Positions 1 to 64,000 of a stretch of DNA of 64,000 nt are shown here, piece by piece; within the stretch, counting starts at the first letter, position 1; the number at the start of each line of letters is the position of its first letter. The stretch comes from Bacillota bacterium. Its GTDB lineage: Bacteria > Bacillota > Limnochordia > Darwinibacteriales > Darwinibacteriaceae. The notes beneath the pieces were generated by a model. That model ran no database searches and was not told the DNA's origin. It was given only the letters and a program-made list of their open reading frames with translations. Both the position numbers and the translations under genes were made by a program. The stretch is taken from assembly GCA_012837385.1 (NCBI GenBank), contig DURH01000001.1, positions 1,349 through 65,348 of the forward strand, in the 5' to 3' direction.

Positions 1-1067
1 ATGATGGCAGGTCAGTGGTGAACCTTTCCTCCAACAACTACTTAGGCTTGACTAATAATCCCCGCATGATTGAAGCGGCTATTAAGGCCACTGAGGAGTT
101 CGGCGTTGGTTCAGGTGCAGTACGCACTATTGCTGGGCAGATGGATCTCCACAAGCAGCTGGAGGAAAAACTGGCCAAGTTTAAGAATGTGGAAGCCTGC
201 TTAGTCTTCCAATCTGGGTTCACCGCCAACTCCGGTACAGTAAGCTGCATTCTGGGTAGGGAAGACGTGATCATCAGCGACCAGCTGAACCACGCCAGCA
301 TCATCGATGGCTCCCGCCTGAGCAGAGCTGAGATTAAAGTCTACCCCCACGCCGACATGGACGGCTTGCGCGATGCCCTGAAGGAAGCTGGAGGCCGCCA
401 CAAACTGGTGGTAACCGACGGTGTCTTTTCCATGGATGGCGATATTGCACCCCTTCCAGAAGTGGTGAAACTTGCCCAGGAGTTCGGCGCAGCTGTGATG
501 GTGGACGATGCCCATGCCAGCGGTGTTCTGGGCCGCAACGGACGGGGAACAGTAGACCACTATGACCTCCACGGGCAAGTGGATATTCAGGTGGGCACCC
601 TTTCCAAAGCCATTGGGGTACTGGGCGGTTATGTAGCTGGGCCGCAGAAGCTCATTGATTACTTGGTACAGCGGGCGCGGCCGGTCCTGTTCAGCACCTC
701 ACATCCACCGGCAGTGACGGGAGCCTGCATAGCAGCCATTGACATCCTGCTGGAACAGCCGGAAATCATCGACAAGTTATGGGAGAATACCGAATTCTTC
801 CGTTCAGGGCTGAAAGAGCTGGGCTTCGATACAGGAGCGAGCGTCACGCCCATTATTCCTGTGATTACAGGCGATGAGCGCAAGGCCATGCAGCTGGCAG
901 ACGACTTGTTTGACGAGGGAGTATTTGCCCAAGGCATCGCTTTCCCCACAGTACCTCGGGGCAAAGCTAGAGTGCGCACCATTATCACTGCAACCCACAC
1001 CAGGGAGGATCTGCAGTACGCCTTGGATGCCTTTGCCAAGGTTGGGCGCAAGTTGGGCATCATCTAA
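1..1067 (+). CDS. kbl: glycine C-acetyltransferase (2-amino-3-ketobutyrate CoA ligase), 5'-truncated at window edge
   Basis: The frame is open from position 3, with no in-frame stop upstream of the listed start at 15. The product looks collinear with Kbl/BioF PLP-dependent alpha-oxoamine synthases: [45 protein letters not shown] (PLP lysine), and a C-terminus [11 protein letters not shown]...LGII. About 40 N-terminal residues are missing relative to E. coli Kbl. Confidence 0.85.
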
Positions 1068-1081
1068 ACGTGGATATGACG

Positions 1082-1108
1082 AAAGCCCCGGCTTAGGCCG
1101 GGGCTTTT
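1082..1108. terminator. bidirectional rho-independent terminator between convergent kbl and DGK-like genes
   Basis: AAAGCCCCGGC-TTAG-GCCGGGGCTTT hairpin followed by a T run. It overlaps the stop codon of the minus-strand gene. Confidence 0.7.
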
Positions 1109-1974
1109 GGTACCACCACTTGTGCTGCTTGGGGCAGGATTTTGGCGTGTAATGGCCTGGCTGAGAAGATATCCCCATCAAGCATAACGGGCAAGCTCCG
1201 CCCTTCGATGCTTACTTCCCGGCCGGTCACAATGGAGACCGCGGGGTGGGACACGTGTTTCCCAGAATAAATCTTGGGCAGGGTAACCGCCAAATCCAAG
1301 CGGGAGATCCTATCGATGATCAGTACATGAAAAACACCGCTGTCATAGCGGGCTTCAGGCACGAACTGCATTCCCCCGCCGCAGTAGGGCATATTCATCA
1401 CGAACACGCCCACAACATCCTTTTCAAAGGTCTTTCCGTCCACCGTGATGCGAACGGGATAGGTGCGCAGCGAGCGTATGGTAGCCGCCACTCCCGCTAG
1501 AAAGGCGGCGGAGCCTTTGATCAAGCCGTCGCGGTGCTCGTTTACATGGATAATCACATCGACAGGAAAACCTATGCAGGCCAGCTGCCCGAACACCCTA
1601 TCTTGCTCCACGCCCACATCGAAGGGGGCGGTGGCGCCGGCAAGCAGTACCTTGAGGGCCTCCGGGATGTCTCTAGGAATGCCCAGGCCCCTAGCATAGT
1701 CATTGCCTGTACCACCTGGAATTACTCCAAAGGCTGAGGATGTCTGCCAAACGGCTGCCAGCACTTCCCTGGCAGTCCCATCGCCCCCCAAAGCTGCCAC
1801 AATTCTATGCTTACGGCTGGCTTGCTCGGCTAGTTCTACGGCATGTCCTGCGTATTTGGAAAAGATCATTTCGAAATCTATGTTCTGGTTGGTTAGAAGT
1901 TCCTGTACTGCCTGGGCGACTTTCTGGCCTCGTCCTCTGCCTGCCAGGGGATTGGCAATGATGGCTATGCTCAT
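1093..1974 (-). CDS. YegS/DagK/BmrU-family lipid (diacylglycerol) kinase
   Basis: GGDGT motif (AALGGDGTAREV) and a DAGK catalytic-domain-like layout. I placed the start at ATG 1974 (MSIAIIANPLAGRG), which follows a GGAGG RBS. The 49 upstream codons of the listed ORF are low-complexity A/S/P. Confidence 0.8.
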   Translation of the reverse strand: MSIAIIANPLAGRGRGQKVAQAVQELLTNQNIDFEMIFSKYAGHAVELAEQASRKHRIVAALGGDGTAREVLAAVWQTSSAFGVIPGGTGNDYARGLGIPRDIPEALKVLLAGATAPFDVGVEQDRVFGQLACIGFPVDVIIHVNEHRDGLIKGSAAFLAGVAATIRSLRTYPVRITVDGKTFEKDVVGVFVMNMPYCGGGMQFVPEARYDSGVFHVLIIDRISRLDLAVTLPKIYSGKHVSHPAVSIVTGREVSIEGRSLPVMLDGDIFSARPLHAKILPQAAQVVVPKAPA

Positions 1975-2057
1975 GTTGCGCCTCCTCAGCAATTTCTCCC
2001 TTTGGGATTCGCCATCATAAATCAAAACTCCTTCGTCCATACTACAGGCAGAAGGAG

Positions 2058-2270
2058 GTGCTGGACACTTTGGCGGAGGATAAGAAGAAGCAGAAGCAGA
2101 AGCGGCCGCAGAACAGAGCACACAATCAAAAAGCTTCCGGACTAGTCAACGCCAATCATTTCTTCGAAACAAGCGAGGAATTGGCTAACCGCCAACAAGA
2201 CGCGCAGCGCAAAGCCCAGAGCGGCACACAGCAACAGCCGGGCAAGAAAAACCCAGAAGGACCGGGTTAG
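2058..2270 (+). CDS. small Q/K/N-rich hydrophilic protein (hypothetical; possibly a minor SASP-like protein)
   Basis: 66-70 codons. AGGAGG lies directly upstream, so the start may be TTG at 2070. The ORF ends just before the hairpin at 2281-2303. GC3 is high, like neighbouring genes. No identifiable domain. Confidence 0.25.
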   Translation: MLDTLAEDKKKQKQKRPQNRAHNQKASGLVNANHFFETSEELANRQQDAQRKAQSGTQQQPGKKNPEGPG

Positions 2271-2303
2271 ATCAAAACAAAAAGGGAGCATCAGCTCCCT
2301 TTT
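2271..2303 (-). terminator. rho-independent terminator downstream of tRNA-Ala
   Basis: On the minus strand: AAAGGGAGC-TGAT-GCTCCCTTT followed by TTTTTGTTTTG. Confidence 0.6.
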
Positions 2304-2318
2304 GTGCTCAATAGCAGC

Positions 2319-2394
2319 TGGTGGAGATGAAGGGACTCGAACCCTCGACTTCCACGTTGCGAACGTGGCGCTCTCCCAGCTGAGCTACATCCCC
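2319..2394 (-). tRNA. tRNA-Ala (anticodon CGC)
   Basis: Reverse complement is GGGGATGTAGCTCAGCTGGGAGAGCGCCACGTTCGCAACGTGG...GGTTCGAGTCCCTTCATCTCCACCA. It has a G3:U70 pair, anticodon loop TTCGCAA, a T-loop GGTTCGAGTCC and an encoded CCA. Confidence 0.9.
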
Positions 2395-2481
2395 ACCTTC
2401 TGGAGGTAGATATTCGCTCTTCTGTCTCCAGATCCTACTAGGCTGCCTTTCGCCGAGCAAAAAAAGACGGGGAGCAGGGGA

Positions 2482-2910
2482 CTAAAGGCCCTGATTGCTG
2501 AGTAAGCCGACCAGCCTGGTTAGTTCTTGGGCCGCCTCCAGGACACCCTGCTCGTCTTGGCCCCAGACGGCTTCCTGGAGGGCCTGAAGAAGTTGGCCCA
2601 TCTGTCTTTCCATTTCCAGGCTTTCCGCACTTCTTGGCCGGAGACTCTCCCACAGGCGCTGCAGATCTTGCAGGCCCTGGCCGGCCTTTCTCCAGTCAGC
2701 CTCCACAGCTGCCTGGGAGACCGCATCTAGGGAGTTTTGCAGTTCTGTCAATGGTGAAAGCGGGGCAGAGAGAGGTGCAGGCTCAGCTTCCCTGGTGAAG
2801 ACGATCTCTCGACCCGTAGTATCAGGACCCGGCTGGGGTGCGGATGCGTACCTAGCTGTGAACAGCACAATCCCCAGCACTACCGCGGCTAACAAGAGTT
2901 TTCTGTGCAC
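2482..2910 (-). CDS. hypothetical membrane-anchored/secreted protein (N-terminal TM or signal, Q/L-rich helical body)
   Basis: The N-terminus MHRKLLLAAVVLGIVLFTARYASA is hydrophobic. It lies divergent from the GT4 gene. No recognisable catalytic motif. Confidence 0.5.
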   Translation of the reverse strand: MHRKLLLAAVVLGIVLFTARYASAPQPGPDTTGREIVFTREAEPAPLSAPLSPLTELQNSLDAVSQAAVEADWRKAGQGLQDLQRLWESLRPRSAESLEMERQMGQLLQALQEAVWGQDEQGVLEAAQELTRLVGLLSNQGL

Positions 2911-2999
2911 AGAATCTCTCCTTTCCCCACCAGTATTCCCCGTATTGATTGATAAATTTGGTCCACAATAAATGAGAGAACAGCAGGGGGGAAAGCTTA

Positions 3000-4094
3000 A
3001 TGAAGGTCGTGTGGGTGGTCAGGCCTGCAGAAGGGGGAATTCTGCACCATCTGAGGCAGCTGTTAGCAGGGCTTCCCGATTGGGAAATCACCGTGGTGGC
3101 ACCGGCAGCTCTCCAAGAAGTGCTGGATGTCCAGCACTTTATCGATCTAGAGTTAGTAGATGGCTTGCGTCCCAAGGAAGATTTCTCCGCGGTGAGGAAG
3201 CTGAGGCGCATTTTGAAGCAGGAACAAGCCCAAATCGTGCATGCCCATGGCTTGAAAGCGGCCCTGATTACTGCTGCTGCTCTAGCTCCAAGGCGGCACC
3301 CCCATTTCTTGTTTACAGCCCATAATGCCCTACCTCAGAGTTCGTCGAGGTTCACGGGCTGGGCCTCCACTCTGGTGCAGCGCTGGATGTTCAACTGCAT
3401 GAGCACCATTATCAGCGTATCAGATTCGGTGCGCTCCCAGATTACCCGCTACGTCCCTGAGGGGAAAGTGCTCACCATTTACAATGGGATTTGCTCCAGT
3501 CAGTTTGGGGAATGCCCTGTAGAAGTGTCCCGCCGTTCCCTTGATTTGCAGGAGGAAGACCAAGTGGTGGGCACAGTGGCCCGCCTGATCCCTGGGAAGG
3601 GAGTGAGCACTCTCTTGGAAGCCGTTTCACTGGTAGCCAAGATCCTGCCCAGGCTCCACCTGGTTGTGGTGGGGGATGGGCCTGAGCGCGCCAAGCTGGA
3701 GGCCTACAGCAGGCGCTTAGGATTGGCAGATCGAGTACGCTTCCTAGGCTGGAGAGAAGATGTACCCACCCTGATGGCGGGCTGGGACTGTTTTGCTTTG
3801 CCCAGCCTTAGTGAGGGCTTCAATTTAAGTGTGCTGGAAGCCATGGCCAGCCGCCTGCCGGTAGTGGTGTCAGATTTGCCCGCTCTGCGGGAAGCCGTGA
3901 TCCATGGCAAAGGAGGGTTTCTTGTCCTCCCAGGCAGTGCACCCGATCTGGCCGCGGCACTCCTCCAAGTGCTGAAGGATCCCGCCAAGGCTAAGACCAT
4001 GGGGGCCTTTAACCGAGACAGGGTGGAAACCTGTTTTGGTGCCGAACGCATGGTCAGCTGCACCAGAGCGCTCTATGAAGGTATGATCACATGA
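3000..4094 (+). CDS. glycosyltransferase family 4 (GT-B fold)
   Basis: The C-terminal half carries the GT4 E-x7-E region (FALPSLSEGFNLSVLEAMASRLPVVVSD). Its stop overlaps the next gene's start (ATGA at 4091-4094). Confidence 0.8.
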   Translation: MKVVWVVRPAEGGILHHLRQLLAGLPDWEITVVAPAALQEVLDVQHFIDLELVDGLRPKEDFSAVRKLRRILKQEQAQIVHAHGLKAALITAAALAPRRHPHFLFTAHNALPQSSSRFTGWASTLVQRWMFNCMSTIISVSDSVRSQITRYVPEGKVLTIYNGICSSQFGECPVEVSRRSLDLQEEDQVVGTVARLIPGKGVSTLLEAVSLVAKILPRLHLVVVGDGPERAKLEAYSRRLGLADRVRFLGWREDVPTLMAGWDCFALPSLSEGFNLSVLEAMASRLPVVVSDLPALREAVIHGKGGFLVLPGSAPDLAAALLQVLKDPAKAKTMGAFNRDRVETCFGAERMVSCTRALYEGMIT

Positions 4095-6370
4095 AGCTCA
4101 AGCCCGTTGCGGTGCTGCTGGGGGCCTTGGTGGTTTTGGCTTGGTGTCTCTGCTCTCCTGGTGTATTGGCAGGGCAGACCGCCGCTGAGCAGGTTGTTTT
4201 GGTGCTATGGCACGGCTTAACTATGGAAGACGCGGCAATCCTACGGCTGCAGGGACCTGTGGCCTTAGGGCTGCTTAACACCAGAGCCGGGGGAGGAGAC
4301 AGCCTGTCAGCAGCCTACCTCAGTATCGGCGCGGGAGCCAGGGCTGTGGGCTGGAGAGGGGCAGCGGCCTTCCAGCCCAGGGAGGTGGCAGAGCACCTCT
4401 ATCGGCGCAACACAGGATTAGAACCAGGAGTCTATATCCAGCCGGACATTGCCCTGATTTGGGCAGCTCAAGATGTGAGCTACCGGGTGGAGCTGGGTGC
4501 CCTTGGGACTTCTTTTCTGGAAGCTGGGGAAGGGGTCAGGGTACTGGGAAACAGCAGCGGGTCCAGCGATTACCACTGGGGGGCCTTAACTGCAATGGAC
4601 AGCTTCGGCCGCATCTGGCAGGGGGAGATTGATACGGAGTTTCTCACTGCGGACCCCCGCTACCCTTTTGGAGTGCGCACCGACTATGCCCAGCTGGCCC
4701 AGGCGGTGTGGGATGCCGAGGAAAGGCTGATCGTGGTGGATTTGGGGGATCCTTTCCGCTGTGATTTGTACCAGGAGTACCTCCTACCTGAGCAGCGGGA
4801 GACAGTGCGCGCTGTGATGGTGGGGGAGGCGGCGGGCTTTGTGGAGGGGCTGTCCCGAGAGCGCCCTGAAGGAACAGTACTGATTTTGATCAGCCCCCAT
4901 CCCCCTCTGGGAGCCGCCAGGGAGGGGAAATGGTTGACTCCAGTAATCTTAGTTGGACTCCAGGAAGGGCTTTTGATTTCCGCCACCACTCGTTGGCCGG
5001 GAATCATCACAAACATGGATGTGGCCCCAACTATACTGCGGCTTCTGCAGATCAGCCATACCCAGCCCTTTATTGGACGAGCAGCGGCAGTAAAGGAGAC
5101 AGGGGATGCCAGAAACCAGCTGGCCGCCATGGCGGGGAAAATCAGCGCTCTCTCTCGCTGTCGCAGCCTGGTTCTGCGCTTGGTTGTGATCGCTCAAATA
5201 GGGGTCTACACAGCCGTCTTGGTTTCTTTGATTCTCAGCAGCCAGCTGCCTGACTGGACTGTGCGGGCCCTGCAATCAGCCCTTCTAGCCCTGCTTTCCA
5301 CGCCGTTGGCGCTGCTCTTCTGGGATATCAGTCCTCTGCTCTCCGCCCTGATTCTGCTGGTGGTGATCCTTGGGGGAATGAAGTACCCCCGGCCGCTGCT
5401 CTTGGTGGGCGTGGTCTCGCTGCTCACCAGCGCAGCCCTGAGCGTGGATATCCTGAGTGACAGCCGGCTGATGCGCTACTCGCCTCTGGGATATGACCCC
5501 GTGGGGGGAGCCCGTTTTTACGGCATTGGCAATGAATACATGGGTGTTCTGGTGGGATCCAGCATAATGGCCTGGGCCATTTTCGCTGGTGGAAGGAGGG
5601 AGCGCTGGGTTCAGCTCCTGGGACTAGCGCTGTTTGCTGGGCTGATTGTGCTTATCGGGGCCCCACCCCTAGGGACGAATGCTGGAGGGGCTATCAGTGC
5701 GGTGTTCGGCTTCGCAGTTGTGTGGCTGGGGTTGGCTGGAATCAAAAGGGGCTGGGTGAGCGCTGCCGCGGCAGCCTTCTGCGCGGTGCTGGTCTTAGGT
5801 TTGTTTGCCTGGCTGGACAGCGCTAACCCTGAAGATCAGCAGTCCCATATAGGGCAGGCGGCGGAGCTGTTTCGCCGCGATGGCGCCTCAGCCTTGTTGT
5901 TGATTATCCAACGCAAGCTGGAAATGAACCTTAGGCTGCTGCGTTACAGCATCTGGAGCCGCGCCCTCATTGTCACCCTGGCCGCCATGTCAGCCAGCTT
6001 TATCTGGCCCTCTAAGTTCATTTCTTGGCTGAAAAAAAACCACCCCGCTGCCTCCAAGGGCATCGGCGGGGTGGTGCTCGGCGCTGTTGCTGCTTTGATT
6101 TTCAACGATTCAGGAGTGGTGGCTGCAGCTACCTGTATCAGCTTCGGCTCTTCGCCTTTACTCCTGCTGGCGCTGGGCTCAAAACATGATCTTACTGCGC
6201 CGCAGGCCCACGTTGAGAATGACAGCCACCGCCATCAGACTGGTGATCATGGTACTCCCCCCAGCAGTGATAAAGGGGAGGGGAAGCCCAGTAACGGGCA
6301 TGATGCCCAAGGTCATACCCACATTAATGATCAGATGGAAGAAGAAAATGCTGGTAGCCCCCGCGGCTAA
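4091..6370 (+). CDS. large membrane protein: signal peptide, an alkaline-phosphatase-superfamily-like ectodomain of about 330 aa, then a C-terminal polytopic TM domain of at least 10 helices
   Basis: The signal reads MKLKPVAVLLGALVVLAWCLCSPGVLAG. Ectodomain motifs are LWHGLT, TRAGGGDS, ISPHPP and NMDVAPTILRLL, the last being the D-x-A-P-T-x-L signature of alkaline-phosphatase-fold enzymes. The C-terminal 400 aa are strongly hydrophobic. The 3' 192 nt overlap the convergent SEDS gene. Confidence 0.7.
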   Translation: MKLKPVAVLLGALVVLAWCLCSPGVLAGQTAAEQVVLVLWHGLTMEDAAILRLQGPVALGLLNTRAGGGDSLSAAYLSIGAGARAVGWRGAAAFQPREVAEHLYRRNTGLEPGVYIQPDIALIWAAQDVSYRVELGALGTSFLEAGEGVRVLGNSSGSSDYHWGALTAMDSFGRIWQGEIDTEFLTADPRYPFGVRTDYAQLAQAVWDAEERLIVVDLGDPFRCDLYQEYLLPEQRETVRAVMVGEAAGFVEGLSRERPEGTVLILISPHPPLGAAREGKWLTPVILVGLQEGLLISATTRWPGIITNMDVAPTILRLLQISHTQPFIGRAAAVKETGDARNQLAAMAGKISALSRCRSLVLRLVVIAQIGVYTAVLVSLILSSQLPDWTVRALQSALLALLSTPLALLFWDISPLLSALILLVVILGGMKYPRPLLLVGVVSLLTSAALSVDILSDSRLMRYSPLGYDPVGGARFYGIGNEYMGVLVGSSIMAWAIFAGGRRERWVQLLGLALFAGLIVLIGAPPLGTNAGGAISAVFGFAVVWLGLAGIKRGWVSAAAAAFCAVLVLGLFAWLDSANPEDQQSHIGQAAELFRRDGASALLLIIQRKLEMNLRLLRYSIWSRALIVTLAAMSASFIWPSKFISWLKKNHPAASKGIGGVVLGAVAALIFNDSGVVAAATCISFGSSPLLLLALGSKHDLTAPQAHVENDSHRHQTGDHGTPPSSDKGEGKPSNGHDAQGHTHINDQMEEENAGSPRG

Positions 6371-7321
6371 GAGCGTACCGTAGGTGTCTTTGGCAATGGC
6401 GGCTATGTGCAGGCCCCGCCAGATGAGCAGGACGAAGAGGGCCAGTACAAACAGGGAGCCCAAAAAGCCGAACTCCTCAGCGATCACGGAGAACACAAAA
6501 TCGGTATGGTTGGCAGGCAAGAAGTGCAGGGAACTTTGGGTTCCTCCCAACACGCCCTTGCCTAGAAATCCGCCTGAGCCAATGGCGATGATGGATTGAA
6601 TGACGTTCCAGCCCGCACCATCTCTGTCAGCGTAGGGGTTCAAGAACACCAAGATTCGGGTGAGTTGGTAGGGTTTGATCACCTTGAGCCAGCCCTGCAG
6701 GGAGGCGACAACTACTCCTACACCAACTGCGATGAGTGAAAATCCAGCAATTAAGAGGTCTTTTAGGCGAGCGTTGCCCACATACCACATGGTGAAAAAC
6801 AGGCCGACAAAAATCACCGCGGTACCGAGGTCAGGCTGGATTAAAATAAGGCCCATGGGAACGAGCGTAAGCAGGGCTGCCTGAGCAATGCCCTTCATGG
6901 AGAGGGCGTTTTCTTCCTTTTCGAAAAACCGAGCGAGTGCTAAAACCAGGGTGATTTTGGCCAGCTCAGAAGGCTGGAGGCTCAGGGGGCCCAGGCGCAT
7001 CCAGCGCTGGGATCCAAACACACTCTTTCCGAAGACGAGCACGCCTACTAGAAGGATGATGGAAGCCAGATAAATCAGCTTGGACCAGCGTTTCCAGGCT
7101 CTGTAATCGATGGATATGATCACTATGGACAGAACCAGGCCGATGACGAAGGCTAGGGCTTGGCGTTGGACATAATGGAAAGGGTTGAGGCCAGCCGCTG
7201 CCAGCTGGGAATGAGATGCGGAATAAATGACCACCATGCCGATGGCAGTGAGGCATAGGACCGCGAGAATTAAGAGCCAATCTAAGTTGCGCCAATAGCG
7301 TCGAGGTATGTTCATCGGCAT
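6179..7321 (-). CDS. SEDS-family peptidoglycan glycosyltransferase (RodA/FtsW/SpoVE)
   Basis: A 10-TM protein with an N-terminus YWRNLDWLLILAVLCLTAIGMVVIYSAS and conserved SEDS blocks (PSELAKI, GGTQSSLHFLP...TDF). Confidence 0.85.
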   Translation of the reverse strand: MPMNIPRRYWRNLDWLLILAVLCLTAIGMVVIYSASHSQLAAAGLNPFHYVQRQALAFVIGLVLSIVIISIDYRAWKRWSKLIYLASIILLVGVLVFGKSVFGSQRWMRLGPLSLQPSELAKITLVLALARFFEKEENALSMKGIAQAALLTLVPMGLILIQPDLGTAVIFVGLFFTMWYVGNARLKDLLIAGFSLIAVGVGVVVASLQGWLKVIKPYQLTRILVFLNPYADRDGAGWNVIQSIIAIGSGGFLGKGVLGGTQSSLHFLPANHTDFVFSVIAEEFGFLGSLFVLALFVLLIWRGLHIAAIAKDTYGTLLAAGATSIFFFHLIINVGMTLGIMPVTGLPLPFITAGGSTMITSLMAVAVILNVGLRRSKIMF

Positions 7322-7385
7322 CCCCCTTTCCGTTTTCCCATCCCATTATACCTGTTTTTTCACGGCCAAACTAGTCCAAAAGGAG

Positions 7386-7414
7386 TTGACCCCCATTTTC
7401 GCCTCTGTTATAAT
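7386..7414 (+). promoter_or_regulatory. sigma-A-type promoter for the tRNA-Lys/tRNA-Leu pair
   Basis: TTGACC (7386-7391), a 17-nt spacer, then TATAAT (7409-7414). The promoter lies about 20 nt upstream of tRNA-Lys. Confidence 0.7.
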
Positions 7415-7434
7415 ACAATAGCATTGATCAGCAG

Positions 7435-7510
7435 GAGCCATTAGCTCAGTCGGTAGAGCACCGGACTTTTAATCCGGGTGTCCCGCGTTCGAGTCGCGGA
7501 TGGCTCACCA
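7435..7510 (+). tRNA. tRNA-Lys (anticodon TTT)
   Basis: GAGCCATTAGCTCAGTCGGTAGAGCACCGGACTTTTAATCCGG...TTCGAGTCGCGGATGGCTCACCA. The acceptor GAGCCAT pairs with ATGGCTC, and the anticodon loop is CTTTTAA. Confidence 0.9.
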
Positions 7511-7531
7511 TCCAATTTTTCGCAGTGATGT

Positions 7532-7617
7532 GCAGGCGTGGCGGAACTGGCAGACGCGCTAGACTTAGGATCTAGTGGGCAGACCCCGTGAGAGTTCGAC
7601 TCTCTCCGCCTGCACCA
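7532..7617 (+). tRNA. tRNA-Leu (anticodon TAG), long variable arm
   Basis: GCAGGCGTGGCGGAACTGGCAGACGCGCTAGACTTAGGATCTAGTGGGCAGACCCCGTGAGAGTTCGACTCTCTCCGCCTGCACCA. The anticodon loop is CTTAGGA. Confidence 0.9.
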
Positions 7618-7708
7618 TTTTCATATACATAACTGGCTGCACCTTTTAGTGTGCTTTTTTTGCGCTTACAGTAGTGAGCGTTCACATAGTGAAAGGAGAT
7701 TTTGCATT

Positions 7709-9073
7709 ATGGCAACCAAACTGGAGAAACTGGAAAACAGCAGAGTTAAGCTAACCGTAGATATAGATGCCGATGTATTAGAGCAAGCTATGCAAGAAGC
7801 TTACCGCCGGAATGTGAAAAGGATCAACATTCCAGGCTTTAGAAAGGGGAAAGCTCCCCGCAAGATTATTGAACTCAACTACGGACCTGATGTTTTTCTG
7901 CAGGATGCTGTGGAGATCCTCCTGCCCAGGCTGTATGAAGAAGCGGTTGAAGAGACCCAAATTCGCCCTGTAGACCAGCCCGACGCTGATCTCACAGAGG
8001 TAGAGCGGGGGAAAGGCGCGACTTTCACCTTCACAGTGGATGTCTATCCCGAACTCACCCTTGGTAACTACAAGGATCTGGAAGTAGAACGGGAAATCGT
8101 CACCATCACCGATGCAGACGTGGAGAACGTCCTCAAGCAGCAGCAGGAACGCAGCGCCCAACTTGTGGTTTCAGAACGTACAACCGTGCAGGAGGGAGAC
8201 TTCTGCGTTATCGACTTTATCGGCTACGTTGACGGCAAGCCCTTCAGCGGCGGAGCAGGGGAGAACCAAGTGTTGGAGATCGGCTCTGGCCGGTTTATCC
8301 CTGGTTTTGAGGAGCAGCTCATTGGCTTCGAAGTCGGCCAAACCTCCGATATTAATGTAACTTTCCCAGAGACTTACCACGCTGAGGAATTGGCAGGCAA
8401 AGACGCAGTCTTTTCCGTGACCGTCAAGGAGCTCAAGGAAAAGGTTGTACCCGAGCTCGATGACGAGTTCGCTAAGGATATCAGCGAGTTCGATACCATG
8501 GAAGAGCTGAGGGCCACCATCCGAAAAAACCTGGAGGACGAGGCTACCCGCAGAACCAACGCCGCGATGGAGAATAAACTATTAGAGCGCATTGCCGAGG
8601 ACAGCGAGGTGGAAGTTCCACAATCCATGGTTCGTCACGAGGCAGAGCACCTCTACGAGATGTTCATCTACAATCTGGCCGGCCAGGGCATTGGTGAAGA
8701 GATGTACCTGGAGATGACCGGGCAGAGCAAGGAGCAGCTGCTGGAGAACTTCCTTCCTCAGGCGGAGACCAGAATCATCCATGACCTCATCCTAGAGGCA
8801 ATCCGGGAAAAAGAAGGTATTGAGGTTTCCGATGAAGAAATCGATGATAAGATCACAGAGTACATGGAAGAGTATGGCGACGGCGACCTTGATCCTGCTG
8901 CCCAGGAACGGATGCGGGAACACTATGAAAAGAACAGAACCGGCATAGCCAATTCTCTGGCTCGTGAGAAGACTATGAAGGTTATTGTGGACAGCGCTCG
9001 CATTACCGAGGTAGAAGCCGCTCAAGACTCAGAGCAGTCAGAAGTAGAGGAAGCGGAGGAATCTGCAGAGTAA
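7709..9073 (+). CDS. tig: trigger factor
   Basis: [20 protein letters not shown]..., with an FKBP-type PPIase middle domain ([11 protein letters not shown]...[12 protein letters not shown]). AAAGGAG RBS sits 10 nt upstream of ATG 7709. The listed ORF starts 20 codons earlier, which is probably spurious. Confidence 0.9.
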
Positions 9074-9095
9074 GAACAGAAAGGCGGGGAGAGAC

Positions 9096-9704
9096 TTGAG
9101 TGTTTTAATCCCAATGGTAGTTGAGCAGACGAATCGGGGGGAGCGGGCTTTTGACATATACTCCCGACTCCTCAAGGATCGGATCATCTTCTTGGGAGGA
9201 CCCATCGATGATCATGTGGCTAACCTAGTCATTGCCCAGCTTTTGTTCTTGGAATCTGAGGATCCTGACAAGGATATTCACCTGTATATAAACAGCCCAG
9301 GCGGGGTAATCTACTCAGGATTGGCCATTTATGACACCATACAGTACATCAAGGCAGATGTATCCACTATCTGTGTGGGCATGGCTGCCAGCATGGGCGC
9401 CTTATTGCTTAGTGCTGGGACGAAGGGCAAGCGCTTTGCACTCCCCAACTCCCGGATAATGATTCACCAGCCCCTTGGCGGTGCTCAGGGACAGGCGAGC
9501 CAGATCGAGATTCAGGCCAAAGAAATCCTGCTCCTCAAGTCACAGATTAACGATATTCTCCATCACACCACTGGTCAGCCCTTAGAAAGAATTCAGCAGG
9601 ATACGGATCGTGACTACTACATGTCCGCGAAGAGCGCGGTGGAATACGGTCTAATTGATGGTGTCCTTACCCAGAGGCAGGTTCAGAACAGCCAGGGGCA
9701 GTAA
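9096..9704 (+). CDS. clpP: ATP-dependent Clp protease proteolytic subunit
   Basis: [23 protein letters not shown] with catalytic residues [14 protein letters not shown]...MIHQP. The start is probably TTG 9096 after GGGGAGAG. ATG 9114 is an alternative. Confidence 0.9.
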
Positions 9705-9724
9705 GTGACAAATGAGGTGATTGG

Positions 9725-10987
9725 ATGTTCAAATTTGGCGATGAAAAAGGACAGCTGAAGTGTTCTTTTTGCGGCAAAATGCAGGAACAAGTTAAGAAAC
9801 TCATCGCCGGTCCAGGGGTCTATATCTGCGATGAATGCATAGAGCTCTGTAACGAGATCATCGAGGAAGAGTTTACTGAAGATCATGATCTGGAACTGGA
9901 TAGCGTACCCAAGCCCAAGGAAATCCGAGAGGCGTTGGATGAGTACGTTATCGGCCAGGAAGAAGCCAAAAAGACACTGGCTGTCGCCGTATACAACCAT
10001 TACAAGCGCATCAACAGCAACCTCAGAACCGATGATGTTGAGCTCCAGAAGAGCAACATCCTCATGCTGGGGCCTACTGGGAGCGGCAAGACCTTTTTGG
10101 CCCAGACGCTGGCTAAGATTCTCAACGTTCCCTTTGCCATCGCCGATGCTACCAGCCTCACTGAGGCCGGTTACGTGGGCGAAGATGTGGAGAACATACT
10201 GCTCAGGTTGATTCAAGCAGCAGATTACGATGTGGAGCGGGCGGAAAAGGGCATCATTTACGTGGACGAAATCGACAAAATCGCCCGTAAGTCTGAGAAT
10301 CCATCCATCACCCGCGATGTATCTGGAGAAGGCGTACAGCAGGCACTGCTGAAAATTCTGGAGGGTACCATTGCCAGTGTCCCACCGCAGGGTGGACGCA
10401 AGCATCCCCATCAGGAGTTCATCCAGATCGATACCACCAATATTCTGTTCATCTGCGGCGGTGCCTTTGACGGGTTGGAGAAGATTATTGAACGCAGAAT
10501 TGGGCAGAAGAACATCGGCTTTGGTGCCGAGGTGTTGACCCGCGAAGAAAAGAAGATCGGGGACATTCTGCGTAAGATTATGCCTGAGGATCTGCTGCGC
10601 TATGGGCTGATTCCAGAGTTCATCGGACGTGTACCCGTGGTTTGCACGCTGGACGCCCTGGATGAGGACGCTTTGGTGAGAATCCTCACTGAACCTAAAA
10701 ATGCCTTAGTGAAGCAGTTCCAAAAGCTTCTGCAGATGGATGATGTCACCCTGGAGTTTGAGCCTGAAGCCCTGCGCCTCATTGCAGCCAAGGCTTTGGA
10801 ACAGAAAACCGGAGCCAGGGGTCTGCGCACCGTTGTAGAAGGGCTTATGCTGGATGTGATGTACAGCGTTCCCTCTGAAGAGGATGTCTCTAAGTGCGTA
10901 ATTACCAAAGCTGCCGTGGAGAAACAGGAACAGCCCTTGGTGGTCAGGAGCAAGAGCAAGGGCAAAGGAAAAGAAGAAAGTGCGTAA
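9725..10987 (+). CDS. clpX: ATP-dependent Clp protease ATP-binding subunit ClpX
   Basis: N-terminal zinc finger CSFCGK...CDEC, Walker A GPTGSGKT, and an AAA+ core. Confidence 0.95.
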
Positions 10988-11085
10988 ACACGCTGTAAGT
11001 TGCGGATAAGCTGGGTAACCAGCTTATCCTTTTTCTTTCTCCTGGGCATAATAGCAAGTGCAAGCTTGGGAGAGGAGCGGCGGTA

Positions 11086-12780
11086 ATGGAAATTCTGGGG
11101 TTAGTTAACCTGTTCTTTGCCATAGTGATCGGCCTCTATTTCTGGAACCTCCTCCGTCAGCAGCAGGGCAGCAAGACAGCTGTTGACAGAGAATCGCGCA
11201 GGGAAATGGACAAACTGAGGCGCTTGAAAAGCATTGCCCTCACTGAACCCTTGTCAGAGCTGACCCGGCCAAAGGCCCTGCAGGAGATCATAGGTCAGAG
11301 CGATGGGTTGAAGGCTCTGCGAGCCGCGCTGTGCGGAGCCAATCCCCAGCATGTGATCATCTACGGGCCTCCAGGAGTGGGGAAGACAGCAGCTGCAAGG
11401 GTGGTGCTGGAGGAGGCCAAGAAAAACCCCCTTTCACCCTTTGCCCACGATGCTGCCTTTGTGGAAGTGGATGCCACCACCGCCCGTTTTGACGAAAGGG
11501 GCATTGCTGATCCCCTGTTGGGTTCTGTGCATGATCCCATCTATCAAGGTGCGGGGCCCCTGGGCGTGGCAGGGATTCCTCAGCCCAAACCAGGCGCGGT
11601 AACCAAAGCCCATGGCGGCGTCCTGTTTATTGACGAGATTGGCGAGCTGCACCCCATCCAGCTCAACAAACTGCTCAAGGTACTGGAAGACCGCCGGGTG
11701 TTTTTGGACAGCGCCTATTACTCGTCTGAAGACAGCAATATCCCACCGCATATCCACGACATTTTCCAAAACGGCTTGCCCGCGGATTTCAGGCTGGTTG
11801 GGGCAACCACCCGTTTGTCCACTGAGCTGCCCCCGGCGCTCCGCTCACGCTGCCTGGAAATCTATTTCCGCAACCTTACTCCAGAGGAGATCGGCAGCAT
11901 TGCTGCTAATGCAGCGGAAAAGATCAAACTTCCCCTAGAACCTGCCGCCCTGGAAGAAATCAAGCGCTTCGCCGCCAACGGACGGGATGCTGTAAACATG
12001 GTTCAGATCGCGGGAGGAGTTGTGCTCAGTGAAGGGCGTAAGGTTATTGCCAAAAGAGATGTAGAGTGGGTACTGAGCTGTGGGCAGTACGCGCCTAGGC
12101 CCCAAAACCGCATCAGACAGGAACCTGCTGTGGGGGTTGTGAACGGGCTGGCCATGTACGGCCCCAATCTGGGGACCGTGATTGAGGTGGAGGCCACTGC
12201 GGTGACCGCTGATCGCGGCCATGGGGGAGTCAAGGTCACAGGCGTGATGGAGGAAGAGGAGTTTGGGCGCCAGGGGCGCACCATGCGGCGCCGTTCTCAG
12301 GCCCGGTCATCGGTTGACAATGTCCTTACGGTACTCAGGGTTTCCCTGGGGTTGAGGCCGCAGGATTACGATATTCACATCAACTTCCCAGGCGGTATTC
12401 CTGTGGATGGTCCGTCCGCTGGTGTGAGTATGGTAACTGCAGTGGCGTCGGCACTGACCAATAGGCCGGTCTCCAATATCGTGGCCATGACAGGAGAGGT
12501 GACCATCCACGGCTTGGTCAAGGGCGTAGGGGGTGTGGTTCCTAAGGTGCGTGCGGCAGTGGAATCGGGGGTCAAAAAGGTTCTTATCCCGGAAGAGAAC
12601 TGGCAGGACATTTTCGCGGGCTTGCAGGACGTGGAAGTGGTGGCGGTGGGTACCATTGAAGAAGTACTCAAGCATGCCCTGCTGCAGGTGAGCGAGGAGG
12701 TGCAGTTTTCCACCGCTTCCCACGGTCACAGTACCTTATTAGGAGCGTCTCCTAAAATCACCCCAGGAATAATTCCCTGA
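11086..12780 (+). CDS. lonB: Lon-like protease LonB (membrane-anchored, sporulation-type)
   Basis: N-terminal TM (LVNLFFAIVIGLYFW), AAA+ Walker A GPPGVGKT, and a C-terminal Lon protease domain (DGPSAGVSMVTAVASALT). It lacks the LonA N-domain. The tig-clpX-lonB-lon-engB order matches Bacillus. Confidence 0.8.
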   Translation: MEILGLVNLFFAIVIGLYFWNLLRQQQGSKTAVDRESRREMDKLRRLKSIALTEPLSELTRPKALQEIIGQSDGLKALRAALCGANPQHVIIYGPPGVGKTAAARVVLEEAKKNPLSPFAHDAAFVEVDATTARFDERGIADPLLGSVHDPIYQGAGPLGVAGIPQPKPGAVTKAHGGVLFIDEIGELHPIQLNKLLKVLEDRRVFLDSAYYSSEDSNIPPHIHDIFQNGLPADFRLVGATTRLSTELPPALRSRCLEIYFRNLTPEEIGSIAANAAEKIKLPLEPAALEEIKRFAANGRDAVNMVQIAGGVVLSEGRKVIAKRDVEWVLSCGQYAPRPQNRIRQEPAVGVVNGLAMYGPNLGTVIEVEATAVTADRGHGGVKVTGVMEEEEFGRQGRTMRRRSQARSSVDNVLTVLRVSLGLRPQDYDIHINFPGGIPVDGPSAGVSMVTAVASALTNRPVSNIVAMTGEVTIHGLVKGVGGVVPKVRAAVESGVKKVLIPEENWQDIFAGLQDVEVVAVGTIEEVLKHALLQVSEEVQFSTASHGHSTLLGASPKITPGIIP

Positions 12781-12832
12781 TTTTCCAAACTATGATACAA
12801 TGAAGGTACATTAACCAAATGGGGGTGTAGAA

Positions 12833-15247
12833 ATGGCACAGAAGGTTACCTCTCAGATGTTTCCGTTGCTACCTCTCCGTGGAATGCTTGTGTTCCCCTA
12901 TATGGTTACACCGCTGGAAGTTGGGCGTCACCGTTCAATAGAAGCTATTGAACAGGCCATGGTTGGGGATGGGCGTATCGTTTTGGCGACACAGCATCAG
13001 GTGGACACTGAAGAGCCTCAGCCTGAAGAAATATATCATGTTGGTACCCTTTGCGAAATCAAGCAGCTGCTGAAAGTACCAGAGGGCCAAGTTCGGGTTC
13101 TGGTAGAGGGTCTGGCCCGAGTCACCCTGGAACATATAGACGATGCTAATGGTTACTACGAAGCATATGTAACCGTTGTCCCTGAAATGAATGGAGAGAT
13201 GAACAGCCTGGAGCTTGATGCGCTGGTGCGCAGCGTCCGGGAAGAGTTTGGGAAGTATGTACGGCTTGGAAAGAAGATACCGGCAGAAGTGTTGATGTCG
13301 GTGACAAATATCGAAGATCCCCATCGTCTGGCAGATACCATAGCAAGCCAGCTCTTGGTTTCTTTCCAGGAAAAGCAGAGGCTGCTTGAGATCTTGCCCG
13401 TGGACAAGAGACTGGAGGCCATTTTAGGCCTGCTCTACCGGGAAGGTGAGATCCTCAATCTGGAGAAGTCCATCCAGCAGCGCGTCCGCAAGCAGATGGA
13501 GAAAGCTCAGCGTGAATACTACCTAAGGGAGCAGATTAAGGCTATCCAGGTGGAGCTGGGCGAACGTGATGAGAAGGGCAAAAGTGAGACGGAGGAGCTC
13601 AAGGAGAAGCTGCAGAAAGGCAAGCTGCCTAAGGAAGCCAAAGCAAAAGTTCTCCATGAGATTCACCGTTTGGAGCGCATGGCGCCCATGTCCGCAGAAG
13701 CAACCGTTGTCCGGAATTATATCGATTGGATGCTGTCTCTGCCCTGGTCGAAGCGGACCAAGGATCGCTTGGACCTCAATGTGGCAGAGGAAATACTGGA
13801 CCGTGATCATTACGGCCTAGAGCAAGTTAAAGAGCGCATACTGGAGTTTCTAGCTGTGCGCCAGCTGACTAAGAACTCTAAGGGACCCATTCTCTGCTTA
13901 GTAGGCCCGCCTGGGGTAGGCAAGACATCCCTAGCCCAATCTGTGGGCAATGCCTTAAACCGCAGTTTTGCCCGTCTTTCCTTGGGCGGTGTGCGGGATG
14001 AAGCCGAGATCAGAGGGCATCGGCGCACTTATATTGGATCCATGCCTGGGCGCATAATCCAGACCATGCGAACCGTCGGCAGCCGCAATCCTGTAATTGT
14101 CCTAGATGAAATTGACAAGTTGGCCTCTGATTTTAGAGGAGATCCGGCATCAGCCCTTTTGGAAGTATTGGATCCTGAACAGAATAATCGTTTCGGAGAC
14201 CATTACCTGGAAGTTCCCTTTGACCTCTCTGAGGTACTGTTTATCACCACAGCCAATGTGCTGCATTCCATTCCGCCTCCGCTTAGGGACAGAATGGAGG
14301 TTATCACCATACCCGGCTACACCGAGTATGAGAAGTTTGAGATCGCTAAACGCCACCTGTGGCCCAAACAGCTTCAGGCCAACGGTCTGAGGCCTGAGCA
14401 GATCCAGATTTCCGATAACACCATCTTCAAGGTGATCAACGAGTACACCAAAGAGGCTGGGGTGAGAACCTTAGAACGCAGACTGGGGACCATTTGCCGC
14501 AAGGTGGCCACGGAGATCGTCAAGGGCCAGATCACCACGGCCCGCATAACCGTGAGCAATCTCCACAAATACCTTGGCGTACGCCGCTACACCCAGACCA
14601 TGGCTGATCAGGAAGACAAGGTGGGAGTAGCTACAGGCTTGGCCTACACCCAAGTAGGCGGCGAGATCCTCAGCATTGAAGTTACCGTGATAGACGGCAA
14701 GGGTAAGCTGACGCTTACTGGAAAACTCGGTGAAGTGATGCGAGAATCCGCCCAGGCAGCGCTCAGTTATGTGCGCTCCCGAGCAGTGGAGCTGGGTATC
14801 GATCCCAGGTTCCACGAGAACAAGGATATCCATATGCATATTCCAGAAGGGGCAGTCCCCAAGGACGGGCCTTCCGCGGGAATCACCATTGCTACCGCCC
14901 TGGCCAGTGCCTTAACCAACAGGCCAGTGCGCCATGATGTATCCATGACTGGAGAGATCACCTTGAGGGGCAGAGTGCTGCCTATCGGTGGAGTAAAGGA
15001 GAAGCTGTTGGCTGCCCACCGGGCGGGGATTAGCAGGGTACTGCTGCCCATCGAGAATGAGAAGGATCTGGAAGAAGTGCCAGCCAACATCCTCGGCAAA
15101 CTCCAGATTTCCTTTGTGGAGCACATGGATCAGGTGTTGGCCCATGCCCTGTATCCAGAGCCGGTGGAACCTGAGACTCCTGCCTTCATGGTTCCCGAGG
15201 CTGCTCCTGTGGTCGATGAGCCCTGGATGGGAGAACATGAGGTATGA
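12833..15247 (+). CDS. lon: ATP-dependent protease La (LonA)
   Basis: An 804-aa protein with a Lon N-domain ([23 protein letters not shown]), AAA+ GPPGVGKTS, and a protease domain [18 protein letters not shown] with the catalytic Ser. Confidence 0.95.
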
Positions 15248-15825
15248 GCCTGAACTTGCATAGGGCTGAGTTTCTCACCAGCGCCGTCAACGCCAGGGGA
15301 TATCCTGTCCATGATCTGAAGGAAATAGCTTTGGTGGGGCGGTCGAATGTGGGCAAGTCTTCTCTAATTAACACTCTGGTGAATCGAAGGAAGTTTGCCC
15401 GTACCTCCACCCAGCCAGGCAGGACCCAGACCATCAACTTTTACCAAGTGGACAGCCTGTGCTTGGTGGACCTGCCGGGTTACGGATTTGCCAAGGTACC
15501 GGCGGCTGTGCGCAGCGCATGGCGGCCCATGATTGAAGGCTACCTCACTGGCCGGCCGAATCTGGTAGGCGTACTGCACCTAGTTGATGTGAGACACGAG
15601 CCTACCAAGGATGATCTGGTCATGGGCACCTGGCTCAGCACCATGGGTGTGCCCTCAGTCTTGATTGCCACCAAGGTGGACAAGATCAGCAGGGGGCAGT
15701 ATCAGAAACATGTAAAGATGATTAAGAACGCATTGGGCAAGGAACCAGTGCTCTTTTCAGCCCAGACCAAGGAGGGCCGTGAGGACATCCTCCAGGTTAT
15801 CTGCGAGCTTGGTGGGGTGGATTAG
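15244..15825 (+). CDS. engB: ribosome-biogenesis GTPase EngB/YihA/YsxC
   Basis: [13 protein letters not shown]1 motif and a DLPGYG G3 motif. The start overlaps the lon stop (ATGA). Confidence 0.9.
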
Positions 15826-15835
15826 GATAGGAAGC

Positions 15836-15877
15836 GGGGCCTCCAGGCGCGGCAAAAGCGCCAGGGGCCCCTTTTTC
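15836..15877 (+). terminator. rho-independent terminator after engB
   Basis: GGGGCCTCCAGGCGCGGCAAAAGCGCCAGGGGCCCC followed by TTTTT. Confidence 0.65.
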
Positions 15878-15952
15878 CTGCTGCAGTCTTGGGCGGTTTT
15901 TTCACGAGGGATAGGGTATAAGCAGGATATCAAGGATCGGTAAAGAATTATC

Positions 15953-17206
15953 ATGCAAGGGCTGAGTGGGATTGGGGGTGCTGTTATGGAGCAGCAGCGA
16001 GCAGAAAGTTTGCAGAGAGCTGTTGTGTTTCTTACTGCTGCAGCAGCCTTGGTTTTAGGTGTTGTTTTTTTCAAACATCCAGGGTGGCAGGACTGGCCGG
16101 TTATGCTCGCTCTTGGCGCAGTGTTTCTTTACCTGCAGACCGTCATGGTGCGCATCGGCGAGCGGGCCGATTATTCCCTAGCCACCGCATCGATTTTCCC
16201 AATTATCTACCTATACGGGATCACGCCGGCCATGGTCATCTCGGCCCTGGCGGGGTTGGCAGATGGGTCGGTCCACAAGAAGCAGTGCCACCGCGTTGTG
16301 TTCAACGCGTCTCAACTGCCGTTGGCGGCCTTGACCAGTGCCCTGATCTATCGGGCTCTGCGGTTTCCCCTGGGGACCAGTGGGCTGGGAGGCGTGACCG
16401 CCATGGTTGCTGGGGCGGTGGTTTACACCTTTGTTAACATCCTCTTGGTATCACGTATGGTGTCCATATGGCGGGGTGTAGGCTGGTGGTCCCAAACGAG
16501 AATTCTCCTGGCCCGCAGCTTTCGCAGCAGCTTAAGTGCCATTCTGATTGGCTTGGTCTTCACGTTTTTTGTGAAGAGCTACGGCTTTTGGGGCGTCGTT
16601 GGTTTTGGCTGCCTGCTCATGAATCTTTCGGGTATGCTGAAAGCTGCGGTGGAGGTAAGCAGTGAGAGGGCGCGCCGGAAGGAACTAGAGGAAGAGCTGG
16701 TCATTGATGAAATGACAGGTGCTTACAATTTCCGCTTTTTGAACCAATGGCTCCACGATTCCTCGGGGGAAACCGTGACGGTGCTCTTTTTCGATATTGA
16801 TGACTACTCGGTGTTCAACAACACCTATGGGCACGCTGAGGGAGATCGAGTCCTTAGGATGCTTGTGGAGACCATTAAACAGAGTGTTAGGCCGCAGGAT
16901 AAGGTTATTCGCTACGGCGGCGATGAGTTTGTGGTTGTCTTAGAGGACATTGGAGTTGAAGGAGGCACCCGCGTTGCCGAGCGTATTATGGGTAATATTA
17001 GAAACGTGAAAGGGACCCATTGGAGCAGGCCCATTACCGTTTCCGTGGGCGTAGCCTCGAAACCGGCCCATACCACTGATAAACACCAGCTGTTGTTGTT
17101 TTCCGATCAAGCCATGTATGCAGCAAAAGAGGCAGGAAAGGATAGGCTGCGCATCTGGAATCGAGCGTGTGCTGAGGCTGCCGCTTACCGAGAGGACCCT
17201 TGTTAG
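15953..17206 (+). CDS. membrane-bound GGDEF diguanylate cyclase
   Basis: An N-terminal domain of about 6 TM helices, then a GGDEF domain with an intact RYGGDEF active site and an RPQD I-site (RxxD) 5 residues upstream. Confidence 0.85.
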   Translation: MQGLSGIGGAVMEQQRAESLQRAVVFLTAAAALVLGVVFFKHPGWQDWPVMLALGAVFLYLQTVMVRIGERADYSLATASIFPIIYLYGITPAMVISALAGLADGSVHKKQCHRVVFNASQLPLAALTSALIYRALRFPLGTSGLGGVTAMVAGAVVYTFVNILLVSRMVSIWRGVGWWSQTRILLARSFRSSLSAILIGLVFTFFVKSYGFWGVVGFGCLLMNLSGMLKAAVEVSSERARRKELEEELVIDEMTGAYNFRFLNQWLHDSSGETVTVLFFDIDDYSVFNNTYGHAEGDRVLRMLVETIKQSVRPQDKVIRYGGDEFVVVLEDIGVEGGTRVAERIMGNIRNVKGTHWSRPITVSVGVASKPAHTTDKHQLLLFSDQAMYAAKEAGKDRLRIWNRACAEAAAYREDPC

Positions 17207-17242
17207 GGTCTTTCTTCTCAGATGCTGAGGAGGGAAGGGAAC

Positions 17243-18166
17243 ATGGGCACAGGATTTGATTATGCGGCGCTGCTTGAGGAAGTAGTTGCCGAGTGTCGGA
17301 GCCATGCAGAACGGGGTCAACTCCCCACATATATCCCAGAGTTGAAGAAGGGCAACCCAAAGCTGGCGGGGATCGCACTGCAGACCACAACGGGGCTGTA
17401 TGAAGCCGGCGATACCAGGGTTGATTTCACTCTGCAGAGCATCTCCAAGGTGTTCAGCCTGCTGGTGGCCATTGAAGAGCGGGGGCCGGAAGCGGTCTTT
17501 GCCAAGGTGGGTTCAGAGCCCACGGGAGACTCCTTCAACAGCATAGTTAAACTGGAAACCTCAGAGCAGAAGCCCCTCAACCCCATGATCAACGCTGGGG
17601 CCATTGCGGTTTGCTCCCTAATCCCCGGCTCCACGGTGGAGGAGCGATTCGCACTCATCACCGGCCTGTTGGAGAAGATCCTAGAGCGACCTATTGCAAT
17701 TGACGAGGCGGTGTACAAGTCAGAAAAGGAGACGGGCCACCGCAACAGGGCGCTGGCTTATTTTCTCAAAGACATCAACTGCCTGGAGGGCGATGTGGAA
17801 GAAGTACTGGATCTATACTTCCGTCAGTGTTCAATTTTGGTCAATTGCGCAGATTTAGCCCGCATAGGCATGTTCCTGGCTGCGAAAGGTATTAGCGGAG
17901 GGGGAACTCCACTGGTGTCCGCCCGGGCGGTGCGATTGGTATCCACATTTATGGTTACCTGTGGAATGTACAATGGTTCCGGCGAATTTGCCATTAAAGT
18001 GGGGATTCCGGCTAAGAGCGGAGTTTCGGGAGGTATTTTGGGCGCCGTCCCTGGCCGTTTTGGTGTAGCCGCCTTCGGACCAGCGCTGGATCGCAAGGGC
18101 AACAGCGTGGTGGGTATCAGCATGTTGAAACGCATGTCGGAGGTCCTTGACTTCAGCATTTTTTAG
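17243..18166 (+). CDS. glsA: glutaminase
   Basis: Serine-dependent glutaminase-family motifs: LQSISKVF, NPMINAGAI, a GEFAIKVGIPAKSGVSGGI-type C-terminus. The start is ATG 17243 after GAGGAGGGAAGGGAAC. It lies only 36 nt downstream of the GGDEF gene. Confidence 0.85.
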   Translation: MGTGFDYAALLEEVVAECRSHAERGQLPTYIPELKKGNPKLAGIALQTTTGLYEAGDTRVDFTLQSISKVFSLLVAIEERGPEAVFAKVGSEPTGDSFNSIVKLETSEQKPLNPMINAGAIAVCSLIPGSTVEERFALITGLLEKILERPIAIDEAVYKSEKETGHRNRALAYFLKDINCLEGDVEEVLDLYFRQCSILVNCADLARIGMFLAAKGISGGGTPLVSARAVRLVSTFMVTCGMYNGSGEFAIKVGIPAKSGVSGGILGAVPGRFGVAAFGPALDRKGNSVVGISMLKRMSEVLDFSIF

Positions 18167-18177
18167 GGGAGAGTGCT

Positions 18178-19161
18178 ATGGGTAAGGAGAGCATAACGTT
18201 TTCGACCAGGAGATTCCTGGTGGGCAAGGCAGGTCCTTTCCCGCGCCTCGTTTTTCGCGAGCAGGTGATGCAGGCGTTGGACCGGTACTCTCATCTGCAC
18301 TCCATGGGCGAACAGGGCGGGTTTCTCATTGGCAGGAAACAAGAGCTGAAGAGCGCGGAGAGGTACGAAATTCTGGTAGAACGTTTTGTCCCCATTCCCC
18401 AGAAGAGCGGTGCTTCCCGCTTGGTGATCAACCAAGAGCATTACGACAGTGTCCAGAGCGCCCTGAGGCGGGGTGGACGGAGCGAGGAGATTGTGGGGTG
18501 GGTGCACACCCATCCAGGCTTTGGAGTGTTCTTGTCCAATTTCGACAAGGAGCAGCATGAACGCTTTTTCCCAGAACCTTGGCAGGTAGCTTACGTCGTA
18601 GATAACCAGGCTTTGGAACGGGCCGTGTACCACGTAGTGGACGGAGAGTGGCAGCGCCTGGACGGCTATTACGTGCTCAGGGAGATGGCAGAAAATGAAG
18701 TTGGCATTGCAGCGGAAAGGCGCAGCAGCCCGTGGCTGAGGGTGGTAATGACCCTCTTAGTGCTGGCTTTGTTGGTGGCTGGCGGATCCTATGGCTATAC
18801 TCTGGTGCGTGATCTATACTTTGCTCCCAAGCCCGTGAGTACCGTAGTTTACGACAACGAACCGCAGTCTGCCCCTGGGCAGCAGGAAGTCGAGCAGAAG
18901 CCTGAGGTGCCGGAAGTGGAGCAAGAGCCAGTGGTGCCTCAAACCCCTTCTCAAACCACTTTGACGCCTCCTTCCACAGTTCCCCGTTATGCGGAGTACG
19001 TAGTGCAGAAGGGAGACAGTCTCTGGACCATAGCCGACAAGCTGTGGGGAGATCCCAGCCTCCACCGGATAATTGCTGAGGAAAACGGGATCACTAACCC
19101 AAGTTCCCTGTCTGTGGGGATGATTTTGAAGGTACCTGTGGACCCCAGGAGTAATAACTGA
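18178..19161 (+). CDS. JAMM/MPN+ metalloprotease domain, single TM, Pro/Gln-rich linker, C-terminal LysM domain
   Basis: The JAMM motif E-x(n)-HTH-PGFGVFL-S-NF-D matches H-x-H-x7-S-x2-D exactly. TM helix: WLRVVMTLLVLALLVAGGSY. C-terminal LysM: YVVQKGDSLWTIADKLWGDPSLHRIIAEENGI...GMILKVP. RBS GGGGAGAG precedes ATG 18178. Confidence 0.75.
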   Translation: MGKESITFSTRRFLVGKAGPFPRLVFREQVMQALDRYSHLHSMGEQGGFLIGRKQELKSAERYEILVERFVPIPQKSGASRLVINQEHYDSVQSALRRGGRSEEIVGWVHTHPGFGVFLSNFDKEQHERFFPEPWQVAYVVDNQALERAVYHVVDGEWQRLDGYYVLREMAENEVGIAAERRSSPWLRVVMTLLVLALLVAGGSYGYTLVRDLYFAPKPVSTVVYDNEPQSAPGQQEVEQKPEVPEVEQEPVVPQTPSQTTLTPPSTVPRYAEYVVQKGDSLWTIADKLWGDPSLHRIIAEENGITNPSSLSVGMILKVPVDPRSNN

Positions 19162-19291
19162 AATGTCAGAAATAGCCAATTTCAAGTACGTAATTTTTCG
19201 TGACCTATGCAGGAGTTTCTCAAATCCCCTCGAATAAGCAGTATCACCGGGGAGGGTTTGAGGAGGTGCGCATATCAACAGGTTAGATCCT

Positions 19292-19729
19292 TTGTATGTA
19301 CAGTCATCGTTGGATTTTCTGGGCGAAGCGTGTCAGGGGCACCCCCAGCTGCGCGTGAAAATTGCCGTTGATTGCGTAGCAAAGGGGTATGCCACCCACG
19401 AGCAAGCCGCCCACTTCGTAGGCATGGGCGCCGACAGTTGGGAGCAGTTCTTCCACAACTTCAGCGCAGGGGATGTCCGCAGAATACCCGCGGTGCTCCG
19501 ACGTGCAGTCCCCCACTGGGACCATAGGTTTTTGACTGGTTTTTCCGATGAACAGCTGGACATGATTGATACAGCTCTGCATTTTTGGATGAAGGAACAG
19601 CTCAGTGAGTATTCCCTGCGCAGTGTTTTTCTGGTCTGGGAAAAACTGGCCAGCAGGGAACGGAAAATGATGAGAAGGCCGCCTTATGCAGCGCTGGTGG
19701 CCGAGGAAACGGAGCAAGTCTTAAGGTGA
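19292..19729 (+). CDS. hypothetical protein
   Basis: 145 codons with high GC3 matching local coding bias. It ends 8 nt before the bidirectional terminator. I preferred it over the antisense ORF 19304-19717. No strong RBS, so the start is uncertain. Confidence 0.4.
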   Translation: MYVQSSLDFLGEACQGHPQLRVKIAVDCVAKGYATHEQAAHFVGMGADSWEQFFHNFSAGDVRRIPAVLRRAVPHWDHRFLTGFSDEQLDMIDTALHFWMKEQLSEYSLRSVFLVWEKLASRERKMMRRPPYAALVAEETEQVLR

Positions 19730-19736
19730 AAAATTG

Positions 19737-19773
19737 AAGAGTCGACGGACCGCAGTCCATCGACTCTTTTCTT
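19737..19773. terminator. bidirectional terminator between the hypothetical gene and thrS
   Basis: AAGAGTCGACGGAC-CGCA-GTCCATCGACTCTT hairpin with T runs on both strands. It overlaps the thrS stop. Confidence 0.7.
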
Positions 19774-21505
19774 AGTTGTTCTTCTTCTCCGCGATTTCTT
19801 GCTGGATTCTGTCTAGAAAGTCTTGGACAGTTAGCGCACCCAGATCGCCCTCGCGGCGGTGGCGTATGGAAACCTGGCCGCTCTCTTGCTCCTTTTTGCC
19901 CACAATGAGCATGTAGGGAATCTGCTGCAGCTGGGCTTCCCGGATTTTTTTGCCAAGCTTTTCGTCTCGCCGGTCCACCTCTACTCGTACTCCGGCAGCA
20001 AAGAGAGTGTCAGCCACTTCCTGTGCATAGGCCAGGTAGTCATCGCCCACAGGGATCACTTGCACTTGAACTGGGGCCAGCCAAGTGGGGAATGCTCCCG
20101 CGGTGTGCTCCACGAGGATAGCGATAAACCGCTCCAGGGCACCATAGATAACCCTGTGGAGCATAACTGGCCGCTTTCTCTCGTTGTCTTCATCGATATA
20201 GGTGAGATCGAAGCGCTCTGGCATGGCAAAATCCAGCTGGATGGTGGCGCACTGCCAGGTTCGTCCCAAGTTGTCCTCTAAATGGAAGTCAATCTTGGGG
20301 CCGTAGAAGGCTCCGTCCCCTTCATTCACTACATAATCCAAGTTCTTTCTTTCCAGAGCCTGCCGCAGGGCCTCGGTGGCCTGCTCCCACATCTCATCGT
20401 CGCCGATGGCGTTTTCAGGCTTGGTGGACAGCTCCACATGGTATTTGAACCCGAAAGCCTTATACACATAGTCTACGAAGTCAATTACCCCGATGATCTC
20501 CTCTTGAATCTGGGAAGGCAGCATAAAGATGTGGGCATCATCCTGGGTAAAGGCTCGAACGCGCATGAGCCCGTGCAGGGTACCTGAGAGTTCATGCCGG
20601 TGCACCAAACCCATCTCTGCCATTCGAATGGGCAGATCTCGATAGGAGTGGAGCTTACGCTTGTACATAAGCATGGAACCAGGGCAGTTCATGGGCTTGA
20701 TGGCAAAGGTTTGCTCATCAATGGTTGAGAAGTACATATTATCCTTATAGTTGTCCCAATGGCCCGACCGGTGCCACAGATCCTCGTGGAGTATGATGGG
20801 GGTTTTAATCTCCACATACCCGCGCTTGCGGTGCTCTTCCCGCCAGTACTCCTCCAGGAGGTTGCGGAGCACCATGCCCTTGGGATGGAAGAAGGGAAAG
20901 CCCGGCCCTTCGTCTTGGATACTGAACAGATCCAGTTGCCTTCCGATCACCCGGTGGTCGCGCTTGGCCGCCTCTTCCAGCCTATGCAAATGCTCTTCCA
21001 GGTCCTTCTTCTTTAAGAAGGCAGTTCCGTAGATGCGCTGCAGCATCTGGCGCTTGGAGTCGCCCCGCCAATAAGCGCCGGCAATGCTCTGCAGCTTAAA
21101 GTGCTTTACCTGCGAAGTTCTGTCTAGATGGGGACCGCGGCACAGATCCACAAACTCGCCCTGGCGGTAAATGCTGACGCCTTCGTCAAGCCCCTCCAGC
21201 AGTTCAAGTTTATAGCCTTGGTTCTGGGCTCTAAAGAGAGCCACAGCGTCTGCGTTGCTGATTTCTTCCCGGACAATGGGCAGGTCCTCAGCGACGATCT
21301 TTTTCATTTCTGCCTCAATCTTTTCCAGGTCATCGGGGGTAAACCGATGCTCTAGATCGAAGTCGTAGTAAAAACCGTTTTTGATAACCGGTCCGATGGC
21401 AATCTTAGTTTCAGGCCACAGCCTCAATACGGCTTGGGCCATAATATGGGCAGTGGTGTGACGCAAAATCTCCTCTTGTTCTACCATGTCGATATTTTCG
21501 TTCAC
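19772..21505 (-). CDS. thrS: threonine--tRNA ligase lacking the N-terminal TGS/N1 domain
   Basis: Collinear with ThrRS from the editing (N2) domain onward: HTTAHIMAQAVLRLWPETKIAIGPVIKNGFYYDFD, class II motifs (FRAEM..., GTLHGLMRVRAFTQDDAHIF), and an anticodon-binding C-terminus. GTG start 21505 follows an AAAGGAG RBS. The T-box terminator lies directly upstream, so there is no room for an N1 domain. Confidence 0.9.
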   Translation of the reverse strand: MNENIDMVEQEEILRHTTAHIMAQAVLRLWPETKIAIGPVIKNGFYYDFDLEHRFTPDDLEKIEAEMKKIVAEDLPIVREEISNADAVALFRAQNQGYKLELLEGLDEGVSIYRQGEFVDLCRGPHLDRTSQVKHFKLQSIAGAYWRGDSKRQMLQRIYGTAFLKKKDLEEHLHRLEEAAKRDHRVIGRQLDLFSIQDEGPGFPFFHPKGMVLRNLLEEYWREEHRKRGYVEIKTPIILHEDLWHRSGHWDNYKDNMYFSTIDEQTFAIKPMNCPGSMLMYKRKLHSYRDLPIRMAEMGLVHRHELSGTLHGLMRVRAFTQDDAHIFMLPSQIQEEIIGVIDFVDYVYKAFGFKYHVELSTKPENAIGDDEMWEQATEALRQALERKNLDYVVNEGDGAFYGPKIDFHLEDNLGRTWQCATIQLDFAMPERFDLTYIDEDNERKRPVMLHRVIYGALERFIAILVEHTAGAFPTWLAPVQVQVIPVGDDYLAYAQEVADTLFAAGVRVEVDRRDEKLGKKIREAQLQQIPYMLIVGKKEQESGQVSIRHRREGDLGALTVQDFLDRIQQEIAEKKNN

Positions 21506-21514
21506 GGTTATTCT

Positions 21515-21775
21515 CCTTTCTTTCTGGGAATATAAAAAACCTCAGTCCACATGGGACGAGGTTCTCGCGGTTCCACCCAAATTGATCGTAATCCGATCCA
21601 CTCATTACGCAGGTAACGGCTGCTCCGGCACGGCCTACTGTTAGTTCAGCCGGCAACTCCTAGGTGGTTTTCACCGCAGCATCTCTGGGGGAGCTCTCAG
21701 CATCCCGCTCCCTTCTCTGTCAGGTAAGCGTCGGCTACTCTTCCTAATCATCGTCTCTATCTATTGTTTCTAAGA
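21515..21775 (-). ncRNA. T-box riboswitch leader of thrS
   Basis: Minus strand 21583-21566 reads AATTTGGGTGGAACCGCG, matching the T-box consensus AATTAGGGTGGNACCGCG. It is followed by the terminator hairpin AACCTCGTCCCA-TGTG-GACTGAGGTT plus T6 at 21515-21560. A stem I region with GGGAGC...GCTCCC and a candidate specifier GAAA-ACC-A (Thr codon ACC) lie upstream. Confidence 0.75.
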
Positions 21776-21801
21776 ATAATTGTCTTTAGCCGGTTTGTCA
21801 A
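21773..21801 (-). promoter_or_regulatory. sigma-A-type promoter for the thrS T-box leader
   Basis: On the minus strand: TTGACA (21801-21796), a 17-nt spacer, then TATTCT (21778-21773). Confidence 0.5.
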
Positions 21802-21873
21802 GGGGGCTAGGGAGGAAATCGGCGTAAACGCGAGAATATGTTACTCCATTCCATGGAGAAAGGGAGGAAAGCA

Positions 21874-22428
21874 ATGCTCATTGGAATCATCAGCGACACA
21901 CACGGAAGCGTTCAGGCCTGGCGTGATGCCCTAGACGGGCCCTTTAAGGAAGCTGATCAGATCTGGCACTGTGGGGATGTGTTCTACCATGGTGTACGCA
22001 ATCCCCTGCCTGCAGACTATGATACCCAGGAGCTTACAGAGCTGATCAACTCGTGTTCCGTCCCCATTTTGGCGGTGCGCGGTAACTGTGACAGCGATGT
22101 GGACCAGATGGTCTTGGATGTTCCCCTGCAGAGCCCGTACTTCATGGCTGAACTGCCCCTGGGCAGGGCCTTAGTTACCCACGGGCACCACTACAGCCCT
22201 GAGGTGATCGAGGCCATGGTGCAGCGTTTCCAGATCAAACTCTGGGTAAGCGGGCATACCCATGTGCCGGTTTTGGAGCGCAGCGGTGGGGCTATCTTCC
22301 TCAATCCTGGAAGTCCGGCACTGCCCAAGGGGACCGCACCCCGGCGCAGCGTGGCCCTACTCAGGGCGGATGCAGTGGAACTCTTTGATCTAGATGCAAA
22401 AGCGGCCTTCGCCAGGTTGGACCTCTAG
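21874..22428 (+). CDS. metallophosphoesterase (YfcE/MJ0936-like phosphodiesterase)
   Basis: MLIGIISDTHG, GDV..HG, and GHTH motifs of the calcineurin-like MPP fold. ATG 21874 follows GGAGAAAGGGAGG. Confidence 0.75.
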   Translation: MLIGIISDTHGSVQAWRDALDGPFKEADQIWHCGDVFYHGVRNPLPADYDTQELTELINSCSVPILAVRGNCDSDVDQMVLDVPLQSPYFMAELPLGRALVTHGHHYSPEVIEAMVQRFQIKLWVSGHTHVPVLERSGGAIFLNPGSPALPKGTAPRRSVALLRADAVELFDLDAKAAFARLDL

Positions 22429-23738
22429 AGTCCCAGCTTCTTGTTCTGCTTTTCCCAATAGCGTTTGAAGAAAGGGCTGCCTTTAATGGTGCCAGAGTTG
22501 GGCCTGCTCTGCTTCACTGTGGCAGACACCAGTTCCTGCTCCCTCTGCCAAGCCTGTTTCATAATGGTATTGGCCAGGCGCGGATCCCTGCCCCGGGTGT
22601 TCACCGCCTGGGCTAAAGCCAGAAACTCCTGTTCTAATTCGTCGGCTTGTTGGCGGTATTCCGCCAGGTTGCCTACCTTATTCTGCAGAACCAGGCGGTG
22701 GAGTTCTTCCCGCAGCATCCAGAACTCCAGCGCCTCTTCTTCTTGCTCTTCCGCAAAGATGATGTCATTTTCCGTCATCCAGTAGGGCTTGAAAATGGAG
22801 ATGCACGGGGTTGAGCTGCCGGTGAGCCAATAGGTGTCCCCTTCACTTGTGAGCTTGGCCACGTAGCTTCCTGTGGTGTGATCGCCTACCAGCCCACCAC
22901 CGTGCATACACGGGCTGCCTAAAGAGGGTTGGGAAAACGGAGTATCGTTGTCCATACCAGGCCCATGGGACCGGAGGATCTCCATCATGGTCTCCACTGT
23001 AATCTCGCCCTTATCCTGTTGCAGCCGCAGGGAGCACGCCCTTTCTCTGTCAGCTGAGCGGCTGAAATGCGTGATCAGGGGATTCGTAAAGCAGCGCGCG
23101 AAATCGAAATCCTCCCTTGACCTGCACCAGCGGCGGGAGATGGCGTAGTCAACCACTTCTGAGTGAGCCAAATCGAAGTCCCCACCGATACTAAGGCGGT
23201 TGGAGATGGCCCGGACGTCCTTTATCTGCTGGGCAACCCAAAAACGCCCGGCCGTTTCCAGCACCCAAGCCGATTCCCTGTCGGCGATTAGAAACGAGTT
23301 ATGATAGGTAAAGGGCTTCTCATAACCGCAGTTGCCCCCTTGGCCGTGTTTCTCTAACAGATCCGTGATCAGATGCACCGCCTCTAAACTGGTTCGGCAC
23401 CTCTCCAGAGCCAGACGGAGCAGATCCATCCCCAGCAGGCTGGGTGGACCCTGCTTGATTTTGGTAAACACCGCTTCATTTCCGATATTGAGGCCGAACT
23501 CATTGGCCCCCATTTCCGCGCCCCACATCCAGGATGGTTTAAGGAGGAGCACCTCATAGGTTTCTTCCACCTGGTCAATGGTGATATAGGTACACTTTAC
23601 TTTAGCTCCCTGCGGATGCCTCTTCCTGGGGACGCGGACCATTAAGTGGGGCTCATTGGGCTGCCGGTCACTGTTTTTGGCAAAAATCACGCTGCCGTCC
23701 TTTGTGGCACTACCCAGGGCCACCATTGTATCGCACAC
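22425..23738 (-). CDS. C69-family (Ntn-hydrolase) dipeptidase
   Basis: N-terminus M-CDTMVALGSATKDGSVIFAKNSDRQPNEP resembles the C69 PepD-type start with a nucleophilic Cys right after Met. I chose the GTG start at 23738, 9 nt after GAGGAG, so Cys becomes residue 2. The listed TTG start adds IAV. Confidence 0.7.
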   Translation of the reverse strand: MCDTMVALGSATKDGSVIFAKNSDRQPNEPHLMVRVPRKRHPQGAKVKCTYITIDQVEETYEVLLLKPSWMWGAEMGANEFGLNIGNEAVFTKIKQGPPSLLGMDLLRLALERCRTSLEAVHLITDLLEKHGQGGNCGYEKPFTYHNSFLIADRESAWVLETAGRFWVAQQIKDVRAISNRLSIGGDFDLAHSEVVDYAISRRWCRSREDFDFARCFTNPLITHFSRSADRERACSLRLQQDKGEITVETMMEILRSHGPGMDNDTPFSQPSLGSPCMHGGGLVGDHTTGSYVAKLTSEGDTYWLTGSSTPCISIFKPYWMTENDIIFAEEQEEEALEFWMLREELHRLVLQNKVGNLAEYRQQADELEQEFLALAQAVNTRGRDPRLANTIMKQAWQREQELVSATVKQSRPNSGTIKGSPFFKRYWEKQNKKLGL

Positions 23739-24032
23739 TGCTATCAACTCCTCATATCACTTTCCACCAATACTTCTCTTTGGCGGTGTCGGTTCCTGTC
23801 GTTTTCCGGCGATAAGCGGGTGTTTTAAGACTTTTAAACCGATAAACGAAGTAAGGGCTAGAAAACCGACAATAATGGGCGAAAGCAGGCTATAACTAGG
23901 CACGCCCTGTCAAGAAGGGTTTTGATCCCCACTTCTCGAAAAGATATAGTGATATACGTGACAAAGGGCTTGTACCCTTTTTTTGTCAGTTAGCATTGAA
24001 CGCGGCAGCGGTTCTATGGAGGATGAAGCAGC

Positions 24033-25706
24033 ATGTATTGGAGTCTGGCCCTTATATTTATCCCCATCTTAGGTGCGGTGGCAGCGGCTCGGATTAACGA
24101 AAGACGAACTGAATCTCTCTTTTCCATTTCGGTAGCAGCACTGACATTCATAGGCAGCGTAGTCAATATGACTATGGTCCGGTCTGGGGGTGTCTACACT
24201 TGGGGCATAGGCTCTCTGCTGAGGCTGGATTCTCTGTCAGCACTGTTCAGCCTATTCTGTGCCTTTGTCTGGCTGGCGGCAGGAATCTATATGCACAGTT
24301 ACATGGCCCATGAAAAGAAGATCACTCCCTTTTATACCTATTACCTGGTCACCTTAGGTGCCACCCAAGGCATTTTCTTGGCTGGAAACTTCATCGTTTT
24401 GTTGGTTTTCTTTGAGCTGATGTCCTTAACTTCAGGTTCCTGGGTAACCTATTATGAAAACCAAGAGGCGGAGCAGGCAGGGTCTTTGTACCACCATCTT
24501 GGTGTGGCCGCTGGCATCTTTATGGGTGCGGCCATTATTCTTTTGTACTTCTCAGGGGTTACCCTCCGGGTGGGTTCGCCCGCGGTTAACGTTGAACATG
24601 GAACCGTCTTTACCTGGGCAATCCTGTTACTGATGACTGCCTTCGGCATTAAGGCGGGTATGTTTCCCCTGCATATCTGGCTGCCCAAGGCCCATCCCGT
24701 GGCCCCAACTCCTGCCAGCGCGCTGTTGTCCGGCATTCTAATCAAAACCGGTGCCTATGGCTTGGTTCGCACGGGCCAATTAGTGAATTGGGGGCAGACA
24801 GATCTCATTCCCTGGGCTGGGACACTACTTGTTATCATTGGAATTATCACCATGCTCTTAGGCGTCTGCCTAGCTCTGCTGCAGAGCAACGCCAAGAGGC
24901 TCCTGGCCTATCACAGCGTCAGCCAAATGGGCTACATTATTCTAGGCATCGGCGCTGCTCTCTTCCTAAAAGAGCAAGGTACCTTTGGAGTGGCAGGGGC
25001 AGTATTCCATTCCCTGAACCATGCTTTGTTTAAATCCGCCCTGTTCTTTGGTGCGGGCATCGTTATCCTGGGAACCGGTGAAGCAGATCTGTACAAGTTA
25101 GGTGGGCTGTGGAAAGCCTTCCCCTTGACCTTTGTGATGATGTTCATCGCTGCCTTGGGGATTACAGGCACCCCTGGCCTCAATGGTTATATCAGCAAAA
25201 CCCTGCTGCACCACGGCATTCTGGAAGCAGCAGCCACCGGCAGCTCTGTTATGGTGTGGGCGGAGCGCCTCTTTGTGTTGGTGGGAGTGGGTACCACCGC
25301 TTCCTTTGTCAAGCTCATCGGCTTAACTTTCTTTGGTAAGCAGAAGACTGCTGTGCATTTCAGCCGGCGTGAGAATAAGGCTTTGGCTGTGGCCATGCTC
25401 ATGCTTTCCTTGGCTATGCTGGTGATCGGTACTAAGCCGGAGTGGGCTTTAGGGCTTTTGGTGGGGCCTGCCACCCAGAGCTGCGGCGCAGTAGACCTCG
25501 GGGTACTGGCCCATGTGGATTTCTTTGAGTGGCCTGCGGTACGGGGTATGATCTTTACACTTTTGGCAGGATTCATCCTGTTTGCTGTGGGCATGAAAAC
25601 GCATTTGTTCCACCTGCAGCTTCCGGCTTGGCTCAGTATTGAAGGGGCTGCCAGGGCTGTAGCCGGCAAAGTGCGCAGCACCTTTGGGGAGGGTGGAAAG
25701 CAGTAG
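24033..25706 (+). CDS. NuoL/MrpD/NdhF-family proton-pumping antiporter-module membrane protein (orphan)
   Basis: About 14 TM helices with conserved complex I subunit 5/MrpD blocks: FFELMSLTS, WLPKAHPVAPTPASALLSGILIKTGAYGL, LAYHSVSQMGYIILGIG, GLNGYISKT. No other nuo/mrp genes or a DabA (DUF2309) gene are in the window. Confidence 0.85.
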   Translation: MYWSLALIFIPILGAVAAARINERRTESLFSISVAALTFIGSVVNMTMVRSGGVYTWGIGSLLRLDSLSALFSLFCAFVWLAAGIYMHSYMAHEKKITPFYTYYLVTLGATQGIFLAGNFIVLLVFFELMSLTSGSWVTYYENQEAEQAGSLYHHLGVAAGIFMGAAIILLYFSGVTLRVGSPAVNVEHGTVFTWAILLLMTAFGIKAGMFPLHIWLPKAHPVAPTPASALLSGILIKTGAYGLVRTGQLVNWGQTDLIPWAGTLLVIIGIITMLLGVCLALLQSNAKRLLAYHSVSQMGYIILGIGAALFLKEQGTFGVAGAVFHSLNHALFKSALFFGAGIVILGTGEADLYKLGGLWKAFPLTFVMMFIAALGITGTPGLNGYISKTLLHHGILEAAATGSSVMVWAERLFVLVGVGTTASFVKLIGLTFFGKQKTAVHFSRRENKALAVAMLMLSLAMLVIGTKPEWALGLLVGPATQSCGAVDLGVLAHVDFFEWPAVRGMIFTLLAGFILFAVGMKTHLFHLQLPAWLSIEGAARAVAGKVRSTFGEGGKQ

Positions 25707-25747
25707 GGACGGGAAAGTTTGTCTGTCCAGAGATGAACGGCGGTGGT

Positions 25748-25777
25748 GGGCTGGGTCTAGGACCTGGCCCTTTTCTG
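25748..25777 (+). terminator. rho-independent terminator after the NuoL-like gene
   Basis: GGGCTGGGTC-TAG-GACCTGGCCC (10-bp stem including 2 G-U pairs) followed by TTTTCTG. Confidence 0.55.
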
Positions 25778-25851
25778 CATAGAAGCACGGACAGCCCGTC
25801 CAGAGCAGTTCTCGAAGCAATGTATTGATAAGCCGCGCGTTACTGGGAAAG

Positions 25852-25880
25852 ACAGGAAAGATTGAATGAAAAAACCATGT
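25852..25880 (+). promoter_or_regulatory. sigma-A-type promoter for the MacB-type ABC operon
   Basis: TTGAAT (25852-25857), a 17-nt spacer, then TATACT (25875-25880). AAGGAGAGG RBS and the ATG at 25922 follow. Confidence 0.55.
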
Positions 25881-25921
25881 AGGGTATACTTATACTACCA
25901 GGCTGTCAAGGAGAGGATCAC

Positions 25922-26635
25922 ATGGCCATTGTGGAACTAGAGAACGTTCGAAAGGTCTACACCTTGGGCAAGACAGAAGTGCACGCGTTGAGAGGTGTGT
26001 CTTTTTCCATCGAAAAGGGGGATTTCGCTTCCATTGTGGGCCCCTCAGGCTCGGGAAAGTCAACCATCCTCAATCTCATTGGCTGCATCGACCAGCCCAC
26101 TGCGGGAACGGTAAGCATCAACGGGACTATTACAGAAGGCCTCAAAGATCGGGCACTCACCGATCTGCGCCACAAGACAGTTGGATTCATCTTTCAATCC
26201 TTCAACCTTATTCCTGTCTTGAATGTGTATGAAAACATCGAGTTCCCCCTGCTCCTAGGTAAGAACCGGGTGAACAAAAAGGAAATGCGGGAATGGATCG
26301 AGTTTTTGATCGAAGCAGTGGGCCTAGCTGATCACATGCGCCACAAATCCAATGAACTTTCCGGCGGCCAGAGGCAGCGAGTGGCTATTGCTCGGGCTCT
26401 GGTTACCAAGCCGGAAATTGTTTTGGCTGACGAGCCCACGGCTAACTTGGACTCTAAGACGGGCCAGAGCATTATCGAACTGATGAAAAAGATGAATGCC
26501 GAGCTGAATACTACTTTCATCTTTTCCACCCATGACACCACCATAATGAGTATCGCTGATCACGTCATCCGGCTTTTGGATGGCCTGGTGGTGGAAGACA
26601 CCAAGGCAGCGGCAGCGGCGGGGGGTCTGTCATGA
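25922..26635 (+). CDS. ABC transporter ATP-binding protein (MacB/LolD/FtsE-like)
   Basis: Walker [13 protein letters not shown] signature [15 protein letters not shown], Walker B ILADEPT, H-loop STHD. Confidence 0.9.
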
Positions 26636-28113
26636 GAATCCTGCTCACCATTGCCTGGCGCAATGTGCGCCAGCATAAAGTAAAGACGACCATCATCGGG
26701 CTGATTATGGTGATTGGCATCATGGTGCTGGTGGTGGGCAACTCCTTTATGGATACCGCCGCTTCCGGCATTGAAAGGTATTACATCAAGAACTACACCG
26801 GCCATCTGATGATTACCGGCCAGAGCAAGGGCCATCTCACCCTCTTCGGCTTCCAGGATTTGACCGCCATGGAGCAGACGGTGCCTAGGATACCGGACTA
26901 TGCTGAGATTGTGGAGTTTGCTAGTTCCCTTCCCTATGTGGAAACCATTAATCCTCAGGTGTCGGCAACTGCCATTGTCTCCAGGGGCGAGAAAACACTT
27001 GGTGCAACCCAGCTCTTCGGTGTTGTTCCTGGGCAGTACCAGGAGATGTTTCCAGACAATGTGGAGATTCTCGAGGGGGGCTATTGGCAGCCGGGAGAGC
27101 AGGGCATACTGCTCAATAAGACGGTGGCAGAGCTGTTGGAGAAACAGGTGGGCTTTACCTTTAGGCCCGGCGATAAGCTTCTGTTCACTTCGGTGAGCAC
27201 CCATACGGGGATGAGGATCCGGGAAGTGGAGATCACCGGAATTTTCCGCTTCAAGCAATCCAATATCCAGCTGGACATGGTTTCCCTGATGGACGTATCC
27301 AATGCCAGGGCCCTGGCTGGTATGGTAGTGGGGCACACTGATCCTGCGGAGTTAACCAGCGAGGAGCAGCGCTTTCTAGGAGCAATTGATGAAGACAGCA
27401 TTTTCGACTCCTTTGATTCCTTGTTTACCGATGTGGATGTGGAAGAACCTGCTGCCGATGATGACTTCTGGTTCTCCATCCTTGGCGAGACAGAGACTAG
27501 GGATCTTTCCAATGAGGAAGATACGGGAGCATGGCAGTACCTCTTGGTGCGCCTCACCGATGAGAAGTACCTCAGGCAGGCAGAGGCTGACTTCGCCCAG
27601 TTCTTTGCTGAGAGGGGCATTGCTGCCCAGACCAGGAACTGGCGGGAGGGTGCAGGCGCCCTGGCAGAACTCTCTTACGGGATCAAGAGTGTGTTCAATA
27701 CGGTGGTGTTCATTATCGCTGTGGTGGCGGTGATCATTATCATGAACACCCTGGTTATCTCCGTGACGGAACGCATGAGCGAGATCGGCACCATGCGGGC
27801 CATTGGGGCACAGAAGAGTTTTGTCCGCCGCATGATTGTCCTGGAGACGATGCTGCTTTCGGGGATTTCAGGCACAGTGGGAGTGGCAGCCGGCGGGCTG
27901 ATCCTCTTGATCCTGAATAGGATAGGACTGAAAGCCAGCAACGTGTTCTTTGAGATTATCTACGGAGGACCTGAGCTCAGGCCTATGCTGTCTTTGTCTT
28001 CGGTGATTCTGTCTTTTGTAGTGATTCTGGCGGTGGGTGCAGTTTCCAGTGCCTATCCCACAGCCATTGTGATGAAGACTTCGCCGCTTAGGGCTATGGA
28101 AAGTTCGAGGTGA
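26632..28113 (+). CDS. ABC transporter permease, FtsX/MacB fold (TM1, large extracytoplasmic domain, 3 C-terminal TMs)
   Basis: N-terminal TM (TIIGLIMVIGIMVLVVG), an extracytoplasmic domain of about 300 aa, and a C-terminal FtsX domain (ISVTERMSEIGTMRAIGAQKSFV). Confidence 0.85.
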   Translation: MRILLTIAWRNVRQHKVKTTIIGLIMVIGIMVLVVGNSFMDTAASGIERYYIKNYTGHLMITGQSKGHLTLFGFQDLTAMEQTVPRIPDYAEIVEFASSLPYVETINPQVSATAIVSRGEKTLGATQLFGVVPGQYQEMFPDNVEILEGGYWQPGEQGILLNKTVAELLEKQVGFTFRPGDKLLFTSVSTHTGMRIREVEITGIFRFKQSNIQLDMVSLMDVSNARALAGMVVGHTDPAELTSEEQRFLGAIDEDSIFDSFDSLFTDVDVEEPAADDDFWFSILGETETRDLSNEEDTGAWQYLLVRLTDEKYLRQAEADFAQFFAERGIAAQTRNWREGAGALAELSYGIKSVFNTVVFIIAVVAVIIIMNTLVISVTERMSEIGTMRAIGAQKSFVRRMIVLETMLLSGISGTVGVAAGGLILLILNRIGLKASNVFFEIIYGGPELRPMLSLSSVILSFVVILAVGAVSSAYPTAIVMKTSPLRAMESSR

Positions 28114-28117
28114 TCAG

Positions 28118-29443
28118 ATGTTCACACTGAAGGTGGCCTTTCGCAATATCTCCCGGCAGAAGAAGCGCAGCTTTCTTTTGGCCGGTGCCATCGCCTTCGG
28201 CATGCTGGTCATTACCATCATCAATGCCCTAACAGGGGGGCTGGTGGCGAATATCAGGGAGAATTTTTCCCATGCCCTGGGAGGCCATGTGTTTATTACA
28301 GGGCGGGAGTTTAACGAACGAGGTCAGATTATCTCGAAAATCCGCCCAGATGTCCGGATGGATCAGCTTTTGGAGGACAATGCAGGCCGTATCCAGGCCT
28401 TTACCAAGCGGAGCCAAGCCCTGCCTTCGCTGATCTTTGGCTCCAAACAGACCATGCAGCTGGTCTATGGAGTGGACTTCCACGAAGAAGACAAGCTCCT
28501 GGGCAGCCTGGCTGTACTCAAAGGTTCCTTGGCTGAGGTGCTCACCGATGAGCATGCGGTGATTCTGCCCCAACCTGCAGCCAACCGCTTAGGGGTTGAT
28601 GTGGGAGAGACCATCTTAGTCAAACTGGAAACCCTCACCGGGCAGCAAAACGTAGGTGAGCTCCGAGTGGTAGCCTTTGTGGAAGACCAAGAGCAGTTTG
28701 GGCTTTCCGCAGCCTATGTCAGCAGGTCCTATTTGAACACCCTCATCGGTTTGGGGCCAGAGGAGTACCAGATGCTCAACATGTTCGTCACAGACCTAGC
28801 CTTCGTGGAGGACTTTACTCGGGCCTTCAGGGAGGGCCTCCTCACTCCCGAGGAACAGCAGGAAGAAGAGGAACCCACTGTCTCAGTTACAGTGGGCGGC
28901 GTACCCATTGATCCCACACCCCGCCAGGAAACTATCACCCGCTGGGAAGGGACGCGCTACCGCGTGATGAACATCAACCAGATTATGGAGCCAGTGGAGC
29001 TCATGGTGGGAGTTCTGAATCGGGTGGGCTTGGTCATCTTTATCATTCTCCTTCTGGTGACCATGGTGGGTATCACTAATACCTTCCGCATGATCCTGTT
29101 GGAACGCACCAGAGAAATCGGCACCATGCGAGCCTTTGGCATGCATCAAAAGCAGGTGCAGCACATCTTCTTGTGGGAAGCAGTGCTCCTGGGGCTCACC
29201 GGCTGTGTGGCAGGTTTGGCACTGTCGGGACTGCTGATCGCGGTAGTGGGCCGCTGGCCGTTAAATGTTGACCCTTCACTGCACTTTTTCTTAAACCACG
29301 GCCGCATCACTTTCAGCCTCTCTGCTGGCAGTATCGTGCTGAACACTGCCCTGGTTGTACTCACCAGCCTGGTGGCCGCTTACTGGCCATCCCGGGCTGC
29401 GGCCAAGCTTTCGCCCATCAAGGCGCTCAGTTCTCATACATAG
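28118..29443 (+). CDS. ABC transporter permease, FtsX/MacB fold (second copy)
   Basis: Same architecture as the first permease; FtsX motif LLERTREIGTMRAFGMHQKQV. Confidence 0.85.
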   Translation: MFTLKVAFRNISRQKKRSFLLAGAIAFGMLVITIINALTGGLVANIRENFSHALGGHVFITGREFNERGQIISKIRPDVRMDQLLEDNAGRIQAFTKRSQALPSLIFGSKQTMQLVYGVDFHEEDKLLGSLAVLKGSLAEVLTDEHAVILPQPAANRLGVDVGETILVKLETLTGQQNVGELRVVAFVEDQEQFGLSAAYVSRSYLNTLIGLGPEEYQMLNMFVTDLAFVEDFTRAFREGLLTPEEQQEEEEPTVSVTVGGVPIDPTPRQETITRWEGTRYRVMNINQIMEPVELMVGVLNRVGLVIFIILLLVTMVGITNTFRMILLERTREIGTMRAFGMHQKQVQHIFLWEAVLLGLTGCVAGLALSGLLIAVVGRWPLNVDPSLHFFLNHGRITFSLSAGSIVLNTALVVLTSLVAAYWPSRAAAKLSPIKALSSHT

Positions 29444-29453
29444 GGAGGTTGCC

Positions 29454-30215
29454 ATGAACAAAAAAATGCAGTTAATTGCCGCGGTTCTTCTGATCTTTGC
29501 GCTGGCCCAGGCAGTCCAGGCGCAGGATTTCAGCCATATGGAAGCGATTCTAGAAAGGATCGACGCTCAATCCCGCTTCGACGGCATGGACTTTTCCTGC
29601 GTGCTCACCATGATTGTGGAAGACCCAGAAGAGGGGATTGAAAAACTAGTAGTCAGACAGTTTCGGCGGGATGATGGGGAACGCTACCTGCTGCTGATCC
29701 AAGAGCCTGTCACCCAAAGGGGCCAGGGATATCTCTTGGAGGGCGATAACTTGTGGTTCTACGACCCCTCTAGTAGGCAGTTCGCCCATACTTCCCTGAA
29801 AGAGACTTTCCAGGATTCCGATGTGCGCAACGCCGACTTCGGGCAGAGTTCTTATGCATCGTCCTATGAAGTGGAAGGGTATCTCGAGGGCATCCTAGGC
29901 AATTTTGACGTGTACATCATTGAACTGAAAGCGGTCGATGATACAGTACCCTTCCCCTATGCCAAGATCTGGGTAACGAAGGATTCTAACTTGGTGCTCA
30001 AGGCAGAGGAATACAGCTTGACCCGCAGGCTGATGCGCTCAGCACTCTTTCCTAAGTATACCAAGGTGGGAGAGGCTGTGATCCCTGTGCAGATGGTCTT
30101 CGTGGACGAATTGGTGGAAGGCAAGAAGACCCAGGTCAGCCTCAGTGAGATCTCTGTAAGCCAGATTCCAGATCATGTCTTTACCAAGGCCTATATTGAA
30201 CGAGTAAACCGCTAG
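29454..30215 (+). CDS. LolA-like (lipoprotein-sorting/RseB-fold) secreted protein
   Basis: Signal peptide MNKKMQLIAAVLLIFALAQAVQAQ. The body has the LolA-like pattern of an unclosed beta-barrel (...YLLEGDNLWFYDPSSRQFAHTS...). The start is ATG 29454 after GGGAGG. The listed ORF has a 33-codon overlap extension. Confidence 0.45.
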   Translation: MNKKMQLIAAVLLIFALAQAVQAQDFSHMEAILERIDAQSRFDGMDFSCVLTMIVEDPEEGIEKLVVRQFRRDDGERYLLLIQEPVTQRGQGYLLEGDNLWFYDPSSRQFAHTSLKETFQDSDVRNADFGQSSYASSYEVEGYLEGILGNFDVYIIELKAVDDTVPFPYAKIWVTKDSNLVLKAEEYSLTRRLMRSALFPKYTKVGEAVIPVQMVFVDELVEGKKTQVSLSEISVSQIPDHVFTKAYIERVNR

Positions 30216-30237
30216 GATAATCTCAAGGAGGGAAACC

Positions 30238-31530
30238 ATGCGCAGGACAATTTTACTTGGTGTGCTCCTGGCTGTGCTCGTCTGGAGCGGGACAAGCTGG
30301 GCCATGGATTTCGATGATCTCTTCGGTGGCGACTTGCTCATTGAGCTTGACCCCGAGGAAACGGTGGTGGCCCCTGAAGAGGCCCTCTTGGTTCAAGACC
30401 GCGTAGAGGTGGGAGGCAGGTACAACTTTAGCCTCAATGCTTCCAGGACAATTGCAGAGGGGGCCGATCCCTCAAACGATTTCCGGGCTTCCCTAGGTGG
30501 CCAGCTCTACCTGGATGCGAGGCCGGATCCGAACTTCCGGGCCTTTGGTAAAGTGGGGATCAACTACAACGTCAATAACAAAGAAAAACCCCTCACGGCT
30601 GAACTCCAGGAACTGTTTGCCGATTTCAACTACGGTAATAAGGTGTTTTTTCGGGCGGGCAAACAGAATGTCAAGTGGGGTGTGGGCTATTTCTTTAGTC
30701 CCGCGGACATTATCAATATTGGACGCATTGATCCCCTGAATCCTGAAGCGGAGCGGGAGGGCCCGGTTGCCCTCAAGATGCACTATCCCAGAGGAACAAA
30801 CAACTTCTACCTGTACACCCTCTTTGATGGTGTCACAGATGTACAACAGATAGCTTTTGCGCCTAAAGTGGAGTTTGTGGCCGGTAAGACGGAGTACAGT
30901 CTAGGAGGCTTCTATCAGAAAGACGACCATCCCCGGGTGATGGCTACGGTATCGTCTTCTTTTGGCGATATAGGTTTCTTTGGCGAAGCGGTAGCCGCCT
31001 GGGGTTCAGACCGGGGCTTTTTGGAGCCAAAAGGACCAGCCTATGAAATCGCAGAAAAGAAAGGCCTGTTCCTGCAGGTGACCGCTGGAGGGATGTACCG
31101 CTGGAAAGACAGCGAGGGGCTCTTAGATCTATCGGGAACCCTGCAGTACTACTTCAACGGAGAAGGATACAAGGATCAAGAGGGGATTAAAGCGGTGCGA
31201 TTGGCTTTGCTGAACCAAGGGTTTCCCCCTGTAGTCAACCCCCTCAAACTGGACTCCTTGGCGCTCTTGGGCAGCGGCAGGCATTATCTGGCTGGCGCCC
31301 TGTCCTGGAATAAGATGTTCGGGTCCAAGTTCTCAGCCTCCGTTTTTCTCCAGGCAAACCTGTCTGATGGTTCAGGGATGATCCACAGCACTCTGCGCTT
31401 GCCGTCAGTGAGCAAGATTTCACCCAGCATTGGTGTGAGTACCAACTTCGGATCTCCAGGCACGGAGTTTGGAGCCTTAGGGCGCACAGTCATGGTGTTT
31501 GCCGCGATAACCATAGGAGACTCTTTCTAG
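30238..31530 (+). CDS. secreted beta-strand-rich protein, candidate outer-membrane beta-barrel (hypothetical)
   Basis: Signal peptide MRRTILLGVLLAVLVWSGTSWA. It has many short amphipathic alternating segments (VEVGGRYNFSLNAS, FRAFGKVGINYNV, EYSLGGFYQK, LFLQVTAGGMYRWK) and is rich in G/Y/N/S. The C-terminus ...VMVFAAITIGDSF ends in Phe. Confidence 0.45.
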   Translation: MRRTILLGVLLAVLVWSGTSWAMDFDDLFGGDLLIELDPEETVVAPEEALLVQDRVEVGGRYNFSLNASRTIAEGADPSNDFRASLGGQLYLDARPDPNFRAFGKVGINYNVNNKEKPLTAELQELFADFNYGNKVFFRAGKQNVKWGVGYFFSPADIINIGRIDPLNPEAEREGPVALKMHYPRGTNNFYLYTLFDGVTDVQQIAFAPKVEFVAGKTEYSLGGFYQKDDHPRVMATVSSSFGDIGFFGEAVAAWGSDRGFLEPKGPAYEIAEKKGLFLQVTAGGMYRWKDSEGLLDLSGTLQYYFNGEGYKDQEGIKAVRLALLNQGFPPVVNPLKLDSLALLGSGRHYLAGALSWNKMFGSKFSASVFLQANLSDGSGMIHSTLRLPSVSKISPSIGVSTNFGSPGTEFGALGRTVMVFAAITIGDSF

Positions 31531-31580
31531 TCATCGATGCGGGCTCATTCGCGGGCCCGTATTCTAGCTATCTGAAACGG

Positions 31581-31638
31581 AAAAGGGCCGTGCGGAATGA
31601 ACCACTCGAAGTTCATTCCGCAACGGCCCCTTATTTTT
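31581..31638. terminator. strong bidirectional terminator between the beta-barrel-like gene and cheX
   Basis: GGGCCGTGCGGAATGAAC-CACTCGAA-GTTCATTCCGCAACGGCCCC with T/A runs on both sides. Confidence 0.8.
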
Positions 31639-32104
31639 AGTTCTGCCTGCCATGCAGGGATATGCTTACTTCTAGAGTGCCTAGCTCTGTGATGAGCGGC
31701 AGCACAACAGCCCTTTCTGTGGACATGGACAAGCTGCCGTCTGTCCCCACAAACACCTGCGGCGGAGAAATCTCGCAGGTTAGCTCATTGGCTGCCAAGT
31801 AAGTTACAGCATTACCGCTGATGATGTTGGCCACTTCGCCCAAGGCTGAGCTGACAAAAGCATCCAGCTTAGTCATGGACATACCGGCCATGATGCTCAC
31901 CATGTCCAAGGCCATCTGTTTGGGGAAGCTGTAGAGCAGAGAACCCCTGAGATCTCCTGTCACTCCGATAACGACGTTGGCTTCGCTCACGGGCACCAGC
32001 TCTTCCACAGCCCTGAGCTGACCCCTTTTTACATCGAGGTTCAGCATGATCCTAAACACATCAATCGTTGCTTTGTAAAACGGGTTTATGTACTCAACTC
32101 TCAT
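31637..32104 (-). CDS. cheX: CheX/CheC-family chemotaxis phosphatase-like protein
   Basis: 155 aa with CheC-like fold signatures (NPFYKATIDVF..., GVTGDLRGSLLYSFP, EVANIISGNAVTYL). Confidence 0.7.
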   Translation of the reverse strand: MRVEYINPFYKATIDVFRIMLNLDVKRGQLRAVEELVPVSEANVVIGVTGDLRGSLLYSFPKQMALDMVSIMAGMSMTKLDAFVSSALGEVANIISGNAVTYLAANELTCEISPPQVFVGTDGSLSMSTERAVVLPLITELGTLEVSISLHGRQN

Positions 32105-32517
32105 GGCTGCCCTCCTTGGGAGCGGATGAACGCGCCGATCTTCTGGTCTTCCTTGCCAACATGCATGATCAGCCAGGTCATCACTCGAGCTCCAAACTCC
32201 TGAACTTTTTCCTCGTCAAAGCCCTCGGCGGCAACTCGCTCAGCGAACTTCAGAATCTCCTCTCGAAAAGCAGCGTGGATGGCTGCATGCTTTTCCAGCC
32301 CAGGATAGCCGATCTGCCGCTGCAGCTCTTCTTCATCGGCGAAATGGATCACTACATAATCCTCCATAAACTCCAGCGTAGACTGGACTTCACTGAGGCG
32401 CTCTTCCCACGATTCGTCGCCCTGCACAACCCTTATAAAGTTTGCCACCCTGGTGAAGAGTTCTTGGTGCTGAGAGTCGATCAGGTCCGAGCCAACTCGG
32501 TAATGCTCTTTCCACAT
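32101..32517 (-). CDS. bacteriohemerythrin-like protein
   Basis: MWKEHYRVGSDLIDSQHQELF, the hemerythrin N-terminal W...G...ID.QH signature. Further His/Glu/Asp ligand motifs: HFADEEE, HAAIHAAF, MHVGKED. Its stop overlaps the cheX start. Confidence 0.8.
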   Translation of the reverse strand: MWKEHYRVGSDLIDSQHQELFTRVANFIRVVQGDESWEERLSEVQSTLEFMEDYVVIHFADEEELQRQIGYPGLEKHAAIHAAFREEILKFAERVAAEGFDEEKVQEFGARVMTWLIMHVGKEDQKIGAFIRSQGGQP

Positions 32518-32693
32518 ATCCGCGCGTCACTCCTTTCCCGGGGAGAATTCTGCGCGGCGCCAGCAAATCCTGCCAATTGGTCAGTATAATATGAAGCGCC
32601 TTAGTGATTTTATTCGTCCCCCAGGCCGGAAGGATAGTGGGGGCTGAACCAGAATAATGAAGGAGAAGCAGATAACGGAAGGAGTGGGTATGG

Positions 32694-33677
32694 TTGAAGC
32701 TAAAAATATCAGGGCCTGAAGTTCCCAACATGCCGTGGGAAGACCGCCCTGCGGGCAGTTCAGATGTGCTGTGGCGGTATTCCCAGAATCCCGTCATTCC
32801 CAGGGACCTCATCCCCTGTTCCAACAGCATTTTCAACAGCGCGGTAGTGCCCTATCAAGGAGAGTTCCGCGGTGTATTTCGCGTTGATAACAAAGCGAGG
32901 GAAATGCGGCTGCATGCTGGGCGCAGCAAAGACGCGGTGAACTGGGAGCTGGAGCATGAGCCCATCCAGTTTATCTGTGCCGATCAGGAGATTGGCGCCT
33001 TCCAGTACGGGTATGATCCCAGGGTTGTCTTTATCGAAGACCGCTACTATGTCACTTGGTGCAACGGCTACTTCGGACCCACCATCGGTGTTGCCTACAC
33101 CTATGACTTTGAGAAGTTTTATCAACTGGAGAACGCCTTTCTGCCCTTCAACCGCAATGGAGTGCTCTTTCCCCGCAAAATTGGCGGGAACTACGCCATG
33201 TTCTCCAGGCCCAGCGATAACGGGCATACCCCCTTTGGGGACATCTTCTACAGTGAAAGCCCCGACATGGTCTATTGGGGTAAGCACCGGTATGTGATGG
33301 GTACCACTGAGGGCTGGCAGTCCACCAAAATCGGGGCAGGGCCCATTCCCATCGAGACTTCAGAAGGCTGGCTCTTGATTTACCATGGGGTACTCACTTC
33401 CTGCAACGGATTTGTGTACAGTGCAGGCGCAGCCCTCCTGGATCTAGACAAACCTTGGAAGGTAATTGCCAGAAGCAAGCCCTACCTCATCTCACCACAG
33501 ACGCTCTATGAATGCGTAGGCGATGTCCCTAACGTAGTCTTTCCCTGTGCGGCTCTGGTGGACAGTGCCACGGGCAGATTGGCACTCTATTACGGCGGTG
33601 CCGATACAGTCACCGCGGTGGCCTTTGGTTATGTTCAAGAAATCGTTCAGTTTGTCAAAGAGAATTCCCTAGTATAG
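32694..33677 (+). CDS. GH130-family glycoside phosphorylase/hydrolase (beta-mannoside-type)
   Basis: 327 aa with a GH130 (DUF377) pattern: NPVIPR...[27 protein letters not shown], and later beta-propeller blades. TTG start after GGAAGGAG. ATG 32730 is an alternative. Confidence 0.6.
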
Positions 33678-33691
33678 AAGGAGGAAGAAGC

Positions 33692-34861
33692 ATGCTGAAT
33701 TTCACGTTTTCCAACACCACAAAAATCGTCTTCGGTAAAGGAGTAGAGGAAAAGGTAGGTAAGGAAGCGGCTGTGTACGGCCGTAAGGTGCTTCTGCACT
33801 ATGGCGGTGGACACATTGTGCGCTCCGGCCTCAAAGCGAGGGTGGAAGCTTCCCTGCGGGAAGCTGGCCTTGAAATTGTGGAGCTGGGCGGAGTTCAGCC
33901 CAATCCTAGGCTGAGTTTGGTGCAGGAAGGTATTGAACTGGTACGCAGAGAAAAGGTGGATTTCATCTTGGCTGTTGGCGGCGGCAGCGTCATTGACTCG
34001 GCCAAAGCCATTGCCATCGGCGTGCCCTATGAGGGCAATGTGTGGGATTTCTATGCCGGTAAAGCAGATGCTGAAGAGAGCATGCCCGTGGGCGTGGTCC
34101 TGACCATTCCCGCGGCGGGCAGTGAAGCCAGCCCCAGTTCGGTAATCACCAATGAAGACGGATGGCTGAAGCGGGGGTACACCGCCTTGGTGATGCGCCC
34201 CAAGTTTGCCCTCATGAACCCAGAGCTCACTTTCAGCCTGCCTCCGTATCAAACGGCCTGCGGAGTTTCTGACATGATGGCCCACATTATGGAGCGCTAC
34301 TTCACCAACGAGCCTGAGGTCGGCTTCAGCGATCACCTCTGCGAGGCCGCTCTGCGCAGCATCATCCAAGAGGCGCCTAAAGTAATTGCTGAGCCTGAGA
34401 ACTATGGAGCTAGGGCGAATATCATGTGGGCAGGAACCATTGCCCATAACGATCTGCTGGGTATGGGCAGAAGCGAAGACTGGTCCTCCCACAATATTGA
34501 GCACGAGCTCAGCGCCATCTATGACATTGCCCATGGTGCGGGGTTGAGCATCGTGTTCCCTGCCTGGATGAAGTATGTGTACAAACATAATATCAATCGC
34601 TTTGTCCAGTTCTCAGTGCGGGTGTTCGGAGTTGAACAAGATTTCTTCAACCCAGAGCAGACTGTGCTGGAGGGGATCAGGCGCTTAGAAGAGTTCTACC
34701 GCAGAATCGGGCTGCCTGTGCGGCTGCAGGATGCCGAGATTCCCGCAGACCGCTTGGAGGAGATGGCTGCCAAGGCCACTGCCAACGACACCTTTAAGCT
34801 CGGGGCTTTCCTGCCCTTGGGACAGAAGGATGTCCTGGCTATTTACGAACTCTGCCGCTAG
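33692..34861 (+). CDS. iron-containing alcohol dehydrogenase
   Basis: GGGSVIDSAKAIA NAD-binding motif, with metal-binding His residues (HNIEHELSAIYDIAHGAGL). Confidence 0.9.
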   Translation: MLNFTFSNTTKIVFGKGVEEKVGKEAAVYGRKVLLHYGGGHIVRSGLKARVEASLREAGLEIVELGGVQPNPRLSLVQEGIELVRREKVDFILAVGGGSVIDSAKAIAIGVPYEGNVWDFYAGKADAEESMPVGVVLTIPAAGSEASPSSVITNEDGWLKRGYTALVMRPKFALMNPELTFSLPPYQTACGVSDMMAHIMERYFTNEPEVGFSDHLCEAALRSIIQEAPKVIAEPENYGARANIMWAGTIAHNDLLGMGRSEDWSSHNIEHELSAIYDIAHGAGLSIVFPAWMKYVYKHNINRFVQFSVRVFGVEQDFFNPEQTVLEGIRRLEEFYRRIGLPVRLQDAEIPADRLEEMAAKATANDTFKLGAFLPLGQKDVLAIYELCR

Positions 34862-35622
34862 CGGCGTCGCAGCACAGTGATGGGGCGGACTATCTCGCCC
34901 CGTCCTTCTCCTAGGGGCTGCTGCAGATTCCAGTCATTCCACCAACCTACAAATTCAAAATTGTGGAGCTTGGTAGCTGCCAGCATGAACTCCTGGGGAA
35001 AGATGGCGCGCCTCATCCCCTTGTGGAGGAGGGTGCGCTCTGCACCTTTTTCCTTGATGGTGAAGAGGATGTTTTCCTCGTAGAGCTGCTCAGCAGCATC
35101 ATGGAGGCGGGTGGTGTAGCGAGTGTTCACTGTGATGCCGCCGCGGCGCATCACCCAGCTGTCTACGGTGTGGCTGAGGGGCTCGAAATCGATGCACCAG
35201 TCCAGGAAATACAGCCCTCCCTGTTTGAGCCCCGCTTCAGCCGAGGTGAAGTGGCTGAGCAGGCCCTCTGTGTTTCCCACATAGAGTGAACCTAACATGA
35301 TGTAAAGGAAGTCCACAGGCTCGTTCAGCTTAAAGTCTGTCAGATCAGCTAAGTAGAATTTGGCCTCACAGTTCTTGCTGGCAGCTTTCTGCTGTGCGAA
35401 CTCGATCATGGTTGGATTCAAATCCAACCCGTAATACGTGTACCCGCGGTCGATCAGCTCCAGCATGTGGGGGCTGTTGCCGCAGGCCAGTTCCAAGACT
35501 GTGTTCACCGGTATCTTAGAGTACTTGGCTATGGCTTCTTCCATTACGTCCACTTCAGCAGGAATGTCTCGATAGGAAAAAGCTATTTCGTAGTAATGGG
35601 GGAAGCTATAGATGCTTTCCAA
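34858..35622 (-). CDS. class I SAM-dependent methyltransferase
   Basis: Motif I VLELACGNSPHMLELIDRGYTYYGLDLN, with post-I and motif II (DFLYIML). Confidence 0.8.
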   Translation of the reverse strand: MESIYSFPHYYEIAFSYRDIPAEVDVMEEAIAKYSKIPVNTVLELACGNSPHMLELIDRGYTYYGLDLNPTMIEFAQQKAASKNCEAKFYLADLTDFKLNEPVDFLYIMLGSLYVGNTEGLLSHFTSAEAGLKQGGLYFLDWCIDFEPLSHTVDSWVMRRGGITVNTRYTTRLHDAAEQLYEENILFTIKEKGAERTLLHKGMRRAIFPQEFMLAATKLHNFEFVGWWNDWNLQQPLGEGRGEIVRPITVLRRR

Positions 35623-35663
35623 ATCATCACCTTTTCTAGACCTTAATTGGAGGGACTTTCATA

Positions 35664-36197
35664 ATGAAGCACTGTACAGCCGTCTTGGGCGGAGGATGCT
35701 TTTGGTGCGTGGAAGCCGTTTTCAGTGATCTCAAGGGTGTTCTGGAAGTGATCCCAGGCTACAGCGGCGGCCATGTGGAAAACCCCACCTATGAACAGGT
35801 GTGCACCAACGAAACCGGCCACGCCGAGGTGGTGCAGATCACCTATGATGCCGATCAGATCAGCTATGCAGATCTTTTGAAGGTGTTCTTCAGCACCCAT
35901 AACCCCACTACCCTGAACCGGCAGGGGGAAGATGTGGGAACCCAGTACCGTTCCGTCATCTTTTTCGGCAGTGAAGAGGAACGGCAAACAGCTGAGGAAA
36001 TCAAACGGGAGATGGCGCCGCTGTGGGACGATCCGATTGTAACCGAGATCGCCCCACTGGAGAAATTCTATCCTGCCGAGGACTATCACCGCGACTACTT
36101 TAGGCGCAATCCCCAGCAGGCTTACTGTTCGATGGTGATTGCACCTAAGGTGGCTAAGTTCCGGGCTGAATACAGGGATCGGCTAAAGGCGCACTGA
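35664..36197 (+). CDS. msrA: peptide-methionine (S)-S-oxide reductase
   Basis: GGGCFWCVEAVF active-site motif, and YHQQY-like YHRDYF. Confidence 0.9.
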   Translation: MKHCTAVLGGGCFWCVEAVFSDLKGVLEVIPGYSGGHVENPTYEQVCTNETGHAEVVQITYDADQISYADLLKVFFSTHNPTTLNRQGEDVGTQYRSVIFFGSEEERQTAEEIKREMAPLWDDPIVTEIAPLEKFYPAEDYHRDYFRRNPQQAYCSMVIAPKVAKFRAEYRDRLKAH

Positions 36198-37439
36198 TTG
36201 AGGCAGCTCTACGGTGGCGAAGTAATCCTCGGGGGTTTCCGCCCTGCGGATCAGTTCTGTGCTGCCGTCTGTGCGCAGCAGCACCTCTGCCGAGCGGAGC
36301 CTGCCATTGTAGTTGTAGCCCATGGAATAACCGTGGGCTCCCGTGTCGTGAATCACCACTAAGTCGCCGATCTCGATTTTGGGCAGCCGGCGGTCAATGG
36401 CAAACTTATCATTGTTTTCGCAAAGCCCCCCAACCACGTCGTAGATGTGGTCGTGGGGGTGTTCTTCTTTCCCCGCCACGGTGATGTGGTGATAGGCTTT
36501 GTAGATGGCAGGGCGCATCAGATCCACGGCACAGGCATCCAGCCCGATATAGCTCTTGTGGGTTTCTTTGCGGCGGATGGCTGTGCTGATCAGCTGGCCG
36601 TAAGGAGCCAGCATAAAACGGCCGAGTTCAGTAACAACGGCGGCACTGCCTAACCCCGCGGGAACCATAACCTCCCTAAAGGCTTGTTCGACTCCTGCTC
36701 CTACTTTCATGACATCAACCGGTTCTTGGCTCGGGTGGTAGGGCACTCCCAATCCCCCTGAGAGGTTGACAAACGTGAAGCGGGCGCCTGTTTCTCCGTG
36801 GAGTTCCGCGGCCACCTCAAAGAGCGTCCGAGCCAGGGCGGGGTAGTAGTCGTTGGTAACCGCGTTGCTCACCAAGAAGGCGTGCAGCCCGAATTCCTCC
36901 ACGCCCAGCTCCAAGAGGGCTCGTACAGCCTGGGAAAGCTGGGGCCTGGTCATACCGAACTTGGCTTCTGCCGGGGTATCCATGATGCCGTTGCTCACCA
37001 CGAAGTTTCCCCCTGGATTGTAGCGCAGGCAGAGTTTCTTGGGAATGCTGGGGAGCTTGGCGATGTACTCCACATCTGTTACATCATCTAGGTTGATGAT
37101 TGCTCCGAGCCTGTGGGCTAAGAGGAAGTCCTTAAAGGGGGTCATGTTCGACGAAAACATGATCTCTTCGCCTCGAAAGCCCAGGGCCTCAGCGAGGAGG
37201 AGCTCAGTGGAGGTGGCGCAGTCAACGCCACAGCCCTCTGCCTTAAGGATATTCAAGATTACAGGGTTAGGGTTGGCTTTCACCGCGAAGTATTCTCTAA
37301 AGCCTGGGTTCCAGGCAAAGGCTTGGTGTAGGCGGGAGGCATTGTCCCGAATACCTCGTTCGTCGTAAAAGTGAAAGGGTGTTGGATACTGTGCTGCGAT
37401 TTCCCGCAGGCGCTGAGCGCTGACAAAAGATCTCTTCAT
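36183..37439 (-). CDS. lysA: diaminopimelate decarboxylase (fold-III PLP decarboxylase)
   Basis: YPTPFHFYDE, AVKANPNPVILNIL (PLP Lys), GCGVDCATSTEL, and a C-terminal beta-barrel domain. It has a 15-nt convergent overlap with the msrA stop. Confidence 0.75.
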   Translation of the reverse strand: MKRSFVSAQRLREIAAQYPTPFHFYDERGIRDNASRLHQAFAWNPGFREYFAVKANPNPVILNILKAEGCGVDCATSTELLLAEALGFRGEEIMFSSNMTPFKDFLLAHRLGAIINLDDVTDVEYIAKLPSIPKKLCLRYNPGGNFVVSNGIMDTPAEAKFGMTRPQLSQAVRALLELGVEEFGLHAFLVSNAVTNDYYPALARTLFEVAAELHGETGARFTFVNLSGGLGVPYHPSQEPVDVMKVGAGVEQAFREVMVPAGLGSAAVVTELGRFMLAPYGQLISTAIRRKETHKSYIGLDACAVDLMRPAIYKAYHHITVAGKEEHPHDHIYDVVGGLCENNDKFAIDRRLPKIEIGDLVVIHDTGAHGYSMGYNYNGRLRSAEVLLRTDGSTELIRRAETPEDYFATVELPQSVRL

Positions 37440-37465
37440 GGAAACCTCCGTTATGGTTAGGATTG

Positions 37466-37500
37466 GGCAATAGAAATACCCAACCCAAGCGGGTTGGGTT
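37466..37500 (-). terminator. terminator after deoD
   Basis: On the minus strand: AACCCAACCC-GCTT-GGGTTGGGT followed by ATTTCTATT. Confidence 0.6.
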
Positions 37501-37523
37501 GTTTGTTAAGCTGGACCGCTTGA

Positions 37524-38231
37524 CTACACGCTGATGGCCAGCTCCAAAGCGATCTCCATCATGTTCCTGAAGCCTACCTGGCGGTCATGGGCGGGCAGCT
37601 CCTGGGCGGTGTAGATCTCATCGGAAATGGTGAGCATGCAGAGTGCGTTTTTCTTAGCTTGGACGGCATTCATGTACAGGGCTGCCGCTTCCATCTCTAC
37701 TGCGAGCACGCCCATTTCCTTCCAGGCATCGGGCCTGCCGTATTTATTGTAGAAGACGTCCGACGAAAGCACGTTGCCCACAAAGAAGCGCTGCCCCTTT
37801 GCTTCGGCAATCTGCACAGCCTTGCTGAGCAGCTCCCAAGAGGCGATGGGGGCATAGGTGCCAGGCAGCTTGTACTGATAGGCGTAATTGGAATCGGTGC
37901 AGGCTCCCATAGCGAACACCATGTCCATGATCTTGACATCGTCATGGATGGCGCCTGCAGAACCGATGCGGATAATATTGTCCACATCATACATATTGTA
38001 CAGTTCATAGGTGTAGATTCCAATGGAAGGCATGCCCATACCGTGACCCTGCACGGACACGGGCTTTCCCTTATACAGGCCTGTAAAGCCGTACATGCCC
38101 CGTACTTCATTATAACATTTTACATCTTCCAGGTAAGTTTCTGCAACGAATTTCGCCCGCAGGGGGTCGCCTGGCATCAAAACAGTTTTCGCAATATCGC
38201 CTGGCTTGGCTGCATTATGCGGTGTAGTCAT
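37524..38231 (-). CDS. deoD: purine nucleoside phosphorylase, DeoD type
   Basis: Collinear with E. coli DeoD (TPHNAAKPGDIAKTVLMPGDPLRAKFVAETYLED...VSVQGHGMGMPS). The start is the second ATG (MTTPH), 6 nt after GAGGAGG. Confidence 0.9.
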   Translation of the reverse strand: MTTPHNAAKPGDIAKTVLMPGDPLRAKFVAETYLEDVKCYNEVRGMYGFTGLYKGKPVSVQGHGMGMPSIGIYTYELYNMYDVDNIIRIGSAGAIHDDVKIMDMVFAMGACTDSNYAYQYKLPGTYAPIASWELLSKAVQIAEAKGQRFFVGNVLSSDVFYNKYGRPDAWKEMGVLAVEMEAAALYMNAVQAKKNALCMLTISDEIYTAQELPAHDRQVGFRNMMEIALELAISV

Positions 38232-38364
38232 GTTCATCCTCCTCGCAAGATATCTTTCGCTCTATACTTTGACAAATGAGACGTACTTCCTTCACGCCGC
38301 GGGGGCGGGACGCGTTCCCCTGCATATTCTGTACGGACATCATCTCGTACAAGGAGGAAGTACT

Positions 38365-38955
38365 GTGGCAGTAACTCATCTTGTGGAAACGGGAGAAACC
38401 CTGTGGAGCATCAGCCTCAAATATGATGTGAGCGTGGAAGCAATCCGTATGGCCAACTCCTTAACCAGCGATCTGATTTACCCCGGACAGGAGCTGCTTA
38501 TTCCTGAGCAAGCGGAGCAGGCCCAAGATACAGTCACCACAGCCACTCTGCCCTCCCTGGAAGGAGGATTTGCCCTGCCCGAGGGCAGCTATACTCACCA
38601 GGATCTAGAAGATATTGCCCTCTTGGCTCGGCTGGTTTTTGCTGAGGCCAGGGGAGAGCCCTTTGAGGGGCAGGTCGCTGTAGCCGCTGTGCTGCTCAAC
38701 AGGGTAAAGCACCCCGAGTTCCCCAACACTGTGTGGGCAGCCGTCTATCAGCCGGGCCAGTTTGAACCTGTGGCCAATGGTTCCATTAACCAGATACCCA
38801 ACAATCTGGCCTACCTGGCGACAATGGAGGCGTGGCTGGGGAGTGATCCCACTTCTGGCGCCCTCTTTTTCTGGAATCCAGTCAAGGTTCCCGCTTCCAG
38901 CTGGGTATGGACCCTTCCGGTGAAACTGCAGATTGGCGGCCATGTCTTTGCCTAG
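38365..38955 (+). CDS. LysM domain plus SleB/CwlJ-type (Hydrolase_2) cell-wall hydrolase
   Basis: LysM: HLVETGETLWSISLKYDVSVEAIRMANSL...GQELLIP. SleB-like C-terminal domain: LLARLVFAEARGEPFEGQVAVAAVLLNRV...GQFEP. GTG start 38365 follows AAGGAGGAAG. The listed longer ORF would overlap deoD. Confidence 0.75.
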   Translation: MAVTHLVETGETLWSISLKYDVSVEAIRMANSLTSDLIYPGQELLIPEQAEQAQDTVTTATLPSLEGGFALPEGSYTHQDLEDIALLARLVFAEARGEPFEGQVAVAAVLLNRVKHPEFPNTVWAAVYQPGQFEPVANGSINQIPNNLAYLATMEAWLGSDPTSGALFFWNPVKVPASSWVWTLPVKLQIGGHVFA

Positions 38956-38970
38956 CTTCACGGCCCACAA

Positions 38971-39012
38971 AAAAGAAGGTCAAGACCCAGTTCGGGCCTT
39001 GACCTTCTCTAC
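38971..39012. terminator. terminator between convergent sleB-like and PFOR genes (U run on the PFOR side)
   Basis: AGAAGGTCAAG-ACCCAGTTCGGGC-CTTGACCTTCT. Read on the minus strand it is followed by TTTTTTGTGGG. Confidence 0.7.
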
Positions 39013-39026
39013 AAACATCCTTGGCT

Positions 39027-42656
<3,630 letters not shown>

Positions 42657-42710
42657 TCAGGCATTGTTCCCTTGCAACAAGTTCTCCATTGGCGTTGGGA
42701 TTCCTTCACA

Positions 42711-42740
42711 ATTATATACTTTAGTGTATGGAGGCGTCAA
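42711..42740 (-). promoter_or_regulatory. candidate sigma-A promoter upstream of PFOR
   Basis: On the minus strand: TTGACG (42740-42735), an 18-nt spacer, then TATAAT (42716-42711). Confidence 0.4.
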
Positions 42741-42773
42741 ATAAGGGTGAGGGGGGCGGGTGTTAGAAAGAGA

Positions 42774-44621
42774 CTATACAGCCCATAACTTTACGATTCT
42801 CGCAAGAAGTACGCAGAGGATGACGCCGAACGCAGTGGGAAGCAGGGCGGAGAGCAGGGTCCACTTGGTGCTTCCCGTTTCCTTCTTGATGGTGAGCAGG
42901 GTGGTGGCGCAGGGCCAGTGGAAGATCGCGAAGACCATGAAATTAAGGGCGGTGAGCCAGGTCCATCCGTGGTTAGTCAAGATTTCCTGAATGGCTGCCA
43001 GACCCTGCACTTCCATGAGGGAATTGGCGGACAGATAGCCCATGAAGATGATGGGAATGATGATCTCATTGGCGGGCAGGCCCAAGATAAAGCCGAGGAG
43101 AATGACGCCGTCCAGGCCCATGGCGCTGCCTAGAGGGTGGAGCCAGCTGGATAGATGGGCCAAAAGGGTGGCTCCGCTGACACTGACATTAGCCAAAACC
43201 CAGGTTAGGGCTCCGCAGGGAGCCGCTACCACCACTGCGCGCCACAGCACCGCGAGGGTACGGTCGAGAAATGAGCGTACCACCACTACCCCCACCTGGG
43301 GCAGGCGATAGGGAGGCAGCTCCAAGATAAAGAAGGAGGATTCGCCCCTGAGTATGGTGGCGGTGAGCAGCTTGGAAGCGATGAGGGCCGCCAGCACACT
43401 GACTACAATTGCCCCCAGTACGATCAAGGCGGGAGTAAAGCCTGCTCCTGGTCGCGCCACAGAACCTGCCGCTATTGTTCCCATGACGATCAAAATAGGG
43501 AAACGTCCATTGCAGGGCATGAAGTTGTTGGTGAGAATGGCCACCAAACGTTCCCGGGGAGAATCGATAATGCGGGCAGCAGTTACTCCAGCAGCATTGC
43601 AGCCAAAACCCATGGCCATGGTTAAGGCCTGTTTGCCGTTGGCTCCGGCGCGCTGGAAGTAGGGGTCTAGATTGAAGGCGATGCGGGGCAGCAGGCCGAG
43701 ATCCTCCAGCAGGGTAAAGAGGGAAAAGAAAATGGCCATGGGCGGCAGCATGACAGAAACCACCCAAGCTAGGCCGCGGTACATACCTAAAACCAGCACA
43801 CCATGGAGCCAAGTCGGGAAGTTCAGCTTAGTGAAGAGCAGGTCTAGGTAAGCCTCCACTTTGAAGAAGGCTTTAGCAAGGATCTCCGAGGGATAGTTGG
43901 CGCCTGAGATGGTGAGCCAGAGAATGCCCCCGAGCAGCACGAGCATAAAGGGAATGCCGAACGCACGGGAGGTGACCAGATTGTCCAGGCGGGCGGTGAA
44001 CCCAGTGCCCGGTTCCGGCGGATTGCCCACCACCAGGGCGGCGATTTCTTCGGCCCGTCTGTAGAGAGCAGCTGTGGGCTGTTCTTCGTCTGTGTTCACC
44101 GGGTTAGGCTGAGGGGTGAGTTGCCCCTGGGCGGTTCTGGCTATGGCATCTTTGAGGTCTTGCAGCCCCTCTCCGGTCACAGCCGCGGTAGGAACCACTG
44201 GAACGCCCAGCTCCGCTTCGAGCCTGCTTGGGTCCAAGCGCAGGTTCAGCTTCTCAGCTTCATCCATCAGATTGAGGCAGACTACCACCTGGTGCGTGAG
44301 CTGAAGGATCTGCAGCGTGAGATGGAGGTTACGCTCTAGGCAGGTGGCGTCTACCACCACCACTACTACATCGGGGTCACCCAGGGTGATAAACTCCCGG
44401 GCGGCCTCCTCTTCTGGAGAGGAGGCGGAGAGAGAATAAGTACCAGGGAGGTCCACGATCTCGTAGGTATTGCCTTGATGGCGCAGGGTTCCCCTTTTTA
44501 GGAGCACAGTTTTCCCAGGCCAGTTGCCTGTGTGCTGTTTCAGTCCGGTGAGGGCATTGAACACCGTACTCTTGCCAGTGTTAGGGTTTCCTGCCAGGGC
44601 AACAAGATAGCTTGACTTCAT
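42774..44621 (-). CDS. feoB: ferrous iron transporter FeoB
   Basis: MKSSYLVALAGNPNTGKSTVFNALTG G-domain, and a C-terminal polytopic Gate/nucleoside-recognition domain. ATG 44621 follows GAGGGGGA. The listed ORF has 68 spurious upstream codons that overlap feoA. Confidence 0.9.
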   Translation of the reverse strand: MKSSYLVALAGNPNTGKSTVFNALTGLKQHTGNWPGKTVLLKRGTLRHQGNTYEIVDLPGTYSLSASSPEEEAAREFITLGDPDVVVVVVDATCLERNLHLTLQILQLTHQVVVCLNLMDEAEKLNLRLDPSRLEAELGVPVVPTAAVTGEGLQDLKDAIARTAQGQLTPQPNPVNTDEEQPTAALYRRAEEIAALVVGNPPEPGTGFTARLDNLVTSRAFGIPFMLVLLGGILWLTISGANYPSEILAKAFFKVEAYLDLLFTKLNFPTWLHGVLVLGMYRGLAWVVSVMLPPMAIFFSLFTLLEDLGLLPRIAFNLDPYFQRAGANGKQALTMAMGFGCNAAGVTAARIIDSPRERLVAILTNNFMPCNGRFPILIVMGTIAAGSVARPGAGFTPALIVLGAIVVSVLAALIASKLLTATILRGESSFFILELPPYRLPQVGVVVVRSFLDRTLAVLWRAVVVAAPCGALTWVLANVSVSGATLLAHLSSWLHPLGSAMGLDGVILLGFILGLPANEIIIPIIFMGYLSANSLMEVQGLAAIQEILTNHGWTWLTALNFMVFAIFHWPCATTLLTIKKETGSTKWTLLSALLPTAFGVILCVLLARIVKLWAV

Positions 44622-44854
44622 CTGGAATCCCCCTCGGACCTGATCAATACCTGTTGGGCTGTGCTGCGGCGTAGAGCTAGCACCGATCCCCGCACATAGT
44701 AAGCTGCCAGGTTTCCCTTTCTCCCAATGAAACGAACCTGCACGAGGGTGCCGGGCACCAGCCCCAGATCGAAAAGCCGCTGCCGCAGCACAGCCTCTGC
44801 ACTGACCATTTCCACGACTCCCCACTGGCCTCGGGTTAGGTCGGCTAAAGTCAC
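44618..44854 (-). CDS. feoA: FeoA family protein
   Basis: 78 aa with an SH3-like FeoA pattern (LADLTRGQWGVVEMV...LGLVPGTLVQV). Its stop overlaps the feoB start; GTG start. Confidence 0.8.
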   Translation of the reverse strand: MTLADLTRGQWGVVEMVSAEAVLRQRLFDLGLVPGTLVQVRFIGRKGNLAAYYVRGSVLALRRSTAQQVLIRSEGDSR

Positions 44855-45002
44855 GGCACCACTTCCCTCTCTACAATCCGCTCTACTAGCTTATGAGACT
44901 GTGATTCTTTGGTGCCAATGCAACTGGAGGTGCTGGGAGAAACAGGGTTTTGTCCTGCAGACGAGAATGTATAGGGAATACTGGTGGTAAGGAGAAACAT
45001 TT

Positions 45003-45632
45003 ATGGACTTGGATGCTATGAGGGAATTGGCACACAAAGCCATGGTCAGACGCTGCACCCACCCAGATCGGGAACGGGGTTTTGTCTACTACCACGGCCA
45101 AAGGGTGGCTGAGATCGCCCTTCAGCTGCGTGAACTGATCTTTCCTGGGGAGGAAAGCTGGGACGAGGTGATCACAGCCGCGGGTTGGTTCCATGATGTG
45201 GGGAAGGGCATTGAACCGCACTGGGAGTATGGGGCCCTGTTGGTCAGGGAGATGCTCAAAGACCACTGCTCGCCCCAGGAATTGGAGCAGATTGCGGAGA
45301 TCGTGGGCAGCCATACCCTCCGCAAACAGAGGGAGTACCCCCCCTATGTGCAGCTGGTGCAGGATGCTGACATCCTGGACCATTTCGGCACCCTGGACAT
45401 TTGGTTGGACTTCTGGCACTGTGCCTGCCGGGGTAAAGGTCTGGAAGATGCGTTAGAGTTCTATGGAGACGAGTATCTGCAGAAGGTGGAGAGTGTGGCG
45501 AGCCTGCTCAACTTCCCGGAGTCAGTGGAGATTCTCCAGGAGAAAATGCTGTTTGCCCGAGAGTTCGCTGAGCGGTTTAGGCGCGAAGCCGCGGGAGAGC
45601 TGATCCTCAAAAGAAAAAAGGCCAAGGATTAA
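45003..45632 (+). CDS. HD-domain phosphohydrolase
   Basis: H...HD motif (GWFHDVGK) and a further His (GSHTL). Confidence 0.7.
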   Translation: MDLDAMRELAHKAMVRRCTHPDRERGFVYYHGQRVAEIALQLRELIFPGEESWDEVITAAGWFHDVGKGIEPHWEYGALLVREMLKDHCSPQELEQIAEIVGSHTLRKQREYPPYVQLVQDADILDHFGTLDIWLDFWHCACRGKGLEDALEFYGDEYLQKVESVASLLNFPESVEILQEKMLFAREFAERFRREAAGELILKRKKAKD

Positions 45633-45662
45633 CGTCCTTGGCCCTTTGAGAGGGAGGATAGG

Positions 45663-45926
45663 TCAGTAAGAACTGCTTTGCTCGTTATTGATGGTGATCT
45701 GCACCGTATCTGTTAGTACGTCAGCATAGGTATAAGAACGGCGGCGAACTGCATTTGTTTGGTCCAAATCTACTACAAACAATTTCGGGTATGTTTCTAC
45801 TAAGATTCCCTCAGATTCTAAGTAACGGCGGCGTCCCTTGTTAGCTCTGATGAAGACCTTCTTCCCTAGATTTGACTCTAGATGCTGTTTGATCTCTTCA
45901 ATTGTGGTCGGCTTTTCTACACCCAT
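45663..45926 (-). CDS. veg: Veg (biofilm-formation stimulator / DUF1021)
   Basis: 87 aa, collinear with B. subtilis Veg as I recall it (LESNLGKKVFIRANKGRRRYLESEGILVETYPKLFVVDLDQ...RSYTYADVLTDTVQITI). Confidence 0.8.
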   Translation of the reverse strand: MGVEKPTTIEEIKQHLESNLGKKVFIRANKGRRRYLESEGILVETYPKLFVVDLDQTNAVRRRSYTYADVLTDTVQITINNEQSSSY

Positions 45927-46005
45927 GGATCGTCAACCCCTTCCAGGATATTTTTGGGCACCAGCTTGCCAGTGGCGAGCAGCACAGGAACCGCAGTCAG
46001 CGGTC

Positions 46006-46165
46006 AAAAAAAGCGTATGAACGACCTTAAGTCGTCACACGCTTGGCGTACTCCTACGAGGTTAGCTGACGGGTTAGGACACCCAAGTTGCCCTTCCTTA
46101 GAACCAGGATTCACCCCACAAGATCGGGTCCCCCGCTGTCATAAAAATGATATTCGGAGAGTTCC
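46006..46165 (-). ncRNA. candidate c-di-AMP riboswitch (ydaO/kimA class) with a terminator expression platform, upstream of veg
   Basis: Minus-strand blocks in order: CTCTCCGAATATC ... GCGGGGGACCCGATC ... GGGGTGAATCC ... ACCCGTCAGCTAACCTCGTAGGAG. They resemble remembered ydaO-aptamer elements (CCGAAUCC / GGGGUUAAUC / ACCCGACAGCUAACUCCGGAGG). The terminator hairpin GCGTGTGACGAC-TTAAG-GTCGTTCATACGC plus T7 follows (46041-46006), then the veg RBS and ATG. Confidence 0.55.
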
Positions 46166-46281
46166 GCGTTTCGTATGAATCTGTTTTCATTACAAAACGG
46201 TGTGGATATAGTATAGCATAATACTTAGGAATATGTCAAGGGTAAAAGACTAGATCCCGTACAGGCTTGGGGGTAAGACTG

Positions 46282-47688
46282 ATGGATATATTAATCGTAG
46301 GAATGGGAAAGCTGGGCTACAAGCTCGCGGAGACTTTGGCGGGGCGGGAAAACAACATTACAGTGGTGGACGTCGACGAACAGGCTCTGCTCAGGGCAGC
46401 CAACCGCCTTGATGTGCTCACCATAACTGGAAACGGAGCTCAGCTGCGGCTCTTGGAGAGCTTGGACGTGAAGAAGAAGGATTTGGTGGTGGCGGTAACC
46501 AGCAGTGATGAGACCAATGTGCTGGTCTGCCTGATGGCCAAGAAGCTGGGCTGTCCCCGGGTGGCGGCGCGGGTGCGCAGCCCTGAGTATGCTGGGCAGA
46601 TGGAGTTCATCAAAACAGAGCTGGGGCTGGATTTTGTCACCAATCCAGAGCTCGACACTGCCAATGATGTGGCCCGCTACATTCTGCGGGGCTACAGCTC
46701 CCATGTGGAGTCCTTTGCCGAAGGCAAGGTGGGTCTTTTCGAAGTACCCGCCCACGCCCTGCCGGAAGTGGTGGGAAGGACGCTGGCCGAGGCAGGGGTT
46801 TTCGACGGAATGCTGGTTGGGGCGCTCTATCGCGATGGTGAAGTGATCATCCCTTCCGGCACCACTCGTGTTGAAGAAGAAGATATGCTGCACCTCATAG
46901 GACGCCGCGAGACGGTTACCGCCCTAATCAGGGCTCATTCCGCCTTGGGGCAGCGGCATGTGACCAAGCGGGTGATGATTCTGGGAGGAGGCAAAGCCGC
47001 CTTCTACCTGGCGGGTCGCCTCCTAACCAGTGGTCTGACAGTGAAAATTATCGAGCAGGATGAGGAACGCTGTGATTATCTGGCGGCCAACCTGCCAGGT
47101 GCCCTAATTATTTGGGGAGATGGCACAGATTTAGAGCTGTTGCAGGACGAGAACTTGGAGGAGATGGATGCGCTAGTCTCCTTTACAGGCCATGATGAAG
47201 AAAACCTGATGTTGGCACTCCTGGGCAAGCAGCATGGAGTGGCCAAGGTGGTGGCCAAGGTAAGCCGCTCCAACTTCGTGCCCATCATTGAGCAGCTGGG
47301 TATCGATCGAGCGGTCAATCCTGTGCTCATTTCCGCAGGTGAACTGGTGCGCTTCATCCAAGGCGGGCAGATCGCTTCATTATCGCTTATGTTTGGGGGA
47401 CAAGCTGAAGCGTTGGAAATACTGGTGCCTTCCGATGCGCCCATTATCGGCAGGAAGCTATCGGAAGCTCGGATTCCCCGGGGTGTGATCCTTGGCGCCA
47501 TTGTGCGGCAGGGCCAGGTGTTCATTCCTAAGGGCGATTCCACCATCCAGGCTCAGGATCGGGTGATTGCCTTCTGCCTGCACGCGGAGCTGCCAGCTTT
47601 GAACAGGCTCTTCTATCCGAAACGGAGGGGGATAGGGCATGAATTTTGGATTGGTCGCAAGGGTCCTCGGAAACCTTCTGCTGATTGA
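46282..47688 (+). CDS. trkA: Trk/Ktr-system K+ uptake protein TrkA (two tandem RCK_N-RCK_C units)
   Basis: Rossmann motifs IVGMGKLG and ILGGGKAAFYLAG, each followed by a C-terminal RCK_C. I chose ATG 46282 after GGGGGTAAG. The 3' end overlaps the trkH start by about 50 nt. Confidence 0.85.
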   Translation: MDILIVGMGKLGYKLAETLAGRENNITVVDVDEQALLRAANRLDVLTITGNGAQLRLLESLDVKKKDLVVAVTSSDETNVLVCLMAKKLGCPRVAARVRSPEYAGQMEFIKTELGLDFVTNPELDTANDVARYILRGYSSHVESFAEGKVGLFEVPAHALPEVVGRTLAEAGVFDGMLVGALYRDGEVIIPSGTTRVEEEDMLHLIGRRETVTALIRAHSALGQRHVTKRVMILGGGKAAFYLAGRLLTSGLTVKIIEQDEERCDYLAANLPGALIIWGDGTDLELLQDENLEEMDALVSFTGHDEENLMLALLGKQHGVAKVVAKVSRSNFVPIIEQLGIDRAVNPVLISAGELVRFIQGGQIASLSLMFGGQAEALEILVPSDAPIIGRKLSEARIPRGVILGAIVRQGQVFIPKGDSTIQAQDRVIAFCLHAELPALNRLFYPKRRGIGHEFWIGRKGPRKPSAD

Positions 47689-49087
47689 AGGTGCGATTTT
47701 GGCTGTTCCTCTCGGCGTCTCCCTGTCTTTTCGTGAGAGGAGCTCGGTCTTCGGTTTTCTGCTGTCCATGGGTATTCTGGGACTGATAGGACTGTTTCTC
47801 TCCAACATCCCAGTTAAGTCTTCCCGACTCAAAACCAGGGAAGCCATGGTGATTGTTACGGTGGGTTGGGTAGTTGCAGCTCTGTTCGCCGCCCTTCCCT
47901 TTGTGCTATCGGGGTCTGTATCCTCTTTTACTGACGCTTTTTTCGAAGCAGTATCGGGCTTGACCACAACGGGGGCTTCCGCCATCCGTAATGTAGAAGC
48001 TCTGCCTAAAGGAATTCTGTTCTGGCGCTCCCTCATGCACTGGGTGGGAGGGATGGGAATTCTTGTATTGACATTGGCAATTCTGCCCACCCTAGGATTA
48101 GTAGGGTCTCAAATGTTTAAGGCGGAAAGCCCAGGGCCATCACCAGACAGGTTTACACCCCGCATCGCGGCTACCAGCAAAATACTCTATGCCATTTACG
48201 GAGTACTGACTGCCATAATACTCTTTGCCGTACGGGCGTCAGGTGTATCCTGGTTTGAGAGCTTTATCCTAGCCTTCGGCACCGTGGGTACAGGCGGTTT
48301 TGGCCTGTACAATGACAGCCTCACCAGGCACAGCGTGAACAGTCCCCTGATCCTTGTTCTGGCTGCAGCCATGTTTCTGGCTGGTGTGAACTTCTCTTTG
48401 TACTATGATCTGATCAAGGGCCGCTGGAGACATGCCCTTGCCGATGTGGAACTGCGTCTGTACATCATCATAGCCGCGATATGTGTGTTAGGCATATCTT
48501 TAAACCTGTACGGCCGCACCTATGCCAGCTTCGGGGACACGGTGAAACATGCCCTGTTTCAAGTAGGATCGGTGATGACCACCACCGGTTACAGCACAAC
48601 GGATTTTGACCTGTGGCCCTCATTCAGTAAAGGCATCCTCTTTACCCTCATGTTTGTGGGGGCAAGTGCAGGCTCCACCTCTGGTTCGGTGAAGGTGGTG
48701 CGGCTGCTCATCGCCGCCAAGGTGGTGAAACGGGAGGTGGCCAAGGTTCTCCATCCTCAGGCGGCCCAACCGGTGGTTATCAACGGGAGGGTCATGCCTG
48801 AATCGGTGGTGCAGGGAGTTGTGGGCTTCTTGCTTCTCTATATCGGCGTTTTCGGCGTCGGTTCGCTCCTAATCAGCTTACAAGGCTTGGATATGATCAG
48901 CTCCATGAGTGCCGTGGCCTCCACCCTGGGCAATATCGGTGTTGGTTTTGGTTCTGTTGGGCCCAGTGGCAGTTACGCAGTGTTGAGCCCAGTAAGCAAA
49001 CTCCTCCTATCATTCTTCATGCTGCTCGGGCGCCTTGAACTGTTCACCATGCTCGCAGTGCTCAGCCCTGGATTCTGGAAGGAATGA
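47639..49087 (+). CDS. trkH: TrkH/KtrB-family K+ transporter
   Basis: Polytopic membrane protein with repeated M1-P-M2 pore-loop glycines (TTTGAS, GTVGTGGF, MTTTGYST, GASAGSTSGS). Confidence 0.85.
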   Translation: MNFGLVARVLGNLLLIEGAILAVPLGVSLSFRERSSVFGFLLSMGILGLIGLFLSNIPVKSSRLKTREAMVIVTVGWVVAALFAALPFVLSGSVSSFTDAFFEAVSGLTTTGASAIRNVEALPKGILFWRSLMHWVGGMGILVLTLAILPTLGLVGSQMFKAESPGPSPDRFTPRIAATSKILYAIYGVLTAIILFAVRASGVSWFESFILAFGTVGTGGFGLYNDSLTRHSVNSPLILVLAAAMFLAGVNFSLYYDLIKGRWRHALADVELRLYIIIAAICVLGISLNLYGRTYASFGDTVKHALFQVGSVMTTTGYSTTDFDLWPSFSKGILFTLMFVGASAGSTSGSVKVVRLLIAAKVVKREVAKVLHPQAAQPVVINGRVMPESVVQGVVGFLLLYIGVFGVGSLLISLQGLDMISSMSAVASTLGNIGVGFGSVGPSGSYAVLSPVSKLLLSFFMLLGRLELFTMLAVLSPGFWKE

Positions 49088-49172
49088 GGACCTGACCCAA
49101 GAAGGCAGGGGAGCCTGCGAACAATTTAGTGGATTCGTTTTTACCGCGAAGACTATCTGAGGGGAGACGCAT

Positions 49173-51146
49173 ATGAAAAAGACGGTCGTGATACTCGTGA
49201 TAGCTGCCATCATTCTGCTTGGCGCAGGAGGTGCTGTGGTCTGGTACTACCTGCAGCTTGACCCTGCTGATGCGGCTGGAGCTTTTTTAGAGCAGGTGGC
49301 CGCGGAGGAGTTCTCAGGGCTGGACGACTATTTCACAACCGACGCCCATCCCACTGACGCTGATTTTCGTAGGGCCTTTGGGGAGTTTGGCGAGGCTTTC
49401 GCCCTCACAAACATTGAGCTTACAGACCTTACTCTCCTGTCAAAGACCAGCACCGAAGCGGAGTTCAGTTTTGCACTGGAATATACCAGCAGTTACTTCG
49501 AACCGCTCTCGGCCCAAGGTACGCTGGCGGTCAAGCGCGCCAAAATCTTCGATCAGTGGAAGATCCAGTGGCAGGACAACCTGCCCCTGCCTGAATACGG
49601 CTTAGAAGCACGTTATTCCAGGACCCGTTTGGACCCCAGCCGCGGCAGGATTGTGGACAACTCTGGGCAGATCCTTGCAGGCGAGGGCAGCCGGGTGACA
49701 GTGGGAGTGCAGCCTGATCGGATCTCAGCCCCTGAATGGCTCCTAGGTTCCTTAGAGGCGGAACTGGGTCTCGATCCCCAGTATGTAGTAAGCCAGTATG
49801 AAGCACCGGGAGTGCAGGGCCACTGGTTTATACCCTTGATCACAGTTTCGGAAGAGGAGTATCAGAGAGTGGATCCGGTGCTGCGGCCCATCCCTGGCGT
49901 GTTTTTCCGGCGAGTCGAAGTGAGGGCCTATCCCGAAGGAAGTACTACCGGACACATCACAGGTTACTTAGGTGAAGTGACGCAGGAAATGATGAACGCC
50001 TATCCTGAGCGGGAGTATGTGAGCGGAGAGATCGCAGGCCGCGCTGGCTTGGAAAGCAGCAGAGATGACGTTCTGCGCGGGCGTCCGGGGTATCGTTTTT
50101 ATGTGGAACGTGCCGGGGACACTCCTGTCCTGCTGGGGGACAAGGCGGCGGAGGATGGCGTTGATCTGGAGCTGACTCTGGAGCGCGCCATGCAGGAGCT
50201 GGCCTATGTGGTTTTGGGTGAACAGGCTGGCGCCTTGGTGGTGATCAACGCAGAAACCGGAGCTGTCTTGACCTTGGCTTCAACCCCTGGCTATGATCCT
50301 AACGAGTTTATCGGCGGCATCAGTGCCAGCCGCTGGCAGGCGTTGAGCTCTGATCCCAACCGTCCCATGTTTAACCGTGCCCTGCAGGGCCTCTATCCGC
50401 CTGGCTCAGTCTTTAAAGTTCTCACTGTGGCGGCCGCTGTGAATGAAGGCCTCTATGAACCCTCCAGCACCTTTACAGACGATGGAGAGCTGTCGGTACA
50501 GGGAAACATCGTCCGCAACTACCAGGGGCAGGTGTTCGGGGAACACACTCTCCATGATGCTCTAGTCAATTCCATAAATACTACAGTGGCACAGGTGGGC
50601 TTGGACTTGGGAGCCGCTAAGCTGGAAGAGTATTTCAACAAGTTTAGGCTTGGGGAAACCTACCGCCTAGGCCTGCCCATGTCCGCCAGCCAGGTGGGCA
50701 CGCCAGCCCGCAGCCGCGTAGCTTTGGCCTGGTCTGCCATTGGCCAGGATCAAGTGCTCCTAACCCCTCTGCACATGGCGCAGATTTTCGGGGTATTTGC
50801 CAATGGAGGATACTTACCTCCCCTGCATCTCGTTAAAGGCGAAGGAGAGCAAACTGAAGAAGAACCGGTTCTAAAGCCAGAGACAGTAGAGATGCTCAAC
50901 TCCATGCTGGCCGATGTGGTTCGGGAAGGCACAGGAACACAGGCACGGGTGGAGGGGCTTACCGTCTATGGTAAGACAGGTACCGCGGAAGTGGTGGGAA
51001 GGGGTACCCATGCCTGGTTTGCCGGCCATACAACTCTGTCTTCTGAGGAGAAGATCGCTTTTGCCCTCTTGGTTGAAGAAGGTGGTGTGGGAGGTCAATC
51101 AGCAGCCCCCCTGATCAGGGAGTTTCTCTCTAGGCTGGTGCAGTGA
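49173..51146 (+). CDS. class B penicillin-binding protein (transpeptidase) with an N-terminal NTF2-like/MecA-N-like extension
   Basis: TM anchor. N-terminal domain DPADAAGAFLEQVAAEEFSGLDDYF. PBP dimerization domain. Transpeptidase motifs SVFK (SxxK), SIN (SxN) and KTGTA (KTG). Confidence 0.85.
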   Translation: MKKTVVILVIAAIILLGAGGAVVWYYLQLDPADAAGAFLEQVAAEEFSGLDDYFTTDAHPTDADFRRAFGEFGEAFALTNIELTDLTLLSKTSTEAEFSFALEYTSSYFEPLSAQGTLAVKRAKIFDQWKIQWQDNLPLPEYGLEARYSRTRLDPSRGRIVDNSGQILAGEGSRVTVGVQPDRISAPEWLLGSLEAELGLDPQYVVSQYEAPGVQGHWFIPLITVSEEEYQRVDPVLRPIPGVFFRRVEVRAYPEGSTTGHITGYLGEVTQEMMNAYPEREYVSGEIAGRAGLESSRDDVLRGRPGYRFYVERAGDTPVLLGDKAAEDGVDLELTLERAMQELAYVVLGEQAGALVVINAETGAVLTLASTPGYDPNEFIGGISASRWQALSSDPNRPMFNRALQGLYPPGSVFKVLTVAAAVNEGLYEPSSTFTDDGELSVQGNIVRNYQGQVFGEHTLHDALVNSINTTVAQVGLDLGAAKLEEYFNKFRLGETYRLGLPMSASQVGTPARSRVALAWSAIGQDQVLLTPLHMAQIFGVFANGGYLPPLHLVKGEGEQTEEEPVLKPETVEMLNSMLADVVREGTGTQARVEGLTVYGKTGTAEVVGRGTHAWFAGHTTLSSEEKIAFALLVEEGGVGGQSAAPLIREFLSRLVQ

Positions 51147-51239
51147 GCCAGCATGCTATGGAGAGGATCGGGGAGATAGAAGGACAAGCAGAGCCTCCTG
51201 GAGAATACTGGGCCATCAGGCGAATTCGAAGGTGGTTCT

Positions 51240-52298
51240 ATGCGAAAACGGTTGTCAGCAGCCTTGCTGGTGTTGCTTCTTCTGATTGCTGCTGGGTGCG
51301 GCAGTGCCTTGGCTGGGAGTGGATTGGAGGTCCACTACATCGATGTGGGCCAGGCAGAGTCAACTCTGCTGCGAACAGCGGATTTTGCGATACTCATTGA
51401 TGCAGGGGATCAGAAGGGAACTCAGGTCCTAGATTATCTCAGGAGGCTGGGAGTTGATACCATCGACCTCTTGGTGCTAACCCACCCCCACGCCGACCAC
51501 ATTGGGCAGGCAGCTGAGATCGTCCGGGAGCTTAAGGTGAAAGAGGTGTGGATGTCTGGTTATGAGCACACCACCACCCTCTTTGAGGGCTTGCTGGATG
51601 CAGTGTTAGACTCCGACGCGGCTTACTTCGAGCCCCGAACAGGCGGCGAGGAGCATTTCGGAGATTTGACCCTCCAGGTGCTGAACCCAGTTAGGCTCAG
51701 CAGCAATCTGCACGAGACCTGTATCGTGCTCAGGGCCATATATGGCGAAGTCAGCTTTCTGTTCACTGGTGATGCGGAAAGCAGCTCTGAGCGGGCGATG
51801 CTCAGGGAAGGGCTGGAGGTCCAAGCCCGAATTCTGCAGTTGGGGCATCATGGCTCACGCACCTCGTCATCCTTGGAGTTTTTACTGGCTGTGGATCCCG
51901 ATCTAGTCATCTATTCGGCAGGTGTGGGCAACGACTACGGCCATCCCCACCAGGAGGTTATAGACAGGCTGAAGATCTTGGGAATTCCAAGTTTTGGTAC
52001 TGAGCAGTTCGGCACCATTGTGGTAAAGACAGACGGAATGCGCTACGAGTTGGAAACCAGCAGGCCGGGCAGCCTCTCCCAACGCTGCGTGGATCTGAAT
52101 ACTGCCTCCTTTGAGGAGCTGCAGGAGATTATCCATATTGGCCCGGAACGCGCCCTGCAGATTGTTGAGGAGAGGGCGGCCAGGCCATTTCGCAGTGTTG
52201 ATGAGCTGCGACACCGCATTGAAGGCATTGGCGAAAACAGGCTGCAGGATATTAAGGCCCAGGGATTGGCTTGTGTTAAAGGAGTGACAGATGATTAA
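51240..52298 (+). CDS. MBL-fold metallo-hydrolase lipoprotein (ComEC C-terminal-like) with a C-terminal ComEA-type helix-hairpin-helix domain
   Basis: Lipobox LIAAGC. MBL motifs: HYIDVGQAES, LVLTHPHADHIGQ, LGHHGSRTSSS. The C-terminus VDLNTASFEELQEIIHIGPERALQIVEERAARPFRSVDEL is a ComEA HhH. Confidence 0.75.
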   Translation: MRKRLSAALLVLLLLIAAGCGSALAGSGLEVHYIDVGQAESTLLRTADFAILIDAGDQKGTQVLDYLRRLGVDTIDLLVLTHPHADHIGQAAEIVRELKVKEVWMSGYEHTTTLFEGLLDAVLDSDAAYFEPRTGGEEHFGDLTLQVLNPVRLSSNLHETCIVLRAIYGEVSFLFTGDAESSSERAMLREGLEVQARILQLGHHGSRTSSSLEFLLAVDPDLVIYSAGVGNDYGHPHQEVIDRLKILGIPSFGTEQFGTIVVKTDGMRYELETSRPGSLSQRCVDLNTASFEELQEIIHIGPERALQIVEERAARPFRSVDELRHRIEGIGENRLQDIKAQGLACVKGVTDD

Positions 52299-52560
52299 CT
52301 GCAGGCAATCAGCGGTGATTGACCGCATTGTGGATGGAAAAACCGCGGTGCTGCTCCTGGAAGAAGGCCAGAAGCAGTTCACAATTCCTGTAGGTAGACT
52401 TCCCCCTGGAAGCAGGGAGGGAGTATGGCTGTTGGTGCGTATGGCAGAAGGTGAATTTGTCGATGCCGAGCTGGATCTGGCAAGAACGGAAGAGGTCCGG
52501 GAGAGGATCAAAAGAAAACGCGCTCTTTTGTTGGAGCGCATGAAGCGGCGGACTGAGTAG
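52291..52560 (+). CDS. DUF3006-like small protein
   Basis: 89 aa. Its start overlaps the MBL gene's stop. This size and pattern commonly lie downstream of MBL/ComEC-like genes in Firmicutes, as I recall. Confidence 0.5.
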   Translation: MINCRQSAVIDRIVDGKTAVLLLEEGQKQFTIPVGRLPPGSREGVWLLVRMAEGEFVDAELDLARTEEVRERIKRKRALLLERMKRRTE

Positions 52561-52577
52561 GCTGCAGAGCGCAGGTG

Positions 52578-53189
52578 TCAAGGCGAGGGTTTTCTATACA
52601 TCATCAACCAGGTGCCGGAAAGGTCCCGCTTGCGCCCGTATTTCTCAAAGCCTGCCGAGGCATAGAGACGTTTGCCAGGTTCGTTATCGGCTCGGACGTT
52701 CAGCCCCACAGACTGTCCCTTGAGCTGATCCAGGACAAAGCTTAAGAGCAGAGTACCTACACCCTGTCCCTGATAACCAGGGAGTACAGCCACGGATACT
52801 ATGGTGGCCTCGGGTTTAGGTACTTTTTTCATTCTGCGCGCAGTGAGCGCCATAGTCACCTCGTTGACCAGAAGCTTCAAGAGAGCCCACGGTCCTGCTA
52901 GAACAGCCATCTTTCCCAGGGGACGAAGCACATCCCCACTGCTTGGACGGGTTTCCGCAGTGGACGATGTACTATACAGGCAGTAACCGGCTATGCAGCC
53001 TTGCTCGTCCACGGCTAGGGAACCTTGGACACCCATGGTAAACAGCAGGGAAAAGGTCAGCTCCAGCAGCTGGATCAGCCGCGTTTCCGGTACGCGCCGG
53101 AAAAACAGCGCAGCACTTTCAGGAAAGGCTTGACGGTAGATGTTGGCGATGGACTGGGCATGGTGTTGGGATGCAGTCACAACCCGCAT
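52578..53189 (-). CDS. GNAT-family N-acetyltransferase
   Basis: Acetyl-CoA-binding motif A (VAVLPGYQGQGVGTLLL). Confidence 0.7.
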   Translation of the reverse strand: MRVVTASQHHAQSIANIYRQAFPESAALFFRRVPETRLIQLLELTFSLLFTMGVQGSLAVDEQGCIAGYCLYSTSSTAETRPSSGDVLRPLGKMAVLAGPWALLKLLVNEVTMALTARRMKKVPKPEATIVSVAVLPGYQGQGVGTLLLSFVLDQLKGQSVGLNVRADNEPGKRLYASAGFEKYGRKRDLSGTWLMMYRKPSP

Positions 53190-53200
53190 GGTCTCCCTCC

Positions 53201-54079
53201 TTACTCAGGCCGGTCGATTTGGGGGAATGCTTCCATCGGGGCGTCGTGGAGCAGCTCCGCCAAGGGCACGATTTCTAGGCCCTTGGCTCTGATGATCTCT
53301 ATCACTTGGGGGAGGGCCAGCACCGTGGCGCGGCGGTCGCCTCCTTCGTTTTTCAACAGTGCTCCGCTGTCGTGGAAGAGAATGATGTCTCCCCCCCGCA
53401 CGCGGCTTTCTACCAGGCGTTCGATATAGGTGGCAGTGACACCATACCGCCAGTCGCGGGTGGAGATTGACCACAGTACGATTTCCTGGCCCAGAAGCTT
53501 GGCCAAACGCCTGAAGCGATCATCGTACATGCCCCGGGGAGGCCGCACAAAAGTGGGGTATTCCCCTGTGATTTCTGTAATAACGGCGGTGGCCTCCATC
53601 ACTTCCTTTTGTAATTCCAGTGTGGAAAGGGTAGGAAGATTGCGATGGTTTTGGGTATGGCTGCCTATGGTGTGACCGTCTTCAACAATCTGCCTGGCAA
53701 TATCAGGATACTTCTCCACATGGCTTCCTACCAGGAAGAAAGTGGCAGGCACGTCATGCTCCCGCAGAATCTCCAGGATGGCAGGGGTGAACTCCCGACT
53801 GGGGCCGTCATCGAAGGTTATGGCCACCTTATTGGTTGAGCGGTCTCCGACGCGGTAGATATCTGGCTGGTAGCCGAAGCCATGGTAAACATACACCCAG
53901 AGTAAGGCAAATAGGGTGGTAACTCCTAGGGCAGCAGAAATCACGGCCAGGATGGACTTGGGGAATCTTATCTTGCACAGGAGCAGCAGGCGCATCCCCA
54001 GGCGCCAATAGAGCCGGGAAATAAATGCTGTGATTACAACAAGGATAAGCACTCTAAATACAAACTCAGCACTGACCAT
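53201..54079 (-). CDS. polysaccharide deacetylase (NodB homology domain), N-terminal TM
   Basis: NodB motifs: TFDDGP, HTIGSHTQNH, ILFHD. I chose ATG 54079 (MVSAEFVF), which sits 7 nt after GGGAGG. Confidence 0.8.
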   Translation of the reverse strand: MVSAEFVFRVLILVVITAFISRLYWRLGMRLLLLCKIRFPKSILAVISAALGVTTLFALLWVYVYHGFGYQPDIYRVGDRSTNKVAITFDDGPSREFTPAILEILREHDVPATFFLVGSHVEKYPDIARQIVEDGHTIGSHTQNHRNLPTLSTLELQKEVMEATAVITEITGEYPTFVRPPRGMYDDRFRRLAKLLGQEIVLWSISTRDWRYGVTATYIERLVESRVRGGDIILFHDSGALLKNEGGDRRATVLALPQVIEIIRAKGLEIVPLAELLHDAPMEAFPQIDRPE

Positions 54080-54255
54080 AATGGTTCCTCCCAAATATCG
54101 AGTGCATCTGCAACTAATTCTACCTTACCAGCAAATCGTCTACAAGCTCTAGTAGTTGCGAATCGCGCTCCATAATAGTAAAGTAAGAACTGAAGGGTGC
54201 GGCCTCGGCCCGCCTGTTCTGTTTAAGGGTTATAGAGTTATGGAGGTCTTTTCAT

Positions 54256-55041
54256 TTGAAGAATTATCATACGCATACTTTTCGCTGTAAACACGCTGAA
54301 GGTGAGGTGGGCGACTACATGCGCACTGCAGTTTCCAGGGGCCTCAGCGTGCTTGGATTTGCAGACCACACACCCCTTCCGGACAATCGCTGGTTGTTTA
54401 TGCGCATGGGCAGTTCAGCCCTTCCTGCCTATGTGAGGGCCATTGAAGACGCTCAACAACGCTTCCCCGAGCTAACTATTCTCAAAGGTATGGAATGTGA
54501 GTGGGCCAGTGAGTATCACAGCTACTTTGAAGACGTGCTGCTGGGGGAGTATGGCTTGGACTACCTGGCGTTGGGATGCCATTTCTACCCATACAGCGGG
54601 GGCTGGGTCAGCAGCCATGTGGACATTCTAGATGCTGCGCACCTGCTGGCCTATACCAAACATCTAGTTGAATCTATGCGCAGCGGGCTGTTTTCCTTTG
54701 TTGCCCACCCGGATCTTTTTGGGCTGACCTATAGGGATTGGGATAAGAACACTGAGGCTGCTTCCAGGGATATTCTCAGCACCGCACAGGAACTGCAGCT
54801 TCCTCTGGAGATCAATGGCAACGGCCTGATAAACCGCCTTGTGGAGTCTTCTCAGGGTATGAGGGTGGCCTATCCTTGGCGTCCCTTTTGGGAGCTGGCC
54901 AGGGAGTATGAGGTGACTGTAGTGGTGAACTCCGATGCTCACCACCCAGAGTTCGTGGATCAGGGCCTGGCGGAAGGTCTAGGGCTTGTGGAGAGTCTGG
55001 GCTTGACCCTGGCAAAACTGGAGTATCTGGAAGGGAGCTAG
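54256..55041 (+). CDS. PHP-family histidinol-phosphatase (HisK type)
   Basis: N-terminus MKNYHTHTFRCKHA with HxH metal motifs. Further PHP His and Asp residues (GFADHT, HPDLFG, NSDAHH). TTG start 9 nt after GGAGG. Confidence 0.7.
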   Translation: MKNYHTHTFRCKHAEGEVGDYMRTAVSRGLSVLGFADHTPLPDNRWLFMRMGSSALPAYVRAIEDAQQRFPELTILKGMECEWASEYHSYFEDVLLGEYGLDYLALGCHFYPYSGGWVSSHVDILDAAHLLAYTKHLVESMRSGLFSFVAHPDLFGLTYRDWDKNTEAASRDILSTAQELQLPLEINGNGLINRLVESSQGMRVAYPWRPFWELAREYEVTVVVNSDAHHPEFVDQGLAEGLGLVESLGLTLAKLEYLEGS

Positions 55042-55043
55042 GC

Positions 55044-56279
55044 ATGTTTGTTATTTTTGATAACAACGAGCAGCGCATACCCATCAAAGTATGGCTGCCC
55101 AGCAGAGAGCATTTGGATGAGGAGTGCCTAAGGCAGGCGCAGAACCTCTCCAACCTGCCCTTTGCCTTCAAGCATATCGCCTTGATGCCAGACACCCACA
55201 CCGGTTACGGCATGCCCATAGGCGGGGTGCTGGCTAGTCAGGGAGCGATCGTTCCCAACGCCGTGGGGGTGGACATTGGGTGCGGCATGGTTTTTGCCCA
55301 CACCAAGGTCCAGGCTGAACTGCTGCGGGAAGTGACTACTCCCGGGGGAACACTGGCTCAGTACCTGGTGGGGCAGATTATGCGGGAAGTACCCCAGGGT
55401 TTCGAGCATCATAGGCAAAAACAGAAGTCCAAGTTCCTGGACAAATACCCCGTGGAAAAACTGTACCGGTACGGAGCCAAGGAGCTGCCTGGGAAAGATC
55501 AAGCTTACCTGCAGCTTGGCACTTTAGGCGGAGGCAACCATTTTATCGAACTCCAGGAAGACGAGGAAGGCTTTTTGGGGATTATGGTGCACACTGGTTC
55601 CCGCAATTTCGGCTACAAAGTCGCCAACTACTTCAACCGCTTGGCCAGGGATCTCAACAAACGCATGGGCTCTCCAGTGCCCAGCCATTTCGATTTGGCC
55701 TATCTACCGCTGGAAACAGAAGAAGCCCGGGGGTATATTGGTTGGATGACCTTTGCCCTGGAGTTTGCCAAGGAAAACCGCAGGCTCATCATGGAGCGGG
55801 TGCAGACGATAGTAAGGGAAGGCTTGGCTCGCTTCGCCGGTATCAAGGACGTCCAGTTTATCAGGGAAGTGAACGCCCACCACAACTATGCCGCTAAAGA
55901 GCGCCACTTCGGGCAGGAGGTGTGGGTGCACCGGAAGGGTGCGATCAGCGCCAAACAGGGGGAGCAGGGCATCATCCCCGGGGCCATGGGCTCCTACTCA
56001 TTTATTGTGGAAGGACTTGGCAATCCCGAAGCATTCCATTCTGCCAGCCACGGAGCGGGCCGGGTGATGGGGCGCAAGGAGGCAGTACGCCAGTTCACCG
56101 TAGAGGAAGTGTTGGCTGATTTCGCAGAGAAAAAGGTAGTGTTGGGCAAAAGGCGCCGAAGCGATACTGCGGAAGAATACTACAAGGCTTACAAAAACAT
56201 TGAGGATGTGATGGGCGATCAAATGGATTTAGTCAAGCCCGTCCTCAAGCTGAAAACTGTGGCCGTAGTAAAAGGATAA
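55044..56279 (+). CDS. rtcB: RNA-splicing ligase RtcB
   Basis: Collinear with E. coli RtcB (LPFAFKHIALMPDTHTGYGMPIGGVLASQGAIVPNAVGVDIGCGM; GGNHFIEL; HNYA). Confidence 0.85.
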   Translation: MFVIFDNNEQRIPIKVWLPSREHLDEECLRQAQNLSNLPFAFKHIALMPDTHTGYGMPIGGVLASQGAIVPNAVGVDIGCGMVFAHTKVQAELLREVTTPGGTLAQYLVGQIMREVPQGFEHHRQKQKSKFLDKYPVEKLYRYGAKELPGKDQAYLQLGTLGGGNHFIELQEDEEGFLGIMVHTGSRNFGYKVANYFNRLARDLNKRMGSPVPSHFDLAYLPLETEEARGYIGWMTFALEFAKENRRLIMERVQTIVREGLARFAGIKDVQFIREVNAHHNYAAKERHFGQEVWVHRKGAISAKQGEQGIIPGAMGSYSFIVEGLGNPEAFHSASHGAGRVMGRKEAVRQFTVEEVLADFAEKKVVLGKRRRSDTAEEYYKAYKNIEDVMGDQMDLVKPVLKLKTVAVVKG

Positions 56280-56382
56280 ACAAGCACTTGGGACCAAACG
56301 ATTCCACTTCCCCTAGGAAGGAATTAGCTGTACAATGAAGAAGGAATAATTGAATTAGAAATCTCACAGGGGGGTTTTTACC

Positions 56383-57354
56383 GTGCGAAACAAAATGAGT
56401 TTACTAGTTGTCATGGTTCTTCTTATCGGCTTGATGGCTGCTCCTGTTTCGGCTCAGACCAGAATCGGCCTGATCTTCGCCGAGGGAGGCCTGGGCGACC
56501 AGTCCTTTAACGACGCTGCCTACCGTGGTCTGATGCAGGCCAAGGAAGAGCTGGGCGTAGATGTGATTTATGTGGAGCCTGCGGACATTGCTGAGATGGA
56601 AGAACATCAGCGTGCCTATGCTGATCTAGGTTTGGACCTGATCATTGTTATTGGCTTTATCCACCAGAGCGCTTTGACTGAAGTGTCTGCTGACTATCCC
56701 GATGTGAAATTCGCCATCGTGGATGACGTGGTGGACAACCCCAACGTCACCTCTCTGCTCTTTGAGGAGCATGAAGGTTCTTTCCTCGTAGGTGTTCTGG
56801 CTGGTATGATGACCGAGACCAACACCGTGGGCTTTGTGGGCGGAATGGAAGTTCCCCTGATCCGCAAGTTCCAAGTGGGATTTGAAGAAGGTGTTAAATG
56901 GGCTAATCCAGATGCGCAAGTGCTCGTCAACTACGCAGGTGCCTTTGACGACCCAGGCAGAGGCCGCGAACTGGCAATCAGCCAAAATGAACGCGGTGCT
57001 GACATTGTCTATCATGCAGCTGGCGGAACAGGCAGCGGTGTGATTGATGCTGCTGTAAGCAATGGCTTCTACGCCATCGGTGTGGACTCCGATCAAGACT
57101 TCATGGCTCCTGGTACCGTGCTCACCTCCATGGTTAAGAGGGTTGACCTGGCTGTCTACGAAGTGATCAAGGCTGCTGCCGAAGGAACCCTTGAGGGCGG
57201 CATTTGGAGCTTTGGTATTGAAGACGGCGGTGTAGGCACCTCTGAGTTCCTCTACACCAAGGACATCATTCCTCAAGAAGTGCTCGATACCATTGAAGAG
57301 GCTAAGCAGAAGATTATCTCTGGAGAGATCGTAGTCTCTAACCCTCTCCAATAG
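56383..57354 (+). CDS. BMP-family (PnrA/NupN-like) nucleoside ABC transporter substrate-binding protein
   Basis: Signal peptide plus the periplasmic-binding fold of the basic membrane protein family (GLIFAEGGLGDQSFND, GFVGGMEVPLI). It is followed by the cognate ABC genes. Confidence 0.8.
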   Translation: MRNKMSLLVVMVLLIGLMAAPVSAQTRIGLIFAEGGLGDQSFNDAAYRGLMQAKEELGVDVIYVEPADIAEMEEHQRAYADLGLDLIIVIGFIHQSALTEVSADYPDVKFAIVDDVVDNPNVTSLLFEEHEGSFLVGVLAGMMTETNTVGFVGGMEVPLIRKFQVGFEEGVKWANPDAQVLVNYAGAFDDPGRGRELAISQNERGADIVYHAAGGTGSGVIDAAVSNGFYAIGVDSDQDFMAPGTVLTSMVKRVDLAVYEVIKAAAEGTLEGGIWSFGIEDGGVGTSEFLYTKDIIPQEVLDTIEEAKQKIISGEIVVSNPLQ

Positions 57355-57433
57355 TCCAAGATAAACTAGAGGGAGGCAGCTCGCCGCCATAGAGGTGGGC
57401 GGCGCCTCCTTTTTTTCGCAGGGAGGTTGTCCC

Positions 57434-58987
57434 ATGGGCAAGGTTTTGGAAATGCGGGCCATTACCAAACAGTTCCCCAGGGTTTTGGCCAATGACAAAG
57501 TGGATTTTGACTTGAACCACGGCGAGATTCACGCTCTTGTTGGGGAAAATGGTTCAGGCAAATCAACGCTGATGAGCATTCTCTACGGGCTGTATCAAAA
57601 GGACGGAGGAGAAATTATCGTCCGGGGCCAGCCTGTGCAGATCACAGAGCCGCGCCAGGCCATCGATTTGAAGATCGGCATGGTGTTCCAGCATTTTATG
57701 CTGATTGAACCTTTGACGGTGGCCGAGAATATCGTGCTCGGTTCGGAAATCCGCAAGGGTCCTTTTTTAGATCACAAACGTATGGTCAGCGAAGTAGAGC
57801 GGCTTTCAGAAGAATACGGACTGAAGATCGATCCCAATGCCAAGGTAGCTGATTTGTCTGTGGGCCTGCAGCAGAGGGTGGAGATTCTCAAAGCCCTCTA
57901 TCGGGGAGCCGACATTTTGATTCTTGATGAACCCACCGCGGTCTTGACACCCCAAGAGGTGGAGGACCTCTTTGAGGTGCTGAACACTCTAAAATCCAAG
58001 GGTACCAGCATTGTATTTATCACCCACAAGATCAAAGAGGTTTTAGCCGTATCTGACCGGGTGAGCGTGCTGAGGCGGGGTAAGAAGATTGGCACCAAGT
58101 CCACCGCAGAAACCAACGAACAGGAACTAGCTGAAATGATGGTGGGCCGCGTTGTGCTGCTCCGTGTGGAGAAAGGCCCTGCCAAGCCAGGCCGTGAGGT
58201 GCTCAGACTGGATGGAGTTACCGTTAAGGATCAGTTCGGGCACGTCAAAGTGAATAACGTGAGCCTCACGGTGAGAAGCGGCGAAGTATTGGGTATCGCT
58301 GGAGTGGAAGGCAATGGCCAGTCGGAACTGGTGGAAGCCATTGCCGGCTTAACGAAGGTGGCAGGAGGAAGCATCCACCTTTCTAACCAGGACATTACCG
58401 GTTGGTCGCCTCTGCGCGTTCGCCGGGCCGGTTTCGGCTTGGTCCCCGAAGACAGGCACAGAAGGGGTTTGGTTTTGGACTATTCTGTAGCGGATAACTT
58501 GATCTTGGGTCTGCACGGCAGCAAGCCCTTCGTGCACAACGGTCTGCGCAGCGAGAAGAAGATCGCAGAGCATGCTGAAGAACTGATCCGAGACTATGAT
58601 ATCCGTCCCCCTGTGGCCAGCCAGCCTGCCCGTGCCCTCTCAGGAGGAAACCAGCAGAAGATCGTTGTGGCCCGGGAGTTCACCCAGAATCCCGACCTGT
58701 TGATCTGTTCCCAGCCCACCCGCGGGGTGGACGTTGGTGCCATCGAGTTTATCCATCAGCAGGTAATCGCCCAAAGGGACCAGGGAGCCGCTGTGCTGCT
58801 CGTTTCTGCGGAGCTGGATGAAGTTCTCTCTTTAAGCGATCGTGTCGCAGTCATGTACAACGGCGAGATCGTGAACGTTATGCCCATCGAAGAAGTTACA
58901 GAGCACAAGCTGGGCTTTCTCATGTTGGGCGGGCGCCCGGAAGAATATGATGCAAACGAGGTGAGCGGCAGTGCGGACCAAGATTAA
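57434..58987 (+). CDS. ABC transporter ATP-binding protein, duplicated ATPase (nucleoside/sugar type)
   Basis: Two NBDs: GENGSGKST/LSVGLQQRVEI and a second signature LSGGNQQKIVVARE. ATG 57434 follows GGGAGG. Confidence 0.9.
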   Translation: MGKVLEMRAITKQFPRVLANDKVDFDLNHGEIHALVGENGSGKSTLMSILYGLYQKDGGEIIVRGQPVQITEPRQAIDLKIGMVFQHFMLIEPLTVAENIVLGSEIRKGPFLDHKRMVSEVERLSEEYGLKIDPNAKVADLSVGLQQRVEILKALYRGADILILDEPTAVLTPQEVEDLFEVLNTLKSKGTSIVFITHKIKEVLAVSDRVSVLRRGKKIGTKSTAETNEQELAEMMVGRVVLLRVEKGPAKPGREVLRLDGVTVKDQFGHVKVNNVSLTVRSGEVLGIAGVEGNGQSELVEAIAGLTKVAGGSIHLSNQDITGWSPLRVRRAGFGLVPEDRHRRGLVLDYSVADNLILGLHGSKPFVHNGLRSEKKIAEHAEELIRDYDIRPPVASQPARALSGGNQQKIVVAREFTQNPDLLICSQPTRGVDVGAIEFIHQQVIAQRDQGAAVLLVSAELDEVLSLSDRVAVMYNGEIVNVMPIEEVTEHKLGFLMLGGRPEEYDANEVSGSADQD

Positions 58988-60014
58988 AGCGCTTCCCTGG
59001 CAAGAATTGCTGCTGCCCTTGGCGGCAGTGGTGCTAGCTTTGCTGATCGGATCCGTCTTCATTCTCTATGTAGGCGAGAACCCCCTCACTGCCTACGGTA
59101 TTCTCTTCAAAGAGTCGCTGGGTAGTGTGAGGAATATCGCGACCACGCTGCAGAGAGCTACCCCTTTGATGTTTACAGGGATGGCGGTGGCCTTTGCCTT
59201 TCGCGCCGGGTTGTTCAACATTGGTGCCGAAGGCCAACTCTATATTGGCGCCTTTGCTGCAGCTTGGGTTGGTTTCACTTTTGCTAATCTTCCCAGGATC
59301 ATCCATCTGCCCCTGGCCATTGTTGCAGGTATGGCAGGCGGTGCACTGTGGGCTTCCATAGCTGGTGTGTTAAAGGCTAAACTGGGTGTCCATGAAGTGA
59401 TTAACACCATCATGCTCAACTTCATCGCCCTCTTTCTCACTGACTGGTTGGTAACTGGGCCATTTCACGGAGGATCCTGGGTGCCGGAGACCGCACGCAT
59501 CAGCGCCTCGGCGGCCCTGAGCCGGATTTATCCCCCCACTAGGCTAACCACAGCTGTCTACCTGGCTGTTGTTGCTGCCGCCGCGGTTTACCTCATTTTA
59601 TGGAAGACCAAGCGGGGTTACGAACTGCGGGCAGTGGGCCTCAATCCCTCCGCTGCAGAGTATGGCGGCATCAACGTGGCCCGCAACACCATTATTGCCA
59701 TGGCGATCAGCGGCGCTTTGGCGGGCTTGGCTGGAACTGAACAGATTTTGGGGCTGCACAACCGCTTTATCCTGCGCTTTTCCTCTGATCTTGGGTTTAT
59801 GGGTGTTGCCGTAGCCCTCTTAGGGAAAAACCATCCAGTGGGGGTAATCCTCGCTGCGATCCTATTCGGCGCCCTGCAGGCAGGCTCCGCCGCCATGGAT
59901 CGTCTAACAGCGGTCCCGCGGGAGCTGATCACGATCATCCAGGCCCTGATTATCTTCTTTGTAGCAGCGGAGTATCTAATCCGGCGCATGCTGCGCCTTA
60001 AGGAGGATGCGTAA
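58971..60014 (+). CDS. ABC transporter permease (BMP/nucleoside system)
   Basis: Polytopic membrane protein, overlapping coupled starts. Confidence 0.8.
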   Translation: MRTKIKALPWQELLLPLAAVVLALLIGSVFILYVGENPLTAYGILFKESLGSVRNIATTLQRATPLMFTGMAVAFAFRAGLFNIGAEGQLYIGAFAAAWVGFTFANLPRIIHLPLAIVAGMAGGALWASIAGVLKAKLGVHEVINTIMLNFIALFLTDWLVTGPFHGGSWVPETARISASAALSRIYPPTRLTTAVYLAVVAAAAVYLILWKTKRGYELRAVGLNPSAAEYGGINVARNTIIAMAISGALAGLAGTEQILGLHNRFILRFSSDLGFMGVAVALLGKNHPVGVILAAILFGALQAGSAAMDRLTAVPRELITIIQALIIFFVAAEYLIRRMLRLKEDA

Positions 60015-60943
60015 TGGGCGATGTTATTGCCATGATGTTCAACACAGCAGTGTTTGCAGCTGCTTTGCGAATGGCTACCCCGTTGATCTTTGCAGCTTTA
60101 GGCGGCATCTTCTCGGAGCGCAGCGGGGTGGTGAATATTGCCCTGGAAGGCATGATGCTCACAGGAGCATTTACAGCCATGTTTGTCACCTATCATACAG
60201 GGATGCCCTGGGTGGGCGTGTTAGGAGCAATGCTGGCAGGGGGCCTGATCGGGCTGATCCATGCCATCTTCTGTGTGCGCTATCGCGCCAACCAGGTGGT
60301 AACTGGCACTGCCATCAACATCTTCGCAGGCGGGCTCACTGTGTTCCTGCTCCGGTTCTTTTTCGGAACCGCTGGTACATCACCCAGCGTAACTACTATT
60401 CCCGACATCACCCTGCCGGTGCTGTCCTCGATTCCCTGGATCGATCGGATCCTGGGCAGGCAGAATCCCCTGGTGTACCTGGCATTGGTGGCAGTAGTTG
60501 TCGTGCATATCGTGATCTACAAGACACCCTGGGGCTTGAGATTGCGGGCAGTGGGCGAGCATCCCCGGGCGGCTGACACTGTGGGAGTCAACGTGTTTAA
60601 GATGCGCTATATCTCCGTGGTAATCAGCGGAGCGTTGGCGGGTCTGGGAGGCACCTATCTTTCCATTGCCCACCTCAGCCGGTTCAGCGAAGGTATGACC
60701 GCTGGACGAGGCTTTATCGCCCTAGCCGCTGTCATTTTCGGAAAATGGACACCCTTAGGAGCTTTGGGGGCGTGCCTATTCTTTGGGTATGCAGACGCCC
60801 TGCAAATGCGCCTGCAGGATATTGGCATTCCTACCCAGTTCATGAACATGCTGCCTTACGTACTAACAATGGTGGCCTTAGCAGGCTTTATCGGCCGAGC
60901 GGTTGGCCCCAAAGCTTCTGGAGAACCATATATCAAAGGGTAG
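60014..60943 (+). CDS. ABC transporter permease (BMP/nucleoside system, second)
   Basis: Polytopic membrane protein, paralogous to the preceding permease. Confidence 0.8.
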   Translation: MGDVIAMMFNTAVFAAALRMATPLIFAALGGIFSERSGVVNIALEGMMLTGAFTAMFVTYHTGMPWVGVLGAMLAGGLIGLIHAIFCVRYRANQVVTGTAINIFAGGLTVFLLRFFFGTAGTSPSVTTIPDITLPVLSSIPWIDRILGRQNPLVYLALVAVVVVHIVIYKTPWGLRLRAVGEHPRAADTVGVNVFKMRYISVVISGALAGLGGTYLSIAHLSRFSEGMTAGRGFIALAAVIFGKWTPLGALGACLFFGYADALQMRLQDIGIPTQFMNMLPYVLTMVALAGFIGRAVGPKASGEPYIKG

Positions 60944-60963
60944 ATTGTGAGGTTTGAAAGGCA

Positions 60964-62691
60964 TTGAGCATTCTCAAGAGGTTTGCATCCTACTACAAGC
61001 CGGAGCGGCGCTTGTTTTTCATGGATCTGCTCGCGGCCAGCATCATTGCAGTGTTGGATCTCTTGTTTCCCATTATCACCAGAACCTTTATGAAAGACTT
61101 CATCCCCAACCGTAATCTCAGGGCTGTACTGCTCTGGGCAGGCGCCCTGGTGGTGCTGTATGTGCTGCGTCTTCTCTGCCAGTACTTTGTGGACTATTAT
61201 GGACATGTGGTGGGGGTGAACATTGAGTACCGCATGCGCAAGGATCTGTTTTCCCACCTGCAGACCCTGGATTTCCGCTTTTTCGACGATACCAAGGTGG
61301 GTCACTTGATGAGCAGAATCGTAAATGATCTGCGGGATATCACCGAGCTTGCCCACCATGGGCCTGAGGATATTTTCATTGCCTCCCTGATGCTCGTCGG
61401 CTCCTTTGCCTACCTGCTCACAATCAATGTACCCTTGACCATCCTCACCTTCCTGTTCATACCAGTGATTGGCTACTACGCCTACACGAAGCGCGGCGCC
61501 ATGGATAGGGCATTCCGAGAGGAACGCAGGCGGATCGCTGATGTGAACGCGGATGTGGAAAACAGCCTCTCTGGCATTCGAGTAGCCCAGAGTTTTGTGA
61601 ACGAATCCTATGAGTTGAAGCGCTTTGATTCATCGAACAGCGCTTTTAAGAAGTCGCGCTACCAGGCTTTTCGGGCCATGGCGGTGTACTCTTCTGGGCT
61701 CAGCTTCTTAACTGACCTTTTGAACGTTGCGGTGCTCACCTGCGGTGCGCTGTTTATGTTTTCGGGACGCATCGATTTGGCTGATCTCACCGCCTACCTG
61801 ATGTTCATCGGCTATTTCCTGCAGCCGATTCGGCGGCTGATCTCCTTCACGCAGCAGTATCAGCAGGGCATGGCAGGCTTCAGGCGGTTTGCTGAGCTTA
61901 TGGACGTTCAGCCCAGCGTAACAGATCTGCCCGGGGCTGTGGATCTCCCACCTGTCCGGGGAGATATTGAACTGCAGAATGTGTCGTTTCAGTACAACTC
62001 CGACGCCGAGGTGCTGCACAACGTGAGTCTAAAGATTCCCGCGGGCAGTACTACCGCCTTTGTGGGGCCCTCTGGAGGGGGCAAGACCACGCTCTGCCAC
62101 CTGATCCCCCGCTTCTACGATGTGGTGGAAGGATCCATTCTCATTGACGGTCATGATATCAGGGATGTAACCCTGAGTTCGCTGCGGCAGCAGATCGGCT
62201 TTGTGCAGCAGGATGTCTTTCTGTTTACTGGGACAATCAGGGAAAACATCCTGTATGGCAACCCTTCCGCTTCCGAAGAAGAGATGGTGGAGGCGGCCAA
62301 AAAGGCCCAGATCCATGATTTCATCATGAGCTTGAAGGATGGCTATGACACCTATGTGGGAGAGCGGGGAGTGAAACTCTCTGGCGGGCAGAAGCAGAGG
62401 ATCTCCATTGCCCGGGTGTTTTTGAAAAACCCGCCGGTGTTGATCCTGGACGAGGCTACGTCTGCCCTTGATACCGTTACTGAGCTGGAGATCCAGGATG
62501 CCCTCATGGAGTTGTCTAAGGATCGCACTACCTTGATTATCGCCCACCGCCTCAGTACTATCCGCCATGCCGATGAAATTGTGGTACTCACCGAAGGCCG
62601 GATCAGAGAGCGGGGCACCCATGAGCAGTTGGTGACTGGCTCTGGGGTGTATGCCAAGCTGTATGCTGGCCAGTTGGATGAAGTGAGCTAA
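60964..62691 (+). CDS. ABC exporter, fused TMD-NBD half-transporter (MsbA/Sav1866-like)
   Basis: Six TM helices, then an NBD with Walker A GPSGGGKTT, signature LSGGQKQRISIAR, and Walker B ILDEATS. TTG start. Confidence 0.85.
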   Translation: MSILKRFASYYKPERRLFFMDLLAASIIAVLDLLFPIITRTFMKDFIPNRNLRAVLLWAGALVVLYVLRLLCQYFVDYYGHVVGVNIEYRMRKDLFSHLQTLDFRFFDDTKVGHLMSRIVNDLRDITELAHHGPEDIFIASLMLVGSFAYLLTINVPLTILTFLFIPVIGYYAYTKRGAMDRAFREERRRIADVNADVENSLSGIRVAQSFVNESYELKRFDSSNSAFKKSRYQAFRAMAVYSSGLSFLTDLLNVAVLTCGALFMFSGRIDLADLTAYLMFIGYFLQPIRRLISFTQQYQQGMAGFRRFAELMDVQPSVTDLPGAVDLPPVRGDIELQNVSFQYNSDAEVLHNVSLKIPAGSTTAFVGPSGGGKTTLCHLIPRFYDVVEGSILIDGHDIRDVTLSSLRQQIGFVQQDVFLFTGTIRENILYGNPSASEEEMVEAAKKAQIHDFIMSLKDGYDTYVGERGVKLSGGQKQRISIARVFLKNPPVLILDEATSALDTVTELEIQDALMELSKDRTTLIIAHRLSTIRHADEIVVLTEGRIRERGTHEQLVTGSGVYAKLYAGQLDEVS

Positions 62692-62723
62692 ACAGGAAAA
62701 AGATCACAGTGATAGTTCTGACG

Positions 62724-62753
62724 AACCGCCGGTTGACGCCTGGCGGTTTTCTT
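62724..62753 (+). terminator. rho-independent terminator after the ABC exporter gene
   Basis: AACCGCCGG-TTGACGC-CTGGCGGTT followed by TTCTT. Confidence 0.6.
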
Positions 62754-62885
62754 CATATCCGCTCTGGACGGGAGTCTTCGTCTTCCTGCGAAAAATGAAC
62801 ATTTTTCACCACCGTAGGGAGGAGAACTTGCGTAATTCGTAGAATAATTACGCCATCATATCTCACTTGAGAAGGAGAGGACGGA

Positions 62886-63986
62886 GTGAAGAAGAGGCTT
62901 TGTATTTTATTGGCGTTGGTATTGGTTTTCGGTTTAGTCGGTGCTGCACAAGCCGCATCTTTGCCCTTTAAGATCGGCCTGATTACAGGAACGGTCTCCC
63001 AAGGCGAAGAAGAGTATCAAGCAGCGGTGAAGATGGCGGCCCGTTATCCGGATTCCATCATTCACGTTACCTATCCTGACAACTTCATGCAAGAGCAGGA
63101 GACGGTAATCGGGCAGATCGTTCAGTTCGCCATGGATCCCCAGATCAAGGCGATCGTGGTCTGCCAGGCAGTACCAGGTTCCACCGCAGCGTTCAGCACA
63201 GTTAGGGATATGCGCGATGACATCGTAATTATCGCCGGGGTTCCCCACGAGGATCCAGCGGTAGTTGCACCGTATGTGGACCTTGCTATGGAAACTGACC
63301 AACTACGGCGTGGAGCATCCATTGCCCAGTTGGCAGCTGAGATGGGCGCAAAGAAGATTCTCCACTATTCCTTCCCACGCCACATGTCCATGGAGCTTCT
63401 GGCTGTTCGCTACCAGAACATGAAGGACGAAGCTGCCAAGCTCGGCTTGGAGGTCATTGACGTAACCGCTCCAGACCCAATGGGTGATGCCGGTATCCCC
63501 GGAACCCAGCAGTTCATCCTGGAGGACATCCCTCGTCAGGCTGAGATCCACGGTACTGACATTGCTTTCTTCGGCACCAACTGCTCCATGATGGAACCGG
63601 CAATCCGTGCTTCTTTAGACGCCGGCATCATCTTCCCAGAGCAGTGCTGCCCCAGCCCCTTCCACGGCTATCCAGGCGCCTTGGGTATTGAGATTGATGA
63701 GGAGCACAAGGGTGATGTGCCATACATCCTCGACCAGATCAAAGCCAAGGTAGCGGAGATGGGACGCTCCGGCCGCATGGCCACCTGGGTTGCTCCCATC
63801 AACATGGTCTTTGTGGAAGCCGGTGTAGAGCTGGCTATCAAGGCTATCCAGGAAGGTCTGGACCTTGGCGACGTAGCCGCAGTGGAAGAAGCGGTCTTTG
63901 ATTCAACCGGCGTCAAGCTCTCCATGAACCGTTACCTCGATGATGCCAACTTCTACCTGGTGATTGCTGACTCCATTATCTTCTAA
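62886..63986 (+). CDS. secreted periplasmic-binding-protein-fold protein (DUF3798-like; hypothetical)
   Basis: Signal peptide MKKRLCILLALVLVFGLVGAAQA. The 366-aa body has an alternating alpha/beta character. GTG start after GAAGGAGAGG. Confidence 0.5.
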   Translation: MKKRLCILLALVLVFGLVGAAQAASLPFKIGLITGTVSQGEEEYQAAVKMAARYPDSIIHVTYPDNFMQEQETVIGQIVQFAMDPQIKAIVVCQAVPGSTAAFSTVRDMRDDIVIIAGVPHEDPAVVAPYVDLAMETDQLRRGASIAQLAAEMGAKKILHYSFPRHMSMELLAVRYQNMKDEAAKLGLEVIDVTAPDPMGDAGIPGTQQFILEDIPRQAEIHGTDIAFFGTNCSMMEPAIRASLDAGIIFPEQCCPSPFHGYPGALGIEIDEEHKGDVPYILDQIKAKVAEMGRSGRMATWVAPINMVFVEAGVELAIKAIQEGLDLGDVAAVEEAVFDSTGVKLSMNRYLDDANFYLVIADSIIF

Positions 63987-64000
63987 GAGGCAGCAGAGTA

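Follow-up and report, generated by a model that had tools for sequence, protein, structure and literature searches.

Several envelope proteins join an extracytoplasmic domain of the alkaline-phosphatase (AP) fold to a polytopic membrane domain. LtaS, EptA (MCR-1), OpgB and BcsG, which work in an envelope polymer context, carry the membrane domain first, with about 5 TM helices. PbgA/YejM, a lipid or LPS sensor, also has its TM domain first (5 helices), and its AP-like periplasmic domain has an impaired catalytic site; it belongs to a Gram-negative, LPS context and is not known to have a conserved glycosyltransferase partner. Another order is found in the GPI ethanolamine-phosphate transferases PIGN, PIGO and PIGG, whose AP-type domain follows an N-terminal anchor and precedes a large TM bundle. 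They are eukaryotic enzymes which retain the AP catalytic residues. In these multi-TM proteins (Mcd4, Gpi13 and Gpi7), catalysis takes place on the lumenal (exoplasmic) side (PMC7125958). Enzymes acting on sugar-diphospholipids (SEDS, O-antigen ligase, Wzy) have 10–12 TM helices; in their long outer loop, Arg residues bind the diphosphate and a His, Asp or Glu activates the acceptor (PMC10920833). None of them is known to have an AP-fold ectodomain.

The 759-aa protein described here is encoded in a 64,000 nt stretch of DNA from a Bacillota bacterium, which we call the window. Its AP-like ectodomain comes first and the membrane domain follows. The original prediction had proposed this order, which is correct, with 10 or more TM helices, of which we find 11, and had called it inverted. 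Inverted it is when compared with LtaS, EptA, OpgB and BcsG, but it is not unique, since the eukaryotic PIGN/O/G proteins share it. The features of the region are:

2482–2910, minus strand: divergent gene for a 142-aa membrane-anchored protein, no family, kept only in the near clade
3000–4094, plus strand: GT4 glycosyltransferase, 364 aa, cytoplasmic partner, with Pfam matches
4091–4094, plus strand: ATGA start/stop overlap, a translational coupling signature (sequence ...ATCACATGAAGCTC)
4091–6370, plus strand: 759-aa ORF of an unnamed family (signal or anchor, AP-fold ectodomain, 11 TM helices, tail)
4091–4171, plus strand: predicted N-terminal signal peptide or signal anchor, aa 1–27
4172–5107, plus strand: extracytoplasmic domain of the AP-superfamily fold, aa 28–339, catalytic residues degenerate (Foldseek, conservation, hhalign)
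5108–6184, plus strand: 11-TM membrane domain, aa 340–698, N-out/C-in (AlphaFold2 model, positive-inside tally)
5489–5545, plus strand: outer loop and start of TM5, aa 467–485, motif GYDPVGGARFYGIGNEYMG
5840–5929, plus strand: long outer loop with two amphipathic helices, aa 584–613, QSHIGQ...RKLEMN
6101–6115, plus strand: short outer loop FNDSG, aa 671–675, with N672, D673 and G675 invariant
6185–6370, plus strand: lineage-specific, largely disordered His/Gly/Asp-rich cytoplasmic tail, aa 699–759 and stop
6179–7321, minus strand: rodA, SEDS peptidoglycan polymerase, convergent (TIGR02210)
6179–6370, both strands: 192-nt convergent overlap of the 759-aa gene with rodA, codons exactly opposed

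The 759-aa gene is real. The ORF opens at the first ATG downstream of a stop, and the same ORF, with the same rodA overlap, recurs in independent ENA and JGI assemblies, on 24 contigs or more, which excludes a sequencing error. The GT4 gene ends in ...ACATGA, so that the ATG at 4091–4093 shares bases with the TGA at 4092–4094; this 4-nt overlap (a gap of -4) is also present in many relatives. GT4 matches Pfam Glycos_transf_1 (5e-40) and Glyco_transf_4 (7e-21), and no NCBIfam equivalog at or above cutoff. Its closest solved structures, all of them distant, are the HepE-like Alr3699, BshA and PglA-type enzymes. The 759-aa protein begins with MKLK, 17 hydrophobic residues and VLAG/Q, plausibly a Sec signal judging from the sequence. 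Residues 5–20 of this segment form a helix in the AlphaFold2 (AF2) model. In the fused relatives described below, the equivalent segment must be an internal TM helix.

The AF2 model of the whole protein has a pLDDT of 88.2 and a pTM of 0.86. As modelled, residues ~28–339 belong to the AP superfamily at the level of fold, as originally proposed. The top Foldseek match is LtaS (2w5r, E 9e-5), and iPGM, ENPP7, sulfatases, NPP, PPM and PbgA (5i5d) are matched as well, with a probability of 1.0 throughout; apart from PbgA, E values range from 9e-5 to 4e-3, with target-normalised TM-scores of ~0.4. In Pfam searches, the window protein matches neither Sulfatase nor Metalloenzyme nor Phosphodiest. Among 34 family members, only two match Sulfatase (PF00884), with E>=0.02, and two match Metalloenzyme (PF01676) at E<=0.1. 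One relative, P0083, reaches 25.2 bits with Metalloenzyme (cutoff 24.3) over the whole ectodomain, which makes the iPGM/phosphopentomutase group the closest AP subfamily by sequence. The only stretch aligned by a PDB profile search is the C-terminal D-x-A-P-T-I-L helix motif, common with the same group. These enzymes are cytoplasmic, soluble and bimetallic, unlike the 759-aa protein, where the metal ligands are mostly missing.

Most of the canonical AP metal and nucleophile set has been replaced: the site is degenerate. Four motifs had originally been quoted as AP hallmarks, and they do lie at the right structural positions, but the canonical catalytic residues are missing from them. The metal-binding Asp of strand beta1 is His41 in the window protein. 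This position is His in 70/71 members of the window's clade; most distant members have Asp (92/118) or Asn (20/118) there, and the actinobacterial copies have Pro or Gln. The nucleophile (Thr/Ser) position, assigned by alignment and AF2 secondary structure rather than by superposition, is Ala66; it varies in the clade (S26, A11, T9, G7, V7) and is Thr/Ser in 101/118 distant members. The Asp-His metal pair corresponds to P269-H270 when hhalign sets the family against the ADHG motif of B. cereus PPM, a pairing with a low probability (9.7%) which agrees with the order of the AF2 strands. P269 is 94% conserved in the family, while position 270 varies. For the last His ligand, the family has no conserved equivalent, either in the alignment or by hhalign, which sets the non-conserved E278 against the His of the PPM DHTRE motif.

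These replacements bear on the possibility that the ectodomain is an active AP-type phosphotransferase or hydrolase, like LtaS, EptA, OpgB or PIGN. The TM domain would hold a lipid donor, and the ectodomain would pass the donor's phospho-substituent (glycerol-phosphate, phosphoethanolamine or sugar-phosphate) to the product of GT4. The fold and the LtaS match agree with such an enzyme, and the residues at the mouth of the pocket are under selection, with D220, R223 and T300 invariant in the family (189 sequences). Distant members often keep the beta1 Asp and the Thr/Ser at position 66, and the almost constant His of the W-H-G motif in the clade could mean that the site has changed its metal rather than decayed. 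On the other hand, all through the family Pro-x stands in place of the metal pair found in LtaS, EptA, sulfatases and PPM, the last His is missing, the nucleophile is replaced by Ala in the window protein and by various residues in its clade, and even the beta1 Asp gives way to Asn in some distant members and to Pro or Gln in Actinomycetota. None of the three Pfam models of such enzymes matches the window protein. The Asp-His pair and nucleophile of LtaS, EptA, OpgB and BcsG are not conserved in this family, so phospho-enzyme chemistry of the LtaS/EptA type is unlikely. The transfer of a phospho-substituent, as in the original prediction, is thus not favoured by His41, Ala66, Pro269-His270 and the lack of a last His, and we consider an active AP enzyme very improbable. 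The protein does not belong to the LtaS/EptA type, whose members have a Pfam Sulfatase domain and an N-terminal TM domain. It does not belong with PIGN/O/G, either: their domain order is all they have in common with it, no PigN-type Pfam model matches the TM region at E<=10 and the catalytic residues are degenerate.

The membrane domain, modelled alone, has a pLDDT of 92.7. No Pfam model of any kind matches it, even at E<=10, nor does any NCBIfam model, and Foldseek finds nothing significant in the PDB (best E 0.27). Its topology is N-out/C-in, according to the positive-inside rule and to the architecture of the fusions. In 189 sequences, short inner loops have net charges of +0.9 to +2.9, while short outer loops are around 0 or negative. 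In the fusions, a GT2 domain lies between the last TM helix of the first copy and the anchor of the second, so the C-terminus must be cytoplasmic.

Most invariant polar residues of the membrane domain lie at its outer face: D453, R475, N481/E482, H586, R608-K609 and N672-D673. In residues 467–485, R475, Y477, G478, G480, N481, E482 and G485 are invariant in the 189 Bacillota-type sequences. In the 584–613 loop, H586, R608 and K609 are invariant and N613 is 98% conserved; all four occur in each of the two copies that make up the actinobacterial fusion P0182. Both actinobacterial copies also keep D453, R475, N481 and N672-D673. The actinobacterial fusions have other residues in place of D469 and E482, which do not vary in Bacillota.

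The layout, and only the layout, resembles that of SEDS, O-antigen ligase and Wzy (GT-C_B): 11 TM helices compared with 10–12, and a long outer loop (aa 576–624) with H586, R608 and K609, preceded by an outer loop with R475. If TM1 is left out, 10 helices remain, which parallel SEDS TM1–10, and the long loop, placed between TM8 and TM9, parallels ECL4. Homology is not supported. There is no match to Pfam FTSW_RODA_SPOVE or Wzy_C, and the hhalign score with a SEDS profile (23.9) falls within a block-shuffle null (median 16.4, 90th percentile 21.0, maximum 25.3). RodA (8tj3_B) has the highest TM-score among the PDB matches, 0.38/0.40, with an E value of 1.4. The TM domain shows no sequence homology and no significant structural homology to any glycosyltransferase, which counts against a transferase role.

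The protein might instead be a transporter or flippase that takes the product of the partner glycosyltransferase, a glycolipid or lipid-linked sugar, across the membrane, with the AP-like ectodomain as a receiving lid. Gly-rich intramembrane motifs (GARFYGIGNEYMG, LGTNVGG and NDSGVVAAAT) resemble the substrate or ion sites of secondary transporters, most Bacillota loci have no separate flippase, and the top Foldseek matches, though insignificant, include membrane domains of ABC transporters, a bile-acid symporter and a CAX exchanger. Nevertheless, Foldseek finds no significant likeness to any transporter fold, no internal repeat has been detected, and the conserved residues gather at the outer face, not along a transmembrane path. 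In actinobacterial loci, a dedicated MurJ-family flippase is encoded directly upstream, which would make a second flippase redundant. We regard a transporter as quite unlikely.

The family contains 3,035 clusters at E<=1e-30, in Bacillota and in some Actinomycetota, and has no Pfam or NCBIfam model. An adjacent or fused glycosyltransferase is its characteristic context, seen in the window as the ATGA overlap with GT4. The coupling with GT4 which the original prediction deduced from this overlap extends to relatives: a same-strand GT4 directly adjoins the family gene in 40/80 loci, upstream or downstream, frequently with a 4-nt overlap. This is the case in 14/14 near-clade loci having an upstream flank and in 26/59 distant loci; in about a third of the distant loci, no glycosyltransferase of any kind adjoins the gene. 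Three independent fusions of ~1,780 aa have the arrangement family protein-GT2-family protein, and at three loci GT2 is found in a divergent operon. The actinobacterial fusion gene has a MurJ-family gene directly upstream, with a 4-nt overlap. A gene of this fusion type is also followed by a short PF00953-related (MraY/WecA-like) gene. In Thermoanaerobacterium and Tepidanaerobacteraceae, genes for SteA, a MctB-like SteB, GT2 and a PF00953-like protein lie divergent from the family gene.

Depending on the lineage, the recurring neighbours are RodA, SpoIIP, IreB, SteA/SteB, MurJ, GT2 and the MraY/WecA-like gene, in line with the general link to glycopolymers and the cell wall proposed originally. 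The use of RodA and the small divergent gene as context is not supported: they are neighbours in the window's own clade, and rodA adjoins the family gene only in near-clade loci and L049. In the window and in most Bacillota loci, neither a flippase nor an initiating enzyme lies beside the gene; in the latter, the remaining neighbours are housekeeping genes.

Since the family is mostly partnered with sugar-transferring enzymes, its members probably perform an outer-face step in the building of a cell-wall sugar polymer. Our main reading, to which we give a probability of roughly 40%, is that the 759-aa protein carries out the outer-face step of a pathway for glycans linked to polyprenyl-(di)phosphate. 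We infer its substrate, reaction and acceptor as follows. A cytoplasmic glycosyltransferase, here the coupled GT4, would make a lipid-linked saccharide; in other lineages, GT2 and the short MraY/WecA-like initiating enzyme would do so. The saccharide would then be flipped, possibly by the MurJ-type flippase whose gene adjoins in actinobacterial loci. At the outer face, the Arg/Lys/His/Asp cluster and the AP-like pocket (D220, R223, T300) may bind the phosphate-sugar head group, and the protein would move the glycan onto a cell-wall acceptor, by ligation or polymerisation. SEDS enzymes follow the same pathway logic, working with a cytoplasmic glycosyltransferase and a flippase. A polyprenyl carrier is presumed here; GT4 enzymes also make diacylglycerol glycolipids. 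Besides the lack of homology of the TM domain, this reading has against it the loci with no glycosyltransferase, flippase or initiating enzyme beside the gene, and the replacement of D469 and E482 in the fusions. SteA/SteB, RodA, SpoIIP and IreB as neighbours hint that the protein acts where the wall grows or where cells divide or sporulate.

The same neighbours may also be read in terms of a sensor or scaffold without catalytic activity, analogous to PbgA/YejM, in which a TM domain carries a pseudo-enzyme of the AP fold. Its ligand would be a glycolipid or a lipid-linked intermediate, and it would regulate wall synthases or hydrolases such as RodA or the hydrolase that SteAB controls. The degenerate site and the Foldseek match to the PbgA globular domain agree with this, as does the presence, in separate lineages, of regulators and organisers of wall remodelling (SteA/SteB, IreB, RodA); the tandem fusions suggest a dimer. 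However, invariant Asp, Arg, His, Lys and Asn crowded together on one face of the TM domain are more typical of an active or transport site, and the repeated tight coupling or fusion to enzymes (GT4, GT2, PF00953-like) is expected of a step in a pathway. A sensor therefore seems unlikely to us.

The end of the gene overlaps rodA, which is clearly identified (TIGR02210, 389.7 bits with a cutoff of 336.7; PDB RodA, E 8e-70). The tail has 61 aa, compared with a family median of 6, and its residues 705–707 and 712–759 have a pLDDT below 50 in the AF2 model. Both frames of the overlap use common triplet boundaries: The tail is read exactly opposite the rodA codons, so stops are possible only opposite TTA, CTA or TCA. 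Relatives terminate 27–99 nt into rodA, with stops at codon 9, 14 or 20 of the overlap. The His/Gly-rich tail thus arises by read-through in this lineage; rodA, on the other strand, determines its sequence, and it would have no function of its own. The original suspicion about the tail was justified as to the antisense frame and the earlier stops of relatives. The stop itself is no annotation artefact, since the frame contains no earlier one and the same ORF appears in many assemblies. Within the overlap, substitutions with respect to relatives sit at the third position of rodA codons, for example 3/0/26 against L002.

The gene studied here, which we call X, codes for a 759 aa protein formed by an N-terminal anchor, an ectodomain, 11 transmembrane (TM) helices and a tail. 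Its surroundings are as follows.

Features around X in the window
2319–2394, minus strand: tRNA-Ala(cgc), with a DAG-kinase-like gene on one side and the small divergent gene on the other
2482–2910, minus strand: divergent 142-aa anchored protein, no family
3000–4094, plus strand: GT4 glycosyltransferase upstream of X (Pfam Glycos_transf_1 5e-40, Glyco_transf_4 7e-21)
4091–6370, plus strand: X, 759 aa, beginning with the first ATG after a stop
6179–7321, minus strand: rodA (TIGR02210 389.7 bits, cutoff 336.7; E. coli RodA 8tj3_B 8e-70)
7435–7510 and 7532–7617, plus strand: tRNA-Lys(ttt) and tRNA-Leu(tag), ahead of tig

The GT4 gene ends in ACATGA, so the ATG of X overlaps its TGA. A YegS/DAG-kinase-like gene and a Kbl-like gene are also found near X. 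Past rodA we find tRNA-Lys, tRNA-Leu, tig, clpP, clpX and a lonB-like gene, the latter read from its translation.

X belongs to a large family. An HMM search through all of 1.84 billion cluster representatives (50% identity) gives 3,035 clusters at E≤1e-30, and relatives are present in at least 573 GTDB species genomes. The majority are Clostridia-type Bacillota (Desulforudis, Desulfoscipio, Thermoanaerobacterium, Caldanaerobacter, Geosporobacter, Dethiobacter), others are found in Bacilli (Tepidibacillus, Marinithermofilum) and in Actinomycetota MAGs. Close relatives which carry a name are recorded as Bacillota or Firmicutes bacterium, more distant ones (41–45% identity) are named Limnochordia, in one case Candidatus Darwinibacter. 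Nearly all the proteins are called hypothetical protein; one relative, P0076, is annotated as a phosphoglyceromutase. No Pfam or NCBIfam model matches the window protein, scanned whole and as each half, and 34 relatives could not be assigned to any family, with weak matches to the alkaline phosphatase (AP) clan alone. We have found no described family with this architecture in the literature.

At the level of fold, the ectodomain is a member of the AP superfamily, an assignment based on structure prediction. The AlphaFold2 (AF2) model, made with 34 diverse homologues, has a pLDDT of 88.2 and a pTM of 0.86. A Foldseek search of the PDB with residues ~28–339 finds only AP-superfamily structures, all with probability 1.0: LtaS (E 9e-5), iPGM, ENPP7, sulfatases, NPP, phosphopentomutase and the globular domain of PbgA/YejM. 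The relative P0083 clears the Pfam Metalloenzyme threshold across its entire ectodomain. In a PDB sequence profile search, X matches iPGM, sulfatases and VP1736 only below threshold (E 0.2–4), through its D-x-A-P-T-I-L helix. All these results agree with the AP fold claimed in the original prediction, which was correctly assigned.

The catalytic residues were surveyed in an alignment of 189 non-identical members, divided in a near clade (close relatives of the window protein) and distant members. The register was checked by hhalign against B. cereus phosphopentomutase (sequence verified against 3M8W), with a low probability of 9.7%. We infer the mapping of residues onto the AP site with the support of the AF2 strand order.

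Canonical AP catalytic positions in the X family
β1 metal ligand (Asp/Glu): His41 in the window; His in 70/71 near-clade members; Asp in 92/118 and Asn in 20/118 distant members
Nucleophile after β2: Ala66 in the window; variable in the near clade; Thr/Ser in 101/118 distant members
Asp-His pair (GDH in LtaS, ADHG in PPM): Pro269-His270 in the window; Pro-x in the near clade; Pro-x in distant members
Last His ligand: no conserved counterpart in the window; none in the near clade; none in distant members

The β1 position is Pro or Gln in actinobacterial copies. The canonical AP catalytic site of X thus appears to be degenerate in sequence. D220 and R223 (in the motif DLGDxxR), T300 (in TTR) and several glycines are invariant in the ectodomain, so the pocket is still selected, though it has no standard AP metal and nucleophile site. 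X might be a genuine AP-type phosphotransferase, as its fold allows, and transfer of a phospho-substituent had in fact been proposed. We consider this improbable because of the degenerate site: His41, Ala66 and Pro269-His270 occupy the canonical positions and the last His is absent. Another reading would make X a non-catalytic sensor or scaffold similar to PbgA; here the PbgA/YejM match and the degenerate site have to be weighed against the dense set of invariant polar residues at one face of the TM domain and the repeated coupling to enzymes.

Amino acids 40–42 (4208–4216), at the end of β1, are Trp-His-Gly in 70/71 near-clade members and x-Asp-x in distant relatives. The pattern resembles a switch of the whole clade under selection more than random decay. 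A different metal or ligand might be involved.

The ectodomain precedes the membrane domain, an order which had been presented as the inverse of that in known envelope enzymes. It is indeed unusual among bacteria, but the eukaryotic PIGN/O/G proteins have the same order. They are multi-TM proteins with a lumenal catalytic site (PMC7125958). Domain order is common to both, but X gives a negative result in the test for the PIGN family, as it does in those for the LtaS/EptA family and for a catalytically standard AP member. The Metalloenzyme model does not match the window protein either, but P0083 passes its threshold. X would fit a familiar pattern, in which a polytopic envelope protein of a glycan pathway carries an AP-fold domain. 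A new enzyme class is less likely, though a realistic prospect.

The AF2 model places 11 TM helices after the ectodomain, with a pLDDT of 92.7 when the TM half is modelled alone. In short loops assigned to the cytoplasm the net charge lies between +0.9 and +2.9, in short outer loops it is near zero or negative: This pattern argues for an N-out/C-in topology. All conserved motifs of the TM half are found at the outer face.

Conserved outer-face positions in the TM half
End of TM4: D453
GYDPxxGARFYGIGNEYMG: R475, N481 and E482
APxLGTNVGG
49-residue outer loop with two amphipathic helices, motifs QSHIGQ and RKxxMN: H586, R608, K609 and N613
FNDSG: N672 and D673

The TM half is outside every described family. 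Foldseek against the PDB with the TM domain alone gives nothing significant (best E 0.27); the best TM-score among the 50 matches listed is that of E. coli RodA (0.38/0.40, E 1.4). A local alignment with the SEDS class (RodA/FtsW-type polymerases), pairing GS..MR..LGYDP with GSQRWMRLGPLSLQPSE and APxLGTN with QPDLGT, looked suggestive. Its score is inside the block-shuffle and reversed-profile null, so it was not counted as evidence and homology to SEDS was dropped. A search for an internal repeat in the TM domain matched only a trivially overlapping slice. A third rival reading is that X is a transporter, for which the Gly-rich intramembrane motifs have to be set against the outer-face position of the conserved residues.

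The genes around X relatives were studied in fetched loci (L001, L056 and so on). A GT4 gene belonging to one cluster is directly adjacent to X, on the same strand, in 40 of 80 loci (14/14 near-clade loci having an upstream flank, 26/59 distant loci), and one further example lies beyond these counts. Its side varies from locus to locus, upstream or downstream of X, and a 4-nt overlap is frequent. The structure X-GT2-X is found in three independent actinobacterial-type proteins of ~1,780 aa. Their GT2 domain is placed between the last TM helix of the first copy and the anchor of the second, which confirms that the C-terminus of X is cytoplasmic. Another relative, P0121 (1479 aa; L090:3114-7553), has two complete copies of X in tandem in a single ORF, which suggests that X works as a dimer.

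A MurJ-family gene (PF03023; TIGR01695 190 bits, below cutoff) is found directly upstream of 3/3 fusions, with a 4-nt overlap. The downstream gene, also in 3/3, codes for a ~280-aa protein 35% identical (E 4e-20) to a Thermoanaerobacterium protein which passes Pfam PF00953 (MraY/WecA family). An mctB-like steB gene is upstream of murJ in all three loci (L085:2130-12206, L086, L087). In L085, the only one with a long enough upstream flank, the block lies within nadK-recN-steA-steB...pyrG. Three Bacillota loci, from Thermoanaerobacterium sp. and two MAGs (one named Tepidanaerobacteraceae), contain an operon SteA, MctB-like SteB, GT2 and PF00953-like gene, divergent from X (L056:4287-7860, minus strand, with X at 7992-10211, plus strand; likewise L034 and L068). 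This SteA is 47–49% identical to actinobacterial SteA, and the GT2 is 37–40% identical to the fused domain. Polyprenyl-phosphate sugar synthases and GpgS are the families closest to the GT2 partner, with every score below cutoff.

Other immediate neighbours are SpoIIP (Caldanaerobacter), IreB (eight Alkaliphilus-type loci) and RodA (the clade of the window). A flippase beside X in Bacillota was discarded: The downstream genes of 425–476 aa are M16 peptidases, tRNA synthetases, TldD, an amidase, a GH4 enzyme and LepA. The presence of speH, menaquinone (futalosine-pathway) genes and alaS-ireB...ruvX near distant Bacillota copies was judged to be housekeeping synteny, with IreB as a possible exception. 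In L020, L024, L029, L037, L039, L040, L060 and L064 (~7700–11600), X and an Fe-S aldo/keto reductase gene are found between ireB and ruvX, as an insertion within the alaS-ireB-ruvX cluster of Alkaliphilus/Geosporobacter-type genomes.

The recurring partners of X are a cytoplasmic GT4 or GT2, an MraY/WecA-like gene and a MurJ-type flippase, all of them envelope-glycan enzymes. In a polyprenyl-phosphate-linked glycan pathway they would account for the steps in the cytoplasm and for flipping, and X is the sole component with a conserved outer-face site. SEDS, O-antigen ligase and Wzy, which use sugar-diphospholipids, have 10–12 TM helices and a long outer loop with diphosphate-binding Arg residues and an acceptor-activating His, Asp or Glu (PMC10920833). 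The layout of X is similar, with R475, H586, R608-K609 and D453/D673. Partners, outer-face site and layout make a transfer role the most likely one: X may transfer the flipped glycan, by ligation or polymerisation, onto a wall acceptor, a reading suggested by context and layout to which we give a probability of about 0.4. In this reading, the phosphate-sugar or the acceptor would sit in the AP-like pocket (D220, R223, T300).

SteAB is a septal transmembrane complex positioning the cell-separation hydrolase RipA, also present in some Clostridia beside spo0A (PMC12977500). The papers on SteAB covered here, this one included, do not mention an X gene, a GT2 or adjoining glycan genes. SteA and SteB are recently characterised regulators of cell-separation hydrolases, with a ligand predicted to be carbohydrate- or nucleotide-like, and X is beside them in two phyla. 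A broader proposal, which we regard as less likely but realistic, is that the X family founds a new class of outer-face polyprenyl-diphosphate-glycan transferases, with a new or extremely diverged TM fold and a repurposed AP-like domain handling the pyrophosphate-sugar or acceptor. Together with the SteA/SteB septal complex and the MurJ-type, GT2 and MraY-like partners, such a transferase would add a hitherto undescribed wall glycopolymer or modification of peptidoglycan at the septa of division or sporulation in Bacillota and Actinomycetota. The family is large and confidently modelled, yet it has no Pfam or NCBIfam model and no solved relative of its membrane half. If a lipid-linked glycan pathway had in X its missing outer-face enzyme, X would represent a new class of cell-wall-assembly enzymes in spore-forming anaerobes, provide SteAB with a biochemical context, and be a case in which the AP fold serves again but lacks the catalytic machinery that usually goes with it.

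The tail of X is a separate question. The last 64 codons of rodA (stop counted) overlap the 3' 192 nt of X. Both frames share triplet boundaries with codons exactly opposed, so X can only stop opposite a TTA, CTA or TCA codon of rodA. All near-clade relatives also overlap rodA, by 27, 42, 60, 69 or 99 nt, always codon-opposed (L001-L025). Codon 705 of X, where relatives have a stop, is CAG in the window, opposite a rodA Leu CTG codon; the next possible stop is TAA at 6368–6370, opposite TTA. Differences between the window and relatives in the overlap are found at the third position of rodA codons (3/0/26 at positions 1/2/3 when compared with L002), and the RodA C-terminus is 94% identical to that of L002. 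This indicates that only the rodA frame is under constraint. These facts point to a lineage-specific read-through, set by synonymous codons of rodA. The tail after TM11 has 61 aa, compared with a family median of 6 aa, and is mostly disordered in the AF2 model. Codons for hydrophobic TM residues, read in antisense, yield a His/Asp/Gly-rich hydrophilic sequence of this kind. The tail would be a read-through product, neither a mis-annotation nor a functional domain. The original prediction was right about the stop-poor antisense frame, which is codon-opposed to rodA, but there is no mis-annotation. A sequencing error is ruled out: Independent ENA and JGI assemblies have the same 759-aa product, with the same overlap, on at least 24 contigs. 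The tail illustrates cleanly how, in a convergent overlap with opposed codons, a protein becomes ~55 residues longer through a synonymous change in the gene opposite. The conserved C-terminal K-H-D/N-L of X is the antisense of the RodA C-terminal K-I-M-F. We have found no convincing intrinsic terminator between the convergent X and rodA genes, as expected where genes overlap.

An Rfam scan of the first 12 kb of the window gives three tRNA genes and nothing else. An unannotated ORF of 66–70 aa, called in other assemblies, is found just upstream of tRNA-Ala at ~2072–2272, plus strand (position converted from L081). The tig ORF starting at GTG 7649 has 474 aa, probably too long, compared with 454 aa called in other assemblies. 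Directly upstream of tRNA-Lys(ttt)/tRNA-Leu(tag), at 7386–7414 (plus strand), a promoter-like site of the extended −10 type comes close to the consensus, with 11/12 matches: TTGACC, 17 nt and TATAAT, with TG.

What the first reader, a model, noticed from the sequence alone, without database searches (positions are those of the whole stretch)
25922..31530. MacB/Lol-type ABC module followed by a LolA-like protein and a beta-barrel-like secreted protein: a possible lipoprotein or envelope trafficking system
One FtsE/LolD-like ATPase is followed by two paralogous FtsX/MacB-fold permeases. Each has one TM helix, an extracytoplasmic domain of about 300 aa and three TM helices, which is the LolC/LolE architecture. 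Next come a signal-peptide protein with LolA-like character and a 430-aa signal-peptide protein built from many short amphipathic beta-hairpin-like segments that ends in Phe.

All five genes are codirectional and tightly spaced. A sigma-A promoter lies upstream and a strong terminator downstream.

In a spore-forming Firmicute this set resembles the Lol pathway of diderm bacteria: LolCDE with periplasmic LolA and an outer-membrane component. If the last protein is a genuine outer-membrane beta-barrel, the organism may be a diderm Firmicute (Negativicutes-like or Limnochordia-like), and the locus would be a compact envelope-biogenesis or export system that is poorly characterised in that group.
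Basis: inference. Interest (0 to 1): 0.55.

Follow-up and report, generated by a model that had tools for sequence, protein, structure and literature searches.

The report
ABC pump, LolA-like carrier, outer-membrane barrel
A five-gene operon in a Limnochordia-type (two-membraned) Firmicute encodes an ATP-driven inner-membrane extractor, a LolA-fold periplasmic carrier and an outer-membrane beta-barrel; it most likely moves a greasy cargo out across the envelope and is built like the Lol lipoprotein pathway without belonging to it.

Summary
Five co-directional, tightly packed genes (25922-31530) encode an MJ0796/LolD/MacB-type ATPase, two divergent paralogous FtsX + MacB_PCD permeases (1+3 TM), a signal-peptide LolA_like protein (PF17131, 135 bits) and a signal-peptide protein ending in Phe. 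AlphaFold predicts the last one as an 18-20-strand barrel (pLDDT 82), and Foldseek matches only outer-membrane porins.

The same A-B-C-D-E cassette is intact in 46 of 48 related loci with enough flank. These come from Limnochordia/DTU010-type Bacillota and from Spirochaetota. Limnochordia are documented diderms, so that guess is supported at lineage level.

The operon is not Lol. LolD and LolCE equivalog scores fail, canonical LolA (PF03548) does not match, and a barrel stands where LolB would be.

The carrier and barrel are remote relatives of the DUF1329/DUF1302 pair. That pair works with an RND pump in AmeABCD of Castellaniella, where there is experimental evidence for hydrophobe export.

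Best reading: an ABC-powered variant of that carrier-plus-barrel export module, cargo unknown. In Spirochaetes a two-component system follows the cassette, which suggests inducible use. A barrel-terminated lipoprotein or lipid route in a clade reported to lack Lol remains a minority possibility.

The parts
25862..25890 (+). promoter-like site (TTGAAT-17-TATACT), 32 nt upstream of the first gene
   Evidence: Consensus scan, 9 of 12 matches; not enriched over shuffles. The terminator of the upstream antiporter-subunit gene lies at 25748-25770, so an operon start here is plausible.
25922..26635 (+). A: ABC ATPase of the MJ0796/LolD/MacB/YtrE clade (237 aa)
   Evidence: ABC_tran, E 4.9e-34. Best NCBIfam hit is LolD TIGR02211 at 236 bits, below its 307.75 cutoff. 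PDB best hits are MJ0796, YtrE, LolD and MacB. 67-90% identical in related loci.
26632..28113 (+). B: type VII ABC permease 1 (493 aa). TM1, an extracytoplasmic domain of about 300 aa with an acidic insert, then TM2-4
   Evidence: FtsX 63.3 bits and MacB_PCD 40.5 bits, both above cutoff. Hydrophobic segments at 15-44, 347-382, 401-434 and 448-481. The start overlaps the A stop by 4 nt.
28118..29443 (+). C: type VII ABC permease 2 (441 aa), a divergent paralogue of B. TM1, a domain of about 245 aa, then TM2-4
   Evidence: FtsX 77.7 bits and MacB_PCD 41 bits. 31% identical to B over TM2-4. PDB hits are YtrF, MacB, LolC/E/F and FtsX, in the TM region only. Both paralogues are kept in nearly every related locus.
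29454..30215 (+). D: soluble periplasmic LolA-fold carrier (253 aa; SPI-type signal peptide, no lipobox Cys)
   Evidence: PF17131 LolA_like, 135.3 bits. PDB 3BUU by sequence, E 7.7e-25. AlphaFold pLDDT 79.8. Foldseek: 3BUU, P. gingivalis LolA3 (9TP6), 3BK5 and a DUF1329 protein (4Z48) at TM 0.65-0.74; canonical LolA at TM 0.45-0.56.
30238..31530 (+). E: predicted outer-membrane beta-barrel, DUF1302-like (430 aa; signal peptide, C-terminal Phe)
   Evidence: AlphaFold pLDDT 81.6, pTM 0.75, about 20 strands. Foldseek hits are exclusively OM barrels (MOMP, OmpM1, OccAB1, AlgE; prob 1.00, TM about 0.5). DUF1302 scores only 16 bits, but hhalign to a true DUF1302 gives prob 89.9%. C-terminal F430 is at least 90% conserved.
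31585..31629 (.). strong hairpin followed by a T-run between the convergent E and CheX genes (likely a bidirectional terminator)
   Evidence: dG -33.8 kcal/mol, z -6.44, 0 of 200 shuffles as stable; sequence read.

Best explanation
The operon encodes a three-compartment export route for a hydrophobic or amphipathic cargo.

Proposed steps:
1. Two copies of ATPase A power a heterodimer of the MacB-type permeases B and C. Like other type VII ABC systems, this would not carry substrate across the bilayer. It would use ATP-driven movement of its large periplasmic domains to pull cargo from the outer face of the inner membrane or from the periplasm.
2. The cargo passes to the soluble LolA-fold protein D, which shields it in its hydrophobic half-barrel while it crosses the periplasm.
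3. D docks on the DUF1302-like outer-membrane barrel E, which releases the cargo into or across the outer membrane.

The most likely cargo class is apolar small molecules or lipids (detoxification or efflux type), as for the RND-driven AmeABCD relative. Housekeeping lipoprotein sorting is less likely.

Shown here: domain identities, topology, predicted folds, operon structure, and cassette conservation across two phyla. Inferred: stoichiometry, direction of transport, the hand-over steps and the cargo.
For: - Components and topology.
- B and C are kept as a divergent pair with a single ATPase gene in 46 of 48 loci. This argues for an obligate heterodimer and a five-part functional unit.
- D has a LolA-superfamily fold with an SPI signal and no lipid anchor.
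- E is a predicted porin-like OM barrel with a signal peptide and a conserved C-terminal Phe.
- The carrier and barrel are both remote homologues of the DUF1329/DUF1302 pair:
  - 15 of 46 E-family members hit PF06980, best E 2e-6.
  - hhalign to the Aromatoleum DUF1302 protein gives prob 89.9% over the shared motif ELF.DFN..V.FR.GKQ.V.WG..FF.P.D.
  - The adjacent Aromatoleum DUF1329 protein itself passes PF17131.
  - A DUF1329 crystal structure is among D's best fold matches.
- That pair sits with an MMPL/HAE3 RND pump. Deleting ameABCD in Castellaniella lowers monoterpene tolerance and raises Nile Red accumulation, which points to export (PMC6394551).
- In P. putida the pair is needed on Tween 20 and is cofit with an RND pump.
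- A Ralstonia plasmid carries LolA_like, ABC ATPase, a fused double FtsX permease and a DUF1302-like protein. All four are weakly homologous to D, A, B/C and E. ABC-driven versions therefore exist outside these two phyla.
- In 29 Spirochaete loci an OmpR-type regulator and a HAMP histidine kinase follow E directly, as expected for an inducible response system.
- From established knowledge of the family: all characterised type VII ABC systems extract or export.
Against: - No cargo, localisation or interaction was measured.
- AlphaFold coordinates could not be inspected. Barrel closure and the role of the highly conserved but low-confidence loop (residues 147-176) are inferred from Foldseek matches and pTM only.
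- No multimer prediction was available to test D-E or D-B/C docking.
- Homology of E to DUF1302 is local and below Pfam's threshold. Ten long E-family members gave no Pfam hit at all.
- In Limnochordia the cassette sits among housekeeping genes with no regulator. That would also fit a constitutive envelope-biogenesis role.
- The Pseudomonas phenotype on Tween 20 has also been read as esterase or uptake related.
Confidence: 0.55

Rival explanations
1. A Lol-analogous pathway that sorts lipoproteins to the outer membrane. B/C/A2 would extract acylated lipoproteins, D would ferry them like LolA, and barrel E would replace LolB as receptor or insertase, or flip them to the cell surface.
For: - The architecture parallels LolCDE-LolA: heterodimeric type VII permease, one ATPase gene and a soluble LolA-fold carrier.
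- LolD and lolCE are the top NCBIfam hits for A, B and C.
- Lol is reported as practically absent from Terrabacteria, including diderm Firmicutes. That survey searched LolA with PF03548 only, so a PF17131 system would have been missed.
- A comparable MacB-like + LolA-like + OM barrel cluster in Borrelia has been proposed to handle lipoproteins.
Against: - All Lol equivalog scores fall far below cutoff, and there is no PF03548 hit.
- The closest solved relatives of D are non-canonical LolA-superfamily proteins. P. gingivalis LolA3 does not bind LolB, lacks the LolA Arg and LolB Leu signatures, and is judged to have a separate function. Deleting lolA3 in F. johnsoniae gave no gliding or T9SS phenotype.
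- Spirochaetes carry the cassette although, from my own knowledge, they have canonical Lol genes. There the cassette is followed by a two-component system, which fits an accessory rather than a housekeeping role.
- The homologous DUF1302/DUF1329 modules are tied to hydrophobe metabolism or export.
- Ancestral Bam and Lpt of Terrabacteria are said to lack OM lipoprotein components.
Confidence: 0.13
2. An outer-membrane biogenesis or lipid-homeostasis system. It would deliver a membrane lipid, glycolipid or other envelope constituent from the inner to the outer membrane, acting constitutively in Limnochordia.
For: - In Limnochordia the cassette lies in a conserved housekeeping neighbourhood with no dedicated regulator.
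- It forms a single Bacillota clade, which suggests long vertical retention.
- Earlier authors proposed that the DUF1302/DUF1329/RND genes export a cell-wall component.
- LolA-fold proteins such as LprG carry lipids (fold hits).
- In five related Spirochaetia loci an Aas-like acyl-ACP synthetase/lysophospholipid acyltransferase lies just upstream.
Against: - No lipid-synthesis genes are linked in most loci.
- The Spirochaete link to a two-component system suggests conditional use.
- The NJ tree has no support values.
- The Aas-like neighbour is confined to one shallow clade.
Confidence: 0.15
3. An uptake route for hydrophobic nutrients such as long-chain fatty acids or esters. E would act as a FadL-like entry channel, and D would carry the substrate inward to the ABC system.
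For: - P. putida DUF1302/DUF1329 mutants fail on Tween 20 and butyl stearate.
- The Aromatoleum module is embedded in beta-oxidation genes.
- Anaerobic digesters, the habitat of the DTU010/MBA03 lineage, are rich in lipids.
Against: - From established knowledge, type VII (MacB/FtsX-fold) ABC systems have no transmembrane substrate path and no known importer. RND partners of the homologous modules are also exporters.
- The AmeABCD data indicate export.
- No catabolic genes are linked to the cassette in the window or in related loci.
Confidence: 0.07

Closest known systems
AmeABCD of Castellaniella defragrans, and the DUF1302/DUF1329 + Ycf48-like + HAE3-RND modules of Pseudomonas and Aromatoleum
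   Same: - A periplasmic LolA-superfamily protein is paired with an adjacent 18-strand-type OM barrel and an inner-membrane energy-coupled exporter.
- Both the carrier and the barrel are remotely homologous to D and E.
- There is experimental evidence for export of apolar compounds.
   Different: - The engine here is a heterodimeric type VII ABC transporter, not an RND/MMPL pump.
- No Ycf48/BNR protein is present.
- D is a 253-aa PF17131 protein, not a DUF1329 protein of about 420-450 aa.
- E is 430 aa and falls below the PF06980 threshold.
- The host is a Firmicute, not a Proteobacterium.
LolCDE-LolA-LolB lipoprotein sorting pathway (E. coli)
   Same: - One ATPase gene plus two paralogous 4-TM permeases with large periplasmic domains.
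- A soluble LolA-fold periplasmic carrier.
- Delivery to the outer membrane.
   Different: - Equivalog thresholds fail for LolD and LolC/E, and PF03548 does not match D.
- The terminal component is an integral beta-barrel, not the lipoprotein LolB.
- The cargo is unknown.
Borrelia BBJ23-BBJ29 cluster (MacB-like ABC, LolA-like protein, Omp85-family barrel)
   Same: [quoted passage not shown]
   Different: - The barrel there is Omp85/BamA-like, not DUF1302-like.
- The permease is homodimeric.
- Extra chaperone-like genes are present.
- It is plasmid-borne, and no sequence relationship to this cassette was tested.
LolA3 of Bacteroidota (P. gingivalis PGN0947; F. johnsoniae Fjoh_0605) and the iron-regulated PG1175-81 cluster type (LolA_like + MMPL + ABC ATPases)
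   Same: - LolA3-PG (9TP6) is one of D's best structural matches, TM 0.65-0.73.
- In the P. gingivalis PG1175-81 and Prevotella clusters, proteins annotated as outer membrane lipoprotein-sorting protein sit next to inner-membrane exporters. I did not establish that PGN0947/LolA3 is the protein of that cluster.
- LolA3 is shown not to pair with LolB.
   Different: - NCBIfam LolA3_fam scores only 12.6 bits for D.
- The partner pump is MMPL.
- The function is also unknown.
MacAB-TolC and other type VII ABC systems (YtrEF, BceAB, FtsEX)
   Same: FtsX + MacB_PCD permease fold and the NBD clade.
   Different: - No membrane-fusion adaptor or TolC-type duct is encoded here; a soluble carrier and a porin-like barrel take their place.
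- The permease is a heterodimer of two diverged paralogues.
Unnamed Ralstonia/Burkholderia plasmid module (LolA_like, ABC ATPase, fused 830-aa double-FtsX permease, 381-aa DUF1302-like protein)
   Same: The same four functional parts with weak homology in each: A 47% identical, C 24% over its full length, D 23%, and E sharing a motif plus its C-terminal 100 residues (hhalign prob 96.7%).
   Different: - Different gene order.
- The two permease halves are fused.
- It is annotated only; I found no literature on it.

Membership tests
Lol lipoprotein-sorting system | ATPase meets the LolD equivalog model (TIGR02211 cutoff 307.75 bits; PRK11629 cutoff 360) | tested here: not met
   236.3 and 203.6 bits. 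DarD, DevA, FtsE and MacB models score nearly as well.
Lol lipoprotein-sorting system | Permeases meet the LolC/LolE equivalog model (TIGR02212 cutoff 362.45 bits) | tested here: not met
   B 80.9 bits, C 75.0 bits, matching mainly the C-terminal TM region. PDB matches to LolC/E/F are no better than those to MacB or YtrF.
Lol lipoprotein-sorting system | Carrier belongs to the canonical LolA family (Pfam PF03548) | tested here: not met
   Only PF17131 is reported for D at E <= 0.1. The fold is LolA-like, but canonical LolA structures align at TM 0.45-0.56 against 0.65-0.74 for the 3BUU/LolA3/DUF1329 group.
Lol lipoprotein-sorting system | OM receptor is a LolB-type lipoprotein (or a bifunctional LolA) | tested here: not met
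   No operon protein has a lipobox Cys in its signal peptide. The fifth gene is a predicted integral barrel.
Lol lipoprotein-sorting system | Cargo is acylated lipoprotein; LolC Hook/Pad recruits the carrier | not testable with these tools
   This needs biochemistry or multimer modelling, neither of which was available.
Type VII (MacB/FtsX-fold) ABC transporters | FtsX C-terminal permease domain plus MacB-like periplasmic core domain, both above Pfam thresholds | tested here: met
   B: 63.3 and 40.5 bits. C: 77.7 and 41 bits. Cutoffs are 25.5 and 27.
Type VII (MacB/FtsX-fold) ABC transporters | Four TM helices with a large extracytoplasmic domain between TM1 and TM2; a separate or fused NBD of the MJ0796/LolD/MacB clade | tested here: met
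   Hydropathy segments. NBD best hits are MJ0796, YtrE, LolD and MacB.
MacAB-TolC-type tripartite efflux pumps | Membrane-fusion (MacA/DevB-type) adaptor and a TolC-family duct | tested here: not met
   No such gene lies in the operon or in the 64-kb window. Elsewhere in the genome was not testable.
LolA_like (Pfam PF17131, LolA superfamily) | Score above the gathering threshold (30 bits) and a LolA-type open beta-barrel fold | tested here: met
   135.3 bits. 3BUU by sequence, E 7.7e-25. Foldseek prob 1.00 to 3BUU, 9TP6, 3BK5 and 4Z48.
DUF1302 (Pfam PF06980) outer-membrane barrels | Score above the gathering threshold (23.2 bits) | tested here: not met
   E scores 16.1 bits, E 0.006, over 46 residues only. 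15 of 46 family members match at E <= 0.01. Ten long members show no hit.
DUF1302 (Pfam PF06980) outer-membrane barrels | Detectable homology to a bona fide member, and the same fold (18-strand barrel resembling OccAB1/AlgE) | tested here: inconclusive
   hhalign of the E family against the Aromatoleum DUF1302 protein: prob 89.9%, E 1.7e-6, 112 columns. E's top Foldseek hits include OccAB1 and AlgE at TM about 0.5, the same neighbours reported for DUF1302. This fits a remote sister family, not membership.
AmeABCD-type tetrapartite hydrophobe exporter | HAE3/MMPL RND pump and a Ycf48/BNR-like periplasmic protein alongside the DUF1302 and DUF1329 proteins | tested here: not met
   The engine here is ABC, and no RND or Ycf48-like gene lies in the operon. 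The reference arrangement was seen in Aromatoleum.
BAM-dependent outer-membrane beta-barrel proteins | Sec signal peptide, all-beta amphipathic strands forming a barrel, and a C-terminal aromatic residue (beta-signal) | tested here: met
   Signal segment 4-23 and C-terminal Phe. F430 is at least 90% conserved. About 20 strands, pTM 0.75. Only OM porins appear as fold matches. Closure was not inspected at coordinate level.
Diderm Firmicutes (Limnochordia) | The source genome encodes BamA, Lpt, OmpM and other OM machinery | not testable with these tools
   Only 64 kb is available and it contains none of these. [quoted passage not shown] The closest loci are labelled Limnochordia, Ca. Darwinibacter or UBA3914.

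The most novel reading that the evidence does not exclude
The cassette is the missing Lol-independent route by which diderm Firmicutes, and additionally Spirochaetes, deliver acylated proteins or a structural lipid to the outer membrane. A DUF1302-like beta-barrel would act as receptor or insertase in place of LolB. That would make this an ancient, barrel-terminated alternative to Lol in a clade reported to lack Lol.
Probability: 0.12. Interest if true: 0.85.

Novelty: new variant of a known kind. Interest (0 to 1): 0.5.

Why it matters
Envelope biologists currently hold that Terrabacteria, including the three diderm Firmicute lineages, essentially lack a Lol-type machinery. How these bacteria move very hydrophobic cargo across the periplasm is unclear.

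This locus shows that Limnochordia-type Firmicutes stably keep a complete inner-membrane extractor, periplasmic carrier and outer-membrane barrel set. A survey keyed on canonical LolA would miss it.

The locus also links three poorly understood protein families into one recurring design: PF17131 LolA_like/LolA3, DUF1329 and DUF1302. In that design a carrier-barrel pair can be driven by either an RND or an ABC engine.

The same cassette occurs in Spirochaetes, and a related module occurs on Ralstonia plasmids. If tractable strains carry them, cargo and direction could be tested genetically.

The presence of a BAM-type barrel family is in addition an independent sequence marker that the DTU010/MBA03 digester lineage is diderm. 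The class assignment of that lineage is disputed.

Tried and rejected
- **Lol orthology.** Rejected on NCBIfam equivalog cutoffs and the lack of a PF03548 match.
- **Straightforward DUF1302 membership of E.** Rejected. E is below the Pfam cutoff, only a third of family members give weak hits, and ten long family members from the 1.84-billion-protein search give none. A remote relationship is kept on hhalign and fold evidence.
- **Envelope or OM marker genes in the window.** I scanned 45 further ORFs against Pfam and found none. The window is a housekeeping region: tig-clpP-clpX-lonB-lon-engB, ThrRS, PFOR, FeoB, Trk, a PBP and ABC importers.
- **Reading Taib et al. 2020 directly.** The paper is not held. 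Its conclusions are cited through PMC11456536 and the Witwinowski preprint.
- **Conserved flanking genes as a clue to cargo.**
  - Limnochordia flanks are syntenic housekeeping genes.
  - Spirochaete flanks add a two-component system.
  - Other recurrent neighbours are uninformative: solute-binding proteins, an FAD oxidoreductase, DUF3095 and a UvrD-like helicase.
- **Odd/even hydropathy alternation of E's predicted strands.** It was only modestly stronger than in the soluble beta-protein D (2.23 against 1.72), so it is not used as evidence.
- **tblastn of E against plasmids.** It gave only short motif hits, but these led to the Aromatoleum and Ralstonia modules.
- **Not attempted.**
  - Multimer modelling: not available.
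  - The third homologue search was left unused.

Full report
**1. What is in the sequence**

Between 25922 and 31530 lie five + strand ORFs.

- **A (237 aa)** is an ABC ATPase (ABC_tran, E 4.9e-34). Its best solved relatives are MJ0796, YtrE, LolD and MacB.
- **B (493 aa) and C (441 aa)** each pass Pfam FtsX and MacB_PCD.
  - A hydropathy scan gives one N-terminal TM segment, an extracytoplasmic stretch, then three TM segments. The stretch is about 300 aa in B and about 245 aa in C.
  - They are diverged paralogues. They are 31% identical over TM2-4, and their periplasmic domains are barely alignable.
- **D** passes LolA_like PF17131 with 135 bits against a cutoff of 30.
  - Its true start is ATG 29454. 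That start has a GGGAGG ribosome-binding site and gives 253 aa, the length of essentially all homologues. The TTG at 29355 is not the start.
  - D has an SPI-type signal peptide and no lipobox cysteine.
- **E (430 aa)** has a signal peptide, no cysteine, and ends in ...GDSF.
- **Operon structure.** Spacings are -4, +4, +10 and +22 nt, and A, C, D and E have ribosome-binding sites.
  - The upstream gene ends with its own terminator-like hairpin at 25748-25770.
  - A 9/12 promoter-like match lies at 25862-25890, but such matches are not enriched in the region.
  - Downstream, a hairpin of -33.8 kcal/mol (z -6.4) with a T-run separates E from a convergent CheX gene.

**2. The fifth protein**

- I aligned E with 45 homologues. 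AlphaFold2 on that alignment gives pLDDT 81.6 and pTM 0.75, with about 20 beta-strands from residue 57 to the C-terminus.
- Foldseek against the PDB returns only outer-membrane barrels, all at probability 1.00 and TM about 0.5. They include Campylobacter MOMP, Veillonella OmpM1, OccAB1, AlgE, OprD-family channels and general porins.
- I could not inspect coordinates, so barrel closure is inferred.
- The C-terminal Phe is at least 90% conserved.
- The most conserved stretch of the family is W147-P176 (WGVGYFFSPAD.IN.GRIDP...EREGP). It falls in a low-confidence loop.
- A short acidic N-terminal motif (DDLFG) is also conserved. By inference, these are candidate plug or docking elements.
- Pfam gives only a sub-threshold DUF1302 hit: 16 bits against a cutoff of 23.2, over 46 residues.
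- Fifteen of 46 family members hit DUF1302 at E <= 0.01. Ten longer members found in the 1.84-billion-protein library hit nothing.
- That library holds 1923 clusters related to E at E <= 0.001.
- Profile comparison with a genuine DUF1302 protein from Aromatoleum gives probability 89.9% (E 1.7e-6) over 112 columns that carry the shared motif.
- E is therefore a remote sister of DUF1302, not a member.

**3. The carrier**

- D matches the crystal structure 3BUU ('LolA superfamily protein NE2245') by sequence, E 7.7e-25.
- Its AlphaFold model (pLDDT 79.8) aligns best with four structures at TM 0.65-0.74:
  - 3BUU;
  - P. gingivalis LolA3 (9TP6);
  - 3BK5;
  - a DUF1329-family protein (4Z48).
- Canonical LolA follows at TM 0.45-0.56, then LolB, RseB and LprG.
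- It is thus a LolA-fold protein of the non-canonical branch.
- The literature on that branch says:
  - LolA3-PG does not bind LolB and lacks the signature Arg and Leu residues.
  - lolA3 deletion in F. johnsoniae has no gliding or T9SS phenotype.

**4. Organism**

- The window carries a T-box leader before ThrRS and a c-di-AMP riboswitch.
- It also has the tig-clpP-clpX-lonB-lon-engB gene order, plus a SleB-like LysM hydrolase. Both are Firmicute hallmarks.
- The nearest homologues of D and E, and the nearest syntenic loci, are MAGs labelled Limnochordia bacterium, Candidatus Darwinibacter acetoxidans, Firmicutes bacterium UBA3914 and similar.
- The DTU010/MBA03 order is placed in Limnochordia by GTDB and SILVA, but in Clostridia by its describers.
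- Limnochordia carry outer-membrane marker clusters: all 46 UBA genomes analysed by Taib et al. had them. Cultured members show an outer membrane by TEM.
- I could not check BamA or Lpt in the source genome. No such gene lies in the 64 kb.

**5. Conservation**

- A scan of one genome per GTDB species found 287 loci encoding E relatives. The best 80 were fetched.
- tblastn with A-E shows the same five genes in the same order and strand in 46 of the 48 loci that have at least 4.7 kb upstream.
  - About 22 are Bacillota-labelled. Median identity to the window is A 82%, B 68%, C 65%, D 76%, E 52%.
  - About 24 are Spirochaetota. Median identity is A 70%, B 42%, C 39%, D 54%, E 37%.
- A rough NJ tree of D+E puts all Bacillota loci in one clade. 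It has no support values.
- In the Limnochordia-type loci the flanks are syntenic housekeeping genes, the same as in the window:
  - an Mrp/Nuo-type antiporter subunit upstream;
  - CheX, hemerythrin, GH130 and Fe-ADH downstream.
- In 29 Spirochaete loci E is followed directly by an OmpR-type response regulator and a HAMP histidine kinase.

**6. Is it Lol?**

No.

- LolD scores 236 bits against a cutoff of 308.
- lolCE scores 81 and 75 bits against a cutoff of 362.
- D does not match PF03548.
- No LolB-like lipoprotein is present.
- PDB matches of B and C are confined to the TM region. They are no better for LolC/E/F than for MacB, YtrF or FtsX.
- The 'LolC/LolE architecture' is the generic type VII ABC architecture. 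What is Lol-like is the logic: a heterodimeric extractor plus a soluble LolA-fold carrier.

**7. What it resembles more closely**

- Short tblastn hits of E's motif led to two annotated plasmid operons.
- **Aromatoleum EbN1**. The operon reads Ycf48-related, MMPL transporter, DUF1302, DUF1329. Its DUF1329 protein also passes PF17131.
- **Ralstonia insidiosa**.
  - The operon reads LolA_like, ABC ATPase, an 830-aa permease with two FtsX and two MacB_PCD domains, then a 381-aa protein.
  - That last protein ends in FF and weakly hits DUF1302.
  - It aligns to the E family at hhalign probability 96.7%.
  - All four parts show weak similarity to D, A, B/C and E.
- A homologous carrier-barrel pair therefore recurs with either an RND or an ABC engine.
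- The RND version has experimental data.
  - Deleting ameABCD in Castellaniella lowers monoterpene tolerance and increases Nile Red accumulation. The authors conclude export.
  - The P. putida pair PP_0765/0766 is required on Tween 20 and is cofit with an RND pump. AlphaFold predicts a DUF1302-DUF1329 complex.
- Conceptually similar clusters have been noted elsewhere:
  - in Borrelia, a MacB-like transporter, a LolA-like protein and an Omp85 barrel;
  - in P. gingivalis and Prevotella, LolA_like plus MMPL, iron-regulated.
- I found no paper describing this ABC + PF17131 + DUF1302-like cassette.

**8. Mechanism and verdict**

- The best-supported model is an ATP-driven relay. A2-B-C extracts a hydrophobic or amphipathic cargo at the periplasmic face of the inner membrane. 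D shields it across the periplasm. E receives it at the outer membrane.
- Direction (export) rests on the known behaviour of type VII ABC and RND engines and on the AmeABCD data. The cargo is unknown.
- The Spirochaete two-component system favours an inducible detoxification or efflux role. The regulator-free, vertically conserved Limnochordia context leaves room for a constitutive envelope role.
- The most novel reading that survives is a barrel-terminated substitute for Lol in a clade reported to lack Lol. I put it at about 0.12.
- Overall this is a real, strongly conserved, uncharacterised five-gene system. I rate it a new variant of a known but poorly understood kind, of moderate interest.

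Noticed in passing
L021:5757-7739 and 28 other Spirochaete loci (e.g. L022, L026, L037): In Spirochaetota the A-E cassette is followed directly, on the same strand, by an OmpR-type response regulator (about 230 aa) and a HAMP/HisKA/HATPase histidine kinase (about 435 aa). The kinase has a periplasmic loop of about 100 aa. The Limnochordia-type loci and the window lack this pair.
   Followed up: partly
L082 (Ralstonia insidiosa plasmid CP093305.1, 28073-33204); similar motif hits on other Ralstonia and Burkholderia plasmids: A proteobacterial plasmid operon encodes LolA_like, an ABC ATPase, a fused double-FtsX/MacB_PCD permease (830 aa) and a 381-aa DUF1302-like protein ending in FF. It is an ABC-driven relative of the window's cassette with a different gene order.
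   Followed up: partly
window 30676-30765 (E residues 147-176) and 30307-30330 (E residues 24-31): The most conserved segments of the E family are a loop that AlphaFold models with low confidence (WGVGYFFSPAD...GRIDP...EREGP) and a short acidic N-terminal motif (DDLFG) just after the signal peptide. They are not the barrel strands. They may be a plug or a docking element.
   Followed up: no
window 46035-46169 (-) and 45663-45926 (-): A c-di-AMP (ydaO-type) riboswitch on the minus strand sits directly upstream of an 87-aa ORF that looks Veg-like to my eye. It points away from the adjacent trkA/trkH potassium-uptake genes at 46267-49087 (+). The 177-aa minus-strand ORF at 44886-45419 is probably spurious, because it overlaps a 209-aa + strand ORF.
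   Followed up: partly
window 21549-21760 (-) and 19772-21505 (-): A T-box leader (122 bits) lies upstream of a threonyl-tRNA synthetase gene.
   Followed up: no
window 3000-6370 (+): A GT4 glycosyltransferase is followed, with a 4-nt overlap, by a 759-aa polytopic membrane protein. That protein has a signal-like N-terminus, a large N-terminal extracytoplasmic domain, and no Pfam family at E <= 1e-4. This may be an uncharacterised envelope glycan gene pair.
   Followed up: no
window 7649-15825 (+), 38206-38955 (+): The tig-clpP-clpX-lonB-lon-engB gene order is typical of Firmicutes. A LysM + Hydrolase_2 (SleB-like cortex hydrolase) gene fits an endospore-forming ancestry, but sporulation itself was not demonstrated.
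   Followed up: partly
L048:86-2395, and L057, L059, L066, L069 (one Spirochaetia clade): An Aas-like fusion protein lies two genes upstream of the cassette. It combines AMP-binding, PP-binding and acyltransferase domains, that is, acyl-ACP synthetase and lysophospholipid acyltransferase. This is a possible lipid-metabolism link, but it is confined to one shallow clade.
   Followed up: no
taxonomy of related loci: Record names of the Bacillota loci are inconsistent: Limnochordia, Clostridia, Clostridiaceae, Peptococcaceae, Natronincola and Candidatus Darwinibacter. The class placement of DTU010/MBA03 is disputed between GTDB/SILVA and its describers. A BAM-type barrel family shared by these MAGs could serve as a diderm marker for the group.
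   Followed up: no

Follow-up and report, generated by a model that had tools for sequence, protein, structure and literature searches.

A ydaO-class c-di-AMP riboswitch that likely controls veg by transcription termination in a clade of uncultured Bacillota

The veg gene in the 64,000-nucleotide stretch of Bacillota DNA analyzed here (the window) is preceded on its own strand by what is likely a functional, ordinary ydaO-class c-di-AMP riboswitch that controls veg by transcription termination. This reading is based on the membership of the aptamer in the covariance model of its class, its structure and conservation, the terminator that follows it, the lack of a second promoter before veg, and a linkage to veg that is independent of the neighboring gene trkA. 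The aptamer and its expression platform are ordinary members of the Rfam family RF00379, and it is the target, veg, that is probably the new and previously unreported element. The riboswitch lies in the 355-nt gap (45927-46281) between veg and the divergently transcribed trkA, and the features of this region are as follows.

45003-45632, plus strand: HD-domain gene (209 aa), the convergent neighbor of veg, followed by feoA-feoB
45616-45647, minus strand: terminator of the veg transcript (13-bp stem, then a T-run)
45663-45926, minus strand: veg coding sequence, 87 aa (PF06257 over residues 8-78, 95.2 bits against a gathering score of 25)
45937-45944, minus strand: ribosome-binding site of veg, GGAAGGGG, 10 nt before the ATG, read from the sequence
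45989-46005, minus strand: small hairpin GACCGC-UGACU-GCGGUU, immediately 3' of the U-run of the terminator
46006-46044, minus strand: intrinsic terminator of the expression platform (15-bp stem with one bulge; U7 at 46012-46006)
46035-46169, minus strand: c-di-AMP aptamer (ydaO/yuaA, RF00379), 135 nt, full length by covariance model
46042-46046, minus strand: 3' strand of the pseudoknot, CCAAG, in the aptamer tail; complementary to CUUGG in 24 loci
46083-46087, minus strand: 5' strand of the pseudoknot, CUUGG, a loop segment of the GGGC...GUCC hairpin; invariant in 24 loci
46159-46156 with 46054-46051, minus strand: aptamer helix P1, CUCC paired with GGAG in the mapped structure
46170-46196, minus strand: predicted 5' leader hairpin between the transcription start site and the aptamer, from minimum free energy (MFE) folds
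46210-46239, minus strand: sigma-A-type promoter, TTGACA-18 nt-TGcTATACT (extended -10; 11 of 12 consensus matches plus the TG motif)
46282-47688, plus strand: trkA, encoding a tandem-RCK protein (TrkA equivalog, 558 bits), the divergent neighbor
47639-49087, plus strand: trkH, after trkA

Identity and structure of the aptamer

A sequence-only reading of the window had recognized four sequence blocks on the minus strand of the gap and had assigned them to a ydaO-class c-di-AMP aptamer. All four blocks are present in the order given. The Rfam scan that it had proposed was run on both strands of the whole 64-kb window (cmscan, Rfam 15), and the assignment was borne out: the sole match to a riboswitch for c-di-AMP was RF00379 at 46169-46035 on the minus strand, with a score of 81.1 bits (E 2.7e-17; curated gathering score, 38 bits) over model positions 1-134 of 134. 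RF00379 was absent from the plus strand, and a permissive rescan of both strands of 45600-46320 gave no other credible Rfam family and again left the plus strand empty.

The window aptamer is identical to the consensus at 49 of the 56 highly conserved (upper-case) positions, and the conserved core nucleotides CCGAAU, GCGGGGGA, GGGGUGAAUCC and AACCCGUCAGCUAACCUCG are present. The seven non-identical positions are mostly paired positions or fall in the pseudoknot tail, and several of them are paired changes; one P1 pair is altered on both sides, from G-C to U-A. The nested consensus helices (the P1 closing helix, the long-range helix and the internal hairpins) can all form. When the Rfam structure, including the pseudoknot, was mapped onto 24 homologues (the window and 23 further loci), the 35 mapped pairs were paired in 95.9% of cases, compared with 42-50% when the partners were slid. 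The first hairpin of the aptamer contains a conserved A-C mismatch. In the 24-aptamer alignment 72 columns are invariant and compensatory changes occur at four pairs, all in one helix. The support from covariation thus comes mainly from one helix, because most aptamer columns are invariant within the clade; the invariance of most other pairs adds no covariation and indicates strong purifying selection.

The pseudoknot CUUGG:CCAAG replaces the Rfam consensus pairing of a CUCU loop with an AGAG tail, so that both sides differ from the consensus. Since both strands are invariant within the clade, the support for this pseudoknot consists in their complementarity. The terminator stem starts within CCAAG, and the final AAG of this strand supplies its first three bases. 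In this class the pseudoknot is the ligand-sensitive regulatory element, as seen by smFRET on "riboCdA" (PMC11963983). In both riboCdA and the window, the 3' tail of the pseudoknot touches the expression platform. However, the riboCdA tail contains the Shine-Dalgarno sequence and acts in translational control, whereas the window tail abuts the terminator, with the ribosome-binding site about 100 nt downstream; the window also differs in having CUUGG:CCAAG in place of the consensus CUCU:AGAG. Aptamers of this class take up two ligand molecules each, and the window aptamer is predicted to bind c-di-AMP.

Extra sequence of 30-70 nt, folding into one to three additional hairpins, interrupts the first aptamer hairpin in several related loci (L011 453-643, L013 2207-2397, L015 2203-2399 and L020 2214-2403; also L014 and L019). 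In these six loci the start of the Rfam match is shifted or the match is partial.

Leader, terminator and spacing to veg

From the position of the promoter, the transcription start site of the veg leader is predicted near 46203, which gives a leader of about 280 nt. A similar site (TTGACn-17/18-TGnTAtAcT-like) was found 5' of the aptamer in 23 of the 24 loci. The hairpin between the start site and the aptamer was predicted in the window and most relatives, with a stem that is subclade-specific (for example, UUGGCAUGUG...CGUGCUAA in L011-L020).

The terminator hairpin, AAGCGUGUGACGAC...GUCGUUCAUACGCUU followed by U7, folds at -19.0 kcal/mol, and the 81-nt segment that contains it has a z-score of -4.45 relative to shuffled sequences. 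A simple terminator scan missed this hairpin because of its one-base bulge. A terminator of -15 to -25 kcal/mol with a U5-U7 run follows straight after the invariant tail CCAAGCG in all 24 loci; the stems consist of several sequences that are unrelated between subclades, with the pairing kept. The sequence-only reading had likewise placed a terminator with U7 directly after the aptamer, which is correct, and had put the veg ATG 80 nt further on; the distance from the end of the U-run to the ATG is 79 nt. The ribosome-binding element CTGGAAGGGGTTGA is kept in the relatives. The small hairpin next to the U-run is conserved in position and varies in sequence, reading CCCGGGA...UCCCG in another subclade (L011-L024).

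No promoter-like site was found between the terminator and veg in any of the 17 loci in which the riboswitch directly precedes veg, as it does in the window. On sequence grounds, transcription of veg would therefore depend on read-through of the terminator. The proposal that the element is aimed at veg and not at trkA-trkH is upheld by these data, in that promoter, aptamer, terminator, ribosome-binding site and veg make up a single unit that lacks an internal promoter, and this unit is kept in 23 further genomes.

Genomic setting and conservation of the riboswitch-veg unit

The identities of the flanking genes as first read (veg, trkA and trkH) were confirmed as PF06257 Veg, a tandem-RCK TrkA and TrkH. 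The window Veg scored 101 bits against NCBIfam NF046033 (BflmStimVeg, "biofilm formation stimulator Veg"), below the equivalog cutoff of 135. It is by sequence a member of the Veg family, and a score below the cutoff does not establish functional equivalence to B. subtilis Veg. The protein of PDB entry 3fb9 is a homologue of it. A 27-aa match inside a 430-aa ORF was considered as a second veg copy in the window and rejected as a chance match.

Homologues of the window Veg were found in metagenome-assembled genomes (MAGs) of uncultured Bacillota or "Limnochordia", many of them from anaerobic digesters; the named relatives are Candidatus Darwinibacter acetoxidans and a Candidatus Fermentithermobacillaceae bacterium. 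All riboswitch-bearing genomes compared are uncultured MAGs. The digester contigs ENA ERZ2647901 NODE_2 and JGI 3300053716 are examples of further sequences with an identical locus. A first sample with one genome per GTDB species yielded 36 veg loci, one of which was cut at the veg start and left out of the riboswitch test, and a second sample yielded 9 further veg loci with Veg 48-66% identical to that of the window. Each of the 22 testable GTDB species genomes with a Veg at least 74% identical has RF00379 upstream of veg and in the same orientation. The first-sample loci without it were 4 loci at 51-61% Veg identity and 9 Bacillaceae loci. In the second sample only one locus of the nine, that which shares the veg-HD-feoAB neighborhood, carried the riboswitch (83.9 bits; Veg 64% identical), and the eight others, in a ksgA / RNaseH-like or YabG / veg / SipL context, did not. 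The question raised in the sequence-only reading, whether veg orthologs in related genomes have the same leader, is thus answered with yes for the 22 close relatives and for one at 64%. RF00379 scores in the 23 further loci were 60-94 bits. The promoter-aptamer-terminator-veg unit therefore occurs in every testable relative in which veg stands beside the HD gene and feoAB (Veg 64-89% identical), and none of the 21 veg loci with a different setting has the riboswitch.

The gene order of the window's clade is trkA or a penicillin-binding protein (PBP) gene (divergent), veg, the HD gene (convergent) and feoAB, which differs from the canonical ksgA-yabG-veg neighborhood. The HD gene was convergent to veg in 23 of the 24 riboswitch loci, L012 giving no match. 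In other uncultured Bacillota (L038-L045) veg follows ksgA and a gene of the RNaseH-like (PF04308) or YabG peptidase type, precedes the genes of a PG_binding/GH18 protein and SipL, and has no riboswitch. The canonical Bacillota veg locus (Pveg) shares with the window a PF06257 product and a strong sigma-A promoter; on the other hand, it has a short leader without a riboswitch in the ksgA / RNaseH-like or YabG / veg / SipL context, whereas the window has a 280-nt riboswitch leader beside the HD gene and feoAB. Judging from these gene orders, veg has been relocated in the window's clade. Because only veg-HD-feoAB loci carry the riboswitch, it tracks the clade in which veg moved to the new position. 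Among the genomes sampled, the riboswitch-veg association is so far confined to this one clade of uncultured Bacillota from anaerobic digesters.

The HD gene was also considered as a PgpH-like c-di-AMP phosphodiesterase; it gave generic HD hydrolase matches only, and this assignment was rejected. Elsewhere in the window, the Rfam scan found a full-length T-box leader (RF00230) at 21549-21760 on the minus strand (122 bits, E 1.5e-26) and three tRNA genes, at 7435-7507 and 7532-7614 on the plus strand and at 2322-2394 on the minus strand.

In seven relatives (L006, L007, L008, L012, L016, L018 and L022) the riboswitch and veg are separated by one small orphan ORF or by two. In four of them a zinc-ribbon ORF (ZnR) of about 55 aa with a CxxC...CxxC pattern is followed by an orphan ORF of about 105 aa (orfX), and the other three have orfX alone; in all seven, veg begins 22-30 nt downstream of orfX. 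In L006 the intervening ORFs are at 1971-2138 and 2153-2479. The orfX product matched no Pfam or NCBIfam family, and among 5.8 billion proteins no more than 15 are close homologues. AlphaFold models it as a 7-strand beta-sandwich of a generic kind (pLDDT 81.6), with weak CnaB/pilin-like matches. An A at alignment column 100 of the aptamer is shared by the seven loci and suggests that they form one subclade, although L005 also has this A. The riboswitch always lies on the same strand as veg or the ZnR-orfX-veg operon, at a fixed short distance from the first ORF, and from these arrangements veg is the constant member of the regulon across both architectures.

Divergent trkA-trkH is the upstream neighbor in 17 of the 23 loci with a visible upstream gene, the contig of the remaining locus being too short. 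In the other six of the 23, the riboswitch and veg are kept and trkA is replaced by a class-B PBP gene (three confirmed directly), an alpha-amylase gene or a response regulator gene. The TrkA proteins of the compared genomes are 67-83% identical. No RF00379 copy facing trkA was found in the surveyed loci. Since the riboswitch-veg unit persists without trkA and no aptamer faces trkA, the element belongs to veg, and a "node" with TrkA would amount to no more than an adjacency that recurs often. The c-di-AMP node that had been suggested for riboswitch and TrkA in this intergenic region thus finds no support as a requirement, and the idea can be dispensed with. On the plus strand, TTTTCA-17-TATAGT (46184-46212) resembles a promoter and has bases in common with the -10 of veg, and just 43 nt or so separate the -35 box of veg from the ATG of trkA (46282). 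The divergent promoters of trkA and veg therefore probably overlap and may compete.

Mode of control and its possible meaning

In the proposed mechanism, the strong sigma-A promoter (46239-46210) would start the leader transcript, the aptamer would fold and bind c-di-AMP, and the intrinsic terminator right after the pseudoknot tail would end transcripts at 46006, short of veg. By analogy with studied members of the class, the polarity would be OFF: a high level of c-di-AMP would cause termination and silence veg, and a low level would permit read-through and veg expression.

The c-di-AMP riboswitch of B. thuringiensis kdpFABC is a proven transcriptional OFF switch: termination is favored once c-di-AMP is bound, and transcription reads through when c-di-AMP is low under K+ limitation (PMC6488665). 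It resembles the window in its RF00379 aptamer, sigma-A promoter, immediate terminator and untranslated spacer (PMC6488665), and differs in the length of the spacer (143 nt in kdp, 79 nt in the window) and in its target, which is a K+ pump in the one case and veg in the other; the window system is known from its sequence. We commit to a transcriptional OFF switch because this layout matches that of kdp and natural class members are described as OFF. The B. subtilis ydaO (kimA) and yuaA (ktrAB) leaders, the founding members of RF00379, have the same aptamer class as the window, with K+ transporters as targets. These leaders bind c-di-AMP with picomolar affinity, and transcription is switched off (PMC7266159; PMC11963983). 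In the window, by comparison, the K+ genes trkAH adjoin on the other strand and have no aptamer before them.

A conserved antiterminator, as an OFF design needs, was not found: the MFE folds retained the terminator in every sequence, and three candidate pairings failed. About 10 of the 24 truncated-transcript folds showed a "P0" antiterminator, in which the 5' flank of the aptamer pairs with the 5' strand of the terminator, and this candidate was rejected; the duplex energies were -5.6 kcal/mol for cognate and -5.56 kcal/mol for non-cognate partners, with shuffled flanks close at -4.9 kcal/mol. A second candidate, the mini-hairpin UACGC-CAA-GCGUG, would mask the terminator base; it was rejected because it cannot form with the ACUCC tail of L001-L005 and is weak in the AAGCGC-terminator subclade. 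The pairing of CGUCA in the aptamer core with UGACG in the terminator was also rejected; it is absent with AAGCGC-type terminators and uncompensated where the core varies (L001, L022 and L037).

The AAG common to the pseudoknot tail and the terminator stem leaves room for an ON design, in which the ligand-stabilized pseudoknot would hold AAG, weaken termination and let veg be expressed in the presence of c-di-AMP. The three-nucleotide overlap of CCAAG with the invariant terminator base AAGCG occurs in all 24 loci, the failure to find an antiterminator speaks for such a design as well, and it would fit the view of veg elsewhere as an abundant housekeeping transcript (PMC5670726; PMC10117727). 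We nevertheless consider an ON switch unlikely, since the hairpin without these three pairs is still G+C-rich and would retain about -12 kcal/mol by a rough estimate beside the U-run, so that the effect would be small, and natural class members are described as OFF (PMC6488665; PMC11963983).

The remaining explanations set aside the control of veg or the function of the element. The very strong promoter, the efficient-looking terminator and the extra hairpins at conserved positions flanking the aptamer would suit a leader that acts mainly as a short, abundant terminated RNA in its own right, for instance by buffering c-di-AMP or by acting in trans, with veg transcribed independently. This is very improbable given the lack of a promoter-like site before veg in 17 of 17 loci and the constant, same-strand company of veg or ZnR-orfX-veg at a fixed short distance. 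It is highly improbable that the element functions with trkAH as a local c-di-AMP node, for instance by influencing the overlapping trkA promoter, with veg as a passenger: the closeness of the trkA ATG to the veg promoter, the overlapping plus-strand site, the adjacency in 17 of 23 loci and the standing of K+ uptake genes as classic c-di-AMP targets (PMC7266159) are in its favor, but the aptamer occurs on one strand only and its transcription runs away from trkA, an additional RF00379 copy directed at trkA is lacking, and the six genomes that keep riboswitch and veg with no trkA nearby largely refute it. That the aptamer is a decaying or non-functional relic is extremely improbable when 72 of its columns are invariant though the Veg and TrkA proteins have diverged to 64-89% and 67-83% identity, and when full-length, high-scoring matches recur in the 23 further loci. 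Transcriptional OFF control of veg by c-di-AMP is accordingly the reading adopted here.

A c-di-AMP riboswitch paired with veg was found nowhere in the searchable literature, the gene lists of Nelson 2013 and Block 2010 being outside that search; ydaO, veg and riboswitch were mentioned together there only in unrelated contexts. These two are reportedly the primary gene lists of riboswitch associations, and an earlier mention in a supplementary table is therefore possible. The usual RF00379 regulon comprises K+, osmolyte and amino acid transporters, cell-wall remodeling genes and osmotic-stress genes (PMC7266159); veg falls outside these classes, which are typical and not defining.

The very strong "constitutive" promoter of the veg gene has made it familiar since the 1980s. 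The gene is elsewhere regarded as constitutive (PMC8307031; PMC10117727), and the riboswitch-veg unit, which would tie veg to c-di-AMP signaling, suggests that it is not constitutive everywhere. Lei 2013, as cited in PMC8307031, linked veg to biofilm genes, whose expression is impaired in a veg mutant; Veg is toxic without CspB and CspD (PMC8307031), and the C. difficile Veg homologue co-sediments with 30S subunits and mRNA (PMC10117727). When c-di-AMP accumulates in B. subtilis, biofilms fail to form, owing to a block that acts upstream of SinR activity by an unexplained step (PMC4879592). As to what c-di-AMP control of veg would mean physiologically, we tentatively suggest that Veg may be a direct c-di-AMP output, whose level the messenger would set so that RNA metabolism, translation or the control of biofilms is linked to K+/osmotic status, and that Veg or its partners might be the missing step from c-di-AMP to SinR in B. 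subtilis. Veg is in this sense a candidate for the unexplained effect on SinR (PMC4879592), and because an OFF riboswitch on veg matches the polarity of the biofilm block, a c-di-AMP-Veg connection is worth testing in a tractable organism. The regulons of c-di-AMP riboswitches have been used to place uncharacterized genes in osmotic, K+ and cell-wall physiology (PMC7266159), and the conserved riboswitch-veg unit therefore offers the testable hypothesis that Veg acts in c-di-AMP-controlled physiology.
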